Shown here: positions 1 to 32,000 of the stretch, piece by piece
Layout of the letters: each line of letters opens with the position of its first letter
How positions within the stretch are numbered: position 1 is the stretch's first letter
Assembly: GCA_964408085.1 (NCBI GenBank)
Contig: CAYOYB010000003.1
Span: 99,314-131,313 of the forward strand
Direction of reading: 5' to 3'
Source of the DNA: an uncultured Muribaculaceae bacterium
GTDB taxonomy: Bacteria; Bacillota_I; Bacilli_A; RF39; UBA660
DNA: 32,000 nt
Notes under the pieces: model-generated
Told to the model about the DNA's origin: nothing
Database searches by the model: none
The model's input: only the letters and a program-made list of their open reading frames with translations
Translations under genes and position numbers: made by a program

Positions 1-532
1 CTAATAAAAGCGTTTCATGTATATGTTCGATAATTTCATTTTCATCTTCATAAGTTTTAGAATAAATATCAGCTAGGTGTAAATACTTATTAACTAGCAT
101 ATCAGCAATACTTGCTTGATAATCACCAGTTGTTTTTATTTCTATAATTGTTCGATCAGAACTTGATATATTCTTTTTAAATTGCTCCTCTTGATTAGGA
201 CTATTACTTAAAATATTTTCACGAAAATTTGGTTTAATATAAACAATATAATTGACATCACGATAGAATAAAGCATCATTAATACTTTCTTCGTCATTTT
301 TTATATCTTTTATATTAGTGTGTTCAGTTAGATATTCAATAAAATCATTAGTAATACCTTTATTTTCATCTTCATTAATAATTAAAATATCTGGCTTACT
401 AGCAGTAAAATTTACATTACTGTCACTAGTTTGGAAATTTAAACCTCCAAAAGCAACTAACATAACTGTATAAATAATAACAGTTACTTTATATCTATTT
501 AGTACTTGCAAAAATGTTTTAAATACTGTCAT
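1..532 (-). CDS. ABC-2 type transporter permease, second subunit (5' part only; gene continues past the left edge)
   Basis: Not in the ORF track because it runs off the window. My hand translation of the minus strand starts at ATG 532-530, with AAGGAGG 7 nt upstream, and stays open to base 1: MTVFKTFLQVLNRYKVTVIIYTVMLVAFGGLNFQTSDSNVNFTASKPDILIINEDENKG... It has an N-terminal TM helix followed by a long polar stretch, the same layout as the adjacent permease. The start overlaps that gene's stop by 14 nt. Confidence 0.6.
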   Translation of the reverse strand, partial: MTVFKTFLQVLNRYKVTVIIYTVMLVAFGGLNFQTSDSNVNFTASKPDILIINEDENKGITNDFIEYLTEHTNIKDIKNDEESINDALFYRDVNYIVYIKPNFRENILSNSPNQEEQFKKNISSSDRTIIEIKTTGDYQASIADMLVNKYLHLADIYSKTYEDENEIIEHIHETLLL

Positions 533-1697
533 ATTTTTGCCTCCTTAGTGCTAATGCTGATAAAACAATCATAATAAGGCTAAATATTAATAAACTTATG
601 ACATTAAAATAAAACCTATTATAAGTATTATAATAATATAATGAGTAAAGCCCATCAGTTATCATATTAACAGGGTTTAATTTATTAACGATAGGAGCAT
701 TTGTATCAATTATATACTTCATCGTTATTCCCATCATTCCTGATAAGAAACTGCCTAACATTGTGAAAGCTATAATAATTCCTGTTTTTAAGTTTTCATT
801 AGCTTTAAAAATAGTACCAACAGCTAGACCTAATGATAATCCTGCTAAAGAACCAACTACTGATAATAAAATAATTAATGGAAGGTTGTTACCATAATCA
901 ACTTTTAATACAAAAATTGTATAGATAAATAAAATAAATAGCCCAATTATTTGAACAATGAAACTAGATAATAAACTAGAGAAAATTATTTTAATTTTAT
1001 TAGTAGGAGAAACAGCAATTCTTTTACCATTGCTACTCATATTAGCTAAATTTTGATTTATAGCTGTCATACCAATAATACCACCATATAAAGCTGTCAT
1101 CGCAATCAAAGTATAAAATTCAATCATAGTATAACTTAATTTTTTACTTGTAATATCACGAATTTCTAAAGAACTAGTGTCTAACATACTTGTCGCATCT
1201 TCGCGAATTTTCTGAATAAATTCTTCAATATTACCATCAACTACTCCACTATTTAATTTTGCTTGAATTACATTAGTTAAAACATTCTCATTTTGAATAA
1301 TTTCTTCAGTTACATATTTTAAAATAGTTTGATTAGTTCCACTTGTTTTAACAATAATACTAGGAGTTTCTTCAATTAGTAAATAACCTGATATTTCATC
1401 ATTTTCGAGCATTTTTTTTGCTTCATCTAAATCAACATATTTAATATTAAATAACTGGTCAGATGATGTTTCATCACCAAGTGTTTTAAAAGATTCCTTT
1501 AAAGCAATATTACTATTAAATTGTTCATTCTCAACAATAGCTATATCAATAATATCTAGTTTCTCACTATTTTCAATATTAGAAAAAGCTAGATAGAAAA
1601 ATGTTCCTAAAATAATTGGAAAAGCATAAGTCCAAAAAATCAACATTTTATTTTTAAATAATGTTTTTAAACTATATTTTAAATTATGTAAAAACAT
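519..1697 (-). CDS. ABC-2 type transporter permease
   Basis: 392 aa. It has an N-terminal TM helix (MLIFWTYAFPIILGTFFYLAF), a polar loop of about 150 aa, then about five hydrophobic helices in the C-terminal half. The start shares one base with the ATPase stop (TAATG), so the two are translationally coupled. Confidence 0.75.
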   Translation of the reverse strand: MFLHNLKYSLKTLFKNKMLIFWTYAFPIILGTFFYLAFSNIENSEKLDIIDIAIVENEQFNSNIALKESFKTLGDETSSDQLFNIKYVDLDEAKKMLENDEISGYLLIEETPSIIVKTSGTNQTILKYVTEEIIQNENVLTNVIQAKLNSGVVDGNIEEFIQKIREDATSMLDTSSLEIRDITSKKLSYTMIEFYTLIAMTALYGGIIGMTAINQNLANMSSNGKRIAVSPTNKIKIIFSSLLSSFIVQIIGLFILFIYTIFVLKVDYGNNLPLIILLSVVGSLAGLSLGLAVGTIFKANENLKTGIIIAFTMLGSFLSGMMGITMKYIIDTNAPIVNKLNPVNMITDGLYSLYYYNTYNRFYFNVISLLIFSLIMIVLSALALRRQKYDSI

Positions 1698-2635
1698 TAG
1701 TCACGCAATTCCTTTCCTGTAAGATATAAGAAAACATCATTTAAGGTTGGTCTTTCGGAATAAATTTTATCATAATGAACATCAACTTTTTTTAAATAGT
1801 CAATTAGAGAACTTAGATTATTTTTTCCTTTTTTATAAGTTATAAATAAAATTCCACTATTATATGTTGCTTCATCAACATTTTTAAATTGCTTTATTTC
1901 TTCTAATATTTTTTCATCTAAATCATCAATTTCAACTGTAACTTTTTCTTCAATTTTTGATAATTCTTTTAATTCATCATTAGTTCCACTAGCAATGATT
2001 TTTCCTTTATCGATAATTATTACTCTATCACAAAGAATTTCAACTTCCTCCATATAATGTGTTGTATAAATAATAGTCGCACCTTTATCACGAAGTTTTT
2101 TAATGCCATCTAAAATGTTATTACGACTTTGTGGGTCAACTGCAACAGTTGGTTCGTCTAAAAAAATTAATTTTGGTTTATGGGCAATTCCACAAGCAAT
2201 ATTTAATCTTCTGAGTAACCCACCTGATAATTGTTTAGGATAAAATTTCTTAAAATCTTCTAGTCCAACTAATTTTATTGCATCATCAATATATTTTCTT
2301 CTAGTTTCTTTATCTTTAATATATAGTCCACAAAAATAATCAATATTATCAATAACAGTAAGTTCTTCAAAAACAGCTACTTCTTGAAAAACAACTCCAA
2401 TATCTTTTTTAATATCATAAGCATTAGGACTCATTTCATGATCAAAAATAGTAATTTTGCCACTTTCAAAATTTAATAGTGATAAAATACAATTAATTGT
2501 TGTCGATTTTCCACTTCCATTAGGTCCAAGAAGACCTAGTATTTCACCTTTTTTAACATCAAATGATAAATCATCAACAGCTTTAAAATCTTTGTATTTT
2601 TTTGTTAAATTTTCTACACTTAAAATAGATTTCAT
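1697..2635 (-). CDS. ABC transporter ATP-binding protein (ABC-2/NatA-like subfamily)
   Basis: Motifs present: Walker A GPNGSGKST, Q-loop, signature LSGGLLRRL, Walker B LIFLDEPT, H-loop TTHYM. It carries an extra C-terminal domain of about 90 aa and is the first gene of a three-gene minus-strand operon. Confidence 0.9.
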   Translation of the reverse strand: MKSILSVENLTKKYKDFKAVDDLSFDVKKGEILGLLGPNGSGKSTTINCILSLLNFESGKITIFDHEMSPNAYDIKKDIGVVFQEVAVFEELTVIDNIDYFCGLYIKDKETRRKYIDDAIKLVGLEDFKKFYPKQLSGGLLRRLNIACGIAHKPKLIFLDEPTVAVDPQSRNNILDGIKKLRDKGATIIYTTHYMEEVEILCDRVIIIDKGKIIASGTNDELKELSKIEEKVTVEIDDLDEKILEEIKQFKNVDEATYNSGILFITYKKGKNNLSSLIDYLKKVDVHYDKIYSERPTLNDVFLYLTGKELRD

Positions 2636-2782
2636 TTATTCACTCCAATCAATTTAATTATAATATATATATTATTAAAACTAAAGTTTTATAATATTAA
2701 TTTTAAAATTTTTTATTAGAACCAATGTTAACTCAACCATCTAATAAAATTTCTAAAAAATCGTCTGTTTTTTATTTCCCTT

Positions 2783-3472
2783 TTAGACTCTACTTATAAT
2801 AATAGATGTTTTACTTTTACCTAGGTAGTTACCTGTTTCATCAAAATCATCAGCGTCATAAGTAAAGGCTTCTAAAGTGATATCAGATGCAACCTCACCT
2901 GCTTTATCGCCACCTGTTAGTTTTATAGATGTCAAAATAGTATTATCATTATATTCTTCCTCTGTTACATGACTGTACCAAGCTCCATCTTGAACATGTA
3001 TATCATCATATAAGTAAAGTTGAATATAATTAAATACATCATCTGTATCTTTAGGAGACAAAATATATTTAGATATATTTTCATTATTTGTAGTCGTAAA
3101 ACTTATTTTATAACCAATTTTATAAGCATCAATATTATTATAATTTTGATAGTATTGATTCCAAAGAGCTTTCTGAGTATTAGTAGCCAGAGTTTCATCT
3201 TTTGTATAATAAATTTCTAATGAACATAAATCTTGACCTGTTATAAACGATGTTTGGTAAGTCGTTAATTTTTGTCTATTAGTATTTTTATCGTAATACA
3301 TATAGAAACTAAGTTCGATAGGGTTAGTATCAATATATTTATCTTCTTTTTTTTCTTCTTTTGGTTGTTCTATTTCTTTTTTATTAGGGGCTTCCTCATT
3401 TGTTTTTTCTAAATTTTTAGTACAACCTGTTAATAAACTTAAAATTAATATCATTAAAAATATTTTTTTCAT
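2783..3472 (-). CDS. Lipoprotein of unknown function
   Basis: Signal peptide with lipobox MKKIFLMILILSLLTGC, then a low-complexity K/E-rich linker. I prefer the ATG at 3472 (GGGTG 5 nt upstream) to the track start at 3484. Confidence 0.7.
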   Translation of the reverse strand: MKKIFLMILILSLLTGCTKNLEKTNEEAPNKKEIEQPKEEKKEDKYIDTNPIELSFYMYYDKNTNRQKLTTYQTSFITGQDLCSLEIYYTKDETLATNTQKALWNQYYQNYNNIDAYKIGYKISFTTTNNENISKYILSPKDTDDVFNYIQLYLYDDIHVQDGAWYSHVTEEEYNDNTILTSIKLTGGDKAGEVASDITLEAFTYDADDFDETGNYLGKSKTSIIISRV

Positions 3473-3590
3473 ATTTTCACCCATTTAATTTTAGCACATA
3501 TTTAGACTTTTTACTATTAATTTTGAATTATTGACTATGATTTTTTTGTTTGTTATAATTGAATAAATTTGATATATAGGGAGGATATTT

Positions 3591-4832
3591 ATGAATTTTA
3601 CTGGTAGACCTAAACCATCAACCTTTTTTATAGGGGTTTTACTAGCTATTGTTGTATTGTTTTTAAAATTAAAAAATGATTTCTTAAAAAAACCGATAGA
3701 AGAACAATCTAAAGAACCAGAGATAGTTTTAAGTAATAATGTTATTAGTACTGAAGATGTTATTTTATATACTAAAAATAATAATGAATTTATCGAGAGT
3801 GGGAAAGTTTTTAAAGATGTTAATTTAACATTGGATGGTAAAGATGATAAATATTATAAAGTAATTGGCCTTGATAAAGATTATTATGTTGCAGGTACAG
3901 GTTTAAAAAATGCTGAACCAATTACATATGATACACGATATAAAAATTATATTGTTTTTAATTCAAATATTGTAATTAATGATACATTAGATTTATATGA
4001 TGAAAATAATAATCTAACTTTTAGTTTAAATGGGGATTTTAGTTTACCAATTTATATAAAAGATGATGAGCGTTATGGTGTTGAATTCGCTGATAGAATT
4101 TTATATGTAAAAGCTGATAGTGGTAAAACAATCGAAAATCATAATACTGATGCTGTAAATACAAAAGGAATTGGAACTTTAAATTATCACTTTTTCTATG
4201 ATGATAGTATTGCCGAAGAACGAAGCGATTGTAATCAAGAAATATGTGCTTCAAAAACACAGTTTAAGGAACATTTAGACTATATTAAAAATAATAATTT
4301 TTTTACACCAACAATGAAAGAATTAGAAATGTATATTGATGGTAAAATTCAATTACCTAAAAGTGTTGTTATTACGATTGATGATGGTTGGCGTGTTGAT
4401 TTAGGAATTCAAATGTTAGAAGAGTACGAATTAAATGCTACATTATTTGTAATAACAAGCTGGTATGATCCACAAAGTTTTAAAAGTCCTTATGTTGAAA
4501 TCCATTCTCATAGTGATAGTATGCATGATGGAGGTGTTTGCCCAACTGGACAAGGTGGTGGAATTCAATGTCTACCTAAAGAAACAATTTTAAATGACTT
4601 AAAAACTAGTAGTGATAAAATTGGTGGTTCAACTGTTTTCTGTTATCCTTTTTATGAATATAATGATTATTCTATCTCAGTATTACAAGAAGCAGGATTT
4701 ACTTTAGCCTTTGCTGGTGAAAGTAGTCGTAGCGATAATTTAATTAAAGTTGGAAGTAATAAATATAAATTACCAAGATTTGTTGTTGTAGATTATACAA
4801 CAATGACAGATTTTGCAAATTATTTAGGATAA
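3591..4832 (+). CDS. Polysaccharide deacetylase (NodB homology domain) with N-terminal membrane anchor
   Basis: 413 aa. It has an N-terminal TM helix and NodB motifs VVITIDDGW and HSHSDSMH. A GGGAGG SD and a TGtTATAAT extended -10 lie upstream. Confidence 0.8.
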   Translation: MNFTGRPKPSTFFIGVLLAIVVLFLKLKNDFLKKPIEEQSKEPEIVLSNNVISTEDVILYTKNNNEFIESGKVFKDVNLTLDGKDDKYYKVIGLDKDYYVAGTGLKNAEPITYDTRYKNYIVFNSNIVINDTLDLYDENNNLTFSLNGDFSLPIYIKDDERYGVEFADRILYVKADSGKTIENHNTDAVNTKGIGTLNYHFFYDDSIAEERSDCNQEICASKTQFKEHLDYIKNNNFFTPTMKELEMYIDGKIQLPKSVVITIDDGWRVDLGIQMLEEYELNATLFVITSWYDPQSFKSPYVEIHSHSDSMHDGGVCPTGQGGGIQCLPKETILNDLKTSSDKIGGSTVFCYPFYEYNDYSISVLQEAGFTLAFAGESSRSDNLIKVGSNKYKLPRFVVVDYTTMTDFANYLG

Positions 4833-4836
4833 AATA

Positions 4837-4875
4837 AAATCTATTAGTATTTTTTAACTAATAGATTTTTTATAT
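4837..4875. terminator. Bidirectional rho-independent terminator between convergent genes
   Basis: The stem AAATCTATTAG / CTAATAGATTT has an A-run on its left and a T-run on its right. It sits between the stop at 4832 (+) and the stop at 4877 (-). Confidence 0.7.
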
Positions 4876-4876
4876 T

Positions 4877-5728
4877 TTATATTTTTTCTATATTATTAAT
4901 ATTAATCGCGCAAGTTACAGTATCACCTATACCAATTACGACGCGATCTCCATTTATCTCTAAAACATCATAAGCATCATAATAAAGAACAAAAGGTTCA
5001 CCATTATATTGAATAGCGTTCTTTACTTTTACTTTATCTCCAACATTAATTAATGCATTACCTTCAATAATTCTAACAATACAATCATTATTAACCCAGC
5101 CAATATTGCCATCATTTAATAAATAAGGATTTCTAACATTTTCTAATATTTTAGTAATAGTTCCTGTCGTAACTAAAGGAGTCATCATATTTTCATCAAC
5201 AGAAGAAATATAAACACCATTTATTTCAACATTATCACCTATTTTATAACCTGATTCTGGTTTTGTAATACCAAAGTAATTATAAAAACTATCTATATTG
5301 ACTTGACCATTTGTTTCATCAAAGTATGATTTTTGCTCTCTTGTATCAATATGACTATAATTAGAACCATACCCAATTCCTAAGATTCCTAAATCCTCAG
5401 CAATAAGGCAAACATCTTTAGAATCGATTAAATTATTTTCAGAATTATAACACATAATATCAGCTGCCATACCTTTAGAATGGTATCCTAAAAAGCCCCC
5501 AATAGCTTCATCAAAATCATTACTACGATAACCCGATGTGATTTTAATTATGCTACAATTTAATTTAGAGAATATTTGTTCTAGCATTTCAGGAAGTCGT
5601 TCATCAATTAAAACAGTATCAGTTGTTAATCTATCTTGCTCATCCCAAAAACTTCTAAATTCCCAAACTTGAAAATGTGGTGTTAAAAATAAATTTTTAT
5701 CTTTTTCATATGAATATTCTTTTACCAT
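4877..5728 (-). CDS. Peptidase M15 (VanY/M15A-like zinc D-Ala-D-Ala carboxypeptidase fold) with two C-terminal SH3-like repeats
   Basis: M15 metal/catalytic motifs are present: ITSGYRS, HSKGMAADI (HxxGxAxD) and SHIDT. The C-terminal half carries two IGDxVxI...-type repeats. There is no signal peptide. A GGAGG SD lies upstream. Confidence 0.7.
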   Translation of the reverse strand: MVKEYSYEKDKNLFLTPHFQVWEFRSFWDEQDRLTTDTVLIDERLPEMLEQIFSKLNCSIIKITSGYRSNDFDEAIGGFLGYHSKGMAADIMCYNSENNLIDSKDVCLIAEDLGILGIGYGSNYSHIDTREQKSYFDETNGQVNIDSFYNYFGITKPESGYKIGDNVEINGVYISSVDENMMTPLVTTGTITKILENVRNPYLLNDGNIGWVNNDCIVRIIEGNALINVGDKVKVKNAIQYNGEPFVLYYDAYDVLEINGDRVVIGIGDTVTCAININNIEKI

Positions 5729-5788
5729 TTTTTAAACCTCCACTCAATATATCATATGAAAGATAATATTAATGGAAAGTGTATTTGT

Positions 5789-6865
5789 TTAATAAACTCT
5801 TAAAACATCACTACCATTTATGATACTAGTAGAATATAAAAACAAAATATCTTGATTATTTAACTCTATCTTATCCATTAAATAATTTAGATTACCATAT
5901 CTTAAATCAATTAAGGTAATTTTTTTATAGCCATTAAGCATAAGTGGCGCAAATGAACTAGTGTATGAATCTCTAAAAATAATTAATTCTTTTCCATCTT
6001 CTATATTATTATTAATTATTTCTTCATACGCTGTTGCTCCTGATAAAAAAATATCATAAGAATCAACTGTTCCAAATTTTAAATAATCATAAATTTTATC
6101 GTATTCGCTTTGAATATTATAAACAGTTGCTTTATCAATAATGTCATTATGAAGGATATTTAAACTTTCTCCTTCTTTTTTTATTAAAAGCTGTCCATAG
6201 TAAGTCCCATAAAATGGATGATATTCTTCTATTCTATAATTATCATCAACATAAAAATTCATTATTGTAGATAATTTTTGGATTGCTTTATTAATTTTAT
6301 CTTGTTTTAAGTGATGATCAGTATAATAGTAACTATTTAAATCAATTGTATCAGTGATATCAATATAAGTTATTTCTTTATTAATATTGTCCATATTTTT
6401 AAATAAAGAATTATAATCAAATTTCTTATATTTAGAACTATCTAAATAATAATTTTTCTCTGGAATAATTGAATAATAAACATTCATATCTTTTAAGTAG
6501 TTATCATATATATAATTAATTTTTTCTGTAAATTTATTTATTTGTTTTTCATCATATATATTTTCATATTTAAAATAATGATTATTATAATAAAATAAAT
6601 TATTAACATCTGTTTTTCCTAGTAAGAACTCTATATCTATTTTTAATTTACGGAAATCATTCCTAAAAATAAAATGGTCAGCAATATATCCATCTAACTC
6701 AGCTGTACTTTCTTTATTTAGTAAACTATTTAAAGTAATATTAGGGAGTACTGCTAATTTACGTCTTTCATAATAAGAAATTTCTTCTTTTTTAGAAAAA
6801 ATATTTAAAAGCATAATACTAAAAATAATCAGCATAAAACTTATAACTAATAATTTTTCTTTCAT
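5789..6865 (-). CDS. DHHW-family protein (accessory partner of MBOAT O-acyltransferases)
   Basis: 358 aa with an N-terminal TM anchor and the family motif YYTDHHL. It lies immediately downstream of the MBOAT gene (9-nt gap) and has an AGGTGA SD. Confidence 0.7.
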   Translation of the reverse strand: MKEKLLVISFMLIIFSIMLLNIFSKKEEISYYERRKLAVLPNITLNSLLNKESTAELDGYIADHFIFRNDFRKLKIDIEFLLGKTDVNNLFYYNNHYFKYENIYDEKQINKFTEKINYIYDNYLKDMNVYYSIIPEKNYYLDSSKYKKFDYNSLFKNMDNINKEITYIDITDTIDLNSYYYTDHHLKQDKINKAIQKLSTIMNFYVDDNYRIEEYHPFYGTYYGQLLIKKEGESLNILHNDIIDKATVYNIQSEYDKIYDYLKFGTVDSYDIFLSGATAYEEIINNNIEDGKELIIFRDSYTSSFAPLMLNGYKKITLIDLRYGNLNYLMDKIELNNQDILFLYSTSIINGSDVLRVY

Positions 6866-6874
6866 AAAATCACC

Positions 6875-8239
6875 TTAAAATCTAAAATATATAAATGGAT
6901 TAAATGTTGAATCTACTAAATAAGCTGTTGAGATTAGTAGTAGTCCAATATAAATAATTGGTTCTAAAAAGGTTAGTGTTTTTAACTTTTTTTCTTTAAT
7001 GTATTTAATAATAGATGTTGCACAAATAAGGCTAATAATTAAGATTATTGCGTAACTTTTTAGATAATATAATGTATTAAAATTTATAAATGGTAAATTA
7101 GAAGCACCAAACATCGATTTAAAAAATAAACCTAAATTATTAATATCAGTAATATTAAATATAACAAAACTAATGATTATTAAAATTAGACTATAAAGAT
7201 GCGATAATATTTTGTGATTTTCTAAAAATTTTTTTAAACATAATTTTTCAATAATTAGAATAATTCCAAAATATAATCCCCACAAAATAAAATTCCAACT
7301 TGCACCATGCCATAAACCAGTTAATGCCCAAACAACTAAGATATTGCGAATTAATTTAAATTTTGATACACGATTTCCTCCTAATGGTATATAAATATAA
7401 TCTTTAAACCATCTAGACAATGATATATGCCAACGTCGCCAAAAATCTGTAATTGATTTAGCCATTAAAGGATAGTCAAAGTTTTCCAAGAAGTTAAAAT
7501 TAAACATTTTACCTAATCCTATAGCCATATCTGAATAGCCTGAAAAATCAAAATAAATTTGTATAGTAAAAGAAAGCGCTAATAACCAATATAAAATAAC
7601 AGATTTATCACTCATATCAGTTAAAATATTGATTAAAAGTCCTATGTTATTGGCAATAATAACTTTTTTAGATAAACCTATTATAAATCTTTTTATGCCT
7701 AAATATAAATTAGAAAAATTTAGTTTTCGATTATTAATATCCTCTTTGATTTCAGAAAATCTAACAATAGGTCCAGCTACTAACTGAGCAAAAAAGGTTA
7801 TATAAAGTAAATAATCTAATAAGCTGTTTGCTTTTTCTTTATAGTTTTTATAAACATCAACTAAATAACTTATATTTTGGAATGTAAAAAAACTAATTCC
7901 AATTGGCATAATAAGATTTTTAATAAACAAATTTGTATTAAAAAAGACATTTATATTTTGAAATATAAAGTTAGTGTATTTAAAATATAGTAATGGTAGT
8001 AAATTTATAATAATACCAAATACTAATAATTTTTTATTATTGGTTATTTTTTTAGATAATAAATAGTTTAAAATAGAACTGATTAATAAAATTAAAATGT
8101 ATTTACCTTCTCCATAAAAGTAAAATAATAAACTAAAAAGAATTAAAATTATACTTTTAAAGCGATTAGGTGTTACAAAATAAATTAAAAATAGTATTGG
8201 CAAAAAAAAGTATATAAATGTTAAACTAGAAAAAACCAT
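6875..8239 (-). CDS. MBOAT family O-acyltransferase (AlgI/DltB-like)
   Basis: 454 aa, polytopic. It carries the conserved MBOAT block FWRRWHISLSRWFKDYIYIPLGGNR and GLWHGASWNF, which includes the catalytic His. Confidence 0.9.
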   Translation of the reverse strand: MVFSSLTFIYFFLPILFLIYFVTPNRFKSIILILFSLLFYFYGEGKYILILLISSILNYLLSKKITNNKKLLVFGIIINLLPLLYFKYTNFIFQNINVFFNTNLFIKNLIMPIGISFFTFQNISYLVDVYKNYKEKANSLLDYLLYITFFAQLVAGPIVRFSEIKEDINNRKLNFSNLYLGIKRFIIGLSKKVIIANNIGLLINILTDMSDKSVILYWLLALSFTIQIYFDFSGYSDMAIGLGKMFNFNFLENFDYPLMAKSITDFWRRWHISLSRWFKDYIYIPLGGNRVSKFKLIRNILVVWALTGLWHGASWNFILWGLYFGIILIIEKLCLKKFLENHKILSHLYSLILIIISFVIFNITDINNLGLFFKSMFGASNLPFINFNTLYYLKSYAIILIISLICATSIIKYIKEKKLKTLTFLEPIIYIGLLLISTAYLVDSTFNPFIYFRF

Positions 8240-8264
8240 ATAAAAGAAAAATCCTAAATTAGGA

Positions 8265-8732
8265 TTAGTCTAACGCTTGAAATGACTTTTGGAAGTCTTT
8301 AGAATAGTCATTTACCATTATTAAAATTATCATATCGCCTTTACTATCAACAATAACATCTTTTTCCTCAACTCCAACGCAAACCCATTTTCTAGGATCA
8401 ACAGAGGATTTAATTTTTTCTTTTGTAGCCCCAATGTCAGCTCCTTCATTCATACGAATTAATACAACAGAATGAGCTATGGCATTAATGAATGGTTCAC
8501 TAGCTAGCCCTTCTTTGTAATCAATATCAGATGTACCTAAATAGTATTCAATATTTTCATCAGTTATTTCTGTTTGTTGTAACTTAGGTGTTTCTTCATC
8601 TACACCAGCATATACTTTGTTCATTATATCTGATAAATTACCTTCGATATTTTTTTCCTTTTTATCTCCACAACCTGTAAAAAATAAACAGGCAATTAGT
8701 AATAGACTTCCTATTTTTTTTAAATTTTTCAT
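8265..8732 (-). CDS. Lipoprotein, DUF4358-like (commonly precedes MBOAT/DHHW pairs in Clostridia)
   Basis: Lipobox LLIACLFFTGC. I prefer the ATG at 8732 (AAGGTGAGG 6 nt upstream) to the GTG at 8744. The family assignment is from memory of the gene-neighbourhood pattern, not from a search. Confidence 0.6.
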   Translation of the reverse strand: MKNLKKIGSLLLIACLFFTGCGDKKEKNIEGNLSDIMNKVYAGVDEETPKLQQTEITDENIEYYLGTSDIDYKEGLASEPFINAIAHSVVLIRMNEGADIGATKEKIKSSVDPRKWVCVGVEEKDVIVDSKGDMIILIMVNDYSKDFQKSFQALD

Positions 8733-8845
8733 ACTTTTCCTCACCTTCTATTTTCAAACTAAATTTCTATTAAAATTATAGCACACAATTTATATTAAGA
8801 CAATTGATAGTTTAGTGATTTTATCACAAAGCAATAGCCAATAAC

Positions 8846-8874
8846 TTGCAAAACAATTAAGATTGTGCTAATAT
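8846..8874 (+). promoter_or_regulatory. Sigma-A-type promoter for the small RNA
   Basis: TTGCAA (8846-8851), a 17-nt spacer, then TAATAT (8869-8874) preceded by TGc (extended -10). Confidence 0.55.
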
Positions 8875-8880
8875 GTATAT

Positions 8881-8995
8881 AGATGAAGTTTTCTTCATAA
8901 AATAAAAAAGGATACATTTGATTGGCAGAATCAAATGCATTCCCTTATTGGATTGCATCTGAAATCACATAGTTGTGAGATCAGATGTTTTTATT
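8881..8995 (+). ncRNA. Candidate antisense small RNA (type I antitoxin-like), about 115 nt
   Basis: It starts a few nt after the promoter above. It has three hairpins: ATGAAG/CTTCAT (8883-8898), GGATACATTTGATT/AATCAAATGCATTCC (8910-8943), and CATCTGA...TCAGATG (8956-8987). The last is followed by TTTTTATT, giving an intrinsic terminator. It contains only a 5-codon ORF. It is fully complementary to the 3' end of the convergent peptide mRNA. Confidence 0.45.
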
Positions 8996-9071
8996 ATCTA
9001 AATAGTAAGGTGATTACTATAAAAAATAATAGTAGAATTACAATAAATTGAGATATCTCTCTTTTTGTCAT
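8994..9071 (-). CDS. 25-aa hydrophobic peptide MTKREISQFIVILLLFFIVITLLFR (type I toxin-like)
   Basis: ATG at 9071 has a strong SD (AAGGTGGTGG) 6 nt upstream. The peptide has a charged N-terminus followed by a single TM-length hydrophobic run. This is an internal start within the 68-aa track ORF, whose own TTG start has no SD. Confidence 0.45.
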   Translation of the reverse strand: MTKREISQFIVILLLFFIVITLLFR

Positions 9072-9150
9072 AATTAACCACCACCTTTCTTTTATCTTTT
9101 GATAAATAGAAAGGGAAAGCATCTGATATATTTCAAATGTATCCACCAAT

Positions 9151-9179
9151 ATTATAGCAAACATTTGTTCTTGTTTCGA
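9151..9179 (-). promoter_or_regulatory. Promoter for the small-peptide mRNA
   Basis: The minus strand reads TCGAAA, 17 nt, TGcTATAAT (a perfect extended -10). This would give a 5' UTR of about 70 nt. Confidence 0.45.
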
Positions 9180-9312
9180 TTGCTTTTTAAAAGTTTTCAA
9201 ATAACATAAAAATTTTTATTTTAACTAATCTTTTATATTGAATAATTATTTTCTTAGACTAAATTAACCATATAAACTTAAAACTATGATATAATTTATT
9301 TAGGTGGTAAAC

Positions 9313-10110
9313 TTGAATATATATAAAACATTAAATGATATAACTAAGTATATAGATGAACATTTAGAAGAAAAAATTGACTATACAATTTTAGCAAAAA
9401 TGATGGGTATAAATGTCTATACTATGCAAAGAATATTTTCTTTAATAACTGGTATATCAGTAGCTGAATATATAAGAAAAAGGCGATTATCAAATGCTGG
9501 CTTTGATCTATATTCAACTAAGGCAAAAGTTATAGATATTGCGATTAAATATCAATATGATAGTACTGAATCATTTTCACGAGCTTTTAAAACATTCCAT
9601 GGTATTAATCCAAGTTTAGTAAATAAGTTTTCTAAACTTAAAAATTATCCTAGAATTATTTTAAATGAAGAAGTAAATATTACTAGTGAATTAGAATATG
9701 AAATTATCGAACTTGAACAAAAAGAATTATATGGTATTGGCATAAAGACTAATAATGAAAATATTGGAACTGATGCCCCAAATTTTTTTATGAATTGTAA
9801 GCTTAATTATGAAGAAAAGTTTGGAAAAATAAAATATGGTATGATTGTTTATGGGGATGATATAAGAGAACAATGTAGTGCATATTATATTTTATATGAT
9901 AAAAAGATAGAAGGTTTTGAAAAAATAATTATACCAGCTAGTAAATGGTTAGTATTTAGGATTAACTCTAATGATGCTAAAGATATTCAGGAAATGTCTA
10001 ATAAATTTTATTTTGAATTTTTGCCGTCTTGTAAATATAATCTAAGAGAAATCCCTGAACTAGAATATTATCATGATGATGTAACTGATTTTTTAGTACC
10101 AATTTATTAA
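9313..10110 (+). CDS. AraC-family transcriptional regulator with C-terminal GyrI-like effector-binding domain
   Basis: The N-terminal half has a double HTH (ILAKMMGINVYTMQRIFS..., SFSRAFKTFHGINPS). The C-terminal roughly 150 aa look like a GyrI/SOUL-like fold. I prefer the TTG at 9313 (AGGTGG 5 nt upstream) to the track GTG at 9304. A TGaTATAAT promoter lies at 9287-9295. Confidence 0.75.
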   Translation: MNIYKTLNDITKYIDEHLEEKIDYTILAKMMGINVYTMQRIFSLITGISVAEYIRKRRLSNAGFDLYSTKAKVIDIAIKYQYDSTESFSRAFKTFHGINPSLVNKFSKLKNYPRIILNEEVNITSELEYEIIELEQKELYGIGIKTNNENIGTDAPNFFMNCKLNYEEKFGKIKYGMIVYGDDIREQCSAYYILYDKKIEGFEKIIIPASKWLVFRINSNDAKDIQEMSNKFYFEFLPSCKYNLREIPELEYYHDDVTDFLVPIY

Positions 10111-10113
10111 ATT

Positions 10114-10146
10114 GATAAATTTGGTAATATAAAAGTCAGTTTTTTT
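10114..10146 (+). repeat. 33-bp repeat, copy 1 (contains TGgTAATAT extended -10 box)
   Basis: GAtAAATTTGGTAATATAAAAGTCAgTTTTTT. It nearly matches 11122-11153 and starts 70 nt upstream of the next ATG. Confidence 0.7.
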
Positions 10147-10183
10147 TATATCAATTATTATAAAATTGAAAGGGAGGTAGTTT

Positions 10184-11113
10184 ATGAAAAATGATATATT
10201 AAATTTTTATTTGCAAACTAGCATTTACACTAATTATTATCCATTTGCTGATTATTATAGGAGTTTACCAGATAATATTGAAGAATTATCAAAATTATTA
10301 TATCATCAGGTAATTCACCGAACTGAATTAATTAGAAGTTATTTAAATAGTCCTAGTAAATATGATAATACATTTGAAATTAACAAAATTAAAGAACAAT
10401 ACCCATGGTATAAAAATAGGTGTGATGACGATATCTTACTAACAGCCCCAGCTATTACAGCTGAGTTATTTCGCCAAGATCCTCGTGGTTTTATAATGGG
10501 AAGGCAAATAAAAGATAGAGTGGTTATTACTTGTAGATATGTCGCTGTTTTACTTGCATCTATTTTAAAGGCTAAAGGCATTCCTGCACGTTGTCGTAGT
10601 GGGTATGCTGATTATTTTCTAAAAAAACGTGGCAAAATATTTTATGATCATTGGATTGTTCAATATTATAATGCTAAGGAAAAAAGATGGGTTAATGTTG
10701 ATCCTGATAATGACTATAAAGTATCATTTAATCAATATGATTTTCCTAATAAAGAATTTCAGTGGATTGCTAAAGTTTGGCTAGATGTTAGAAAAGGGCA
10801 TGATGATTATAAAAGATATATTCATGGTAGTTCCTATAATGGTTTAAATAATTTAGCGTATGCTTTATTTTTTGACTTTCATTCTTTAATGAATGATGAG
10901 ATATCCTATTTATTTTTTCCAACCATGTTTGATAAAAAAGATGAATTTAATAATTTAACAGACGAAGAATTAAGTAGACTTGATAATCTGGCAATGTTAA
11001 TGTTAGATCCTGATAAAAATTTTGATGAGCTTAGATATCTATTTAGAAATGATAAATGGCTGCGTATTATCAATACACCATTATTAAGTGATCAAGACCA
11101 TTTAGAAATATAA
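10184..11113 (+). CDS. Transglutaminase-like (papain-fold Cys-His-Asp) domain protein
   Basis: 309 aa. The core motif arrangement is CRYVAVLLASILKAKGIPAR (Cys), then DHWIVQYY (His), then RWVNVDPD (Asp). An AGGGAGG SD lies upstream. Confidence 0.65.
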   Translation: MKNDILNFYLQTSIYTNYYPFADYYRSLPDNIEELSKLLYHQVIHRTELIRSYLNSPSKYDNTFEINKIKEQYPWYKNRCDDDILLTAPAITAELFRQDPRGFIMGRQIKDRVVITCRYVAVLLASILKAKGIPARCRSGYADYFLKKRGKIFYDHWIVQYYNAKEKRWVNVDPDNDYKVSFNQYDFPNKEFQWIAKVWLDVRKGHDDYKRYIHGSSYNGLNNLAYALFFDFHSLMNDEISYLFFPTMFDKKDEFNNLTDEELSRLDNLAMLMLDPDKNFDELRYLFRNDKWLRIINTPLLSDQDHLEI

Positions 11114-11121
11114 TTCAAGCT

Positions 11122-11153
11122 GACAAATTTGGTAATATAAAAGTCAATTTTTT
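11122..11153 (+). repeat. 33-bp repeat, copy 2
   Basis: GAcAAATTTGGTAATATAAAAGTCAaTTTTTT. It starts 70 nt upstream of the ATG at 11192, the same distance as copy 1. Confidence 0.7.
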
Positions 11154-11191
11154 ATTGTCTTTTTTTGTTATACTTTTTTAAGGTGATTTTT

Positions 11192-13036
11192 ATGCATTAT
11201 TGGTTGGAAATTTATCTTACTAAAAATGATACATCAAAGGAAGACTGGTTAGGATTAATTAAAACAATTTCTAATTATAATAGTAATTTTAGAAAGTGGA
11301 AGATTATTATCAAAATTGAAGATAATAAAATTAGATATTTTATTAAATCGCGATGTAACTTACCACCTACCATTAATAATTTAAGTTCCTTTTTATTCAA
11401 AAATATTGAAGAATTTAATATTCCAAGAGAATATTTATCATTACCTTTTTTATCAAAACCAGAAAGCAATGTTATTGATATTACGAATTATTGTAGTATT
11501 AAAAATAAAGGTAATTTAGAATATTTAGAAATAACCTTCCAAAAGTTATATGATGATAAAATTAAAACTAAAACAACTTTTTATTTAAATAAAAATGGAG
11601 ATATAAAAAAATATAGAACGTTTTTCACTTTACCAACTAATATTTTAGCAATTAATTTTTCACTTAATAAAAGATATTTTTTTAAAAGCGCACCTAAATA
11701 TTTAGATATAAATAAAATATTACATTTACTTGATAGTGAGCAAAAAGGAGCTATTTTAAAAGTAGATACCTTTCCATATTTACAGGGGAATTTTTATTTA
11801 AAACAAAATACATATAATTTTAATAAACATTCCATTATTATTGGTTCAAGTGGTAGTGGTAAATCAAAATTTCTTAGTTCACTTATAAAAAATATTAGTA
11901 GTAATTTTAAACAAAACTATAAAGTTGTGGTTATTGATCCCCATGCTGATTTAGAAAATGATATTGGTGGACTTGGAAAAACAATCGATTTTAAAAATAA
12001 TTTAGATAGTATTGATCCTTTTATTAAAGATAGTTCTAATATTGTCTCGACAACAGAATTATTATTAGAGCTTTTTAAATCGTTAATTTCTGATCAATAT
12101 AATTCAAAATTAGAAAGAGTTTTAAGACATTCTATTTATCTATTATTAGTAAATAATTCTTTTAATTTTAGTAATTTACGTAAATTAATTCTAGATTTAG
12201 AATATCGAAATTCATTGATCAAAAAACTAAAATTAAACTTACCTATAAGTGTTATTGACTTTTTTTTATCAGATTTTAGTAATTTAAAGACAGGTTCTTA
12301 TAATGAAGCTATATCCCCTATTATTGCTTTTATAGATGAAATGGAAATGATCCCTGTTTTTAATGGGCAAAGCGATTTACCAGATTTAAAACACACTATT
12401 AAAGAGAATTTTTTAACATTGTTTTCTCTTGATAGAACAAAATTAGGTGATAAGGTAACAAAGACTATTGCTGGTTTAATAATGCAACAATTACTTACTA
12501 TAATTCAAAGTCGTGAGATAAATGAACATATAATTTTTGTAATTGATGAAGTAGCAGTTATTGAAAACCCTATTCTTTCACGATTTTTATCTGAAGCTAG
12601 AAAATATAACTTATCATTAATATTAGCAGGGCAATTTTTTAGTCAAATATCTGATAGTTTAAAGAGTTCAATATTCGCTAATGTTATTAATTATTATATA
12701 TTTAGAGTTTCTAAATTAGATGCCAATTTGTTAGTCGATAGTTTTAACATGAAAATACCATTAGATGATACAAGAGATAGAAAAATAAAACTATTAACAG
12801 AATTAAGTACTAGAGAATGTATAGTTAGAGTTGATTGTAATGGGATATTACTACCTGCTTTTAAAGCTAGTACTTTAGATTATGAAAGTCTGCCTAGAAT
12901 AAAATGTGAAAATATAAATAACAGTATTGTTAATAGCAATACGAAAATAAAGAAATGTAATTTTAAAATAGATAATAATGTTAATCTAAAAGATATTTTA
13001 ATATTAAGTTCTTCTAGTAGAAAGGTTGTGAAATAG
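11192..13036 (+). CDS. HerA/FtsK-superfamily (DUF87-like) P-loop NTPase with an N-terminal domain of about 220 aa and unknown function
   Basis: Motifs present: Walker A IIIGSSGSGKSKF, the HerA-type VVVIDPHADL block, Walker B IIFVIDEVAV, and the family's conserved SEARKYNLSLILAGQFFSQI block. No TM segments. I prefer the ATG at 11192 (AAGGTGA 5 nt upstream) to the track TTG at 11165. Confidence 0.75.
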   Translation: MHYWLEIYLTKNDTSKEDWLGLIKTISNYNSNFRKWKIIIKIEDNKIRYFIKSRCNLPPTINNLSSFLFKNIEEFNIPREYLSLPFLSKPESNVIDITNYCSIKNKGNLEYLEITFQKLYDDKIKTKTTFYLNKNGDIKKYRTFFTLPTNILAINFSLNKRYFFKSAPKYLDINKILHLLDSEQKGAILKVDTFPYLQGNFYLKQNTYNFNKHSIIIGSSGSGKSKFLSSLIKNISSNFKQNYKVVVIDPHADLENDIGGLGKTIDFKNNLDSIDPFIKDSSNIVSTTELLLELFKSLISDQYNSKLERVLRHSIYLLLVNNSFNFSNLRKLILDLEYRNSLIKKLKLNLPISVIDFFLSDFSNLKTGSYNEAISPIIAFIDEMEMIPVFNGQSDLPDLKHTIKENFLTLFSLDRTKLGDKVTKTIAGLIMQQLLTIIQSREINEHIIFVIDEVAVIENPILSRFLSEARKYNLSLILAGQFFSQISDSLKSSIFANVINYYIFRVSKLDANLLVDSFNMKIPLDDTRDRKIKLLTELSTRECIVRVDCNGILLPAFKASTLDYESLPRIKCENINNSIVNSNTKIKKCNFKIDNNVNLKDILILSSSSRKVVK

Positions 13037-13735
13037 ATGAATGATAATATTGCTTTAGATATAGTTAATAAAATTTTTAACAATGTTTTTGAAACTGACA
13101 ATAAATTTTCTTTGAAAGATTTACTAGATAAATTTGCCTTTGATATTAAATTACCGAATAAGGTAAATGATTCTACAACTAATGAAATAACATGGGCTGA
13201 TTCAATAAATAGTGGTAAATTTATCACTAATCAAAATATGCAGAAAAGAGATGAATCTATAGGGTGGATGTTACCCAAAAAAGATATCAATAATCTGCAA
13301 GAAATTATTGATTTATGGAATAGTATTAATTTAACTACAACTGAAAGATTTTTTAACTCTGTCAATGTCGCAAAAAGTGATACAATTTATGGTTGTCAAA
13401 ATGTCTATAGATGTAGTAATTGTAGTAACTCTAAAAATATAATTTACTGTGATTCTTGTGGTAGTTCAGAATATCTTCTTGCTTCACAAAGATCAGTAAA
13501 TTGTAATTTTTGTATACGATGTGATGATTCTAAAGATTGTAGTAATAGTTATAGTGTTATTTATTCAAATAAAGTCAGTAATTCTTTATTTATTCAAGAT
13601 TGCTTTAATTTATATGAATGTATGTTTTGTTCACATATTGCTTCAAAAAAGTTTTGTATTGCCAATATGCAATTTGAAGAAGAAGAATATTATGAAATAA
13701 AAAAGCTAATTATCGATTGGATATTAGCCTCTTAA
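13037..13735 (+). CDS. Cys-repeat protein of unknown function (13 Cys in the C-terminal ~90 aa)
   Basis: The ATG directly follows the TAG of the NTPase gene (TAGATG). The N-terminal 118 aa have no Cys. After that the pattern C-x5-C-x2-C-x8-C occurs twice, flanking C-x2-C...C-x2-C-x2-C-x5-C. There is almost no His, so it is not HNH-like. Confidence 0.6.
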   Translation: MNDNIALDIVNKIFNNVFETDNKFSLKDLLDKFAFDIKLPNKVNDSTTNEITWADSINSGKFITNQNMQKRDESIGWMLPKKDINNLQEIIDLWNSINLTTTERFFNSVNVAKSDTIYGCQNVYRCSNCSNSKNIIYCDSCGSSEYLLASQRSVNCNFCIRCDDSKDCSNSYSVIYSNKVSNSLFIQDCFNLYECMFCSHIASKKFCIANMQFEEEEYYEIKKLIIDWILAS

Positions 13736-13748
13736 TATATATATTGAA

Positions 13749-15488
13749 TTATTTATTATCTTTATCATTTGTTATTTCTGTTTCATATAGGTTTCTATAC
13801 TTTTTACAGTTTTTTAACAAATACTCATGATTGCCCTCTGCTTCTATTTTACCATTTTCTAAATATAGTATTCTATCTGATTTTATTATGGTTGAAAGAC
13901 GATGCGCAATTATTAAAATAGTATATTCACCTTTCATATTATTAATAGCCTCTTGTATTTTCTCTTGAGTTTCATTATCTAAAGCACTTGTTGCTTCATC
14001 AAAAAGAATAATTTCTGTTTTTTGAACTAAAGCTCTAGCAATCGCTAGTCTTTGTTTTTGACCACCTGATAGATTTACGCCACCTTCACCAATTATTGTA
14101 TCATAACCATTAGGTAACTCATTAATAAAATCGTCTAGACAAGCTATCTTACAAGCCTTCTTCATTTCTCTATCCGTTAAATCGGCTTTAACTAATTTTA
14201 AATTCTCCTTAATACTCATATTAAAAATATAAGGATTCTGATTAATAATTGTAATATTCCCTCTAATACTATCTCTATCCAATTCATTTATATTAATATC
14301 ATCTATAGTAATAGTTCCACTAGAAACATCGTACATTTTGCAAAGTAAATTAAATATAGTTGTTTTCCCAGCACCACTTTTTCCAACAAAAGCTACTGTC
14401 TCATTAGCTTTAATTTTAAAACTCAATTTATCCAAAACTTTTTTATCTTCATATGAAAAACTAACATTTTTAAATTCAAAGTCACCATTTATTTTATCTA
14501 TATGCTTTAATCCAAAATGTTCCTTTTTAAATTTGTCATCATTTATAAGTTCTCTAATTCGTTCGCAAGATAAGTTAAAATCTTTTATATATTCCAGTAA
14601 GTCACCAGTTAAATAAGCAGAATTTGAGACAGTAATGGCATAGTTATATAATACTAAAGCTATCGTTGGTAAAATTATACTCTGTTGCATACATATTACT
14701 AATAGGATAATTAATAAAAATGAAAATACATCAGTTAATTGCCACATTCCTAATTTATAATTCCAACTAGTTTTACGCATCTTCATTCGTTTAATATGAT
14801 AATCTTCAATTCTTGTTTCTAATTCTCTTAAGAAATCTTCTTCACTATTTAACATTTTAATGTCTCTAGCGCCTCTTACTAATTCACCAATAAAGCCTGA
14901 TACTCTTTCGCTGTATTTTCTTACTACCTTATCATCTATATTTAATTTTTTTGTTCTTATATTTTCTAATATATATAAAATAATTACTGTAATTAAAATA
15001 TATATAAATACTAATTTATTTACTATAAAAATAGCGATTAATATTCCAACATATTTAATTAGTTGGGTCATTTTTCCAAAAATAGAGTTAAATACATCAG
15101 CTAATCGTGAAGTATCATTTGTTAGTCTTTGAATAAATAGTCCACTACCATTTTTATCTAAACATTCGGTTTCTAATTTTAAAACATTTCTACCTAAATC
15201 AATTTCTATAATCGACAAAGTATTTCTATATATAATATTTGTACATCGATGAGCGATATATCTAAATATATCATCAATACTGTTTGTAATAAATATTGCA
15301 AGCGCAATTAGGATAATTCTAGTATATTCATTACTAGTTAGAGAAACAATTATTTTAGCGCTTAATATTGGTGTAATTATACTAAAAGCAATACTAAATA
15401 TGTTAGCAATATTAAGCAATACTAAATACTTCTTTTGACCTTTAGCATAACTCCAAGCAAATTTCAAATTATTAAATAATTCTTTCAC
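13749..15488 (-). CDS. ABC exporter, fused permease + ATPase half-transporter (MsbA/LmrA-like type I exporter)
   Basis: The N-terminal half has six TM helices. The C-terminal NBD has Walker A GKSGAGKTT, signature LSGGQKQRLAIARAL, Walker B ILFDEATSALD and H-loop IAHRL. The start is uncertain: GTG at 15488 (GGAG 9 nt upstream) or the track TTG at 15503. Confidence 0.85.
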   Translation of the reverse strand: MKELFNNLKFAWSYAKGQKKYLVLLNIANIFSIAFSIITPILSAKIIVSLTSNEYTRIILIALAIFITNSIDDIFRYIAHRCTNIIYRNTLSIIEIDLGRNVLKLETECLDKNGSGLFIQRLTNDTSRLADVFNSIFGKMTQLIKYVGILIAIFIVNKLVFIYILITVIILYILENIRTKKLNIDDKVVRKYSERVSGFIGELVRGARDIKMLNSEEDFLRELETRIEDYHIKRMKMRKTSWNYKLGMWQLTDVFSFLLIILLVICMQQSIILPTIALVLYNYAITVSNSAYLTGDLLEYIKDFNLSCERIRELINDDKFKKEHFGLKHIDKINGDFEFKNVSFSYEDKKVLDKLSFKIKANETVAFVGKSGAGKTTIFNLLCKMYDVSSGTITIDDININELDRDSIRGNITIINQNPYIFNMSIKENLKLVKADLTDREMKKACKIACLDDFINELPNGYDTIIGEGGVNLSGGQKQRLAIARALVQKTEIILFDEATSALDNETQEKIQEAINNMKGEYTILIIAHRLSTIIKSDRILYLENGKIEAEGNHEYLLKNCKKYRNLYETEITNDKDNK

Positions 15489-15582
15489 TACAATCAGCTC
15501 CAATTTAATTATAAACTATATTTAAGCACTTTTATGGTTAGATTGCAACAAATTGACAGTTATTTACAAAAAAATTAATGCC

Positions 15583-16521
15583 CTAATCTTCTAAAAAATT
15601 CATTACTAAATCAATTAGTATTTCTTTTTCTTTAGGATTGGATTGCGCGATTAATAATGTAATTGCTACTAATGCATTATTATCTATAACTTGTTTGTTA
15701 TTTTTATATAGAATGCCATAATATTGTAAGAAATATATAAATAATGTTGCTGCAATTCTTTTATTACCATCGATGAAAACATGGTTTTTTATAATCAAAT
15801 ACAAAAAATTAGCTGCTTTTTCTTCTAAAGAAGGATAAACATCTTTACCATCAAATGATTGATAAATAGTACCTATTATACCTTTTAGTCCATTATTTCT
15901 TTCCAAAGCAAATAAATTACTTTCGCTATTAAATTTTAAATCATTAATTATTTTAAGACAATCTTCATATTCAATTACATTATTATTTATAGTTCCTTTT
16001 GGTTTAGAAATTTTTTTATGGTCATAATCATCAAGTAATCCTAATGCATTTGAGTAACCATTTATAACTCTTATTATTCCTTTTACATCACTATCATGTA
16101 ACTCTGAATCAATTCGACTAGCAATATCTATTAATTTGACTGTTTTTTCTAAATATTCTAATCTTTGTTCATTAATAGAATAACCTTTTATTAAATGTTC
16201 TTTAAGTATCTTATTAGCCCATTTTCTAAAAATAATTCCATTTTTAGATTTAACACGATATCCTACACTAATAATCATATCTAGATTATAATGTTGAACA
16301 TTATATATTTTTCCATCCTTTGCAGTTGTTGCAAAATTTGCAATAACTGTCTCAGTACTTAGTTCTTCTTCTAAAATATTTTTTATATGCCTTGATATAA
16401 CAGATTTATCTCTATCAAATAATTTTGACATTTGCTCTAGAGATAACCAAACAGTTTCATCTTTCATATTTACTTCTAATTTAATACTTTGATTTTCAAA
16501 TAATATTATTTCATTTTTCAT
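15583..16521 (-). CDS. RhuM-like N-terminal domain fused to a Doc-type Fic domain
   Basis: The N-terminus (IKLEVNMKDETVWLSLEQMSKLFDRDKSVISRHIKNI...NLDMIISVGYRVKS) resembles the RhuM virulence-protein family. The C-terminus carries HVFIDGNKRIAATL, which matches the Doc variant of the Fic motif, HxFx(D/N)(A/G)NKR. Confidence 0.7.
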   Translation of the reverse strand: MKNEIILFENQSIKLEVNMKDETVWLSLEQMSKLFDRDKSVISRHIKNILEEELSTETVIANFATTAKDGKIYNVQHYNLDMIISVGYRVKSKNGIIFRKWANKILKEHLIKGYSINEQRLEYLEKTVKLIDIASRIDSELHDSDVKGIIRVINGYSNALGLLDDYDHKKISKPKGTINNNVIEYEDCLKIINDLKFNSESNLFALERNNGLKGIIGTIYQSFDGKDVYPSLEEKAANFLYLIIKNHVFIDGNKRIAATLFIYFLQYYGILYKNNKQVIDNNALVAITLLIAQSNPKEKEILIDLVMNFLED

Positions 16522-16587
16522 ATTTTTTCCTCCTATTAATAATATATTAACACATCATTTAAACTAAATTATCTTTGTGTTAACTAA

Positions 16588-16616
16588 ATTATATAGAAAA
16601 TATGTTCGCTTGTCAA
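16588..16616 (-). promoter_or_regulatory. Consensus sigma-A promoter for the RhuM/Doc-Fic gene
   Basis: The minus strand reads TTGACA, exactly 17 nt, then TATAAT. The leader that follows contains the inverted repeat TTAACACA-N21-TGTGTTAA (16547-16583). Confidence 0.65.
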
Positions 16617-16646
16617 CACTAAAAAAAAGAAATTAGAATCATTATC

Positions 16647-17480
16647 CTACTTTCTTTTTTTACTATAATGCTTAACTTTCTCTTGGAGATTTTGATATTC
16701 TTTTTTATCATCAGATTCATCAAACCAATTTTTGCATATTGTCGATATTTGAGAATAGCCCCAATCTTCAGAATTAGTATATGAAAATATATCATCTATA
16801 TCTTCTTGTATAGCATCTAATAATTCTTTCATATCTTTAAGAACTTTTTGTTTTTTAAACTTTTTCCTTAATAATTTACCAAACAACGAAAAATTATCAT
16901 TAACAAAGCTAGATATATTATCACTATAAATTTCAATTTTAATATCTAAAGAAGGAATTAATTCATACTCTTCTTCTTTAAAATTTGGATTTTCTTCAAT
17001 AGGAATTGTTTTTTCGTTTAAAATAACTATCGTTTTGTCAGATACCATTTTTTTAATTTCTTCTTTTGAATATGTCTTACTATCATCAAAATTAACATCA
17101 TCAACAATTGCTGCAACATAACATATTTGATAAAGTTGTGTCCACCAACTCAAATCCCTGCCACGGCCCTCTGTTTTGTTATCAAAAAAAGTTATTGTGG
17201 TAGGAATTTCACAGATTTTAGAATATTTTTTGCCATTGTTTTCAGAGAACATTTCTAAATAGTCTTCTTCAGTAAGTGATATACTATAAAATTTGGTTAA
17301 TAAATCATAAAATTCTTTATCTGTTAGCTTTTTAAAATCTGTTTCAATTATTTTCTTTAAAATATCAATGTATTTTCTCATTTGTGTTTTAAATACTTCA
17401 ACATTTTCCTCATCACTATTACGATGTATATAGGCATATGTATCATGATACAATGAAACTCTACTTTTTCCAACGTACAT
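16647..17480 (-). CDS. Hypothetical protein (277 aa, acidic, K-rich tail)
   Basis: Long ORF with an AGGAGG SD and its own TGcTATAAT promoter. I recognise no motif. Confidence 0.55.
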   Translation of the reverse strand: MYVGKSRVSLYHDTYAYIHRNSDEENVEVFKTQMRKYIDILKKIIETDFKKLTDKEFYDLLTKFYSISLTEEDYLEMFSENNGKKYSKICEIPTTITFFDNKTEGRGRDLSWWTQLYQICYVAAIVDDVNFDDSKTYSKEEIKKMVSDKTIVILNEKTIPIEENPNFKEEEYELIPSLDIKIEIYSDNISSFVNDNFSLFGKLLRKKFKKQKVLKDMKELLDAIQEDIDDIFSYTNSEDWGYSQISTICKNWFDESDDKKEYQNLQEKVKHYSKKRK

Positions 17481-17749
17481 TTGAATACCTCCTTGTTTAG
17501 TTTTTTATTATAGCATATTTTCTTTAAATTGTATATAATTTTATAATAAAAATTAAATTGATAATTAATAATAACATAGTAATATACATTTTTTGCACAT
17601 TACTTTCTTTTTCTACAGTTACCTTTTAGCAAATGACACTAGCTAAATTTCCAAGAAAAAATTACTTTTTCTGTTGTTAAATGCTTCCAAAGGATTAATA
17701 ATATTTTGTACTTGATAATGCATTATTTGCTGAATATAAAGTAATAAAT

Positions 17750-18451
17750 TTATAAATATTTTCTTATTTTTAAATATCTATAAAGTACAGGACAAATATC
17801 CTCTATATTAAGTTTTGTATTATGAATAGCATAATTTAATATATCACTCATATTATAGGAATTATTTATAGTACATTTTTTTATTTTTGATATTGCAATT
17901 CCATGATTTGAAAAAGTGTGCAAATTCCATCTATCCATTTTTATAGAATCTAAATCAGAATATTTTAAAGAATATCCTGCTTTTATTAGATAATCCTTAT
18001 CATATCCTTTTGCTTTAATCTCATCAATATCATTAAAACTAAAGTCTACATCTTCTTTAATATCTGTGTTTAATAATATATAACTTTTTAAAAACCAATC
18101 AAAATATTTATATGCAACAATCCTATGTAATTTATTGATTTCAGTCCATTTAAAATAAACATTAATAATAAATTTTGAAAATCTATTTTTTCCTCTTATC
18201 TTAGTTCCTAAGTTAAATGCTCCTGGAATATGAGGATACTTTTCACAAACATTTATCCAACAGTCAAATAATATTAATAAATTATCTAACCCTTCAACAA
18301 AAAACACTTTTTTGGAATCCTCCAGTGATTGAGCATGAAATGATATTTTAGGTAATAACCCATTTTTAATAATGGATTCAATATTATTTTTTTTAGTAAA
18401 ATGAAAATAATTGGAATTTATATCATTTAGGTTCAATTTATAATCTCCCAT
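17750..18451 (-). CDS. Hypothetical protein (233 aa)
   Basis: Long ORF with its own TGaTATAAT promoter. The N-terminal YFHFTKKNNIESIIKNGLLP only vaguely recalls the opening strand-helix of ADP-ribosyltransferase-fold proteins, so I leave it unassigned. Confidence 0.55.
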   Translation of the reverse strand: MGDYKLNLNDINSNYFHFTKKNNIESIIKNGLLPKISFHAQSLEDSKKVFFVEGLDNLLILFDCWINVCEKYPHIPGAFNLGTKIRGKNRFSKFIINVYFKWTEINKLHRIVAYKYFDWFLKSYILLNTDIKEDVDFSFNDIDEIKAKGYDKDYLIKAGYSLKYSDLDSIKMDRWNLHTFSNHGIAISKIKKCTINNSYNMSDILNYAIHNTKLNIEDICPVLYRYLKIRKYL

Positions 18452-18507
18452 ACAACACCTCGAAAAACCTAATAAAATTATATCAAAATTTCATATATTT
18501 TTATAGT

Positions 18508-18788
18508 AAAAATAAATTAGAATGAACTAATTTATTTTCTTAATAATTAATCTTAATGAGTTTAAAACTAATAATAGTGTAACTTCTACATCAGCAATAA
18601 CTATATACCAAATTTTTGAATATCCTAATGTACCCAATAGAAGAAATAAAAATTTAATTGTAAGAGCAAAAACAATATTAAAGCGAACAATTTTGTTAGT
18701 TTTTTTAGATATCTTTATAGCATCACTTATTTTATCTAAATTATCAGTCATTAAAACAACGCTTGAAGCTTCAATTGCTGCATCACTA
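18508..18788. repeat. 281-bp direct repeat, copy 1 (orphan copy of the P-type ATPase 3' end plus terminator)
   Basis: It aligns base for base with 23214-23494, with about ten mismatches by eye and no indels. Confidence 0.9.
18527..18788 (-). pseudogene. 5'-truncated remnant of a heavy-metal P-type ATPase gene (last ~87 codons)
   Basis: It translates to ...SDAAIEASSVVLMTDNLDKISDAIKISKKTNKIVRFNIVFALTIKF...LRLIIKKIN, nearly identical to the C-terminus of the 610-aa ATPase at 23233-25065. Homology stops abruptly at 18788. Confidence 0.85.
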
Positions 18789-18976
18789 ATTTATAATTCC
18801 AAACAATTTTTGGAAGATAAAAAGTACCTTTTATGTTATGGGAATATTCCCAAAAATTACCTTTAGCACAATACTAGCTGGCTTGCACAGCTTGATAATT
18901 TGCTACTAACATATTTAAAAGTTAGTTGAAAATACATAACGATTAGTTACTAAGTTTCTTTTAATTAGTCAAAATT

Positions 18977-20203
18977 CTAAAAAATATTCAAAAAAGATTT
19001 TGCTTTATTAATATATGGTTTTCGTTCTAAAATTAATTCTTTCGAATCTATAGGAACATGTATATCTTTTTCATTAATAAATATATAATTAATATCTTTT
19101 CTTGATGAATTTCCAAATAATTCAATTGGTAAATAATAATTCATTATAATCCATAATACATCTGAACAATTTTTTGGAAAAAAACCTTCACCATCTGTTA
19201 TAACAATCTTGTTGTCAGCATCCTTTGAAAAACTTTCGGCCATAGCTGTAAAATCAGTAAATCCTCTACCTTTTATATGCAAATTATCAATATCGCTATC
19301 ATTTCTTATCTCATTCCAACCATAAAATTCGATATCACAAAATCCCACCTTTATTTGACTAGCAGATAATATATTTTTGCATTCTCTCAAAATTGCTTTT
19401 ATTTTTTGCATACTCATAGAACCACTACTATCGATAATTATTTCGCTTTCAGCATATGATATATCTTGTTTTTCTTCTTTTTTTATTATTCCATCAATTT
19501 CTACTTCATAAAATGCAGTGGTTACTTCATCTGGAGTAACTATATTTGCTCTTAATAATTCTTTCCAATAAATAAGAGGAGCTGCTCTTTCAACACTAAC
19601 ACTAGGAAATTCGATCCCTAATGACATGTTTCCAAATTGAGCCTGTTTTTTTAGTTCTTCTTGAAAATCCCCTAACAATTCATTTCTTAAATGGCTATTT
19701 TCACCCATTAAATCTTGTAAATCTTGATTATATACTTCATTTACCCACTCTTCTAAATCAGATATTTCCATGTGATAAGTATTTGCATTCATCCATTCTT
19801 TAATTTGCTTTAATTGAGGTAAATATTTCATATATAATTCTTCTGTAGAATAATCTAGTGCATCTGGAATATCTACAAGGCCTTCTGGCATTGTTAGTCC
19901 ATCCTTTACTAATAACTGATTAATAATAGCATCTTCAACATAGTTCAATAAATCTCTATCTCTTCCAACATTTCTAAATAAATGACTTAATACTATGTGA
20001 AATATTTCGTGAGCAACAATAAATTCTTTTTCATCATCAAAATAATCATCAATAAATTCTTGCTTATAAAAAATACATCTTCCATTAGTAAATGCTGAAG
20101 CAGGAACTGACTCATTCGTAAATTTAAATTGCAAATTAACAATAACATTACCAAACAAAGGATATCTTATTAAAAGATTTCTAATAATATTATTTATTTC
20201 CAT
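18977..20203 (-). CDS. HExxH metallopeptidase-like domain fused to a vWA domain (DUF2201_N/DUF2201-type architecture)
   Basis: The N-terminal domain has AHEIFHIVLSH (HExxH). The C-terminal vWA domain has an intact MIDAS, IIIDSSGSMS ... VITDGEG. The start overlaps the AAA+ gene's stop by 14 nt. Confidence 0.75.
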   Translation of the reverse strand: MEINNIIRNLLIRYPLFGNVIVNLQFKFTNESVPASAFTNGRCIFYKQEFIDDYFDDEKEFIVAHEIFHIVLSHLFRNVGRDRDLLNYVEDAIINQLLVKDGLTMPEGLVDIPDALDYSTEELYMKYLPQLKQIKEWMNANTYHMEISDLEEWVNEVYNQDLQDLMGENSHLRNELLGDFQEELKKQAQFGNMSLGIEFPSVSVERAAPLIYWKELLRANIVTPDEVTTAFYEVEIDGIIKKEEKQDISYAESEIIIDSSGSMSMQKIKAILRECKNILSASQIKVGFCDIEFYGWNEIRNDSDIDNLHIKGRGFTDFTAMAESFSKDADNKIVITDGEGFFPKNCSDVLWIIMNYYLPIELFGNSSRKDINYIFINEKDIHVPIDSKELILERKPYINKAKSFLNIF

Positions 20204-22046
20204 TTGATTCTAGCCTTTTAATAAATGGTTTATTAGATTGACTATATAATTTCATAATCCTTTGTTCATTATCTTTAGACCATTCATAATCAAAAACTGC
20301 TAAAAATTCTTTACCTAATCCACTAACAAACTCTCTTACTTTATCCACATTATCATCATCGACTGTACTTAAACACATTGTTGTATACCATCTTAAAGAA
20401 GGGTCAAATGGTACATCTTCTATGTTATATCTATTATTTAAGACATCATCAATAGTTATTAAATTCATTTTGCTGAATTTTATAAAATCTCGAGTAAGAC
20501 TTTCCCCAATAAATGCACGAAGTACATTGGGGTTATTACTTTGATATAATGCCTTTGAAGCTAAAGCCCATTTTCTTGGATCAGCATTAGGATTTACTCC
20601 ATCATATTGTGTTCTTAACACATTATCACCATTAACTCTTATATAATCTACAATTGCAGGATGTATTCCATCAATTTTTTGTTGACCTTTATAAAGTAAT
20701 TGCTTGCCATCTTTTTCTCTTTTTAATGCCCATTTTAGCCACTCTTCAGAATCAGTATTTATATAAACATGAGCAAATCTTCCAAACAATGGTTCACTTA
20801 ATGAATTTGCTGATCTTGATTCACTTGCTTCATTCCCTGCAGCGCATACAACAGCATTTTCTGGTAATTTCAATCTATATCCGCTGTTTGTTAGTGTTTT
20901 ATTTAATGTTACTTCAAAAGCAACTTTTTGTATGTCATTCTTTGCATTAGTTAATTCTTCTAAAAATAAGATATGCAATTTATCTGGTTCATCTGCACAT
21001 TTCTTACATAAACTTTTATACCAATAAGGTTCATATAAAAATAGTTCTTTTGAATTAAAATCTTTAGCTATAATACCTGTAAAGCCATCTGAACTTGTAC
21101 AACCAAAATCAATTAATTCTAAATTTCTATCTAGTGTAAGCATTCTTTCTGTTTTCCCAACACCAGTTTTACCATGTAAAAATACCGCAATGTTGCTATT
21201 TATACATATCTCAATTATTTCTTCTTCTGTAAGTGGAGTAAAATTAAACCCATAACGATTATTATCTTCTTTTTCTTCATCGCTAAATAATAATGCTGGT
21301 GCAGTATGTTCTAATTCATCATTGATGCTTTTTAAGAATTCATTATTTAAATATCTATTTAAATCACTATCTTTAAATTCTCTACCTGCTATATCAAAGT
21401 TTGCACCAAATAATACAATTGAGGAATATACTAATTTTGCTTTTTCATCTATAGTTAATGGAATACTTTCAACTTTTAAATAAACATCAGTATCTGCTTT
21501 ACTTATTGTTCCATCGCTCAAAACTTTTGATTCAACTTTATTTTTCTTTCTTATAAATCTTATACCAAATGCTTCATATTCGCAATATTCTTTTTCATCT
21601 ACAAAATGTGTTCTTCCTGTTGTAATAATTAGTTTACTTTTATTATCAAATAATTTGTCTATTATTTCTCCAACTCTTCCACCTATAATAGTTAGTGGGT
21701 ATTCAATATTTAAATTTTGTAATTCATTTAAATCAAAGTCTTCAATATCATCAAATGAAAAAGCTATTCTAACCCCATGTTTAAAATTAGTTTTAGTAGT
21801 TTGAGATAATACTCCACTATTATTAATATAAATCATATTATTAGTAGTAGCTTTATTCTTTTTATTAATAATATATTTTCCATCAAGCCAATATCCTCCA
21901 AAACCATTTGATTGATCATATGAAACCCCCGTTAAACGAGCCAAATCAGAGCAATAACATTCAACTCCTGATTGTTTTATAGTCTCTAGCATATTTTCAT
22001 CTTTAATATGTTCTTCTTTTAAAATTCCTATCCTCTTAATTTTCAT
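20190..22046 (-). CDS. MoxR/AAA_5-like AAA+ ATPase with an unassigned N-terminal extension of about 290 aa
   Basis: Motifs present: Walker A FLHGKTGVGKTERM, Walker B HILFLEELT, sensor-1-like VVCAAGNE, and LSEPLFGRFAHVYI (Arg-finger region). The first ~290 aa have no motif I can assign. A GAAGGGGGA SD lies upstream. Confidence 0.75.
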   Translation of the reverse strand: MKIKRIGILKEEHIKDENMLETIKQSGVECYCSDLARLTGVSYDQSNGFGGYWLDGKYIINKKNKATTNNMIYINNSGVLSQTTKTNFKHGVRIAFSFDDIEDFDLNELQNLNIEYPLTIIGGRVGEIIDKLFDNKSKLIITTGRTHFVDEKEYCEYEAFGIRFIRKKNKVESKVLSDGTISKADTDVYLKVESIPLTIDEKAKLVYSSIVLFGANFDIAGREFKDSDLNRYLNNEFLKSINDELEHTAPALLFSDEEKEDNNRYGFNFTPLTEEEIIEICINSNIAVFLHGKTGVGKTERMLTLDRNLELIDFGCTSSDGFTGIIAKDFNSKELFLYEPYWYKSLCKKCADEPDKLHILFLEELTNAKNDIQKVAFEVTLNKTLTNSGYRLKLPENAVVCAAGNEASESRSANSLSEPLFGRFAHVYINTDSEEWLKWALKREKDGKQLLYKGQQKIDGIHPAIVDYIRVNGDNVLRTQYDGVNPNADPRKWALASKALYQSNNPNVLRAFIGESLTRDFIKFSKMNLITIDDVLNNRYNIEDVPFDPSLRWYTTMCLSTVDDDNVDKVREFVSGLGKEFLAVFDYEWSKDNEQRIMKLYSQSNKPFIKRLESNGNK

Positions 22047-22075
22047 TTGGAATCCCCCTTCAAAATGTAAGTATT

Positions 22076-22104
22076 ATAATAGCATAAATGGTTTATCTTT
22101 ACAA
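22076..22104 (-). promoter_or_regulatory. Promoter of the AAA+/vWA operon
   Basis: The minus strand reads TTGTAA, 17 nt, TGcTATTAT (extended -10), about 30 nt upstream of the ATG. Confidence 0.55.
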
Positions 22105-22619
22105 TTATTTTCAATTAATTTATAAAAAATTTTCCAAGAGATTTTTAACACATAAGATTATAAAATTATTTTATAGTCATCTTTAACTTTGTATTTATAA
22201 TTCATTTTAATTGTTTTTAAATAACTGGGTACTACTGCATATCCTCCTTAGTAATACCTTTAGAAATGTCATATATATCTTTTACCTCAAAATCTTTATT
22301 ATCAAAATAGTCTTTTATTTCAACTTGTTGTGATTTCTTTTATCTTATCATTGTAAATTGTTATAGTTCTCTGAAAAGTGCTTAATTGCTTCTAAAATAG
22401 ATTTTAAATAGTATTTAGGGTTATTATTTTCTTTTGTTAAAGTTTTATTTTTAGTATACATGAAAATTCTTGAATTTATTTTACTATTAAATTACTACTT
22501 CATACACGATTTTTGTTAACAAAAAAATCTTATATATTTTTATAAACGATAAAAATGTATACTTGTTTTAATATGATATGATATGATATAATATCTATGT
22601 AAATGGAGGTTTATATACT

Positions 22620-23075
22620 ATGATTAAAACTGTTAAATATCCTAATTTTGATGAATACGACTTTATTAGATTATATTGTGCAATGAATTTTAAAAATGAA
22701 CTTTCACCAATTATAAAACATCATGAATTAGAAAAACGATTATACGCATTATACTCTTTACCTGAATTTAGAGAACTATTCCAAGGCATAATTCCTAAAA
22801 GGGATTATATAAACCCAGATAATAGTTATTTGGATTTAGGAACTGCATTAAATACAGCACAATTATTTGGATTATTAACACCAATAGATAGAGTTGGAGA
22901 GATTAGATCAATTGTTTCATGTGATAATGATATAGCACAAGAAATAATATCAAATTCTGATGCAGAAATGGTTAATAAAATGACTAACTTGTTTAATACA
23001 ATGTTTAACCTAGATCATAATTCAAAAGATGAAAGATTTATTGATCCTCAAGCGAAGATCTATAGTAAGCATTAA
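22620..23075 (+). CDS. Hypothetical protein (151 aa)
   Basis: It has a GGAGG SD and a TTGTTT-17-TGaTATAAT promoter whose spacer holds (TGATA)x3. It is divergent from the AAA+ operon and lies inside the same duplicated-flank segment. I recognise no motif. Confidence 0.55.
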   Translation: MIKTVKYPNFDEYDFIRLYCAMNFKNELSPIIKHHELEKRLYALYSLPEFRELFQGIIPKRDYINPDNSYLDLGTALNTAQLFGLLTPIDRVGEIRSIVSCDNDIAQEIISNSDAEMVNKMTNLFNTMFNLDHNSKDERFIDPQAKIYSKH

Positions 23076-23142
23076 AATCTCCCATTAGGCAAGAAGTACA
23101 GAGTCCAAAACTAGTAAAAAGAAATTAATATAAAAATAATTA

Positions 23143-23167
23143 AAATAGCAAAAATATGCTATTTTTT
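23143..23167 (+). terminator. Rho-independent terminator of the 151-aa gene
   Basis: Stem AAATAGCA / TGCTATTT followed by a T-run. Confidence 0.6.
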
Positions 23168-23213
23168 CTATTTCATTATGAAAAGAAAATCATTAAAATA
23201 ATTTTTCAAACAA

Positions 23214-23494
23214 AAAAATAAATTAGAATGAACTAATTTATTTTCTTAATAATTAATCTTAATGAGTTTAAAACTAATAATAGTGTAACTCCTACATCAG
23301 CAATAACTGCATACCAAATTTTTGAATATCCTAATGTACCCAATAGAAGAAATACAAATTTAATTGTAAGAGCAAAAATAATATTAAAGCGAACAATTTT
23401 GTTAGTTTTTTTAGATATCTTTATAGCTTCACTTATTTTATCTAAATTATCAGTCATTAAAACTATACTTGAAGCTTCAATTGCTGCGTCACTA
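23214..23494. repeat. 281-bp direct repeat, copy 2 (3' end and terminator of the intact ATPase gene)
   Basis: It matches 18508-18788. It includes the terminator hairpin AAATAAATTAG/CTAATTTATTT, which spans the TAG stop. Confidence 0.9.
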
Positions 23495-25065
23495 CCAACT
23501 CCACCCATAGAAATACCTAAATCAGATATTTTCATAACTGGTGCATCATTAATTCCATCGCCAACAAAGGCAGTAAAATTATCTGTTTTTAAACTAGTAA
23601 CCTTATTTACTTTATCAATAGGGAGCATATTGTAATAGTATTCATTAATACCTAATTTTTGACTTACTTTAGTTACAATATCTTTATTATCACCTGACAA
23701 CATAATAATCTTATTAATACCTTCTTTTTTTAATGTTTTAACAAGATTATATGCTTCTTCTTTTATTTCATCAGCAATAACAATATAACCTAAATAGGTT
23801 TTATTTCTAGCAAGATAAACAATTGTTCCAAGCTCATCTGATTTTGTTAGACTAATATCATTATCAGTTAAAAGTGAATAATTACCTATCAATAAATCAT
23901 CGTTATCTATTTTAACAGATATTCCTTTTCCACTTATTTCTTGAAAATCACTTATTCTGTTCTTTAAAATTTCTTTATCATATTTTTTAATAATCGATGT
24001 AGCAATTGGATGATTAGAATAATATTCACCAAAAGCCGCTAATTCTAGTAGTTCATCTTCACTAATATTAAGACTAACTATTTTTTGAACTGAAAAATTC
24101 CCTTTTGTAATAGTACCTGTTTTATCAAAAACAATATTTTTAATTTTAGATAAATTTTCTAATTCAGTTCCACCTTTAATCAAGATACCCTCTTTACTAG
24201 CACGACCAATTCCAGAAAAGAATCCTAGAGGAACAGAAATAATAAGTGCACATGGACATGATGTAACTAGAAAAACAAGTGATCTATATAACCAATCATT
24301 CAAATTTTGTCCTAACAAAACTGGCACTAATGTTAGAAGAAAAGCGCAAATAACTACAATTGGAGTATAAATTCTACAAAATCTTGTAATAAATTTTTCT
24401 GTTTTTGTTTTTTTATCCTCAGAGTTTTCAATTAACTCTATTATTTTAGTAGCTGTACTAGTTTCAAAAGTTGATGTTGCTTTAATTGTTAATACTGTAT
24501 CTATATTAGTTGTTCCACTTAAGACATTCATATCTTTTTTAACATGTCTTGGTATGGATTCTCCAGTTAAACTAGATGTATCAATACTTCCTTCACCATC
24601 AATAACAATTCCATCCAAACCAATTTTTTCACCAGGTTTAACAATAAAAATATCGCCTAATTTAATTTCCTTAATATCTATATTTTTGATTTTCTCGTTA
24701 ATTTTTATATTGATAGTATCACTTCTTAAATCCATTAGTTTAGTAATAGATTCTTCAGAATTATCAACAGCTTTATCAGATAGATATTCCCCTAAATTAA
24801 AAAGTAACATAACCATTAGAGCTTCTTCATATTCACCAATAAAGAATGCTCCTATTGTTGCTATAATCATAAGAAAGTTTTCATCAAAGATTTCTCCTTT
24901 TAAGATATTTTTGATTCCTTCAATATACATTTCATAAGATACAATGATATAACTAATAACTAACAATGTTAAATGTAGTATCTCATTATCTTTAAACATA
25001 AATGAAACAATAAAAATAATCGCACTTATAATAATCTTAAAAAATTCAAAATTAAATTTTTTCAT
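23233..25065 (-). CDS. Heavy-metal-translocating P1B-type ATPase (CPC type, Cd/Zn/Co-like), lacking an N-terminal HMA domain
   Basis: 610 aa. Motifs present: TM6 SCPCALIISVP, phosphorylation site DKTGTIT, SNHPIA (HP motif), and GDGINDAP hinge. The protein starts directly with TM helices. Confidence 0.9.
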   Translation of the reverse strand: MKKFNFEFFKIIISAIIFIVSFMFKDNEILHLTLLVISYIIVSYEMYIEGIKNILKGEIFDENFLMIIATIGAFFIGEYEEALMVMLLFNLGEYLSDKAVDNSEESITKLMDLRSDTINIKINEKIKNIDIKEIKLGDIFIVKPGEKIGLDGIVIDGEGSIDTSSLTGESIPRHVKKDMNVLSGTTNIDTVLTIKATSTFETSTATKIIELIENSEDKKTKTEKFITRFCRIYTPIVVICAFLLTLVPVLLGQNLNDWLYRSLVFLVTSCPCALIISVPLGFFSGIGRASKEGILIKGGTELENLSKIKNIVFDKTGTITKGNFSVQKIVSLNISEDELLELAAFGEYYSNHPIATSIIKKYDKEILKNRISDFQEISGKGISVKIDNDDLLIGNYSLLTDNDISLTKSDELGTIVYLARNKTYLGYIVIADEIKEEAYNLVKTLKKEGINKIIMLSGDNKDIVTKVSQKLGINEYYYNMLPIDKVNKVTSLKTDNFTAFVGDGINDAPVMKISDLGISMGGVGSDAAIEASSIVLMTDNLDKISEAIKISKKTNKIVRFNIIFALTIKFVFLLLGTLGYSKIWYAVIADVGVTLLLVLNSLRLIIKKIN

Positions 25066-25363
25066 TTCTAACCTCCTCCATAATATGTTCTAAACCATAC
25101 TCTAAAATTATTTTAATATGATCATCAGCAATGGAATATTTAACAATTTTGCCTATCTTATTAGTTTTTACTAAATTAGAAGTTCGAAGATTTTTTAATT
25201 GATGCGAAATAGCCGATTGACTTATATTTAAAATATCAGCAATTTCATTAACACATTTTTCACCATTTAATAAAACGTCTAAAATTCTTAATCTAGTAGC
25301 ATCTCCAAAAATTTTAAAAAATTCACTTAAACCAGTTAATAAATCTTTACTATGTGTTTTCAT
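25052..25363 (-). CDS. ArsR/SmtB-family metalloregulator (alpha5-site type)
   Basis: 103 aa with a winged HTH (ATRLRILDVL...CVNEIADILNISQSAISHQLKNL). The C-terminal DDHIKIILEYGLEHIME fits DxH-x10-H-xx-E, which resembles the alpha5 metal site of CzrA/SmtB. It overlaps the ATPase start by 14 nt. Confidence 0.8.
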   Translation of the reverse strand: MKTHSKDLLTGLSEFFKIFGDATRLRILDVLLNGEKCVNEIADILNISQSAISHQLKNLRTSNLVKTNKIGKIVKYSIADDHIKIILEYGLEHIMEEVRNEKI

Positions 25364-25379
25364 ATTACCCTCCTATATA

Positions 25380-25401
25380 TGATTATATGTTCATATATTC
25401 A
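25380..25401. promoter_or_regulatory. Putative ArsR/SmtB operator overlapping the operon's -10 box
   Basis: Near-palindromic 22-mer TGATTATATGT|TCATATATTCA, with 9 of 11 positions symmetric. On the minus strand it includes TATAAT, 17-38 nt upstream of the arsR-like ATG. Confidence 0.45.
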
Positions 25402-25694
25402 TATTATATTAAAAATTTAAAAATTAGTCAATACTAATATTAAAATGATAAACTTTACATTTATAATTATTATCTTTCAATTATATTACTCATTTATATT
25501 ATATTTATTTAATACGAACGATTGACATTTTTAACAATGAATGACTACATTCAAATAAAAAAAGAAGAAAAATTAATTTACAAATTATTAACTCCAAAAT
25601 TATGTTTATATAGAATATAATATTTTTTTTAGAATTAAATATAATTTACTAACTACTTAAATATAATAACAATTAAAATATGTGGGGTTTTATA

Positions 25695-26765
25695 ATGAAA
25701 AATAAAAAAGTATATATAATTTTATCTATTTTTATAATTTTACTTATTATTAGTATATTTATATATGTTAAACATAATAAGAAAAAAAGAAAAATTACTA
25801 ATGAATATCCAATTATAAGTCTTAAAGGTAATAATATTATGGATATAAATGTTTCTGAAAATTTTGAAGAACCTGGATATTCTGCTTATGATGAAATTGA
25901 TGGTGATATAACTGATAAGGTAATGATTAAAAATAATGTTGATTTCAACACACCTGGTACCTATGAAATTTTATATAAAGTAACAAATTCTAAAGGTAAT
26001 AGTGTGGAAATAAAAAGATTTATAACAATTAACCAAGCAATTAATATTGAATATAAAGAAATCTATGATAGTATTGATAATACTGTTCATGGTTGGGGAA
26101 CTAATAATAAACAAGATGGGCAAAGACCTAATACAGATTTGTCAAATGAGGAATTAAAAAAATATAATGCTTATGCAATGGGAAATGATGAAAAAGTTAT
26201 ATATCTTACCTTTGATGAAGGTAATCTAGAATCTTATTTACCAGAAATTGTTGATATCTTAAATAAAAATGATATTAAAGCAACTTTCTTTTTGTGTCGA
26301 GGCTTTATAAAGAATAATCCAGAACTCATGATAGAAATGATAGAAAAGGGACACTCAGTTGGTAACCATACTGCTAACCATATTTCTATGCCTACACTAG
26401 CTAATTCTGAAAATTTTGAAAAATATTTAAAAGAATTATCATTAACTGAAGAAGCATTTAAAGAAATTACTGGTAAATCTATGGACCGAATTTATCGCGA
26501 ACCTAGAGGAGAATATAGTTTACGCAGTTTAAGTATTATAAAAGATTTAGGATATAGTACCTATTTTTGGAGTGCAGCCTATAAGGATTGGGATGATAAA
26601 CTAACTAAGGAACAAGCACTTCAAGAAATGATTAATCATGTACATAATGGTGCAATATACCTACTTCACCCAAATAGTAAAGGAAATTATTTAGCATTAG
26701 ATGATTTTATTAAACAAATGAAGGAACAAGGCTATACTTTTGATTTGGTTAGAAATATTAAATAA
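25695..26765 (+). CDS. PdaA-like polysaccharide (MurNAc) deacetylase with N-terminal TM anchor and Ig-like (DUF5011-type) domain
   Basis: The NodB domain blocks KVIYLTFDEG, GHSVGNHTANH, IYREPRGEY, FWSAAYKDW, GAIYLLHP and QGYTF closely parallel B. subtilis PdaA as I remember it. PGYSAYDEIDGDITDKV is typical of DUF5011. I prefer the ATG at 25695 to the one at 25680. Confidence 0.75.
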   Translation: MKNKKVYIILSIFIILLIISIFIYVKHNKKKRKITNEYPIISLKGNNIMDINVSENFEEPGYSAYDEIDGDITDKVMIKNNVDFNTPGTYEILYKVTNSKGNSVEIKRFITINQAINIEYKEIYDSIDNTVHGWGTNNKQDGQRPNTDLSNEELKKYNAYAMGNDEKVIYLTFDEGNLESYLPEIVDILNKNDIKATFFLCRGFIKNNPELMIEMIEKGHSVGNHTANHISMPTLANSENFEKYLKELSLTEEAFKEITGKSMDRIYREPRGEYSLRSLSIIKDLGYSTYFWSAAYKDWDDKLTKEQALQEMINHVHNGAIYLLHPNSKGNYLALDDFIKQMKEQGYTFDLVRNIK

Positions 26766-26895
26766 AATTTAAAGTTAATAATATTATTTATTATTTTTTA
26801 AATACTAATAACCATTTTTTACATTATCCATAAAATATGTTATGAGGGGGAAAAAATATGTATGATTTTGCAGTTGTTGTAGATGCTGGTCATGG
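26743..26895. repeat. Junction duplication, copy 1 (deacetylase last codons + intergenic region + first 13 amidase codons)
   Basis: It aligns with 28127-28285, with a few substitutions and small indels in the AT-rich middle. Both copies include ATTTGGTTA[G/A]AAATATTAAATAAAATTTAAAGTTAATAATA and GAGGGGGAAAAAATATGTATGATTTTGCAGTTGTTGTAGATGCTGGTCATGG. Confidence 0.85.
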
Positions 26896-26920
26896 GAGAT
26901 ACAGAAAAATCCAAAAATAA
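26858..26920 (+). pseudogene. Orphan 5' fragment of the amidase gene (13 native codons, then out-of-context sequence; 20-aa ORF)
   Basis: It reads MYDFAVVVDAGHG, then RYRKIQK and a stop. It is preceded by the same GAGGGGG SD as the intact gene at 28248. Confidence 0.8.
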
Positions 26921-27047
26921 AAGAATAGCTATAAAGATAAATAAATACAAGGAAATAAGGTGCTTTGGTGGAAAAGTATCTTTTTTGATGATATAATATA
27001 AATTAGGAAGATTTATTATCTTCTGTAAAAAAGAAAGGACAGCTGTT

Positions 27048-27554
27048 ATGTTTATATTAGCACAGATTTGTGGTTTAATTGCTTTATTAATAACTGTCAC
27101 CAACATTCAATTAAAATCTAAAGAAAAAATTGTCTTGTTTAATGTTTGGGCTAACATAGCTGTTACAATACAATATTTCTTATTAGGAGCATATACTGGT
27201 GCGATAATATCTATATTAAATGCTATAAGAGATGTAGTTTATTTCTTGTTTAAAAAGAAAAATTTTAAGCCATCAGTTTTAGTATTGCTAATTTTTGAAA
27301 CTGTAGCCATAATATTAGGAATAATAAGTTGGCAAAATATTTGGAGCATAATTCCACTAGTAGTTACTATCATATATACTTATGGATTATGGCAAGATAA
27401 TGTAAAAATTTTAAGAATAACTACAGTAGTAATTGGCTATGGTTGGACTATATATGACATTGTAGTTAAAGCGTATGTAGCAGCATTACAAGTAACAGCT
27501 CAAGGAACATCAGCCTTAATTGCATTAGTTATTAATAATAGAAGAAAAAAATAG
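27048..27554 (+). CDS. YgjV-family inner-membrane protein
   Basis: 168 aa with about five TM helices. The N-terminus MFILAQICGLIALLITVTNIQLKSKEKIV is typical of the family as I recall it. Confidence 0.6.
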   Translation: MFILAQICGLIALLITVTNIQLKSKEKIVLFNVWANIAVTIQYFLLGAYTGAIISILNAIRDVVYFLFKKKNFKPSVLVLLIFETVAIILGIISWQNIWSIIPLVVTIIYTYGLWQDNVKILRITTVVIGYGWTIYDIVVKAYVAALQVTAQGTSALIALVINNRRKK

Positions 27555-27578
27555 TAAATGATGAAAGGATATAATAAT

Positions 27579-28070
27579 ATGAATTTAGAAAAATTTAATT
27601 TTGCACCTTTGTATACTCTTGATAAAGAATGGGCTTTATTAACTGTTGGTAATAAAGAAAAATTTAATACAATGACAATTAGTTGGGGTGGATTAGGAAC
27701 TCTTTGGCATAAACCTGTTCTAACAGTTTATTTAAGACCAAATCGTTATACTTACGAATTTATGGAAAATAATGATTATTTTACAATAAGTTTTTATAAT
27801 GAAGATTATAAAAAAGATTTAATTACTTTAGGAACTAAATCAGGTAGAGATACAGATAAAATTGCTCTTACAAAACTAACGCCTGAATTTTTAAAAGAAG
27901 CAACAACTTTTAAAGAAGCAAAATTAACTATTATATGTAAAAAGGTATATTATCAAGATTTAAATATTAATAATATTCCTACAGGTGAAATAGATAAATT
28001 TTATAAAAATGAACCTGTGCATAGAATGTTTATTGGGGAAGTTATAGATATAATAGATAAAAGAATGTAA
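27579..28070 (+). CDS. Flavin reductase-like (FMN-binding split-barrel) protein
   Basis: It reads ...EWALLTVGNKEKFNTMTISWGGLGTLWHKPVLTVYLRPNRYTYEFM...YFTISF. I prefer the ATG at 27579 (AAAGGA 9 nt upstream) to the track start at 27558. Confidence 0.65.
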   Translation: MNLEKFNFAPLYTLDKEWALLTVGNKEKFNTMTISWGGLGTLWHKPVLTVYLRPNRYTYEFMENNDYFTISFYNEDYKKDLITLGTKSGRDTDKIALTKLTPEFLKEATTFKEAKLTIICKKVYYQDLNINNIPTGEIDKFYKNEPVHRMFIGEVIDIIDKRM

Positions 28071-28126
28071 AAATTTAAATATAGTTGTTATATAAGCAAT
28101 TATATTTTTTAGTTGCAATTAAAATA

Positions 28127-28285
28127 ATTTGGTTAAAAATATTAAATAAAATTTAAAGTTAATAATAAGATTATTATTAGCTTTTTTTTAAATAATAATA
28201 ACCATTTTTTATATTATCCATAAAATATTTTAAGAGGGGGAAAAAATATGTATGATTTTGCAGTTGTTGTAGATGCTGGTCATGG
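28127..28285. repeat. Junction duplication, copy 2 (upstream region and 5' end of the intact amidase gene)
   Basis: It matches 26743-26895. It even retains a relic of the deacetylase's last codons (TTGGTTAAAAATATTAAATAA) although no deacetylase gene precedes it here. Confidence 0.85.
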
Positions 28286-29468
28286 AGGTTCAGATCCTGG
28301 TGCAGTTTCTGGAAATACACGTGAAAAAGATTTAACATTACAAATATCAAACTATATGTATGAACGTTTTAAAGAATTAGGAGTACCAGTTGCAATCACT
28401 AGACCAACTGATGAAACAGTTAGTCCAACAGAACGTGTAAACCGTATTTTAAATGCTTTTGGTGATAAGAAGAATGTTATTGTTATCTCAAATCATATTA
28501 ATTCTAATACAACAGGAACAGCAGAGGGTGCAGAAGTAGTATATGCACTTAGAAATGAGGCTACTTTAGCGCAAAATGTATTAAATGCTCTTGGCGATGC
28601 AGGTCAAAAGAAAAGAATGATTTATCAACGAAGACTTCCAAGTGATAGTACAAAAGATTATTATTTTATTCATAGAAATACTGGTCAAACTGAACCTTTA
28701 CTTGTCGAATATGGATTTATTAATAATGCTCAGGATTTGAATAGAATAAAAAATAATTATCGAAAATATGTAGATGCTGTTGTAGATGCTATTATTGCAA
28801 CAGAAATGGGAGGGTCTATACCACCAACTGGTTCAAACACTTATGTAGTAAAAAGTGGCGACACTTTATATAAAATTGCTCAAGCTTTCAATACTACAGT
28901 TAGTAATCTAAAAAGACTAAATAATTTAACTAATGATAATTTGTCAGTTGGGCAGATACTATTAGTACCATCACAAAATGCGACTGGAAATAACAACACA
29001 TATATCGTAAGAAGTGGTGATAGCTTATGGAGTATCGCCAATAGATATAATACTACAGTAGATGAAATAAAAAGATTAAATGGTTTAACTAGTAATACGT
29101 TATCCATTGGGCAAGTTCTAACTATTCCAAATGCTATTGATACAAATGGTGGCGTTTCTGATGTTGGAACATATGTAGTAAAAAGTGGTGATACTTTGTG
29201 GAATATTGCTAATAGATTTGATACTAATATTAATGAAATTAAAAGATTAAATAATCTATCTAGTGATATATTAAATATAGGTCAAGTTCTAAAAATTCCT
29301 AATGTCACAGGAAGTTTACCAAGTTTTACTTATACAGTAAAAAGTGGCGATAGCTTATGGAGTATTGCTAATAGATATAATACTACAGTAAATTCTATTA
29401 AACAGCTAAATAATTTAACTAGTAATCTTCTTTCTATTGGGCAAGTTTTGAAAATTCCAACAGCATAA
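28248..29468 (+). CDS. N-acetylmuramoyl-L-alanine amidase (Amidase_3) with four C-terminal LysM repeats
   Basis: The N-terminal VVVDAGHGGSDPGAV ... EGAEVVY ... LVEYGFINN matches the Amidase_3 zinc-ligand layout. Four repeats of the form Y.V..GD.L..IA..... ...I..LN.L.S..L.IGQ.L.IP follow. No signal peptide. Confidence 0.9.
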   Translation: MYDFAVVVDAGHGGSDPGAVSGNTREKDLTLQISNYMYERFKELGVPVAITRPTDETVSPTERVNRILNAFGDKKNVIVISNHINSNTTGTAEGAEVVYALRNEATLAQNVLNALGDAGQKKRMIYQRRLPSDSTKDYYFIHRNTGQTEPLLVEYGFINNAQDLNRIKNNYRKYVDAVVDAIIATEMGGSIPPTGSNTYVVKSGDTLYKIAQAFNTTVSNLKRLNNLTNDNLSVGQILLVPSQNATGNNNTYIVRSGDSLWSIANRYNTTVDEIKRLNGLTSNTLSIGQVLTIPNAIDTNGGVSDVGTYVVKSGDTLWNIANRFDTNINEIKRLNNLSSDILNIGQVLKIPNVTGSLPSFTYTVKSGDSLWSIANRYNTTVNSIKQLNNLTSNLLSIGQVLKIPTA

Positions 29469-29502
29469 ATTATAATAATAACTTATATATAAAATATTAA
29501 GT

Positions 29503-29541
29503 AAAAAAAGATAGTCAGGAATTATTTCCCTGACTTTTTTG
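29503..29541. terminator. Bidirectional terminator between the amidase and DUF362 genes
   Basis: Stem AGTCAGG / CCTGACT with an A-run on the left and a T-run on the right. Confidence 0.7.
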
Positions 29542-29543
29542 AT

Positions 29544-30425
29544 TTAATCAATTTCAATTAATTCATATTCTTTATTTCCAAAACCTAATTTAGCAGCAGC
29601 ATCAATTGTATGTCGACCATTTTGGCTTTCTATTCTTTCAATAAGATGATCACGTCCTGGATCATTTGAATTATAAACTAAATCAATACACGCTTGGTCT
29701 ATAGCAATTGGATCAAGTGATGCAAGTATTCCTATATCTTTCATACATGGATCTTCTGCTACAGCACAACAATCACAATCCACTGACATATTACACATTA
29801 TATTTATATATACAATGTTTCCTTTGAAATAATTAACTACACTTTCCGCAGCATCTGCCATTGATTCTAAGAATTCTAATTGGTCAACCTTGAACATATC
29901 TTCAAATGTACCATCTTCTTTTCCCACACAGTGAATATATCTTTTACCATATCCTGATGCACATCCTATAGAAAGTTGTTTTAAGGCTCCACCATATCCT
30001 CCCATTGGATGACCTTTAAAGTGAGATAATACTAGCATTGAATCGTAGTTATCTATGTTTCTGCCAACATAGTTTTTCTTTAGTCTTTTTCCATTTGGAA
30101 TATCTAATACTAAATCATCACCTTCAGCATCTAATATATCAACGTCAAAGTATTTACTCCATCCATGCTTTTCCATTAGCTTTTTATGCTTTTCTGTAGT
30201 ATCTCTTGCTCCTTCGTATGCTGTATTACATTCAACTACTGTTCCTTCAACATAATCTATTATATCTTTCATAAACTCTGGATGAAGATAGTTTTGATTT
30301 CCTTCTTCTCCTGAGTGAACTTTTACTGCTACTTTTCCTGGTAATTTTTTACCTAATTTTTTATAAATTTCTACCATATTTTCTTTTGTAATATTTTTAG
30401 TAAAATAAACTTTTGCTTTTTCCAT
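29544..30425 (-). CDS. DUF362-domain protein (putative Fe-S protein)
   Basis: 293 aa. The opening MEKAKVYFTKNIT...VKVHSGEEGN and the Cys cluster CNMSVDCDCCAV are consistent with the DUF362/COG2768 family. This assignment is from memory. Confidence 0.6.
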   Translation of the reverse strand: MEKAKVYFTKNITKENMVEIYKKLGKKLPGKVAVKVHSGEEGNQNYLHPEFMKDIIDYVEGTVVECNTAYEGARDTTEKHKKLMEKHGWSKYFDVDILDAEGDDLVLDIPNGKRLKKNYVGRNIDNYDSMLVLSHFKGHPMGGYGGALKQLSIGCASGYGKRYIHCVGKEDGTFEDMFKVDQLEFLESMADAAESVVNYFKGNIVYINIMCNMSVDCDCCAVAEDPCMKDIGILASLDPIAIDQACIDLVYNSNDPGRDHLIERIESQNGRHTIDAAAKLGFGNKEYELIEID

Positions 30426-30533
30426 TATAATCTCCTTTCTATTTTATAACATTATTTTATCATAATAATTATGTAAAATACATAGAAAATTTATTTTTTA
30501 TAATCTTATAATTATAACCATTAATACTTTTAC

Positions 30534-30563
30534 AAAAAAATAAAACCGTTGAAATCAACGGTT
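30534..30563 (-). terminator. Rho-independent terminator downstream of the tRNA
   Basis: The minus strand reads AACCGTTG-attt-CAACGGTT followed by TTTATTTTTTT. Confidence 0.7.
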
Positions 30564-30573
30564 AAATTCATAA

Positions 30574-30664
30574 TGGCGGAGTAGGCGAGATTTGAACTCG
30601 CGCGCCAGTTGCCCGACCTACACCCTTAGCAGGGGCGCCTCTTCAGCCTCTTGAGTACTACTCC
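30574..30664 (-). tRNA. tRNA-Ser (anticodon GCT), CCA encoded
   Basis: I folded the reverse complement by hand. Acceptor stem is GGAGTAG/CTACTCC and D stem is CTC/GAG. The anticodon stem is CGCCC/GGGTG with loop CT-GCT-AA. The long variable arm is GTCGG-GCAA-CTGGC, the T arm is GCGAG-TTCAAAT-CTCGC, and the discriminator is G followed by CCA. It forms a local GC-rich island in AT-rich DNA. Confidence 0.9.
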
Positions 30665-30694
30665 AAAACGCTACAAATTTTCACTACGTGTATA

Positions 30695-30723
30695 ATTTTA
30701 CCTTATATAGTCCCAATTGTCAA
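30695..30723 (-). promoter_or_regulatory. Promoter of tRNA-Ser
   Basis: The minus strand reads TTGACA, 17 nt, TAAAAT, about 30 nt upstream of the mature 5' end. Confidence 0.6.
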
Positions 30724-30810
30724 TAAATTTGTAGCCATATATTTTATTTTTATAAAGATTGTTTATATAAATATAGCAATATTATTTAATTTCTACTATT
30801 TTATAACAAA

Positions 30811-31587
30811 CTAATATAAACTATCTATTATTTCAACTAATTCATCAATTGATATGTTAAAACAAGTAAATTGATAAAAAATATTATCATATATAAATGT
30901 TGCTGATAATCTCGTATCATCCCAATCATTTGTATAAATTATAACGTTGGTGTCTAATTTTTTTTGCTTGTAATCATGTACAATTTTTTTACCCCCACTA
31001 GCATCAATCCCCTCTTCAAATGCTAAAATATATCCATAATCAGCATTTTCATTAATGATTCTAATATACATTGAAACATTTTTTTCTTCATTATATTTAA
31101 TAAAACTAGGATAAAATAAATCCACTATACCTACTGACCCATCTTTGTTGAAATTAATTGTAGAATATATTTTTTCTAATTTTGATTTATCAGAATTTAA
31201 AATATGAAAACCTAATAATTTATCTAACTCAGAAATATTTATTTCCACATTATGCATAAATGTTTCACTATCCATTTCACCTGAAATATTAACAAATTTG
31301 AAAAACTCTGGATTTATTTTTTTAAATGTAGTGTCATTTGATATTTCAACCTTTGTTCCATCATCTAAACTAAGGGTTGTTTTCCATTTAAAAAATTCGC
31401 GAATTTCATCAGCATAAACGATTGTAATAGAGCATAAAGCAATTATTAAAATAGCCCATGAAGCATAAACTAATTTAAATTTTTTAGTCTTTTTTTGTTT
31501 GTTAACTGTTTTCACTAATATTTCTTCTTCTAATGCTTTAGGTATATTAATTTTTTGATACTCTTTTTTTAAATTATTTTTATTCAT
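30811..31587 (-). CDS. Single-pass membrane protein, probable anti-sigma factor partner
   Basis: It has a short cytoplasmic N-terminus, one TM helix (LVYASWAILIIALCSITIVYA) and an extracytoplasmic domain of about 200 aa. Its start overlaps the sigma-factor stop by 8 nt. Confidence 0.5.
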   Translation of the reverse strand: MNKNNLKKEYQKINIPKALEEEILVKTVNKQKKTKKFKLVYASWAILIIALCSITIVYADEIREFFKWKTTLSLDDGTKVEISNDTTFKKINPEFFKFVNISGEMDSETFMHNVEINISELDKLLGFHILNSDKSKLEKIYSTINFNKDGSVGIVDLFYPSFIKYNEEKNVSMYIRIINENADYGYILAFEEGIDASGGKKIVHDYKQKKLDTNVIIYTNDWDDTRLSATFIYDNIFYQFTCFNISIDELVEIIDSLY

Positions 31588-32000
31588 TAATATATTCCTC
31601 CTTTAAAAGTTCTTTTAATCTTTTTCTTGCTCGTAATAATCTTGTTTGAATAGCGGTTTCTGATAGATGCATTATAGAAGATATTTCTTTTATTTTATAA
31701 CCTTCATAATAATATAGATAAATAACAATTCGGTCTATTTTTGGTAATTTGAATATACTTTGTAATAAATCACTATCTAAAACTTCGATATATTGTTTAT
31801 TCTCTTCTTCATTAGTAAGTGATACTATCTTTCGTTTCCAAGGCGAAATAAATAAAGATTTGCATTCATTTATGGTAACTCTGATTAACCATTTTTTAAT
31901 ATCTTCCATAGTATTCATATTAGTAAATTTATTGATATTTTTATATAATTTTATAAATACATTTTGCGTAATGTCACAAGTATCCGCATAATTTTTAGTA
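31580..32000 (-). CDS. ECF-type sigma-70 family RNA polymerase sigma factor (N-terminus beyond the right edge)
   Basis: Region 4 is present: YYYEGYKIKEISSIMHLSETAIQTRLLRARKRLKELL. The frame stays open upstream of the track's ATG to base 32000. That stretch reads ...TKNYADTCDITQNVFIKLYKNINKFTN...WLIRVTINECKS, which is region 2, so the real start lies outside the window. Confidence 0.8.
   Translation of the reverse strand, partial: TKNYADTCDITQNVFIKLYKNINKFTNMNTMEDIKKWLIRVTINECKSLFISPWKRKIVSLTNEEENKQYIEVLDSDLLQSIFKLPKIDRIVIYLYYYEGYKIKEISSIMHLSETAIQTRLLRARKRLKELLKEEYINE

Follow-up and report, generated by a model that had tools for sequence, protein, structure and literature searches.

What does a HerA/FtsK-type ATPase do when the gene that follows it encodes an unannotated cysteine-repeat protein? 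Known HerA/FtsK ring ATPases either team up with a nuclease or an NADase, or belong to the machinery of secretion and segregation. To our knowledge, and in the literature searched, a strictly conserved partnership between such an ATPase and a beta-solenoid protein has not been described. The gene pair considered here lies in a window of 32,000 nt, the whole stretch of DNA that was analysed. Our preferred reading, to which we give a probability of roughly 0.4, is that the two proteins may be the obligate subunits of one ATP-driven complex that has a role in the cell. Its carriers belong to two poorly understood reduced-genome lineages found in the gut and the environment, and genetic tools now exist for one of them, the Saccharibacteria. 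If a function could be given to the pair, a good deal of microbial dark matter would be annotated, and either a new type of HerA-based effector or a new cellular motor-adaptor pair would be added. The features of the locus, in window coordinates, are:

9304..10110, + strand: regulator with an AraC-type HTH and a GyrI-like/Cass2 ligand-binding domain (Pfam HTH_18 6e-17, GyrI-like 1e-9, Cass2 2e-9)
11120..11153, + strand: hairpin and T-run, a degenerate copy, likely the intrinsic terminator of the upstream gene (13-region alignment, folding)
11166..11174, + strand: extended -10-like element TGTTATACT, putative promoter of the two-gene operon (upstream alignment)
11180..11186, + strand: RBS of the ATPase gene, AAGGTGA (GAGGTGA is kept in orthologous loci)
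11192..13036, + strand: soluble FtsK/HerA-superfamily ATPase, 614 aa (motifs, profiles, hydropathy)
11843..11869, + strand: Walker A, GSSGSGKSK, aa 218-226 (invariant residues in 24 orthologues)
12545..12634, + strand: Walker B (D452-E453) to the EARKYNLSLILAGQ block (E468, R470, K471, Q481) (invariant columns)
12977..13033, + strand: extreme C-terminal tail of the ATPase, NL-x-DIL-x3-SSSRK (orthologue alignment)
13037..13735, + strand: partner protein, 232 aa, unannotated family (sequence analysis, AF2 model)
13358..13672, + strand: partner repeat region, ~17 hexads, with all 13 Cys (C/S autocorrelation, AF2 strands)
13619..13657, + strand: C195-x2-C198-x-H200-x6-C207 motif of the partner (conservation in both clades)

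An ORF check returns the two genes as the initial annotation had described them, with the same coordinates, lengths and start signals: a 614-aa ATPase and a 232-aa partner with 13 Cys. The TAG of the first gene (13034-13036) is followed without a gap by the ATG of the second at 13037, and the last ATPase codons also hold the RBS of the downstream gene (GAAAGG at 13020-13025). The GC content of the pair equals that of its flanks within the window.

Is this arrangement found elsewhere? The ATPase gene lies immediately upstream of the partner gene in all 62 related loci, which come from uncultured gut Bacilli/'Tenericutes' and Saccharibacteria, and the order is the same in all seven extra contigs that were looked up. 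The description of the locus as an uncharacterised module whose two genes co-occur in other genomes therefore stands. The intergenic gap is between -17 and +8 nt in 59 of the 62 loci, and the conserved abutment or overlap of the two genes is beyond chance. Pairwise identities of the ATPase and the partner correlate (r = 0.90), with the partner the better conserved of the two (mean identity 61% vs 48%). Judging from sequence similarity, the association persists at long range; one metagenome contig (L070) carries a tandem array of nine distant partner paralogues beside a related ATPase (26% identity; hmmsearch 2e-75). Within Saccharibacteria, the distribution of the pair appears patchy. The gene table from a Tn-seq study of Southlakia (PMC10633639) has no obvious orthologous pair, and no gene of the right length after any ATPase, in a weak check made by length and name only. 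The sole T4CP-like gene in that table, SEML1_0293, encodes another protein (921 aa, non-essential, followed by a GNAT gene).

The upstream protein is, as first annotated, an intact and soluble P-loop ATPase of the FtsK/HerA superfamily. All four motifs quoted for it are present (GSSGSGKSKF at aa 218-227, VVVIDPHADL at 245-254, FVIDEVAV at 449-456 and EARKYNLSLILAGQ at 468-481), and they are invariant or nearly so among 24 diverse orthologues. The invariant residues of Walker A are G218, S220, G221, G223, K224, S225 and K226. GSSGSGKSK, IIFVIDE and EARKYN...Q481, the motifs that define the FtsK/HerA superfamily, are invariant in the same 24 sequences. The stretch from Walker B to EARKYNLSLILAGQ is equivalent to the Arg-finger/sensor region that FtsK/HerA ATPases typically have, and the EARKYNLSLILAGQ block presumably resembles the ARAAGIHL(I/V)LATQRPS block of FtsK. 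The protein has no TM segment (maximum 19-residue hydropathy 1.34) and a pI of 9.3. Two Pfam models exceed their cut-offs over a short stretch round the P-loop only, namely DUF87 (36.7 bits vs 23.2) and TrwB_AAD_bind (30.3 bits vs 20.5). Pox_A32 is also over its Pfam cut-off, FtsK_SpoIIIE is just under its own (21.4 bits vs 24), and there are weak matches to TraG-D_C in Pfam and to the VirD4-like CD1115 family in NCBIfam (1e-5). The best profile matches are PADLOC mad8 (4.5e-19), after which come several HerA models, and phrog_5156 (1.2e-20), a phage family of unknown function. A packaging ATPase was considered and rejected: the Pox_A32 and terminase PHROG matches are confined to the P-loop, and there is no viral context.

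In the ATPase, an N-terminal domain (aa 1-205) is followed by a P-loop core that carries a helical insert (aa 206-560), then by a variable linker and, last, by a tail that is conserved. The N-terminal region, put at ~220 aa and left unassigned in the initial annotation, again receives no family assignment over aa 1-205, and a HAS-barrel match is absent from Pfam at E <= 0.1. In the AF2 model, aa 1-150 are mixed alpha/beta (pLDDT ~70-80). The whole model is poor (pLDDT 54) because only sequences of at least 70% identity were supplied, and its top Foldseek matches (SIR2-HerA, Nezha HerA, DUF4297-HerA and TdpAB; E 1e-4 to 5e-2) indicate, at the level of a predicted structure, the superfamily only. 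In the tail, S607 is invariant and L599 and R610 are nearly so across a GC range of 24-49%; the variable linker before it is ~150 aa longer in some Saccharibacteria. This tail is a candidate docking peptide. It recalls, in following a flexible linker, the tail of TraD, which binds TraM.

What kind of protein is the partner? Searches of protein databases with a partner protein each gave ~900-1,060 clusters; every copy that was looked up carries the name 'hypothetical protein'. It has no sequence match in Pfam, NCBIfam, PADLOC or PDB. Among 64 members of its family, matches to Pfam at E <= 10 are scattered noise only (e.g., Zn_ribbon_9, DUF7228), with Hexapep and Pentapeptide absent. Its Cys residues, at 120, 126, 129, 138, 141, 156, 159, 162, 168, 189, 195, 198 and 207, reproduce exactly the spacings listed in the initial annotation, and H200 is the sole His of a protein said to have almost none. 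Three parts can be distinguished: an N-terminal alpha/beta domain (aa 1-100), a beta-solenoid in hexapeptide register (aa 108-212) and, at the C-terminus, an amphipathic helix (aa 215-231). In the repeat, S or C occupies hexad position 1 and moves to position 4 after the hexad at 168. Autocorrelation of C/S peaks at lags 6, 12, 18 and 24 (0.54, 0.59, 0.50 and 0.39), and only 4 of 10,000 shuffles equal the 6-residue periodicity of the window partner. The AF2 model places a strand every 6 residues over aa 109-142 with pLDDT of at least 90. The cysteines stand in a strict 6-residue register, as the Ser/Cys ladder of a beta-solenoid. Of the two folds raised in the initial annotation, stacked zinc ribbons and a beta-helix, register and predicted strands point to the beta-helix. 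Every top Foldseek match of the model in PDB and BFVD is a left-handed beta-helix protein, and none is significant (best E 0.33 in PDB and 0.5 in BFVD; TM <= 0.2). The partner has no TM segment by hydropathy, and its family is acidic (median pI 4.9), with a near-neutral repeat region (pI 7.3).

Eight of the cysteines are variable. Among the orthologues from Saccharibacteria, no more than 14% have Cys at the positions of C120, C126, C129, C141, C156 and C162, and only 47-63% at those of C138 and C159; Ser takes its place at most of these eight positions, and distant homologues have Ser at almost all ladder positions. C198 and H200 are invariant, and 86-100% of the sequences in both clades retain C195, C207, C189 and C168. 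The earlier suggestion of a multi-zinc or disulfide-rich protein does not survive this comparison: eight of the 13 Cys are lineage-specific substitutes for Ser at ladder positions, and only C168, C189, C195, C198, C207 and H200 are conserved across both clades. As far as sequence conservation can tell, C195-x2-C198-x-H200-x6-C207 is the sole candidate metal site common to both. Its surroundings read ECMFCSH...K-x-F-C-I-A-N-M-Q and are incompletely kept in distant paralogues.

Known beta-helices resemble the partner in part. Left-handed beta-helix proteins such as GlmU, LpxD, PglD and gamma-carbonic anhydrase share the 6-residue period and the strands predicted by AF2. However, the partner hexad is S/C-x-N-[VI]-[YF]-x, whereas theirs is [LIV]-[GAED]-x2-[STAV]-x; there is no significant structural or Hexapep match, and the coil length could be either 12 or 18 residues. 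The Tenebrio antifreeze protein is a Cys-ladder beta-helix with intra-coil Cys pairs. Ser/Cys residues 6 apart recall it, but the partner is cytoplasmic.

The region upstream of the pair suggests that the operon has its own control. The AraC/GyrI regulator has an orthologue upstream of the pair, in the same orientation, in 38 Bacilli loci; no Saccharibacteria locus has one, and several Bacilli loci also lack it. Pairwise identities of the regulator and the ATPase co-vary (r = 0.85). Alignment of 13 upstream regions reveals a conserved hairpin followed by a T-run, ACTGAC-N18-GTCAG-TTTTTT. The exact pattern is found upstream of the ATPase start in 30 of 56 loci, mostly ~75 nt away, against a background of 0.056 per kb. 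It folds at -8.1 kcal/mol (z = -2.2) in one locus (L013) and at -13.7 kcal/mol (z = -4.9) in another (L007); the copy in the window, with a right arm that reads GTCAA, folds at only -2.9 kcal/mol. The hairpin is likely the intrinsic terminator of the upstream gene, dividing that gene from the ATPase operon. A block of columns, TG-n-TATAmT, is conserved in the same alignment. Because a generic promoter scan is uninformative in AT-rich DNA of 24% GC (49 sites vs 44.6 expected), we infer the promoter role of TGTTATACT only. GAGGTGA precedes the ATPase ATG by 5-9 nt in orthologous loci, and an Rfam scan of the window gives no match.

The genomic setting of the pair is variable. The initial annotation had the pair opening an accessory island; instead, it is a self-contained unit with flanks that differ between genomes and are mostly housekeeping. 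Apart from the ATPase and partner genes themselves, the regulator is the one conserved neighbour, and that in Bacilli alone. For ~60 loci the nearest one to three genes were sampled, giving 142 immediate neighbours that match 132 Pfam families at E <= 1e-5; the commonest are housekeeping or metabolic. Few of the 142 match PADLOC models at 1e-10, and several of those matches are generic. Two Saccharibacteria genomes, whose RpoB proteins are 88% identical, carry the pair between fusA and rpsG. The implied defence role is weakened by the scarcity of defence-model neighbours and by this position, kept in one Saccharibacteria lineage, and the pair bears little resemblance to a typical phage-defence cassette. 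When IMG/VR was scanned with the two family alignments, relatives of neither protein were found. Phage and plasmid collections, searched as DNA and protein, hold no relatives of the pair save three remote ATPase matches on plasmids, in uninformative contexts. T4SS and relaxase genes are absent from the window, and none is a conserved neighbour in 63 loci. The initial argument against a conjugation role is borne out, and the pair is embedded in neither conjugation nor phage-packaging gene sets in the window or related loci. Neighbours in the window include the AraC regulator, a transglutaminase-like gene and an ABC exporter. Not far downstream of the pair, in the window and one related locus (L001), there is a candidate defence gene, RhuM/Fic, which is on the opposite strand and separated from the pair by the ABC exporter. 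In the window, this gene matches PADLOC model PDC-S23 (1e-121), and a MoxR/VWA pair lies beyond it.

How does the pair compare with known systems? Like the ATPases of the HerA two-component systems (NurA-HerA, SIR2-HerA/Nezha, DUF4297-HerA and TdpAB), the ATPase of the pair is soluble, has intact Walker A, Walker B and Arg-finger motifs, and is encoded next to a single non-ATPase partner with which it probably works; those systems are its top Foldseek and PDB-profile matches. However, the sequence similarity spans only ~50 residues round the P-loop, the partner is a Ser/Cys-ladder beta-solenoid rather than a nuclease or NADase fold, and the sampled nearest genes do not make up a defence island. 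No NurA nuclease was found beside the ATPase by Pfam, NCBIfam or PDB matches of the partner, and no Sir2 or DUF4297 (Cap4-like) effector by PADLOC or Pfam. The NCBIfam equivalogs for antiphage HerA are unmatched (NF042944, 29.5 bits vs 850; NF042943, 21.7 vs 800). Type IV coupling proteins (VirD4/TrwB/TcpA) share with the ATPase a helical insert between Walker A and Walker B, the TrwB_AAD_bind match over its cut-off and the weak TraG-D_C match. Unlike VirD4/TrwB, the ATPase has no N-terminal membrane anchor, and T4SS/relaxase genes are neither in the window nor conserved neighbours elsewhere. The match to mad8 (PADLOC PDLC04140), the best-scoring defence profile, extends over the entire ATPase core (aa 211-494). 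The eight genes of the MADS operon include those for a methyltransferase, a specificity subunit and a kinase (bioRxiv 10.1101/2023.03.30.534895), but the pair in the window adjoins none of these and shares the mad8-like core only.

We favour the interpretation that the pair is a cellular complex. The ATPase would be a soluble, catalytically intact ring ATPase forming one subunit. The partner would be the acidic second subunit, its Ser/Cys-ladder beta-solenoid capped by the N-terminal alpha/beta domain and the C-terminal helix. Both genes would be co-produced by translational coupling from their own promoter, next to a regulator in gut Bacilli, of AraC/GyrI type, that presumably senses a small molecule. 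The most likely activity would be ATP-dependent handling of nucleic acid or of a protein polymer, for which the solenoid would serve as adaptor or regulator. We infer physical complex formation, ring assembly, the substrate and any control by the AraC/GyrI gene, whereas the gene anatomy, the motifs, the co-occurrence, coupling and co-variation, the repeat architecture and the genomic context are observed. Within two reduced-genome lineages, uncultured gut Bacilli/'Tenericutes' and Saccharibacteria, the module would be an old part of the chromosome, inherited for the most part vertically, and for this reason we consider own-cell physiology likelier than a mobile anti-phage cassette. Co-occurrence, coupling, co-variation, intact motifs, genomic context, the fusA-rpsG position, a GC content like that of the flanks, absence from the mobile-element collections searched, the long-range association at L070 and an own regulatory region were counted in favour of a cellular complex, as were the complementary charges of two proteins without TM segments (pI 9.3 for the ATPase vs ~4.9 for the partner). 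Against it stands the result of the sequence and fold searches, which gave no substrate, enzymatic domain or solved homologue for the partner.

A more ambitious proposal, which we consider doubtful, is that the pair is the core of an unrecognised machine, in which a HerA-like ring motor acts on, or is gated by, a new class of Ser/Cys-ladder solenoids. This machine would be common to Saccharibacteria (CPR) and gut Bacilli, with a multi-paralogue form where Tad/archaeal-type pilus genes are found. It could assemble or remodel a cytoplasmic solenoid polymer, or carry out a nucleic-acid transaction specific to reduced-genome, host-dependent microbes.

Some observations point away from a cellular complex: the defence and phage profile matches (mad8, phrog_5156), the structural matches to antiphage HerA, the nearby RhuM/Fic and MoxR/VWA genes, and the patchy distribution in Saccharibacteria.

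The live rival of a cellular role is defence. The two genes could make up a new system against phages or plasmids in which HerA is joined to an effector, akin to SIR2-HerA, DUF4297-HerA or NurA-HerA-like systems, with the solenoid as a sensor or effector activated on the HerA hexamer; we think this unlikely, though it deserves serious weight. The ATPase belongs to the HerA/FtsK superfamily, with SIR2-HerA, Nezha HerA, DUF4297-HerA and TdpAB as top structures and mad8 (4.5e-19), then HerA models, as best PADLOC matches. The partner, however, bears no signature of a nuclease, NADase, protease, TIR or pore-forming protein, and PADLOC has no match for it. The tightly coupled two-gene layout speaks for such a system, as does the presence of the pair in phyla that are unrelated to each other, from which one ancient transfer or more can be deduced; yet the chromosomal position is conserved in Saccharibacteria, and the pair has long been co-inherited with a neighbouring regulator. 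The RhuM/Fic gene (PDC-S23, 1e-121) and MoxR/VWA pair downstream in the window fit a defence setting, but across ~60 loci the neighbours are overwhelmingly housekeeping, with a handful of defence-model matches. Expansion of the partner family at L070 and weak PHROG matches for both ATPase and partner also speak for defence, against which no relatives were found on viral contigs or in phage and plasmid records, save the three remote plasmid ATPase matches.

It is improbable that the pair is instead a soluble coupling-type ATPase with an adaptor or chaperone for a type IV secretion or type IV filament machine. The premise is that the Saccharibacteria T4SS is essential and has no recognisable coupling protein; the T4SS of Southlakia reportedly has neither coupling nor relaxase proteins (PMC10633639). 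The T4CP-like SEML1_0293 of Southlakia is a different protein. TrwB_AAD_bind is matched over its cut-off, with weak TraG-D_C and CD1115 (1e-5) matches, but the ATPase has no TM anchor. Seven T4SS_pilin genes lie 7-10 kb upstream at one locus (L066), Tad/archaeal-type T2SSE and T2SSF genes lie directly upstream of the L070 paralogue array, and a T2SSE gene lies within 6 kb at another locus (L076). However, no T4SS/T4P gene is a conserved neighbour, and the window, like most loci, has none close by. Since these small genomes contain many secretion and pilus genes, chance alone should now and then place one near the pair. Also counted in favour are the cysteine-rich cytoplasmic proteins reportedly linked to archaeal T4P loci, among them the T4P-associated family arCOG05056 (PMC4858521). 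Less probable again is a xenobiotic- or antibiotic-response module, in which a GyrI-like sensor would switch on the ATPase and a beta-helical target-protection or DNA-mimic protein. The analogues are the pentapeptide-repeat protein MfpA, with its NTPase MfpB, and Qnr. The regulator is kept beside the pair in 38 Bacilli loci, but it is missing in Saccharibacteria and several Bacilli loci, and a terminator divides it from the operon. The partner is a beta-solenoid and acidic overall, but its repeat region is near neutral (pI 7.3), unlike DNA mimics, which weakens the DNA-mimic idea, and no Pentapeptide or Hexapep Pfam match is seen at E <= 10. Two Saccharibacteria carry the pair between fusA and rpsG-rpsL-rpoCB, all drug-target genes. 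We regard as very improbable the remaining reading, which grew from the 'multi-zinc' idea of the initial annotation: a pair that handles metal or Fe-S, with a Cys-rich metallochaperone loaded or unloaded by the NTPase. The 13 Cys of the window partner fall within 88 residues, conservation extends to the C-x2-C-x-H-x6-C motif, and there are weak, non-significant matches to PsaC and Zn-ribbon models. However, eight of those Cys are mostly Ser in Saccharibacteria and almost all are Ser in distant homologues, leaving one conserved site at most, and known metallochaperone NTPases are of the G3E/MinD class, not FtsK/HerA.

The ATPase and partner genes abut, as the initial annotation described: on the ORF map, the ATG of the partner gene comes immediately after the TAG of the ATPase gene.

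11192-13036, + strand: ATPase ORF, 614 aa; AAGGTGA precedes the ATG
13037-13735, + strand: partner ORF, 232 aa; ATG directly after the ATPase TAG, with GAAAGG 11 nt upstream

A longer ATPase ORF with a TTG start at 11165 finds no support in the N-termini of orthologues.

How widespread is this arrangement? One genome per species was scanned, which identified 64 loci in MAGs of uncultured gut Bacilli/“Tenericutes” (among them Candidatus Ventrenecus, Faecenecus, and Onthousia) and in Saccharibacteria/Patescibacteria. The initial annotation had proposed a survey of co-occurrence; upstream DNA was sufficient for this in 62 loci, and in every one the ATPase gene lies directly upstream of the partner gene, on the same strand. 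In 59 of these 62 loci, the partner ATG is between −17 and +8 nt from the ATPase stop codon, with mostly 1-, 4-, or 8-nt overlaps, and seven more contigs have the same arrangement. Pairwise identities of the two proteins are strongly correlated (r = 0.90 for 1,540 locus pairs), with the partner evolving more slowly than the ATPase. The evidence favors a model in which the two proteins would form an obligate two-subunit, ATP-driven complex that is inherited as a unit. In two Candidatus Ventrenecus loci (L018 and L023), the partner ORF has its first ATG 203 nt past the position of the homologous start, although the tblastn alignment begins at residue 1; a non-ATG start codon is probable for both genes.

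Regions upstream of the ATPase gene in Bacilli share three elements in a fixed order: a hairpin with a T-run (ACTGAC-N18-GTCAGTTTTTT), in most loci located ~75 nt ahead of the start codon; an extended −10-like sequence, TG-n-TATAmT; and a ribosome-binding site, GAGGTGA. The hairpin folds well, with −8.1 kcal/mol in the related locus L013 and −13.7 kcal/mol in the related locus L007; the window copy is degenerate. The pair therefore appears to have its own conserved control region, located past the likely terminator of the preceding gene, whatever that gene may be. In the window, one gene intervenes between the pair and an upstream regulator.

10184-11113, + strand: transglutaminase-core gene with a cytoplasmic product; an insertion that separates the ATPase operon from the AraC/GyrI regulator

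A transglutaminase-like gene was seen at this position only in the window and in the related loci L001 and L024, and a conserved, terminator-like hairpin lies downstream of the window gene.

The four ATPase motifs quoted in the initial annotation are all present, and are invariant or nearly so across 24 diverse orthologues. Pfam matches are all short and are located around the P-loop (DUF87, 36.7 bits; TrwB_AAD_bind, 30.3 bits; Pox_A32; FtsK_SpoIIIE); Pfam assigns nothing to aa 1-205, and matches to NCBIfam fall far under the cut-offs. The top PADLOC match, mad8 of the MADS system, covers aa 211-494, i.e., the whole core (4.5e-19), followed by several HerA models that match the P-loop only. 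Searches of the PDB, run both with the single sequence and with a profile of 24 members, returned only the P-loops of antiphage HerA proteins (best 3e-5), and the PHROGs match is phrog_5156, a family of unknown function (1e-20). The AF2 model is poor (pLDDT 54) because the input was restricted to sequences with at least 70% identity; the top Foldseek matches to this model are SIR2-HerA, Nezha HerA, HerA-NurA, DUF4297-HerA, TdpAB, and VirB4, with E-values of 1e-4 to 5e-2 and TM-scores of 0.2-0.3. The protein is basic (pI 9.3), with no transmembrane segment. We conclude that it is a divergent FtsK/HerA-superfamily ATPase, soluble and with its catalytic motifs intact, that is not assignable to a sub-family. 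Orthologues share a conserved tail at the extreme C-terminus (NL-x-DIL-x3-SSSRK), preceded by a variable linker that is ~150 aa longer in some Saccharibacteria, a pattern typical of a tethered docking peptide, a role that the tail may have. In one Saccharibacteria genome (L079, 8030-10001), the ATPase is called as two ORFs, of 270 and 402 aa, with an intact partner gene downstream; this split is possibly a frameshift or a pseudogene.

The partner protein has 13 Cys, all within residues 120-207 and spaced exactly as in the initial annotation, and only one His. The same annotation read these residues as a repeat, probably multi-zinc or disulfide-rich, a reading at odds with a 64-member alignment spanning the Bacilli and Saccharibacteria clades, in which most Cys of the window protein are not conserved. 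In Saccharibacteria, C120, C126, and C156 are mostly Ser; Cys is rare or missing at positions 129, 141, and 162; and just 47%-63% of sequences have Cys at positions 138 and 159. C168, C189, C195, C198, and C207 are conserved, with C198 and H200 invariant. At most one metal site would be conserved, the candidate C195-x2-C198-x-H200-x6-C207, and this motif is degenerate in distant paralogues. C/S occupancy is periodic, with autocorrelation peaks at lags of 6, 12, 18, and 24 (0.54, 0.59, 0.50, and 0.39, respectively); the lag-6 value of the window protein alone was reached by 4 of 10,000 shuffles. Arranged in hexads, eleven successive units begin with S or C (S/C-x-N-[VI]-[YF]-x). The AF2 model (pLDDT 83, pTM 0.77) begins with an alpha/beta domain (aa 1-100), continues with strands spaced six residues apart, with high confidence at aa 109-142 and lower confidence at aa 150-210, and ends in a C-terminal helix. 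Foldseek searches of the PDB and BFVD with this model found nothing significant, and every one of the top non-significant matches is a left-handed beta-helix hexapeptide protein. Based on Cys conservation, C/S periodicity, and the AF2 and Foldseek results, the “Cys repeat” is the ladder of small residues in a beta-solenoid with a hexapeptide register, a ladder in which Cys has taken the place of Ser in the Bacilli lineage. Many charged residues along the N-domain and on one solenoid face are invariant (D36, D45, E103, R104, D115, K133, R152, R161, and D164, the last five on the solenoid face) and suggest a conserved, putative binding or catalytic surface.

The partner has no match in Pfam, NCBIfam, PADLOC, or the PDB, and a threshold as loose as E ≤ 10 still gave no match between any family member and the Pfam models Hexapep, Pentapeptide, and Bactofilin. 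Two database searches, each with a partner protein as query, returned ~900-1,060 clusters apiece; the best 120 listed per search are ~230 aa and without Pfam domains, and the few of these with a source name are all “hypothetical protein.” An exhaustive search for the wider family yielded 379 clusters at 50% identity, including single-module relatives (24%-35% identity) and tandem two-module proteins (~525-540 aa). Given the fused two-module forms, single-module proteins may act as dimers. A tandem array is present on a metagenome contig, Ga0210057_1000030 (L070).

L070, 4147-16025, all on the same strand: nine tandem partner paralogues, single- and double-module, in mostly overlapping ORFs

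This array is downstream of Tad/archaeal-type T2SSE and T2SSF genes, and is followed by a convergent HerA-like ATPase gene whose product matches our ATPase profile at 2e-75. Two other loci, L073 (four tandem paralogues) and L071 (one), have no adjacent ATPase gene; hence, the ATPase-partner link holds at long range, yet is not universal across the partner superfamily. PMC4858521 reports a cysteine-rich cytoplasmic family, arCOG05056, in the neighborhood of type IV pilus loci of archaea, and the partner family may correspond to it. The 50%-identity library includes a distant relative of 581 aa, P0502, in which the solenoid and the C-x2-C-F-G-C...K-K-Y-C motif, present twice, are combined with Cys pairs at the N-terminus and, at the C-terminus, a treble-clef zinc finger (zf_Tbcl_2, 1e-5); the repeat module is the same, in a different architecture.

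What is the function of the pair? Clustering of all flanking ORFs identified only three families conserved at the loci: the ATPase, at 61 loci; the partner, at 63; and, upstream in 38 loci, an AraC-HTH/GyrI-like regulator, in Bacilli without exception. All other flanking families are in six loci or fewer, barring one probably spurious antisense ORF. The 142 nearest neighbors match 132 Pfam families (E ≤ 1e-5), the commonest being housekeeping or metabolic (UDG, GNAT, methyltransferases, NUDIX, PheRS, SAM synthetase), with no integrase, transposase, or restriction families in the leading list; at 1e-10, only a handful match PADLOC models, several of them generically. In two Saccharibacteria genomes with RpoB proteins 88% identical, the pair lies between fusA and rpsG-rpsL-rpoC-rpoB; elsewhere in this clade it is near ftsK, rpsF, ssb, and efp, or near murein genes. 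No relatives of either protein were found in IMG/VR, and the sole matches in INPHARED and PLSDB are three remote ATPase matches on plasmids.

We prefer a cellular role, with a probability of roughly 40%, because the genomic contexts are of a housekeeping type, the position is conserved, the composition is native, the pair is absent from mobile-element collections, and the linked regulator is of the sensor type. Taken together, these points favor that role over a mobile defense cassette, which we consider rather unlikely; it is nonetheless a serious rival because the characterized proteins closest to the ATPase are mad8 and defense HerAs, and because the pair occurs in two phyla. In one Saccharibacteria case the pair is 7-10 kb from a T4SS pilin array, and a T4SS/T4P accessory role is conceivable, as are a xenobiotic-response or target-protection module and a metallochaperone system; we regard all three as faint possibilities. 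FtsK/HerA ATPases that have a dedicated partner are already known; what is new here is a dedicated partner from a previously undescribed beta-solenoid family, and a literature search for this pairing found no match.

The initial annotation placed the pair at the opening of an accessory island. That accessory flavor is local to the window and L001, its closest relative, and is not shared by the other loci. The window is ~24% GC throughout, and the composition of the pair is unremarkable. Downstream, on the opposite strand, are an ABC exporter and a RhuM/Fic gene, the latter lying beside the pair in L001; past two unassigned ORFs is a DUF2201/AAA_5 pair.

15583-16521, − strand: RhuM-family and Fic/DOC protein; matches PADLOC candidate defense family PDC-S23 end to end (1e-121)
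18977-20203, − strand: DUF2201 putative metallopeptidase with a VWA-like domain; overlaps the AAA_5/MoxR-like gene
20190-22046, − strand: AAA_5/MoxR-like ATPase gene; overlaps the DUF2201 gene
30574-30664, − strand: tRNA-Ser (GCT), the sole RNA gene found in the window
5789-8239 (−), 3591-4832 (+), 25680-26765 (+), and 28248-29468 (+): cell-wall genes, comprising an MBOAT and DHHW O-acyltransferase pair, two polysaccharide deacetylases, and an Amidase_3 with four LysM repeats

The DUF2201 and AAA_5 genes (18977-22046) constitute a MoxR-VWA type pair, 5 kb from the ATPase-partner pair. An Rfam search of the window found nothing apart from the tRNA. Given the cell-wall modification genes, the organism has a peptidoglycan wall, although related MAGs are labeled “Tenericutes.”

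Follow-up and report, generated by a model that had tools for sequence, protein, structure and literature searches.

A single crossover of the Campbell type within a fragment that carries the 3′ end of a gene leaves the intact gene, then the insert, then a 5′-truncated copy. Strings of orphaned 3′ regions are also found behind rhs, CDI and T6SS effector genes, where they have been attributed to homology-facilitated illegitimate recombination (HFIR) (Jackson et al. 2009, cited in Kirchberger et al. 2017, PMC5361080). The conserved gene body is proposed to serve as the homology anchor in these arrays (PMC5361080). A third precedent is provided by CIMEs and by the tandem accretion of IMEs and ICEs at the 3′ ends of genes (Pavlovic 2004, Bellanger 2011, reviewed in PMC5704250); according to that review, three tandem copies of one gene end are textbook site-specific accretion (PMC5704250).

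The locus described here lies within a window of 32,000 nucleotides, the whole stretch of DNA that was analysed, and shares features with each of these systems. Like the rhs, CDI and T6SS arrays, it comprises an intact gene followed by orphan 3′ fragments in the same orientation, with no recombinase, and new DNA appears to have been added beside the conserved gene, with older ends pushed downstream. The displaced rhs, CDI and T6SS ends, however, consist of divergent toxin tips retained together with their immunity genes, so that the arrays are selected; the displaced ATPase end shares 96% identity with the working one, is decaying and serves no evident function. The host gene is also of another kind, a metal-efflux ATPase, with a cargo made up of an AAA+/vWA pair and an unrelated small gene. 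As in CIMEs, integrase-free units are stacked in tandem; unlike CIMEs, the ATPase locus has repeats of unequal length (281 and ~55 nt), it lacks any relic of an integrase or relaxase, its site is not reused in relatives, and a related module is flanked elsewhere by the end of a different gene. The order of intact ATPase, insert and 5′-truncated copy is exactly that of a Campbell-type insertion-duplication, but the insert, unlike an inserted plasmid, lacks a replicon or plasmid functions, and no circular form of it was seen. We give about even credence to the reading that the 281-nt repeat is the scar of a homology-anchored, recombinase-independent insertion, by 3′-end displacement of the HFIR or Campbell type.

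Results

The features of the locus are as follows.

13749-15503, minus strand: ABC transporter gene, of the putative source family of the 23-nt junction fragment
15583-16616, minus strand: RhuM/Fic gene including its promoter (PADLOC PDC-S23)
16621-16675, minus strand: third, partial ATPase end of ~55 nt (last ~25 nt of coding sequence and terminator hairpin)
16647-18451, minus strand: second inserted unit, with the 233-aa and 277-aa genes, both absent here in relatives
16647-17480, minus strand: 277-aa gene
17750-18451, minus strand: 233-aa gene
18508-18788, minus strand: left repeat copy, a 5′-truncated orphan ATPase end with terminator
18527-18751: 74-aa ORF inside the left copy, starting at an internal Met
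18789-18811, minus strand: 23-nt stretch resembling an internal ABC-transporter site (codons WNYKL), abutting the inner edge of the left copy
18789-23213, no strand: inserted 4.4-kb segment, absent from related loci L002, L003, L011 and L016
18977-20203, minus strand: 408-aa protein with HExxH metallopeptidase-like DUF2201_N and vWA-like DUF2201
19019-22121, minus strand: extent of AAA+/vWA nucleotide homology, 80-87.5% identity to copies in other genomes
20190-22046, minus strand: 618-aa AAA+ ATPase, MoxR/dynein-type AAA_5 at residues 288-424
22047-22619, no strand: non-coding stretch of 573 nt
22620-23075, plus strand: 151-aa gene, convergent with the ATPase gene
23214-23494, minus strand: right repeat copy, the 3′ end of the intact ATPase (codons 524-610, TAG, hairpin)
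23233-25065, minus strand: intact 610-aa heavy-metal (Cd/Zn-type) P1B ATPase (TIGR01525, 1.5e-167; TIGR01512, 1.2e-150)
25052-25363, minus strand: ArsR-family regulator, first gene of the ATPase operon

The two copies, 18508-18788 and 23214-23494, are identical at 271/281 positions (96.4%), with 10 mismatches and no indels, and form the largest direct repeat within 15000-27000. Neither pair of flanks can be aligned between the copies; the edges are therefore sharp. The repeat begins at the third base of ATPase codon 524, runs through the stop codon TAG and ends after 19 nt of 3′ UTR. Of the Cd/Zn-type P1B ATPase gene it thus contains the final 86 codons, the stop codon and the terminator hairpin. 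This AT-rich hairpin (-10 to -12 kcal/mol, z -4 to -5.7) encloses the stop codon, and a T-run follows it. The alignment thus bears out the preliminary description in its reading of a 281-bp duplication with about ten mismatches and no indels, in its account of the content, and in assigning the right copy to the intact 610-aa gene and the left to an orphan with a 74-aa ORF.

The window probably comes from a metagenome-assembled genome, and short-read contigs break at the repeat. An assembly artefact, in which two strain variants were merged at the ATPase 3′ end that they share, is nevertheless very improbable. The repeat junctions are independently backed by metagenome unitigs: Logan unitig L009 (SRR9335148) matches the window from 23243 to 18728 at 100% over 4516 nt, spanning both cargo junctions, and Logan unitig L001 (SRR9130108) matches it from 18757 to 10081 with 3 differences. 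The 18789/18788 junction, which joins unique sequence to an internal ATPase site, lies inside L009, an exact k-mer unitig from another run, and the orphan carries alleles of its own. Only 2-3 samples of the window's species were found; all have one arrangement, and no donor, empty site or polymorphism was seen among them. The exact 610-aa ATPase is absent from the gene-position index, the nearest ATPase in the protein database shares 83% identity with it, and a scan of the metagenome collection with the terminator 30-mer gave no match.

In related loci L002, L003 and L011, the ATPase terminator runs straight into the RhuM promoter, and these loci and L016 lack any of 16640-23213. The 4.4-kb segment is therefore an insertion relative to these species, as had been supposed from the repeat. 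The ATPase/ArsR region shows 80-84% nucleotide identity between species and is a candidate homology anchor. The ~45 nt that follow the right copy were considered as a degraded native ATPase-RhuM spacer and rejected: the spacers of four relatives aligned with them no better than shuffled sequences (p 0.05-0.57).

The empty state that had been predicted, with the ATPase terminator abutting the promoter of the 233-aa gene, was not found; relatives have the RhuM promoter in that position. The 233-aa and 277-aa genes form a second insertion of their own, which has a third copy of the ATPase end, of ~55 nt, as its boundary. This third end is still joined to the RhuM promoter (16588-16616, the consensus TTGACA-17-TATAAT), as in relatives, and the stem of its hairpin contains the stop codon of the 277-aa gene. 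The intact ATPase with its right copy is thus followed, in the same orientation, by the left and the third partial copies, three nested ATPase ends of unequal length (281, 281 and ~55 nt).

A parallel geometry is seen at L011, where 55-65 nt of the RhuM 3′ end are duplicated (87% identity) around a module that consists of ORF6N and a 276-aa gene. This last gene has its homologue in the 277-aa gene of the window; the L011 homologue (63% amino acid identity) lies downstream of RhuM instead. The duplicated sequence is thus that of whichever gene lies upstream and not a fixed att site. A possible RhuM fragment is also present in the window, at 25599-25712. Alternative cargos between ATPase 3′ repeats, which the preliminary description had proposed to look for, were not encountered: downstream of the ATPase in six related loci (L002, L004, L005, L007, L011 and L016) there is no second ATPase 3′ fragment and no integrase.

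The segment at 18789-23213 is a mosaic of unrelated pieces. By domain content, two of its genes, which overlap by 14 nt, form a MoxR-type AAA+/vWA module, an AAA_5 ATPase adjoining a vWA-domain partner. The AAA_5 match scores 23.6 bits against a cut-off of 22 and is preceded by an N-terminal region of ~270 aa of no assigned fold; the partner matches DUF2201_N (E=3.7e-17) and DUF2201 (E=2.7e-08). The pairing is kept in L018-L023. Its homology has sharp limits, and the flanks differ in every genome, with different neighbours in L018, L022 and L023. The preliminary description's mobile cassette is therefore not a coherent one: the whole cargo was found nowhere else as one unit, and only the pair (about 19019-22121) recurs, each time with other flanks.

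The non-coding stretch, earlier put at 570 nt, was confirmed as 22047-22619; it has no ORF of at least 60 aa and no Rfam family (Rfam is matchless across the window), and, apart from ~75 nt of AAA+ promoter (22047-22121), it resembles no fetched locus. Between the 151-aa gene and L024, homology does not extend beyond the gene. In L024 a 214-aa member of the family comes after a Mob_Pre relaxase and a large serine recombinase, so that an integrative element may have contributed part of the cargo; in another genome a family member lies beside a tRNA integration hotspot. NCBIfam, PHROGs and PADLOC assigned no function to the 151-, 233- and 277-aa proteins. Among catalogued anti-phage systems, PADLOC gave for the cargo only a weak DolB match to the AAA+ protein (E=1e-3). 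No PLSDB plasmid encodes the 151-aa protein, no close copy of either the ATPase tail or the AAA+ gene occurs in viral contigs, and phage records contain only distant AAA-domain relatives.

The finding in the preliminary description of no integrase, transposase or terminal inverted repeat stands. A Pfam search of all ORFs of at least 60 aa in the 32 kb revealed no integrase, transposase or relaxase, and neither the cargo nor the AAA+/vWA module nor the 233/277 unit carries terminal inverted or direct repeats. No relaxase or recombinase remnant was recognised in 22047-22619 or in the 188-nt tail by tblastx against the fetched loci, including the L024 region, and no replication or mobilisation functions were detected in the insert by Pfam, PHROGs or NCBIfam. 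There is no sign of current mobility, and the locus reads as an old scar in a variable gene island and not as an active mobile element.

These results bear on a site-specific origin, in which decayed elements (CIMEs) accreted in tandem: an attP would have contained the ATPase 3′ end, the tyrosine or serine recombinase that integrated the element would have been lost, and a second element would have used the same site. We consider this less likely than insertion by homology, though a serious alternative. An element carrying the end of its target gene would produce an equal geometry, and two units bounded by three ATPase ends resemble IME/CIME accretion as presented in PMC5704250. The relaxase and serine recombinase next to the 151-aa family member in L024 also point this way. 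So does L028, a tRNA-Thr-targeting tyrosine-integrase island, since there a genuine integrase element shows that repeats of 110-140 nt with 92-94% identity, containing the target gene's end as the ATPase repeat does, can arise in this manner. The L028 island, however, is known in occupied and empty states within one species (L029 is without it) and has an integrase and an excisionase-like HTH gene beside its att site, whereas the ATPase locus has no such integrase, and no empty site was found.

The absence of a recombinase or recognisable remnant from the window lowers the probability of CIME accretion without excluding it, because a CIME may lack an integrase by definition. Other observations weigh further against it. 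The repeats are unequal (281 versus ~55 nt), and an att site of 281 nt would be long; none of the six related loci reuses the ATPase end as a site; the related 276/277-aa module of L011 is bracketed by a RhuM 3′ duplication instead; and the cargo does not recur as a unit. Serine recombinases are not known to make long repeats, which also counts against this origin. The preliminary description had offered single-crossover and site-specific integration alike; of these, the homology-driven, Campbell-like alternative fits, and the evidence leans away from the site-specific one.

The inner edge of the orphan offers a further clue. The ABC-like stretch at 18789-18811 exceeds shuffled sequences (p<0.005), though ~3% of random 43-mers from the window match something equally well, and past the junction the ATPase sequence shows a further, patchy resemblance (TAG..ATG..GCAATT). 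The rest of the 188-nt tail shows no decayed ABC sequence (p 0.2-0.3). Judged from the sequence of this junction, the stretch suggests an illegitimate joint at microhomology.

The stretch might alternatively record an in-situ tandem duplication, in which the ATPase site 262 nt before the stop recombined with an internal ABC-gene site between sister chromosomes and the first unit was later mostly replaced by cargo. ABC-like followed by ATPase sequence is the order of joint expected for a unit reaching from the ATPase 3′ end to the ABC gene ~4 kb downstream, and the two copies are sister sequences, as this reading would have them. We think it improbable all the same: a second event, with breakpoints right at the termini of the unit, would have had to replace ~4 kb and spare no more than 23 nt of ABC sequence, and that fragment is nearer to the L011 allele (2/23 differences) than to the resident ABC gene (4/23).

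The divergence of the copies bears on the age of the event. They differ from each other at 10 sites, versus 29 or more between either copy and any orthologue. The comparison of both with the ATPase genes of relatives, which the preliminary description had proposed, thus places the left and right copies closest to each other. Between them, 7 differences are nonsynonymous and 3 synonymous, versus 7-9 nonsynonymous to 22-34 synonymous (about 7:30) for the same codons among orthologues; it follows that the event is old and that the orphan has decayed since. It is under relaxed constraint, and derived nonsynonymous changes on it include A586I and G592E, the latter in the conserved ADVGVT motif. The import of a slightly diverged allele, as first suggested, is not favoured, since with sister copies and a 7:3 ratio most of the divergence looks like decay after the event. 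In the L001 unitig the left copy has right-copy alleles at three terminator-proximal mismatch sites. Gene conversion could account for these, but bubble-popping at k=31 explains them equally well, because a distance of exactly one k-mer separates the end of each unitig from a mismatch.

Discussion

The scar at the ATPase locus is of an ordinary kind for recombination. If the insertion was anchored by homology, incoming DNA carrying an ATPase 3′ end and foreign genes would first have recombined homologously with the resident ATPase on one side. The other side would have been joined illegitimately, through a short microhomology, to a site inside the ATPase gene, 262 nt ahead of its stop. With one joint homologous and the other illegitimate, the working gene would keep a complete 3′ end and terminator (the right copy), and one copy of the 3′ end, the resident's or the incoming one, would be left beyond the insert as a promoterless orphan (the left copy). 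The incoming DNA may have been linear, as in HFIR, or first circularised, as in Campbell-type insertion-duplication. After this old event selection would have continued to act on the working copy, and the orphan would have been left to neutral drift. At least two such events (units 16640-18507 and 18789-23213) may have built the island downstream of the ATPase, which is probably defence-related.

A more general scheme is doubtful at present. Gene modules might travel with the 3′ end and terminator of the preceding gene and, on reaching a new genome, insert by homology to this end, a regular and recombinase-free mode of island growth in this uncultured gut Bacilli clade. Repeats of 55-281 nt would permit RecA-driven pop-out circles and re-insertion, and thus self-propagating "homology-hitchhiking" cassettes. 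Were this correct, their footprints would be three to four scars in two species: in the window, the ATPase end twice and possibly the RhuM fragment at 25599-25712; in L011, the RhuM end.

If the insertion was homology-anchored, the ATPase locus provides a clean, datable example of island growth beside a conserved gene without a dedicated recombinase. In a lineage of uncultured gut bacteria without genetics, orphan gene ends serve as a record of the order of acquisition. Homologous recombination could also delete the AAA+/vWA cargo, with the 281-nt repeat as a built-in substrate, and populations could therefore be polymorphic at this locus. In annotation, the 74-aa ORF of the left copy is better read as a pseudogene fragment than as a gene.

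Structure of the Locus

The end of the ATPase gene is present twice in the window. Alignment of positions 18508–18788 with 23214–23494 gives 281 columns, 10 mismatches, and no gaps, bearing out the direct duplication of 281 bp, with about ten mismatches and no indels, that the preliminary description had read from the sequence. When the alignment is extended by 100 nt of flank on each side, the similarity ends abruptly at both edges. On the minus strand the repeat runs from the third base of codon 524 of the 610-codon gene through the TAG stop and 19 nt beyond. The stop codon sits within an AT-rich hairpin followed by a T-run (folding gives −10 to −12 kcal/mol, with z-scores of −4 to −5.7). 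The right copy belongs to the intact gene; the left copy, or orphan, is without the 5′ part, and its 74-aa ORF begins at an internal methionine.

Features of the locus, in order along the direction of the ATPase gene
Preceding the ATPase gene: ArsR-family regulator
23233–25065, minus strand: heavy-metal P1B ATPase, Cd/Zn type (Pfam E1-E2_ATPase and Hydrolase; TIGR01525, TIGR01512), containing the right copy
22620–23075, convergent with the ATPase gene: 151-aa gene
Next: non-coding stretch
20190–22046: AAA+ protein, 618 aa, AAA_5 domain
18977–20203, overlapping the AAA+ gene by 14 nt: 408-aa protein with HExxH metallopeptidase-like and vWA-like domains
Next: 188-nt tail
18508–18788: left copy
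After the left copy: 233-aa gene, then 277-aa gene, no function assigned to either
Next: RhuM/Fic gene, PADLOC candidate system PDC-S23
Next: ABC transporter
Last, on the opposite strand: conserved block (232-aa protein, HerA/DUF87-like ATPase, transglutaminase-like protein, AraC regulator)

No integrase, transposase, relaxase, or replication protein is detectable across the whole 32 kb, and the ends of the 4.4-kb cargo (18789–23213) have no inverted or direct repeats in common, in agreement with the earlier reading that integrase, transposase, and terminal inverted repeats are absent. The non-coding stretch, previously put at 570 nt, measures 573 nt and has neither genes nor Rfam matches. Within it, a 37-aa ORF (22348–22461, minus strand) followed by out-of-frame sequence may be what remains of a lost gene; the fetched loci contain no homologue of it.

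An assembly artefact as the source of this structure is excluded by a Logan unitig from run SRR9335148 (L009), which equals window 23243..18728 at 100% identity and contains both cargo junctions. A contig from run SRR9130108 (L001) equals window 18757..10081. Each of these sequences breaks off precisely one k-mer away from a site at which the copies differ, which is expected where a de Bruijn graph meets the 281-nt repeat. In the orphan of L001 (L001:1–250, window 18757–18508), the three terminator-proximal mismatch sites carry right-copy alleles and the next three left-copy alleles, a mixture for which gene conversion and bubble-popping by the assembler are the two explanations.

The Ancestral Arrangement

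The host comes from an uncultured lineage of the gut, and the GTDB representatives nearest to it carry the labels Tenericutes or Bacilli MAGs. L002, the closest species (ATPase 83% identical), has the RhuM gene 136 bp past the ATPase stop, and so does a second species (L003 and L011–L017; ATPase 80% identical). DNA alignment of the window with these related loci breaks into three pieces: the operon through its terminator (25400 to about 23200), the orphan (18787 to 18508), and a segment from 16675/16658 onward. This last piece begins 11–20 nt before the ATPase gene stops in the relatives and takes in their terminator, the RhuM promoter, and RhuM. The ATPase end therefore has a third copy, a partial one, at about 16621–16675, just past the 277-aa stop. 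Its distal arm matches the other two copies at 15 of 16 positions, and the copy folds as a hairpin.

Compared with these two species, the window has gained the whole stretch from about 16640 to 23213 at the ATPase 3′ end, as two units: the 233/277-aa pair, between the left and third copies, and the 4.4-kb cargo, between the right and left copies. The view that the segment between the copies was inserted is thus upheld by species in which RhuM follows the ATPase gene and the segment is absent, and the locus is more layered than first described. The empty state envisaged earlier, in which the terminator would abut the promoter of the 233-aa gene, was not found; the ancestral neighbour is the RhuM promoter. 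In three more distant relatives (L004, L005, and L007) other, unrelated genes follow the ATPase gene, with no integrase or second ATPase fragment after it. The region is therefore a variable island, but one in which the ATPase end does not serve repeatedly as an attachment site.

In another strain of the L003-like species (L016:11960–13200 and L017:7877–9023), RhuM is fragmented into a 68-aa ORF and frameshifted pieces, and the ORF6N gene of the same region is shortened to 130 aa; the island genes of this strain are decaying.

Age of the Duplication

Over 77 comparable codons the two copies differ from each other at 10 sites and from any orthologue at 29–41, so they are sister sequences and no foreign allele is evident. 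The ten differences fall in eight codons and comprise seven nonsynonymous and three synonymous changes; over the same codons the orthologues show 7–9 nonsynonymous and 22–34 synonymous sites. By our own calculation, at least seven nonsynonymous changes of ten have a binomial probability of about 0.003 at a nonsynonymous fraction of about 0.24. With the orthologues as reference for polarity, the changes in the working copy are synonymous or conservative, and the orphan holds damaging ones (A586I, and G592E within the conserved ADVGVT motif). The few-percent divergence is therefore largely decay after the event. This comparison speaks against the slightly diverged incoming ATPase fragment proposed in the preliminary description, and leaves standing its view that the duplication is not very recent. 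The event is an old one, and the 281-nt repeat, although a substrate for deletion, has not led to loss of the arrangement.

A Second Example at a Different Gene

In L011 the order is ATPase, RhuM, ORF6N-domain gene, 276-aa gene, and ABC transporter. The 276-aa gene is a homologue of the 277-aa gene of the window (63% amino acid and 79% nucleotide identity; 16647–17480 versus L011:8911–9741), and identity higher in DNA than in protein points to relaxed or diversifying selection on this protein. A second copy of the last 55–65 nt of RhuM, stop codon included, lies beyond the ORF6N and 276-aa module (87% identity; L011:7720–7774 and 9875–9929), and the orphan RhuM end is joined to the native ABC promoter. 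As in the window, an intact gene is followed by an insert and an orphan tail, here at a different gene. Since related modules are bracketed by the ATPase end in one species and by the RhuM end in another, the duplicated sequence is that of whatever gene lies upstream. A changing target gene and duplications of about 55, 55–65, and 281 nt are hard to reconcile with a fixed-site recombinase, and are what homology-dependent insertion predicts.

Mechanism of Insertion

Recombinase-independent displacement of the 3′ end is the mechanism we favour, at roughly even confidence, ahead of decay of a site-specific element. One homologous exchange in the ATPase 3′ end, together with one illegitimate joint, would yield an intact gene, then the insert, then a 5′-truncated copy attached to the former downstream DNA. 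The donor molecule may have been linear, as in homology-facilitated illegitimate recombination (HFIR), or circular, as in Campbell integration. Strings of orphaned 3′ regions that follow a conserved gene without a recombinase are found at rhs and T6SS loci, where they are attributed to HFIR (PMC5361080); the window resembles these loci in having orphaned gene 3′ ends behind an intact gene, again without a recombinase. The locus is a further instance of a type of recombination scar already on record.

The inner edge of the orphan may preserve the illegitimate joint. The 23 nt directly outside it (18811..18789, minus strand) are similar to a site within the ABC transporter gene, with an identical 17-mer and 33 of 39 positions matching the L011 allele, and the similarity runs on patchily into ATPase sequence as TAG..ATG..GCAATT. 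Shuffled sequences never equal the score of this match (p<0.005), yet about 3% of random 43-mers from the window match elsewhere equally well. The match is suggestive of an illegitimate, microhomology-mediated junction. The 23-nt fragment has two mismatches to the L011 allele versus four to the resident ABC gene.

Chief among the alternatives is a tandem accretion in which site-specific elements later lost their recombinases and became cis-mobilizable elements (CIMEs; PMC5704250). Three tandem copies of the ATPase end fit such a history, as do the mobile-element associations of the 151-aa family, but the repeats are unequal and long, no recombinase relic is present, the ATPase site is not reused in relatives, and a relative of the 233/277 unit is flanked by RhuM ends; we consider accretion the less likely of the two. 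Tandem duplication in situ followed by replacement would require extra coincidences.

Origin of the Cargo and Neighbouring Genes

The cargo itself is a mosaic. Its AAA+/vWA pair is common among gut Bacilli (more than 1000 homologues, down to about 35% identity). Nucleotide homology of 80–87.5% to three other genomes is confined to window 22121..19019–19062, which amounts to the two genes and about 75 nt of promoter, and the neighbours differ in each genome.

The 151-aa gene is a member of a separate family. In L024, beside tRNA genes, a 214-aa member is preceded by a Mob_Pre relaxase and a large serine recombinase, and only the family gene itself is homologous between L024 and the window; another member adjoins a tmRNA/tRNA hotspot in the conspecific genomes L028 and L029. 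These settings suggest that some of the cargo may derive from an integrative element, but no such element remains. The latter pair also supplied an internal comparator for true site-specific insertion: an island of about 5.6 kb at tRNA-Thr, present in L028 (1983–7643) and absent in L029 (at 7613), encodes a tyrosine integrase, an excisionase-like HTH gene, and an Mrr-type nuclease, and is flanked by a 110–140-nt repeat of 92–94% identity that includes the tRNA-Thr.

Paralogous AAA+/vWA-metallopeptidase sets occur in tandem in L022 (1591–13058), where 628-aa and 622-aa proteins, both DNA matches to the AAA+ gene of the window, precede 133-aa and 528-aa DUF2201 proteins, and a 618-aa/403-aa pair is placed after three intervening genes. 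Many short-read assemblies hold the AAA+/vWA pair alone, on contigs of 3.3–3.6 kb that barely exceed the two genes (P0122–P0128, e.g., L023), which suggests that those samples, too, have repeated or strain-variable sequence on either side of the pair.

The block at 10184–13735 (transglutaminase-like protein, 623-aa HerA/DUF87-like ATPase, and 232-aa protein) is 78–89% identical in amino acid sequence in L001, L002, L011, and L016. With weak NCBIfam matches to anti-phage HerA, it looks like an uncharacterised HerA-type conflict system. In the spacer between the ArsR operon and a polysaccharide deacetylase gene, about 115 nt (25599–25712) resemble the RhuM C-terminal region (15698–15811) in two collinear matches (local alignment, p ~0.007 against shuffles), and may be another orphan gene fragment.

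Follow-up and report, generated by a model that had tools for sequence, protein, structure and literature searches.

Two adjacent genes in the 32-kb stretch of DNA analysed here (the window) plausibly form a variant of the known MoxR–vWA conflict systems in which a lectin-like sensor is diversified by a diversity-generating retroelement (DGR). The main new result is that, in genomes of a sister clade, an adjacent DGR hypermutates the binding domain at the N-terminus of the ATPase, which points to a recognition, and probably immune, role for the module. The domain composition of the two proteins, the conservation of their catalytic residues, the strict coupling of their genes, the targeting of the N-terminal domain by DGRs in relatives, and the variable genomic placement of the module are all established by the analyses below.

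Organization of the gene pair

Details of the module and its surroundings are given in Table 1. The two minus-strand genes overlap, as originally predicted, by 14 nt (20190–20203); both ORFs were located and every motif quoted in the original prediction was found in the translations. Overlaps of 11–14 nt are kept in the homologous pairs at loci L002, L004 and L090. In 80 of 86 loci across the family the vWA gene lies directly 3′ of the ATPase gene or is separated from it by a 133-aa gene, and the 163 flanking ORFs define 163 different clusters: neighbours differ in every genome. The pair is, as had been proposed, an autonomous and tightly coupled two-gene unit. The prediction had also given the pair its own promoter and Shine-Dalgarno sequence. 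Both sequences are present, but the promoter match is without statistical weight because the region holds 27 such sites, fewer than the 43 ± 7 found in shuffled sequence.

Table 1. Features of the module, the cassette that carries it and the adjoining P-type ATPase gene (positions in the window).
Feature	Position	Strand	Details
Left direct repeat	18508..18788	.	displaced copy of P-type ATPase 3′ end; 74-aa ORF fragment at 18527-18751
Cassette	18789..23213	.	4,425 nt: zincin-vWA gene, ATPase gene, 574-nt intergenic region, 151-aa ORF; bounded by 281-nt direct repeats
Zincin-vWA gene	18977..20203	-	408 aa; translationally coupled through 14-nt overlap
DUF2201 vWA-like domain	19142..19441	-	residues 255-354; MIDAS D258, S260, S262, T316, D337
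DUF2201_N putative metallopeptidase domain	19811..20185	-	residues 7-131; H65-E66-x-x-H69 + H74
ATPase gene	20190..22046	-	618 aa; N-terminal lectin-like (apparently permuted, DUF6273-related) domain fused to MoxR-like AAA+ ATPase
AAA+ module and C-terminal helical region	20193..21260	-	residues 263-618; Walker A G292-T299, Walker B E363/E364, sensor-1 N405, R423
N-terminal domain	21261..22046	-	residues 1-262; AF2 pLDDT 90.2, pTM 0.87
Counterpart of sister-clade DGR variable region	21732..21833	-	residues ~72-105; ends at conserved GVR motif
Shine-Dalgarno GAAGGGGGA	22053..22061	-	6 nt 5′ of ATPase ATG
Promoter-like TTGTAA-17-TATTAT with extended TG	22076..22104	-	consensus match only
151-aa ORF (cassette cargo)	22620..23075	+	divergent from ATPase gene
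Right direct repeat	23214..23494	.	3′ end of intact P-type ATPase gene + 19 nt downstream
Intact P-type ATPase gene	23233..25065	-

The ATPase and its zincin-vWA partner

The ATPase is a divergent AAA_5/MoxR-like protein. Motifs GKTGVGKT (residues 292–299), HILFLEE (358–364), VVCAAGNE (399–406) and LFGRF (420–424) are all present, and G292, G297, K298, E364, N405 and R423 are invariant across 26 diverse homologues. The AAA_5 match is restricted to residues 288–424, which cover positions 2–139 of the 139-position profile (E = 5.6e-5; 23.6 bits, a small margin over the cut-off of 22); the match to phrog_1297 extends over residues 274–596 (1.4e-41). Similarity was too low for a sequence search of PDB with the ATPase to return a match. 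Foldseek searches with the full-length AF2 model place MCM subunits slightly above NorQ (E = 7e-10), yet with TM ∼0.26 and rmsd ∼30 Å; NorQ of the NorQ–NorD complex (9qhd_B; E = 4.6e-9, TMt 0.47) is the closest MoxR-type match to the modelled fold. MCM and NorQ are members of the same AAA+ clade.

In the partner a putative HExxH metallopeptidase (zincin) is joined to a vWA domain whose MIDAS is intact. It matches Pfam families DUF2201_N (PF13203; 3.7e-17, 63.3 bits, cut-off 23.2) and DUF2201 vWA (PF09967; 2.7e-8, 34.4 bits, cut-off 26.4), as well as phrog_1314 (1.2e-39), and contains the motifs AHEIFHIVLSH (residues 64–74), DSSGSMS (258–264) and TDGEG (336–340). Among 76 homologues the four zincin residues (H65, E66, H69 and H74) are 97–100% conserved and the five MIDAS residues 99–100%. 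Purifying selection acts on the ATPase residues as well as on those of HExxH and MIDAS.

Searches with the PADLOC-DB v2.0.0 HMMs returned for the ATPase only DolB (E = 9.7e-4, 16.5 bits), in the P-loop region, and nothing for the partner. PADLOC assigns the pair to no named system, in keeping with the original statement that no experimentally named phage-defence system is known to have this architecture.

The N-terminal domain is related to DUF6273

Some 290 residues at the N-terminus of the ATPase had been reported as belonging to no recognizable family; we assign a domain of 262 residues to a DUF6273-related family. It folds confidently in the AF2 model and is related to DUF6273, apparently through a circular permutation. 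The window protein itself scores 15.3 to 18 bits against DUF6273 (PF19789), below the cut-off of 23.5, and matches were obtained for five of 23 N-terminal domains of the family (best 3.2e-5). Half-matches occur in permuted order: residues 51–97 of relatives correspond to DUF6273 positions 117–170, and residues 223–246 of the window protein to positions 32–55. In P0122, a protein with the domain in tandem, residues 214–375 align with positions 5–170 of the 172 in the model (E = 7.8e-6, 26.3 bits); the model spans the junction of the two copies, which argues for a permuted arrangement. An hhalign comparison of the domain with one canonical DUF6273 protein was weak (E = 0.0086). The profile of the domain matches 3,854 representative clusters. 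Foldseek found no fold match for it in PDB or BFVD, and so gave no structural confirmation of a C-type-lectin-like fold.

Within the DGR-less clade to which the window copy belongs, variability in the N-terminal domain is 2.3 times that in the ATPase part. When 80 close homologues are compared in 15-aa windows, variability peaks at residues 76–90 (2.78 bits), inside the counterpart of the sister-clade DGR variable region. In phage receptor-binding proteins DUF6273 is described in the literature as a C-type-lectin-like domain targeted by DGRs. A recognition domain is the most fitting interpretation: the domain is related to DUF6273, and in the sister clade an adjacent DGR hypermutates it. To this extent the sensor envisaged in the original prediction is supported; the full chain from sensor through ATPase to protease is plausible.

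A retroelement diversifies the domain in the sister clade

The DGR-bearing homologues form a sister clade, ∼35% identical. Directly upstream of the module, in 19 of 79 related genome loci, are genes for Avd and a reverse transcriptase (bAvd-like protein, 3e-4; reverse transcriptase versus RVT_1, 1e-17). At 14 of these 19 loci a template repeat of 77–103 nt matches ATPase residues ∼72–110. Mismatches between template and variable region fall overwhelmingly at template adenines: 165 of 188 in the 14 pairs, and 152 of 174 in the 13 ungapped pairs, where the A content of the template is 31%. The resulting share, 87–88%, gives p ∼4e-42 in a binomial test against a null of 40%. Moreover, loci L070 and L072 have a common template but different variable regions, as do L032 and L065. 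The ORF caller split the ATPase gene in two at seven of the 19 DGR loci; at L032 the break is inside the variable region.

Gene order in the sister clade is AAA, 133-aa gene, vWA; the middle gene has no Pfam match. The 32-kb window contains no reverse transcriptase or Avd ORF and no template repeat; nor is the first 396 nt of the ATPase gene repeated anywhere in it in diverged form. A DGR located outside the window might act in trans.

Mobility and genomic distribution

The inserted segment of 4.4 kb that had been predicted is real, and is enclosed by the 281-nt direct repeats. These are 96% identical with mismatches scattered along the whole length: the two copies had therefore diverged, and are not a fresh duplication. 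A Logan contig of 4,516 nt, from a different run, has the same three cassette genes. Comparison of the cassette with plasmids and Rfam families gave no matches, as did comparison of the 151-aa ORF with Pfam, PADLOC, PHROGs and NCBIfam; this ORF is known only with the identical cassette in L001 and has no counterpart conserved upstream of the module elsewhere in the family. The predicted surrounding island of conflict-type genes proved thin: it consists of one RhuM/Fic protein, a DUF87 ATPase operon and two ORFs that could not be assigned, the remainder of the window being ordinary chromosome.

More than 80 full-length homologues (50–88% identity) share the same architecture. Their hosts are uncultured small-genome gut Bacilli. 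Family matches were found in 234 stretches of a one-genome-per-species collection, compared with a single full-length match in 2.9 million viral contigs. Local-target direct repeats flank the cassette at three loci (281, 43 and 49 nt). One copy is carried by an IME that encodes a serine recombinase and a relaxase of the Mob_Pre type, another is on an integrase island adjoining a type I R-M system, and transposase genes are among the neighbours of the module. The module is thus real, mobile, and cellular rather than viral. Several copies are located between ribosomal, SRP or metabolic genes, and the 148 immediate neighbours examined (∼75 loci) are mostly housekeeping genes, with few PADLOC or mobile-element matches; the enrichment of defence genes that guilt by association would predict is therefore not clear.

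Relationship to known systems

There is precedent for DGR-diversified lectin-like sensors that are coupled to MoxR–vWA conflict systems (PMC7159879, PMC10907252). The original prediction cited correctly the proposal that MoxR–vWA modules are NTP-dependent conflict systems (Kaur et al. 2020, PMC7159879). The VMAP ternary systems (Kaur et al. 2020, PMC7159879; Dore et al. 2024, PMC10907252) and our module both comprise a MoxR-like ATPase, a peptidase and a vWA protein. Many members of both have an adjacent DGR that diversifies a lectin-like domain, and both are proposed to be NTP-dependent sensors of invaders. There are also differences. In VMAP systems the lectin-like (FGS/C-type-lectin) domain is on the vWA protein or a separate target, whereas here it forms the N-terminus of the ATPase; in our module the vWA protein itself carries the predicted peptidase, a zincin, an arrangement that is rare according to Kaur et al. 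(PMC7159879); and the hosts of VMAP systems are multicellular cyanobacteria, actinobacteria and gammaproteobacteria, rather than small-genome gut Bacilli. No conserved third gene that might be a VMAP component was found in the close clade: upstream ORFs in 14 loci are unrelated and the neighbours are all different.

DUF6273 targets of gut-phage DGRs (tentaclins, Mtd-like receptor-binding proteins) share with the module family WW…GxRP-type motifs, a DGR variable region that ends at the GxRP motif, and the use of the domain as a hypermutable binding surface. The domain of the module differs in being apparently circularly permuted, with an inserted beta-rich segment, and in being fused to an ATPase and predicted to be cytoplasmic, whereas the phage targets are fused to Ig-like or tail modules.

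Two further comparisons concern the enzymatic core. NorQ–NorD, CbbQ–CbbO and RavA–ViaA, like the module, pair an AAA_5-type ATPase with an obligate adjacent MIDAS vWA partner. However, the module has no linked client enzyme operon, its partner carries a predicted protease and, unlike those pairs, its ATPase has a hypervariable binding domain. In phages the PHROG 1297 and PHROG 1314 genes, co-located on the same strand, encode a homologous ATPase core, in which the phage proteins are ∼24% identical, and a homologous DUF2201_N + DUF2201 partner. The gp61–gp60–gp59 genes of phage XC38 (ATPase, ∼135-aa gene, zincin-vWA) even mirror the bacterial order of AAA, 133-aa gene and vWA, although the middle genes have no detectable sequence similarity. 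Phage ATPases are ∼340 aa in length, without the N-terminal lectin-like domain and without a linked DGR. The phage pair belongs to the core of lytic N4-like phages – among whose core genes N4 gp25 is listed as vWFA – and occurs also in group 2.2 jumbo phages, whereas members of the bacterial family hardly ever occur on viral contigs.

Function of the module

The best explanation, to which we give about an even chance of being correct as a whole, is that the module is a soluble, cytoplasmic two-gene sensor-effector in which the ATPase is the sensor and the zincin the effector, probably with an immune role. The N-terminal domain would bind a macromolecule, variable in kind and most plausibly a protein of a phage or mobile element. 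The ATPase ring would engage the partner at the vWA/MIDAS domain, in the manner of other MoxR–vWA pairs, and ATP-driven remodelling would either switch on the zincin or present the bound ligand to it. We infer this flow of signal from ATPase to vWA domain to protease, and likewise the nature of the ligand and the immune outcome. The DGR of the sister clade (Avd, reverse transcriptase and template repeat) would continually re-randomise the binding surface; the window copy may be a DGR-less version with fixed specificity that moves as the 4.4-kb cassette, having inserted here where the P-type ATPase gene ends.

It is possible, if distinctly less probable, that the pair is instead a chaperone and maturation protease in the manner of NorQ–NorD, CbbQ–CbbO, RavA–ViaA and the phage pair, assembling or maturing one complex that the zincin processes, with the lectin-like domain as substrate adaptor. 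After MCM, the modelled ATPase comes closest in fold to the NorQ chains of NorQD, and many bacterial copies lie among housekeeping genes. The homologous phage genes are core middle genes in N4-like phages, transcribed in the middle phase, and in jumbo phages are predicted to be a virion-assembly chaperone/protease; a non-defence role is therefore possible for the bacterial module. Yet no candidate substrate gene is conserved beside a pair whose neighbours are different everywhere, and the family is patchy, mobile and scarce in viral contigs. Moreover, neither DGR hypermutation nor an adaptor that evolves faster than its ATPase would be expected of a housekeeping function. Rather improbable, too, is a selfish function that benefits a mobile element and not its host, whether by excluding competing elements or phages, by cleaving a host immune protein (counter-defence) or by addiction. 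The local-target repeats, the IME, the integrase island and the transposase genes favour such a function; on the other hand most copies have no recognisable mobility genes within ±2 genes, the cassette encodes no recombinase, and the mechanism overlaps that of the sensor-effector, differing only in the beneficiary.

Most cellular DGR targets have been reported as membrane-anchored binders and the phage DUF6273 proteins are receptor-binding proteins, from which the module might be taken for an extracellular or surface protein whose lectin-like domain binds other cells, host glycans or particles. We consider this very unlikely: neither protein has a TM segment or signal-like stretch (maximum KD19 hydrophobicity 1.13 and 1.16), the AAA+ ATPase joined to the domain is of cytoplasmic type, and the other fusion partners of the domain are ankyrin repeats and DUF4116. 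Hardly credible is decay of the window copy to a remnant with no current function in this genome. Though it is without a DGR and without the 133-aa middle gene, and its WW…GxRP motif is degraded, both ORFs are intact in 24%-GC DNA, all catalytic residues are retained, the architecture is that of its many full-length homologues, and both AF2 models are confident.

A two-gene cassette between direct repeats

The two overlapping minus-strand ORFs of the original prediction were found as described (see Table), sharing 14 nt, and every motif quoted for them is present in the translations. The inserted 4.4-kb segment on which they had been placed is likewise real: 281-nt direct repeats enclose 4,425 nt that hold only the ATPase gene, the partner gene and a 151-aa ORF. 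The repeated sequence comprises the last 262 coding nt of a P-type ATPase gene (23233-25065) together with the 19 nt downstream, here duplicated. The 11 mismatches between the copies are scattered along the whole length, and the copies had therefore diverged before coming together; this fits recombination with incoming DNA that brought its own copy of the target, rather than fresh duplication.

Tandem islands formed via a third repeat copy were rejected (there are two copies only), as was an integrated small plasmid as origin of the cassette, there being no blastn match among 72,556 plasmids. Exact look-ups returned no empty-site strain: the ATPase protein has no record and the contig of the 233-aa neighbour stops at the repeat. 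A search for structured RNA in the cassette and the 574-nt intergenic region gave no Rfam match at E <= 0.1. The promoter match alone cannot be counted as evidence, because in this 24%-GC DNA promoter-like sites are rarer than in shuffled sequence (27 observed, 43 +/- 7 in shuffles).

Table. Features of the window and of related loci (L009, L024 and L072)
Locus	Feature	Position	Strand	Basis or remark
Window	AraC/GyrI-like regulator	9304-10110	+	
Window	Transglutaminase-core protein	10184-11113	+	
Window	DUF87/HerA-like P-loop ATPase, 623 aa	11165-13036	+	
Window	232-aa protein	13037-13735	+	no family assignable
Window	RhuM-N/Fic-domain protein	15583-16521	-	
Window	277-aa ORF	16647-17480	-	no family
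Window	233-aa ORF	17750-18451	-	no family
Window	281-nt direct repeat pair	18508-18788 and 23214-23494	.	96% identical
Window	Zincin-vWA partner gene, 408 aa	18977-20203	-	ORF translation
Window	ATPase gene, 618 aa	20190-22046	-	ORF translation
Window	Shine-Dalgarno GAAGGGGGA	22061-22053	-	6 nt 5' of ATG
Window	Promoter-like TTGTAA-17-TATTAT with extended TG	22104-22076	-	consensus match
L009	Flanking repeat, 43 nt	2401-2443 / 5628-5670		duplicates 3' end of upstream gene
L024	Flanking repeat, 49 nt	5732-5779 / 8864-8911		duplicates promoter-like TTGAAA-17-TATTAT
L072	DGR template	577-676		
L072	DGR variable region	2211-2310		

The ATPase core and its partner

The partner consists of DUF2201_N, a putative zincin (E 3.7e-17), and the vWA-like DUF2201 (E 2.7e-8). 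Among 76 homologues, H65, E66, H69 and H74 are 97-100% conserved, as are the MIDAS residues D258, S260, S262, T316 and D337. The Walker A, Walker B, sensor-1 and arginine positions of the ATPase are invariant across 26 diverse homologues. Its residues 288-424 match AAA_5 barely over the curated cut-off; residues 274-596 match phage family phrog_1297 strongly (1.4e-41). The best PDB matches to a full-length AF2 model (mean pLDDT 84.6) are MCM subunits, in long alignments with poor superposition, followed by NorQ chains of the NorQ-NorD MoxR-vWA complex (E 4.6e-9, target TM 0.47). "MoxR-like" is therefore a reasonable label, but the protein is divergent: even a full-length family profile finds no match among PDB sequences. 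Neither protein contains a hydrophobic segment, which predicts a cytoplasmic location for both.

A coupled gene pair in gut Bacilli

The combination of N-terminal domain and ATPase was found in more than 100 gut-metagenome proteins, and 234 stretches match it in a collection holding one genome per species. Hosts are almost all uncultured Bacilli, their genomes labelled Erysipelotrichales, Tenericutes/Mollicutes, Anaeroplasma or Coprobacillus. Clustering of ORFs from 85 loci plus the window shows the genes to be obligately coupled: at 80 of the 86 loci the zincin-vWA gene comes after the ATPase gene. Conservation goes no further: each of the 163 ORFs lying at most two genes away forms a cluster of its own; a conserved small gene upstream was sought in the close clade and not found, the upstream ORFs being unrelated.

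Two clades differ in gene order. Members of the window-like clade (54-88% identical) have two genes overlapping by 11-14 nt. In a distant sister clade (~35% identical) the ATPase and vWA genes are separated at 52 loci (L006 and L025-L085; for example L032, 11410-11811) by a 133-aa gene that lacks a Pfam match and is absent from the window clade. Because an HMM of this 133-aa family weakly matches one ORF of the window's module region (E 1e-3), the 133-aa protein may be a degenerate AAA fragment.

The ATPase gene is frequently duplicated in tandem in the sister clade, which suggests expanding sensor repertoires. Two to three tandem or nearby paralogues, each with the N-terminal domain, are common (L006, L030, L038, L040, L044, L055, L056, L059, L060, L064, L078, L082 and L083). 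At a further locus (L089, 1-11058) a sister-clade module and a window-type module stand three genes apart.

A DGR targets the N-terminal domain in the sister clade

In the sister clade a DGR hypermutates the N-terminal domain of the ATPase. Genes for a bAvd-like protein (196 aa) and a reverse transcriptase (346 aa; RVT_1 1e-17; motifs YMDD and LGNQTSQ) lie directly upstream of the ATPase gene in 19 of 79 genome loci, all within L027-L079. At 14 of these 19 a template repeat of 77-103 nt, located between Avd and reverse transcriptase, matches a stretch lying 215-330 nt into the ATPase gene. Template adenines account for 165 of the 188 mismatches at the 14 loci and, among the 13 template/variable pairs that align without gaps, for 152 of 174; A makes up 31% of the templates, and 45% of the template adenines are substituted. 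Adjoining Avd and reverse transcriptase genes, a paired template repeat and mismatches at template adenines together constitute the defining DGR signature. The variable region covers residues ~72-110 and ends at a conserved G-x-R-P-A-L motif. Two pairs of loci (L070 and L072; L032 and L065) have a common template and differing variable regions.

The ORF caller splits the ATPase gene at 7 of the 19 DGR loci into an N-terminal fragment of ~75-111 aa and the rest; at L032 the break falls inside the variable region. Such breaks may stem from misassembly of a heterogeneous population or from stops that mutagenesis produced.

A DGR in the window itself was rejected: its 32 kb contain no ORF for a reverse transcriptase or Avd, nor is the 5′ region of the ATPase gene copied there in template-like form. 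Among 80 close homologues, the N-terminal domain nonetheless exceeds the ATPase part in variability by a factor of 2.3 (1.76 versus 0.76 bits), and the most variable 15-residue stretch, 76-90, is the equivalent of the DGR variable region.

A DUF6273-like N-terminal domain

The N-terminal domain, unassigned in the original prediction, appears related at the sequence level to Pfam DUF6273, with its halves exchanged: the C-terminal end of DUF6273 (positions 117-170 of 172) corresponds to residues 51-97 in relatives, and its positions 32-55 to residues 223-246 in the window protein. In proteins with tandem copies the Pfam model is recovered nearly whole across the junction; in one such relative (P0122) residues 214-375 correspond to DUF6273 positions 5-170 (E 7.8e-6). 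Because the matches are swapped and the model spans the junction, the domain is best described as DUF6273-like, putatively circularly permuted and carrying a beta-rich insertion. DUF6273 has been described as a C-type-lectin-like domain and a DGR target in receptor-binding proteins of gut phages, with its variable region at the C-terminal end (PMC10743442; bioRxiv 10.1101/2024.10.15.618418).

A model of residues 1-262, built with 23 homologues, is a single confident domain, mostly beta (pLDDT 90.2, pTM 0.87). Because a Foldseek search with this model returned no match in PDB or BFVD (a viral structure library), and a profile search against PDB sequences nothing, the lectin-like assignment is a putative one drawn from partial Pfam matches and the DGR evidence, not from structure.

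A profile search with the domain yielded 3,854 representative protein clusters, mostly stand-alone proteins of ~270-340 aa; others carry tandem copies, or fusions to ankyrin repeats or DUF4116. At one locus (L040) four membrane-anchored proteins of 393-473 aa (4559-5776 and three paralogues) flank the module and bear DUF6273-like motifs (WPNSTLKKLLN ... VYPVLYLKS), and at another (L086, 19408-20730) a canonical DUF6273 protein of 440 aa is encoded at a distance of 7 kb. Such genomes apparently contain several lectin-like paralogues, which could be further DGR targets.

Genomic setting

The module family is cellular: a full-length relative was found on only 1 of 2.9 million viral contigs, that one being a DGR-type locus, and a phage morphogenesis operon was rejected on this count as the home of the N-terminally extended family. 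Placement is variable and sometimes on mobile elements. One copy (L004) is flanked by a Mob_Pre relaxase and a serine recombinase, and two (L090 and L091) have a tyrosine integrase with DnaB-like ATPase on one side and a type I restriction-modification system on the other; many others stand between ribosomal, SRP, RNase or metabolic genes. A scan of 148 immediate neighbours returned a majority of housekeeping families, together with four HTH_3 proteins, three transposase-related proteins, a RhuM protein and a Schlafen-like helicase; PADLOC matches were few. The original prediction had picked out a real module, and its reading is partly supported. The enrichment next to defence genes by which it proposed to judge the pair does not clearly appear, and "defence island" was rejected as a general description.

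At three loci (the window, L009 and L024) the module stands between direct repeats. The repeats (281, 43 and 49 nt) are of local sequence and differ from locus to locus, which suggests cassette-like movement by a route that is not site-specific. The cassette encodes no recombinase.

Relation to phage genes and known conflict systems

A gene pair of N4-like and jumbo phages is homologous to the ATPase core and zincin-vWA partner. Acinetobacter phage XC38 encodes the ATPase gp61 (340 aa), gp60 (135 aa; phage locus L095, 3189-3596) and gp59 in this order, mirroring the three-gene bacterial order of ATPase, 133-aa gene and vWA. Homology between the 133-aa protein and gp60 was rejected, there being no detectable sequence similarity. 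The 14 core genes listed for N4-like phages include N4 gp24, of unknown function, and gp25, which has a vWFA domain; both are middle transcripts (PMC4193335). For the jumbo-phage pair, Iyer et al. predicted a chaperone-cochaperone with a peptidase, acting in virion assembly (PMC7824862). Mechanism in either the module or this core pair should inform the other.

XC38 gp59 is annotated "HNH endonuclease", yet matches the DUF2201 partner. The window partner also matches PHROG 1314, and Pfam assigns it to DUF2201_N/DUF2201. Phage zincin-vWA homologues, like PHROG 1314, are widely labelled HNH or homing endonuclease (NC_055823.1 (gp59), NC_048659.1, NC_070861.1, NC_071039.1 and others); this looks like a propagated misannotation.

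MoxR-vWA modules, some of them DGR-coupled, are already known, and the present family is a variation on them. Kaur et al. described MoxR-vWA-VMAP ternary conflict systems (PMC7159879), and Dore et al. read such proteins as antigen sensors (PMC10907252). In contrast to those systems, which belong to multicellular bacteria, the present family occurs in small-genome gut Bacilli, carries a lectin-like domain on the N-terminus of the ATPase and a zincin peptidase on the vWA protein, and has no VMAP component. A search of the available literature library found no description of this architecture, which is absence of evidence only.

Possible function

We infer that the ligand bound by the N-terminal domain evolves fast and is most plausibly a protein of an invader. 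The ATPase would then signal to its partner through the partner's MIDAS, by analogy with other MoxR-vWA pairs, and the zincin would be the output. To a conflict system of sensor, ATPase and protease on these lines we give an even chance. A bolder and rather less probable version is an antibody-like cytoplasmic immune receptor: a dedicated DGR would continually re-randomise the lectin-like domain of a MoxR-type ATPase, and a vWA/MIDAS hand-off would trigger or guide the zincin against the captured invader protein. The two-gene cassette of the window would be a derivative able to move horizontally and frozen in its specificity, and the whole would amount to a protease system programmable by a DGR, with an architecture unlike that of the VMAP ternary systems. 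The strongest argument against an immune role is the lack of association with defence genes. That the pair is instead a chaperone or maturation system, which would make the finding more ordinary, we consider unlikely, and what speaks most strongly against a housekeeping chaperone is the existence of a dedicated mutagenesis system aimed at the N-terminal domain; a selfish variant, in which the module serves a mobile element, is a little less likely again.

The link between DGRs, lectin-like sensors and MoxR-vWA proteins has so far come from comparative genomics of multicellular cyanobacteria and proteobacteria. The present family is a much smaller version (2 to 5 genes) of such DGR-diversified intracellular sensors, with sensor and ATPase on one polypeptide and a single zincin-vWA protein as putative effector; this compactness makes sensor-to-effector coupling directly testable by point mutants in Walker A, HExxH and MIDAS. 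One compact gut-bacterial module ties these sensors to an uncharacterised core pair of N4-like phages. Were the immune reading true, it would show a mode of defence of reduced-genome gut bacteria and offer protein engineers a natural scaffold for steering a protease by means of a hypermutable binding domain.

Other genes of the window

PADLOC assigned no system to five local proteins, and an NCBIfam search gave noise only. The sole match of the 233-aa ORF is to the PADLOC entry DarT (E 0.012, 27 residues). The plus-strand genes at 9304-13735 look like a separate, uncharacterised ATPase operon. A DUF87 protein unrelated to the window's is encoded, with a 132-aa gene, directly upstream of the module at L086. 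A homologue of the RhuM family lies two genes upstream of the module at L016 (37% identity over 124 aa), and in a locus from another sample (L096) the RhuM-N/Fic, 277-aa and 233-aa genes are also contiguous.
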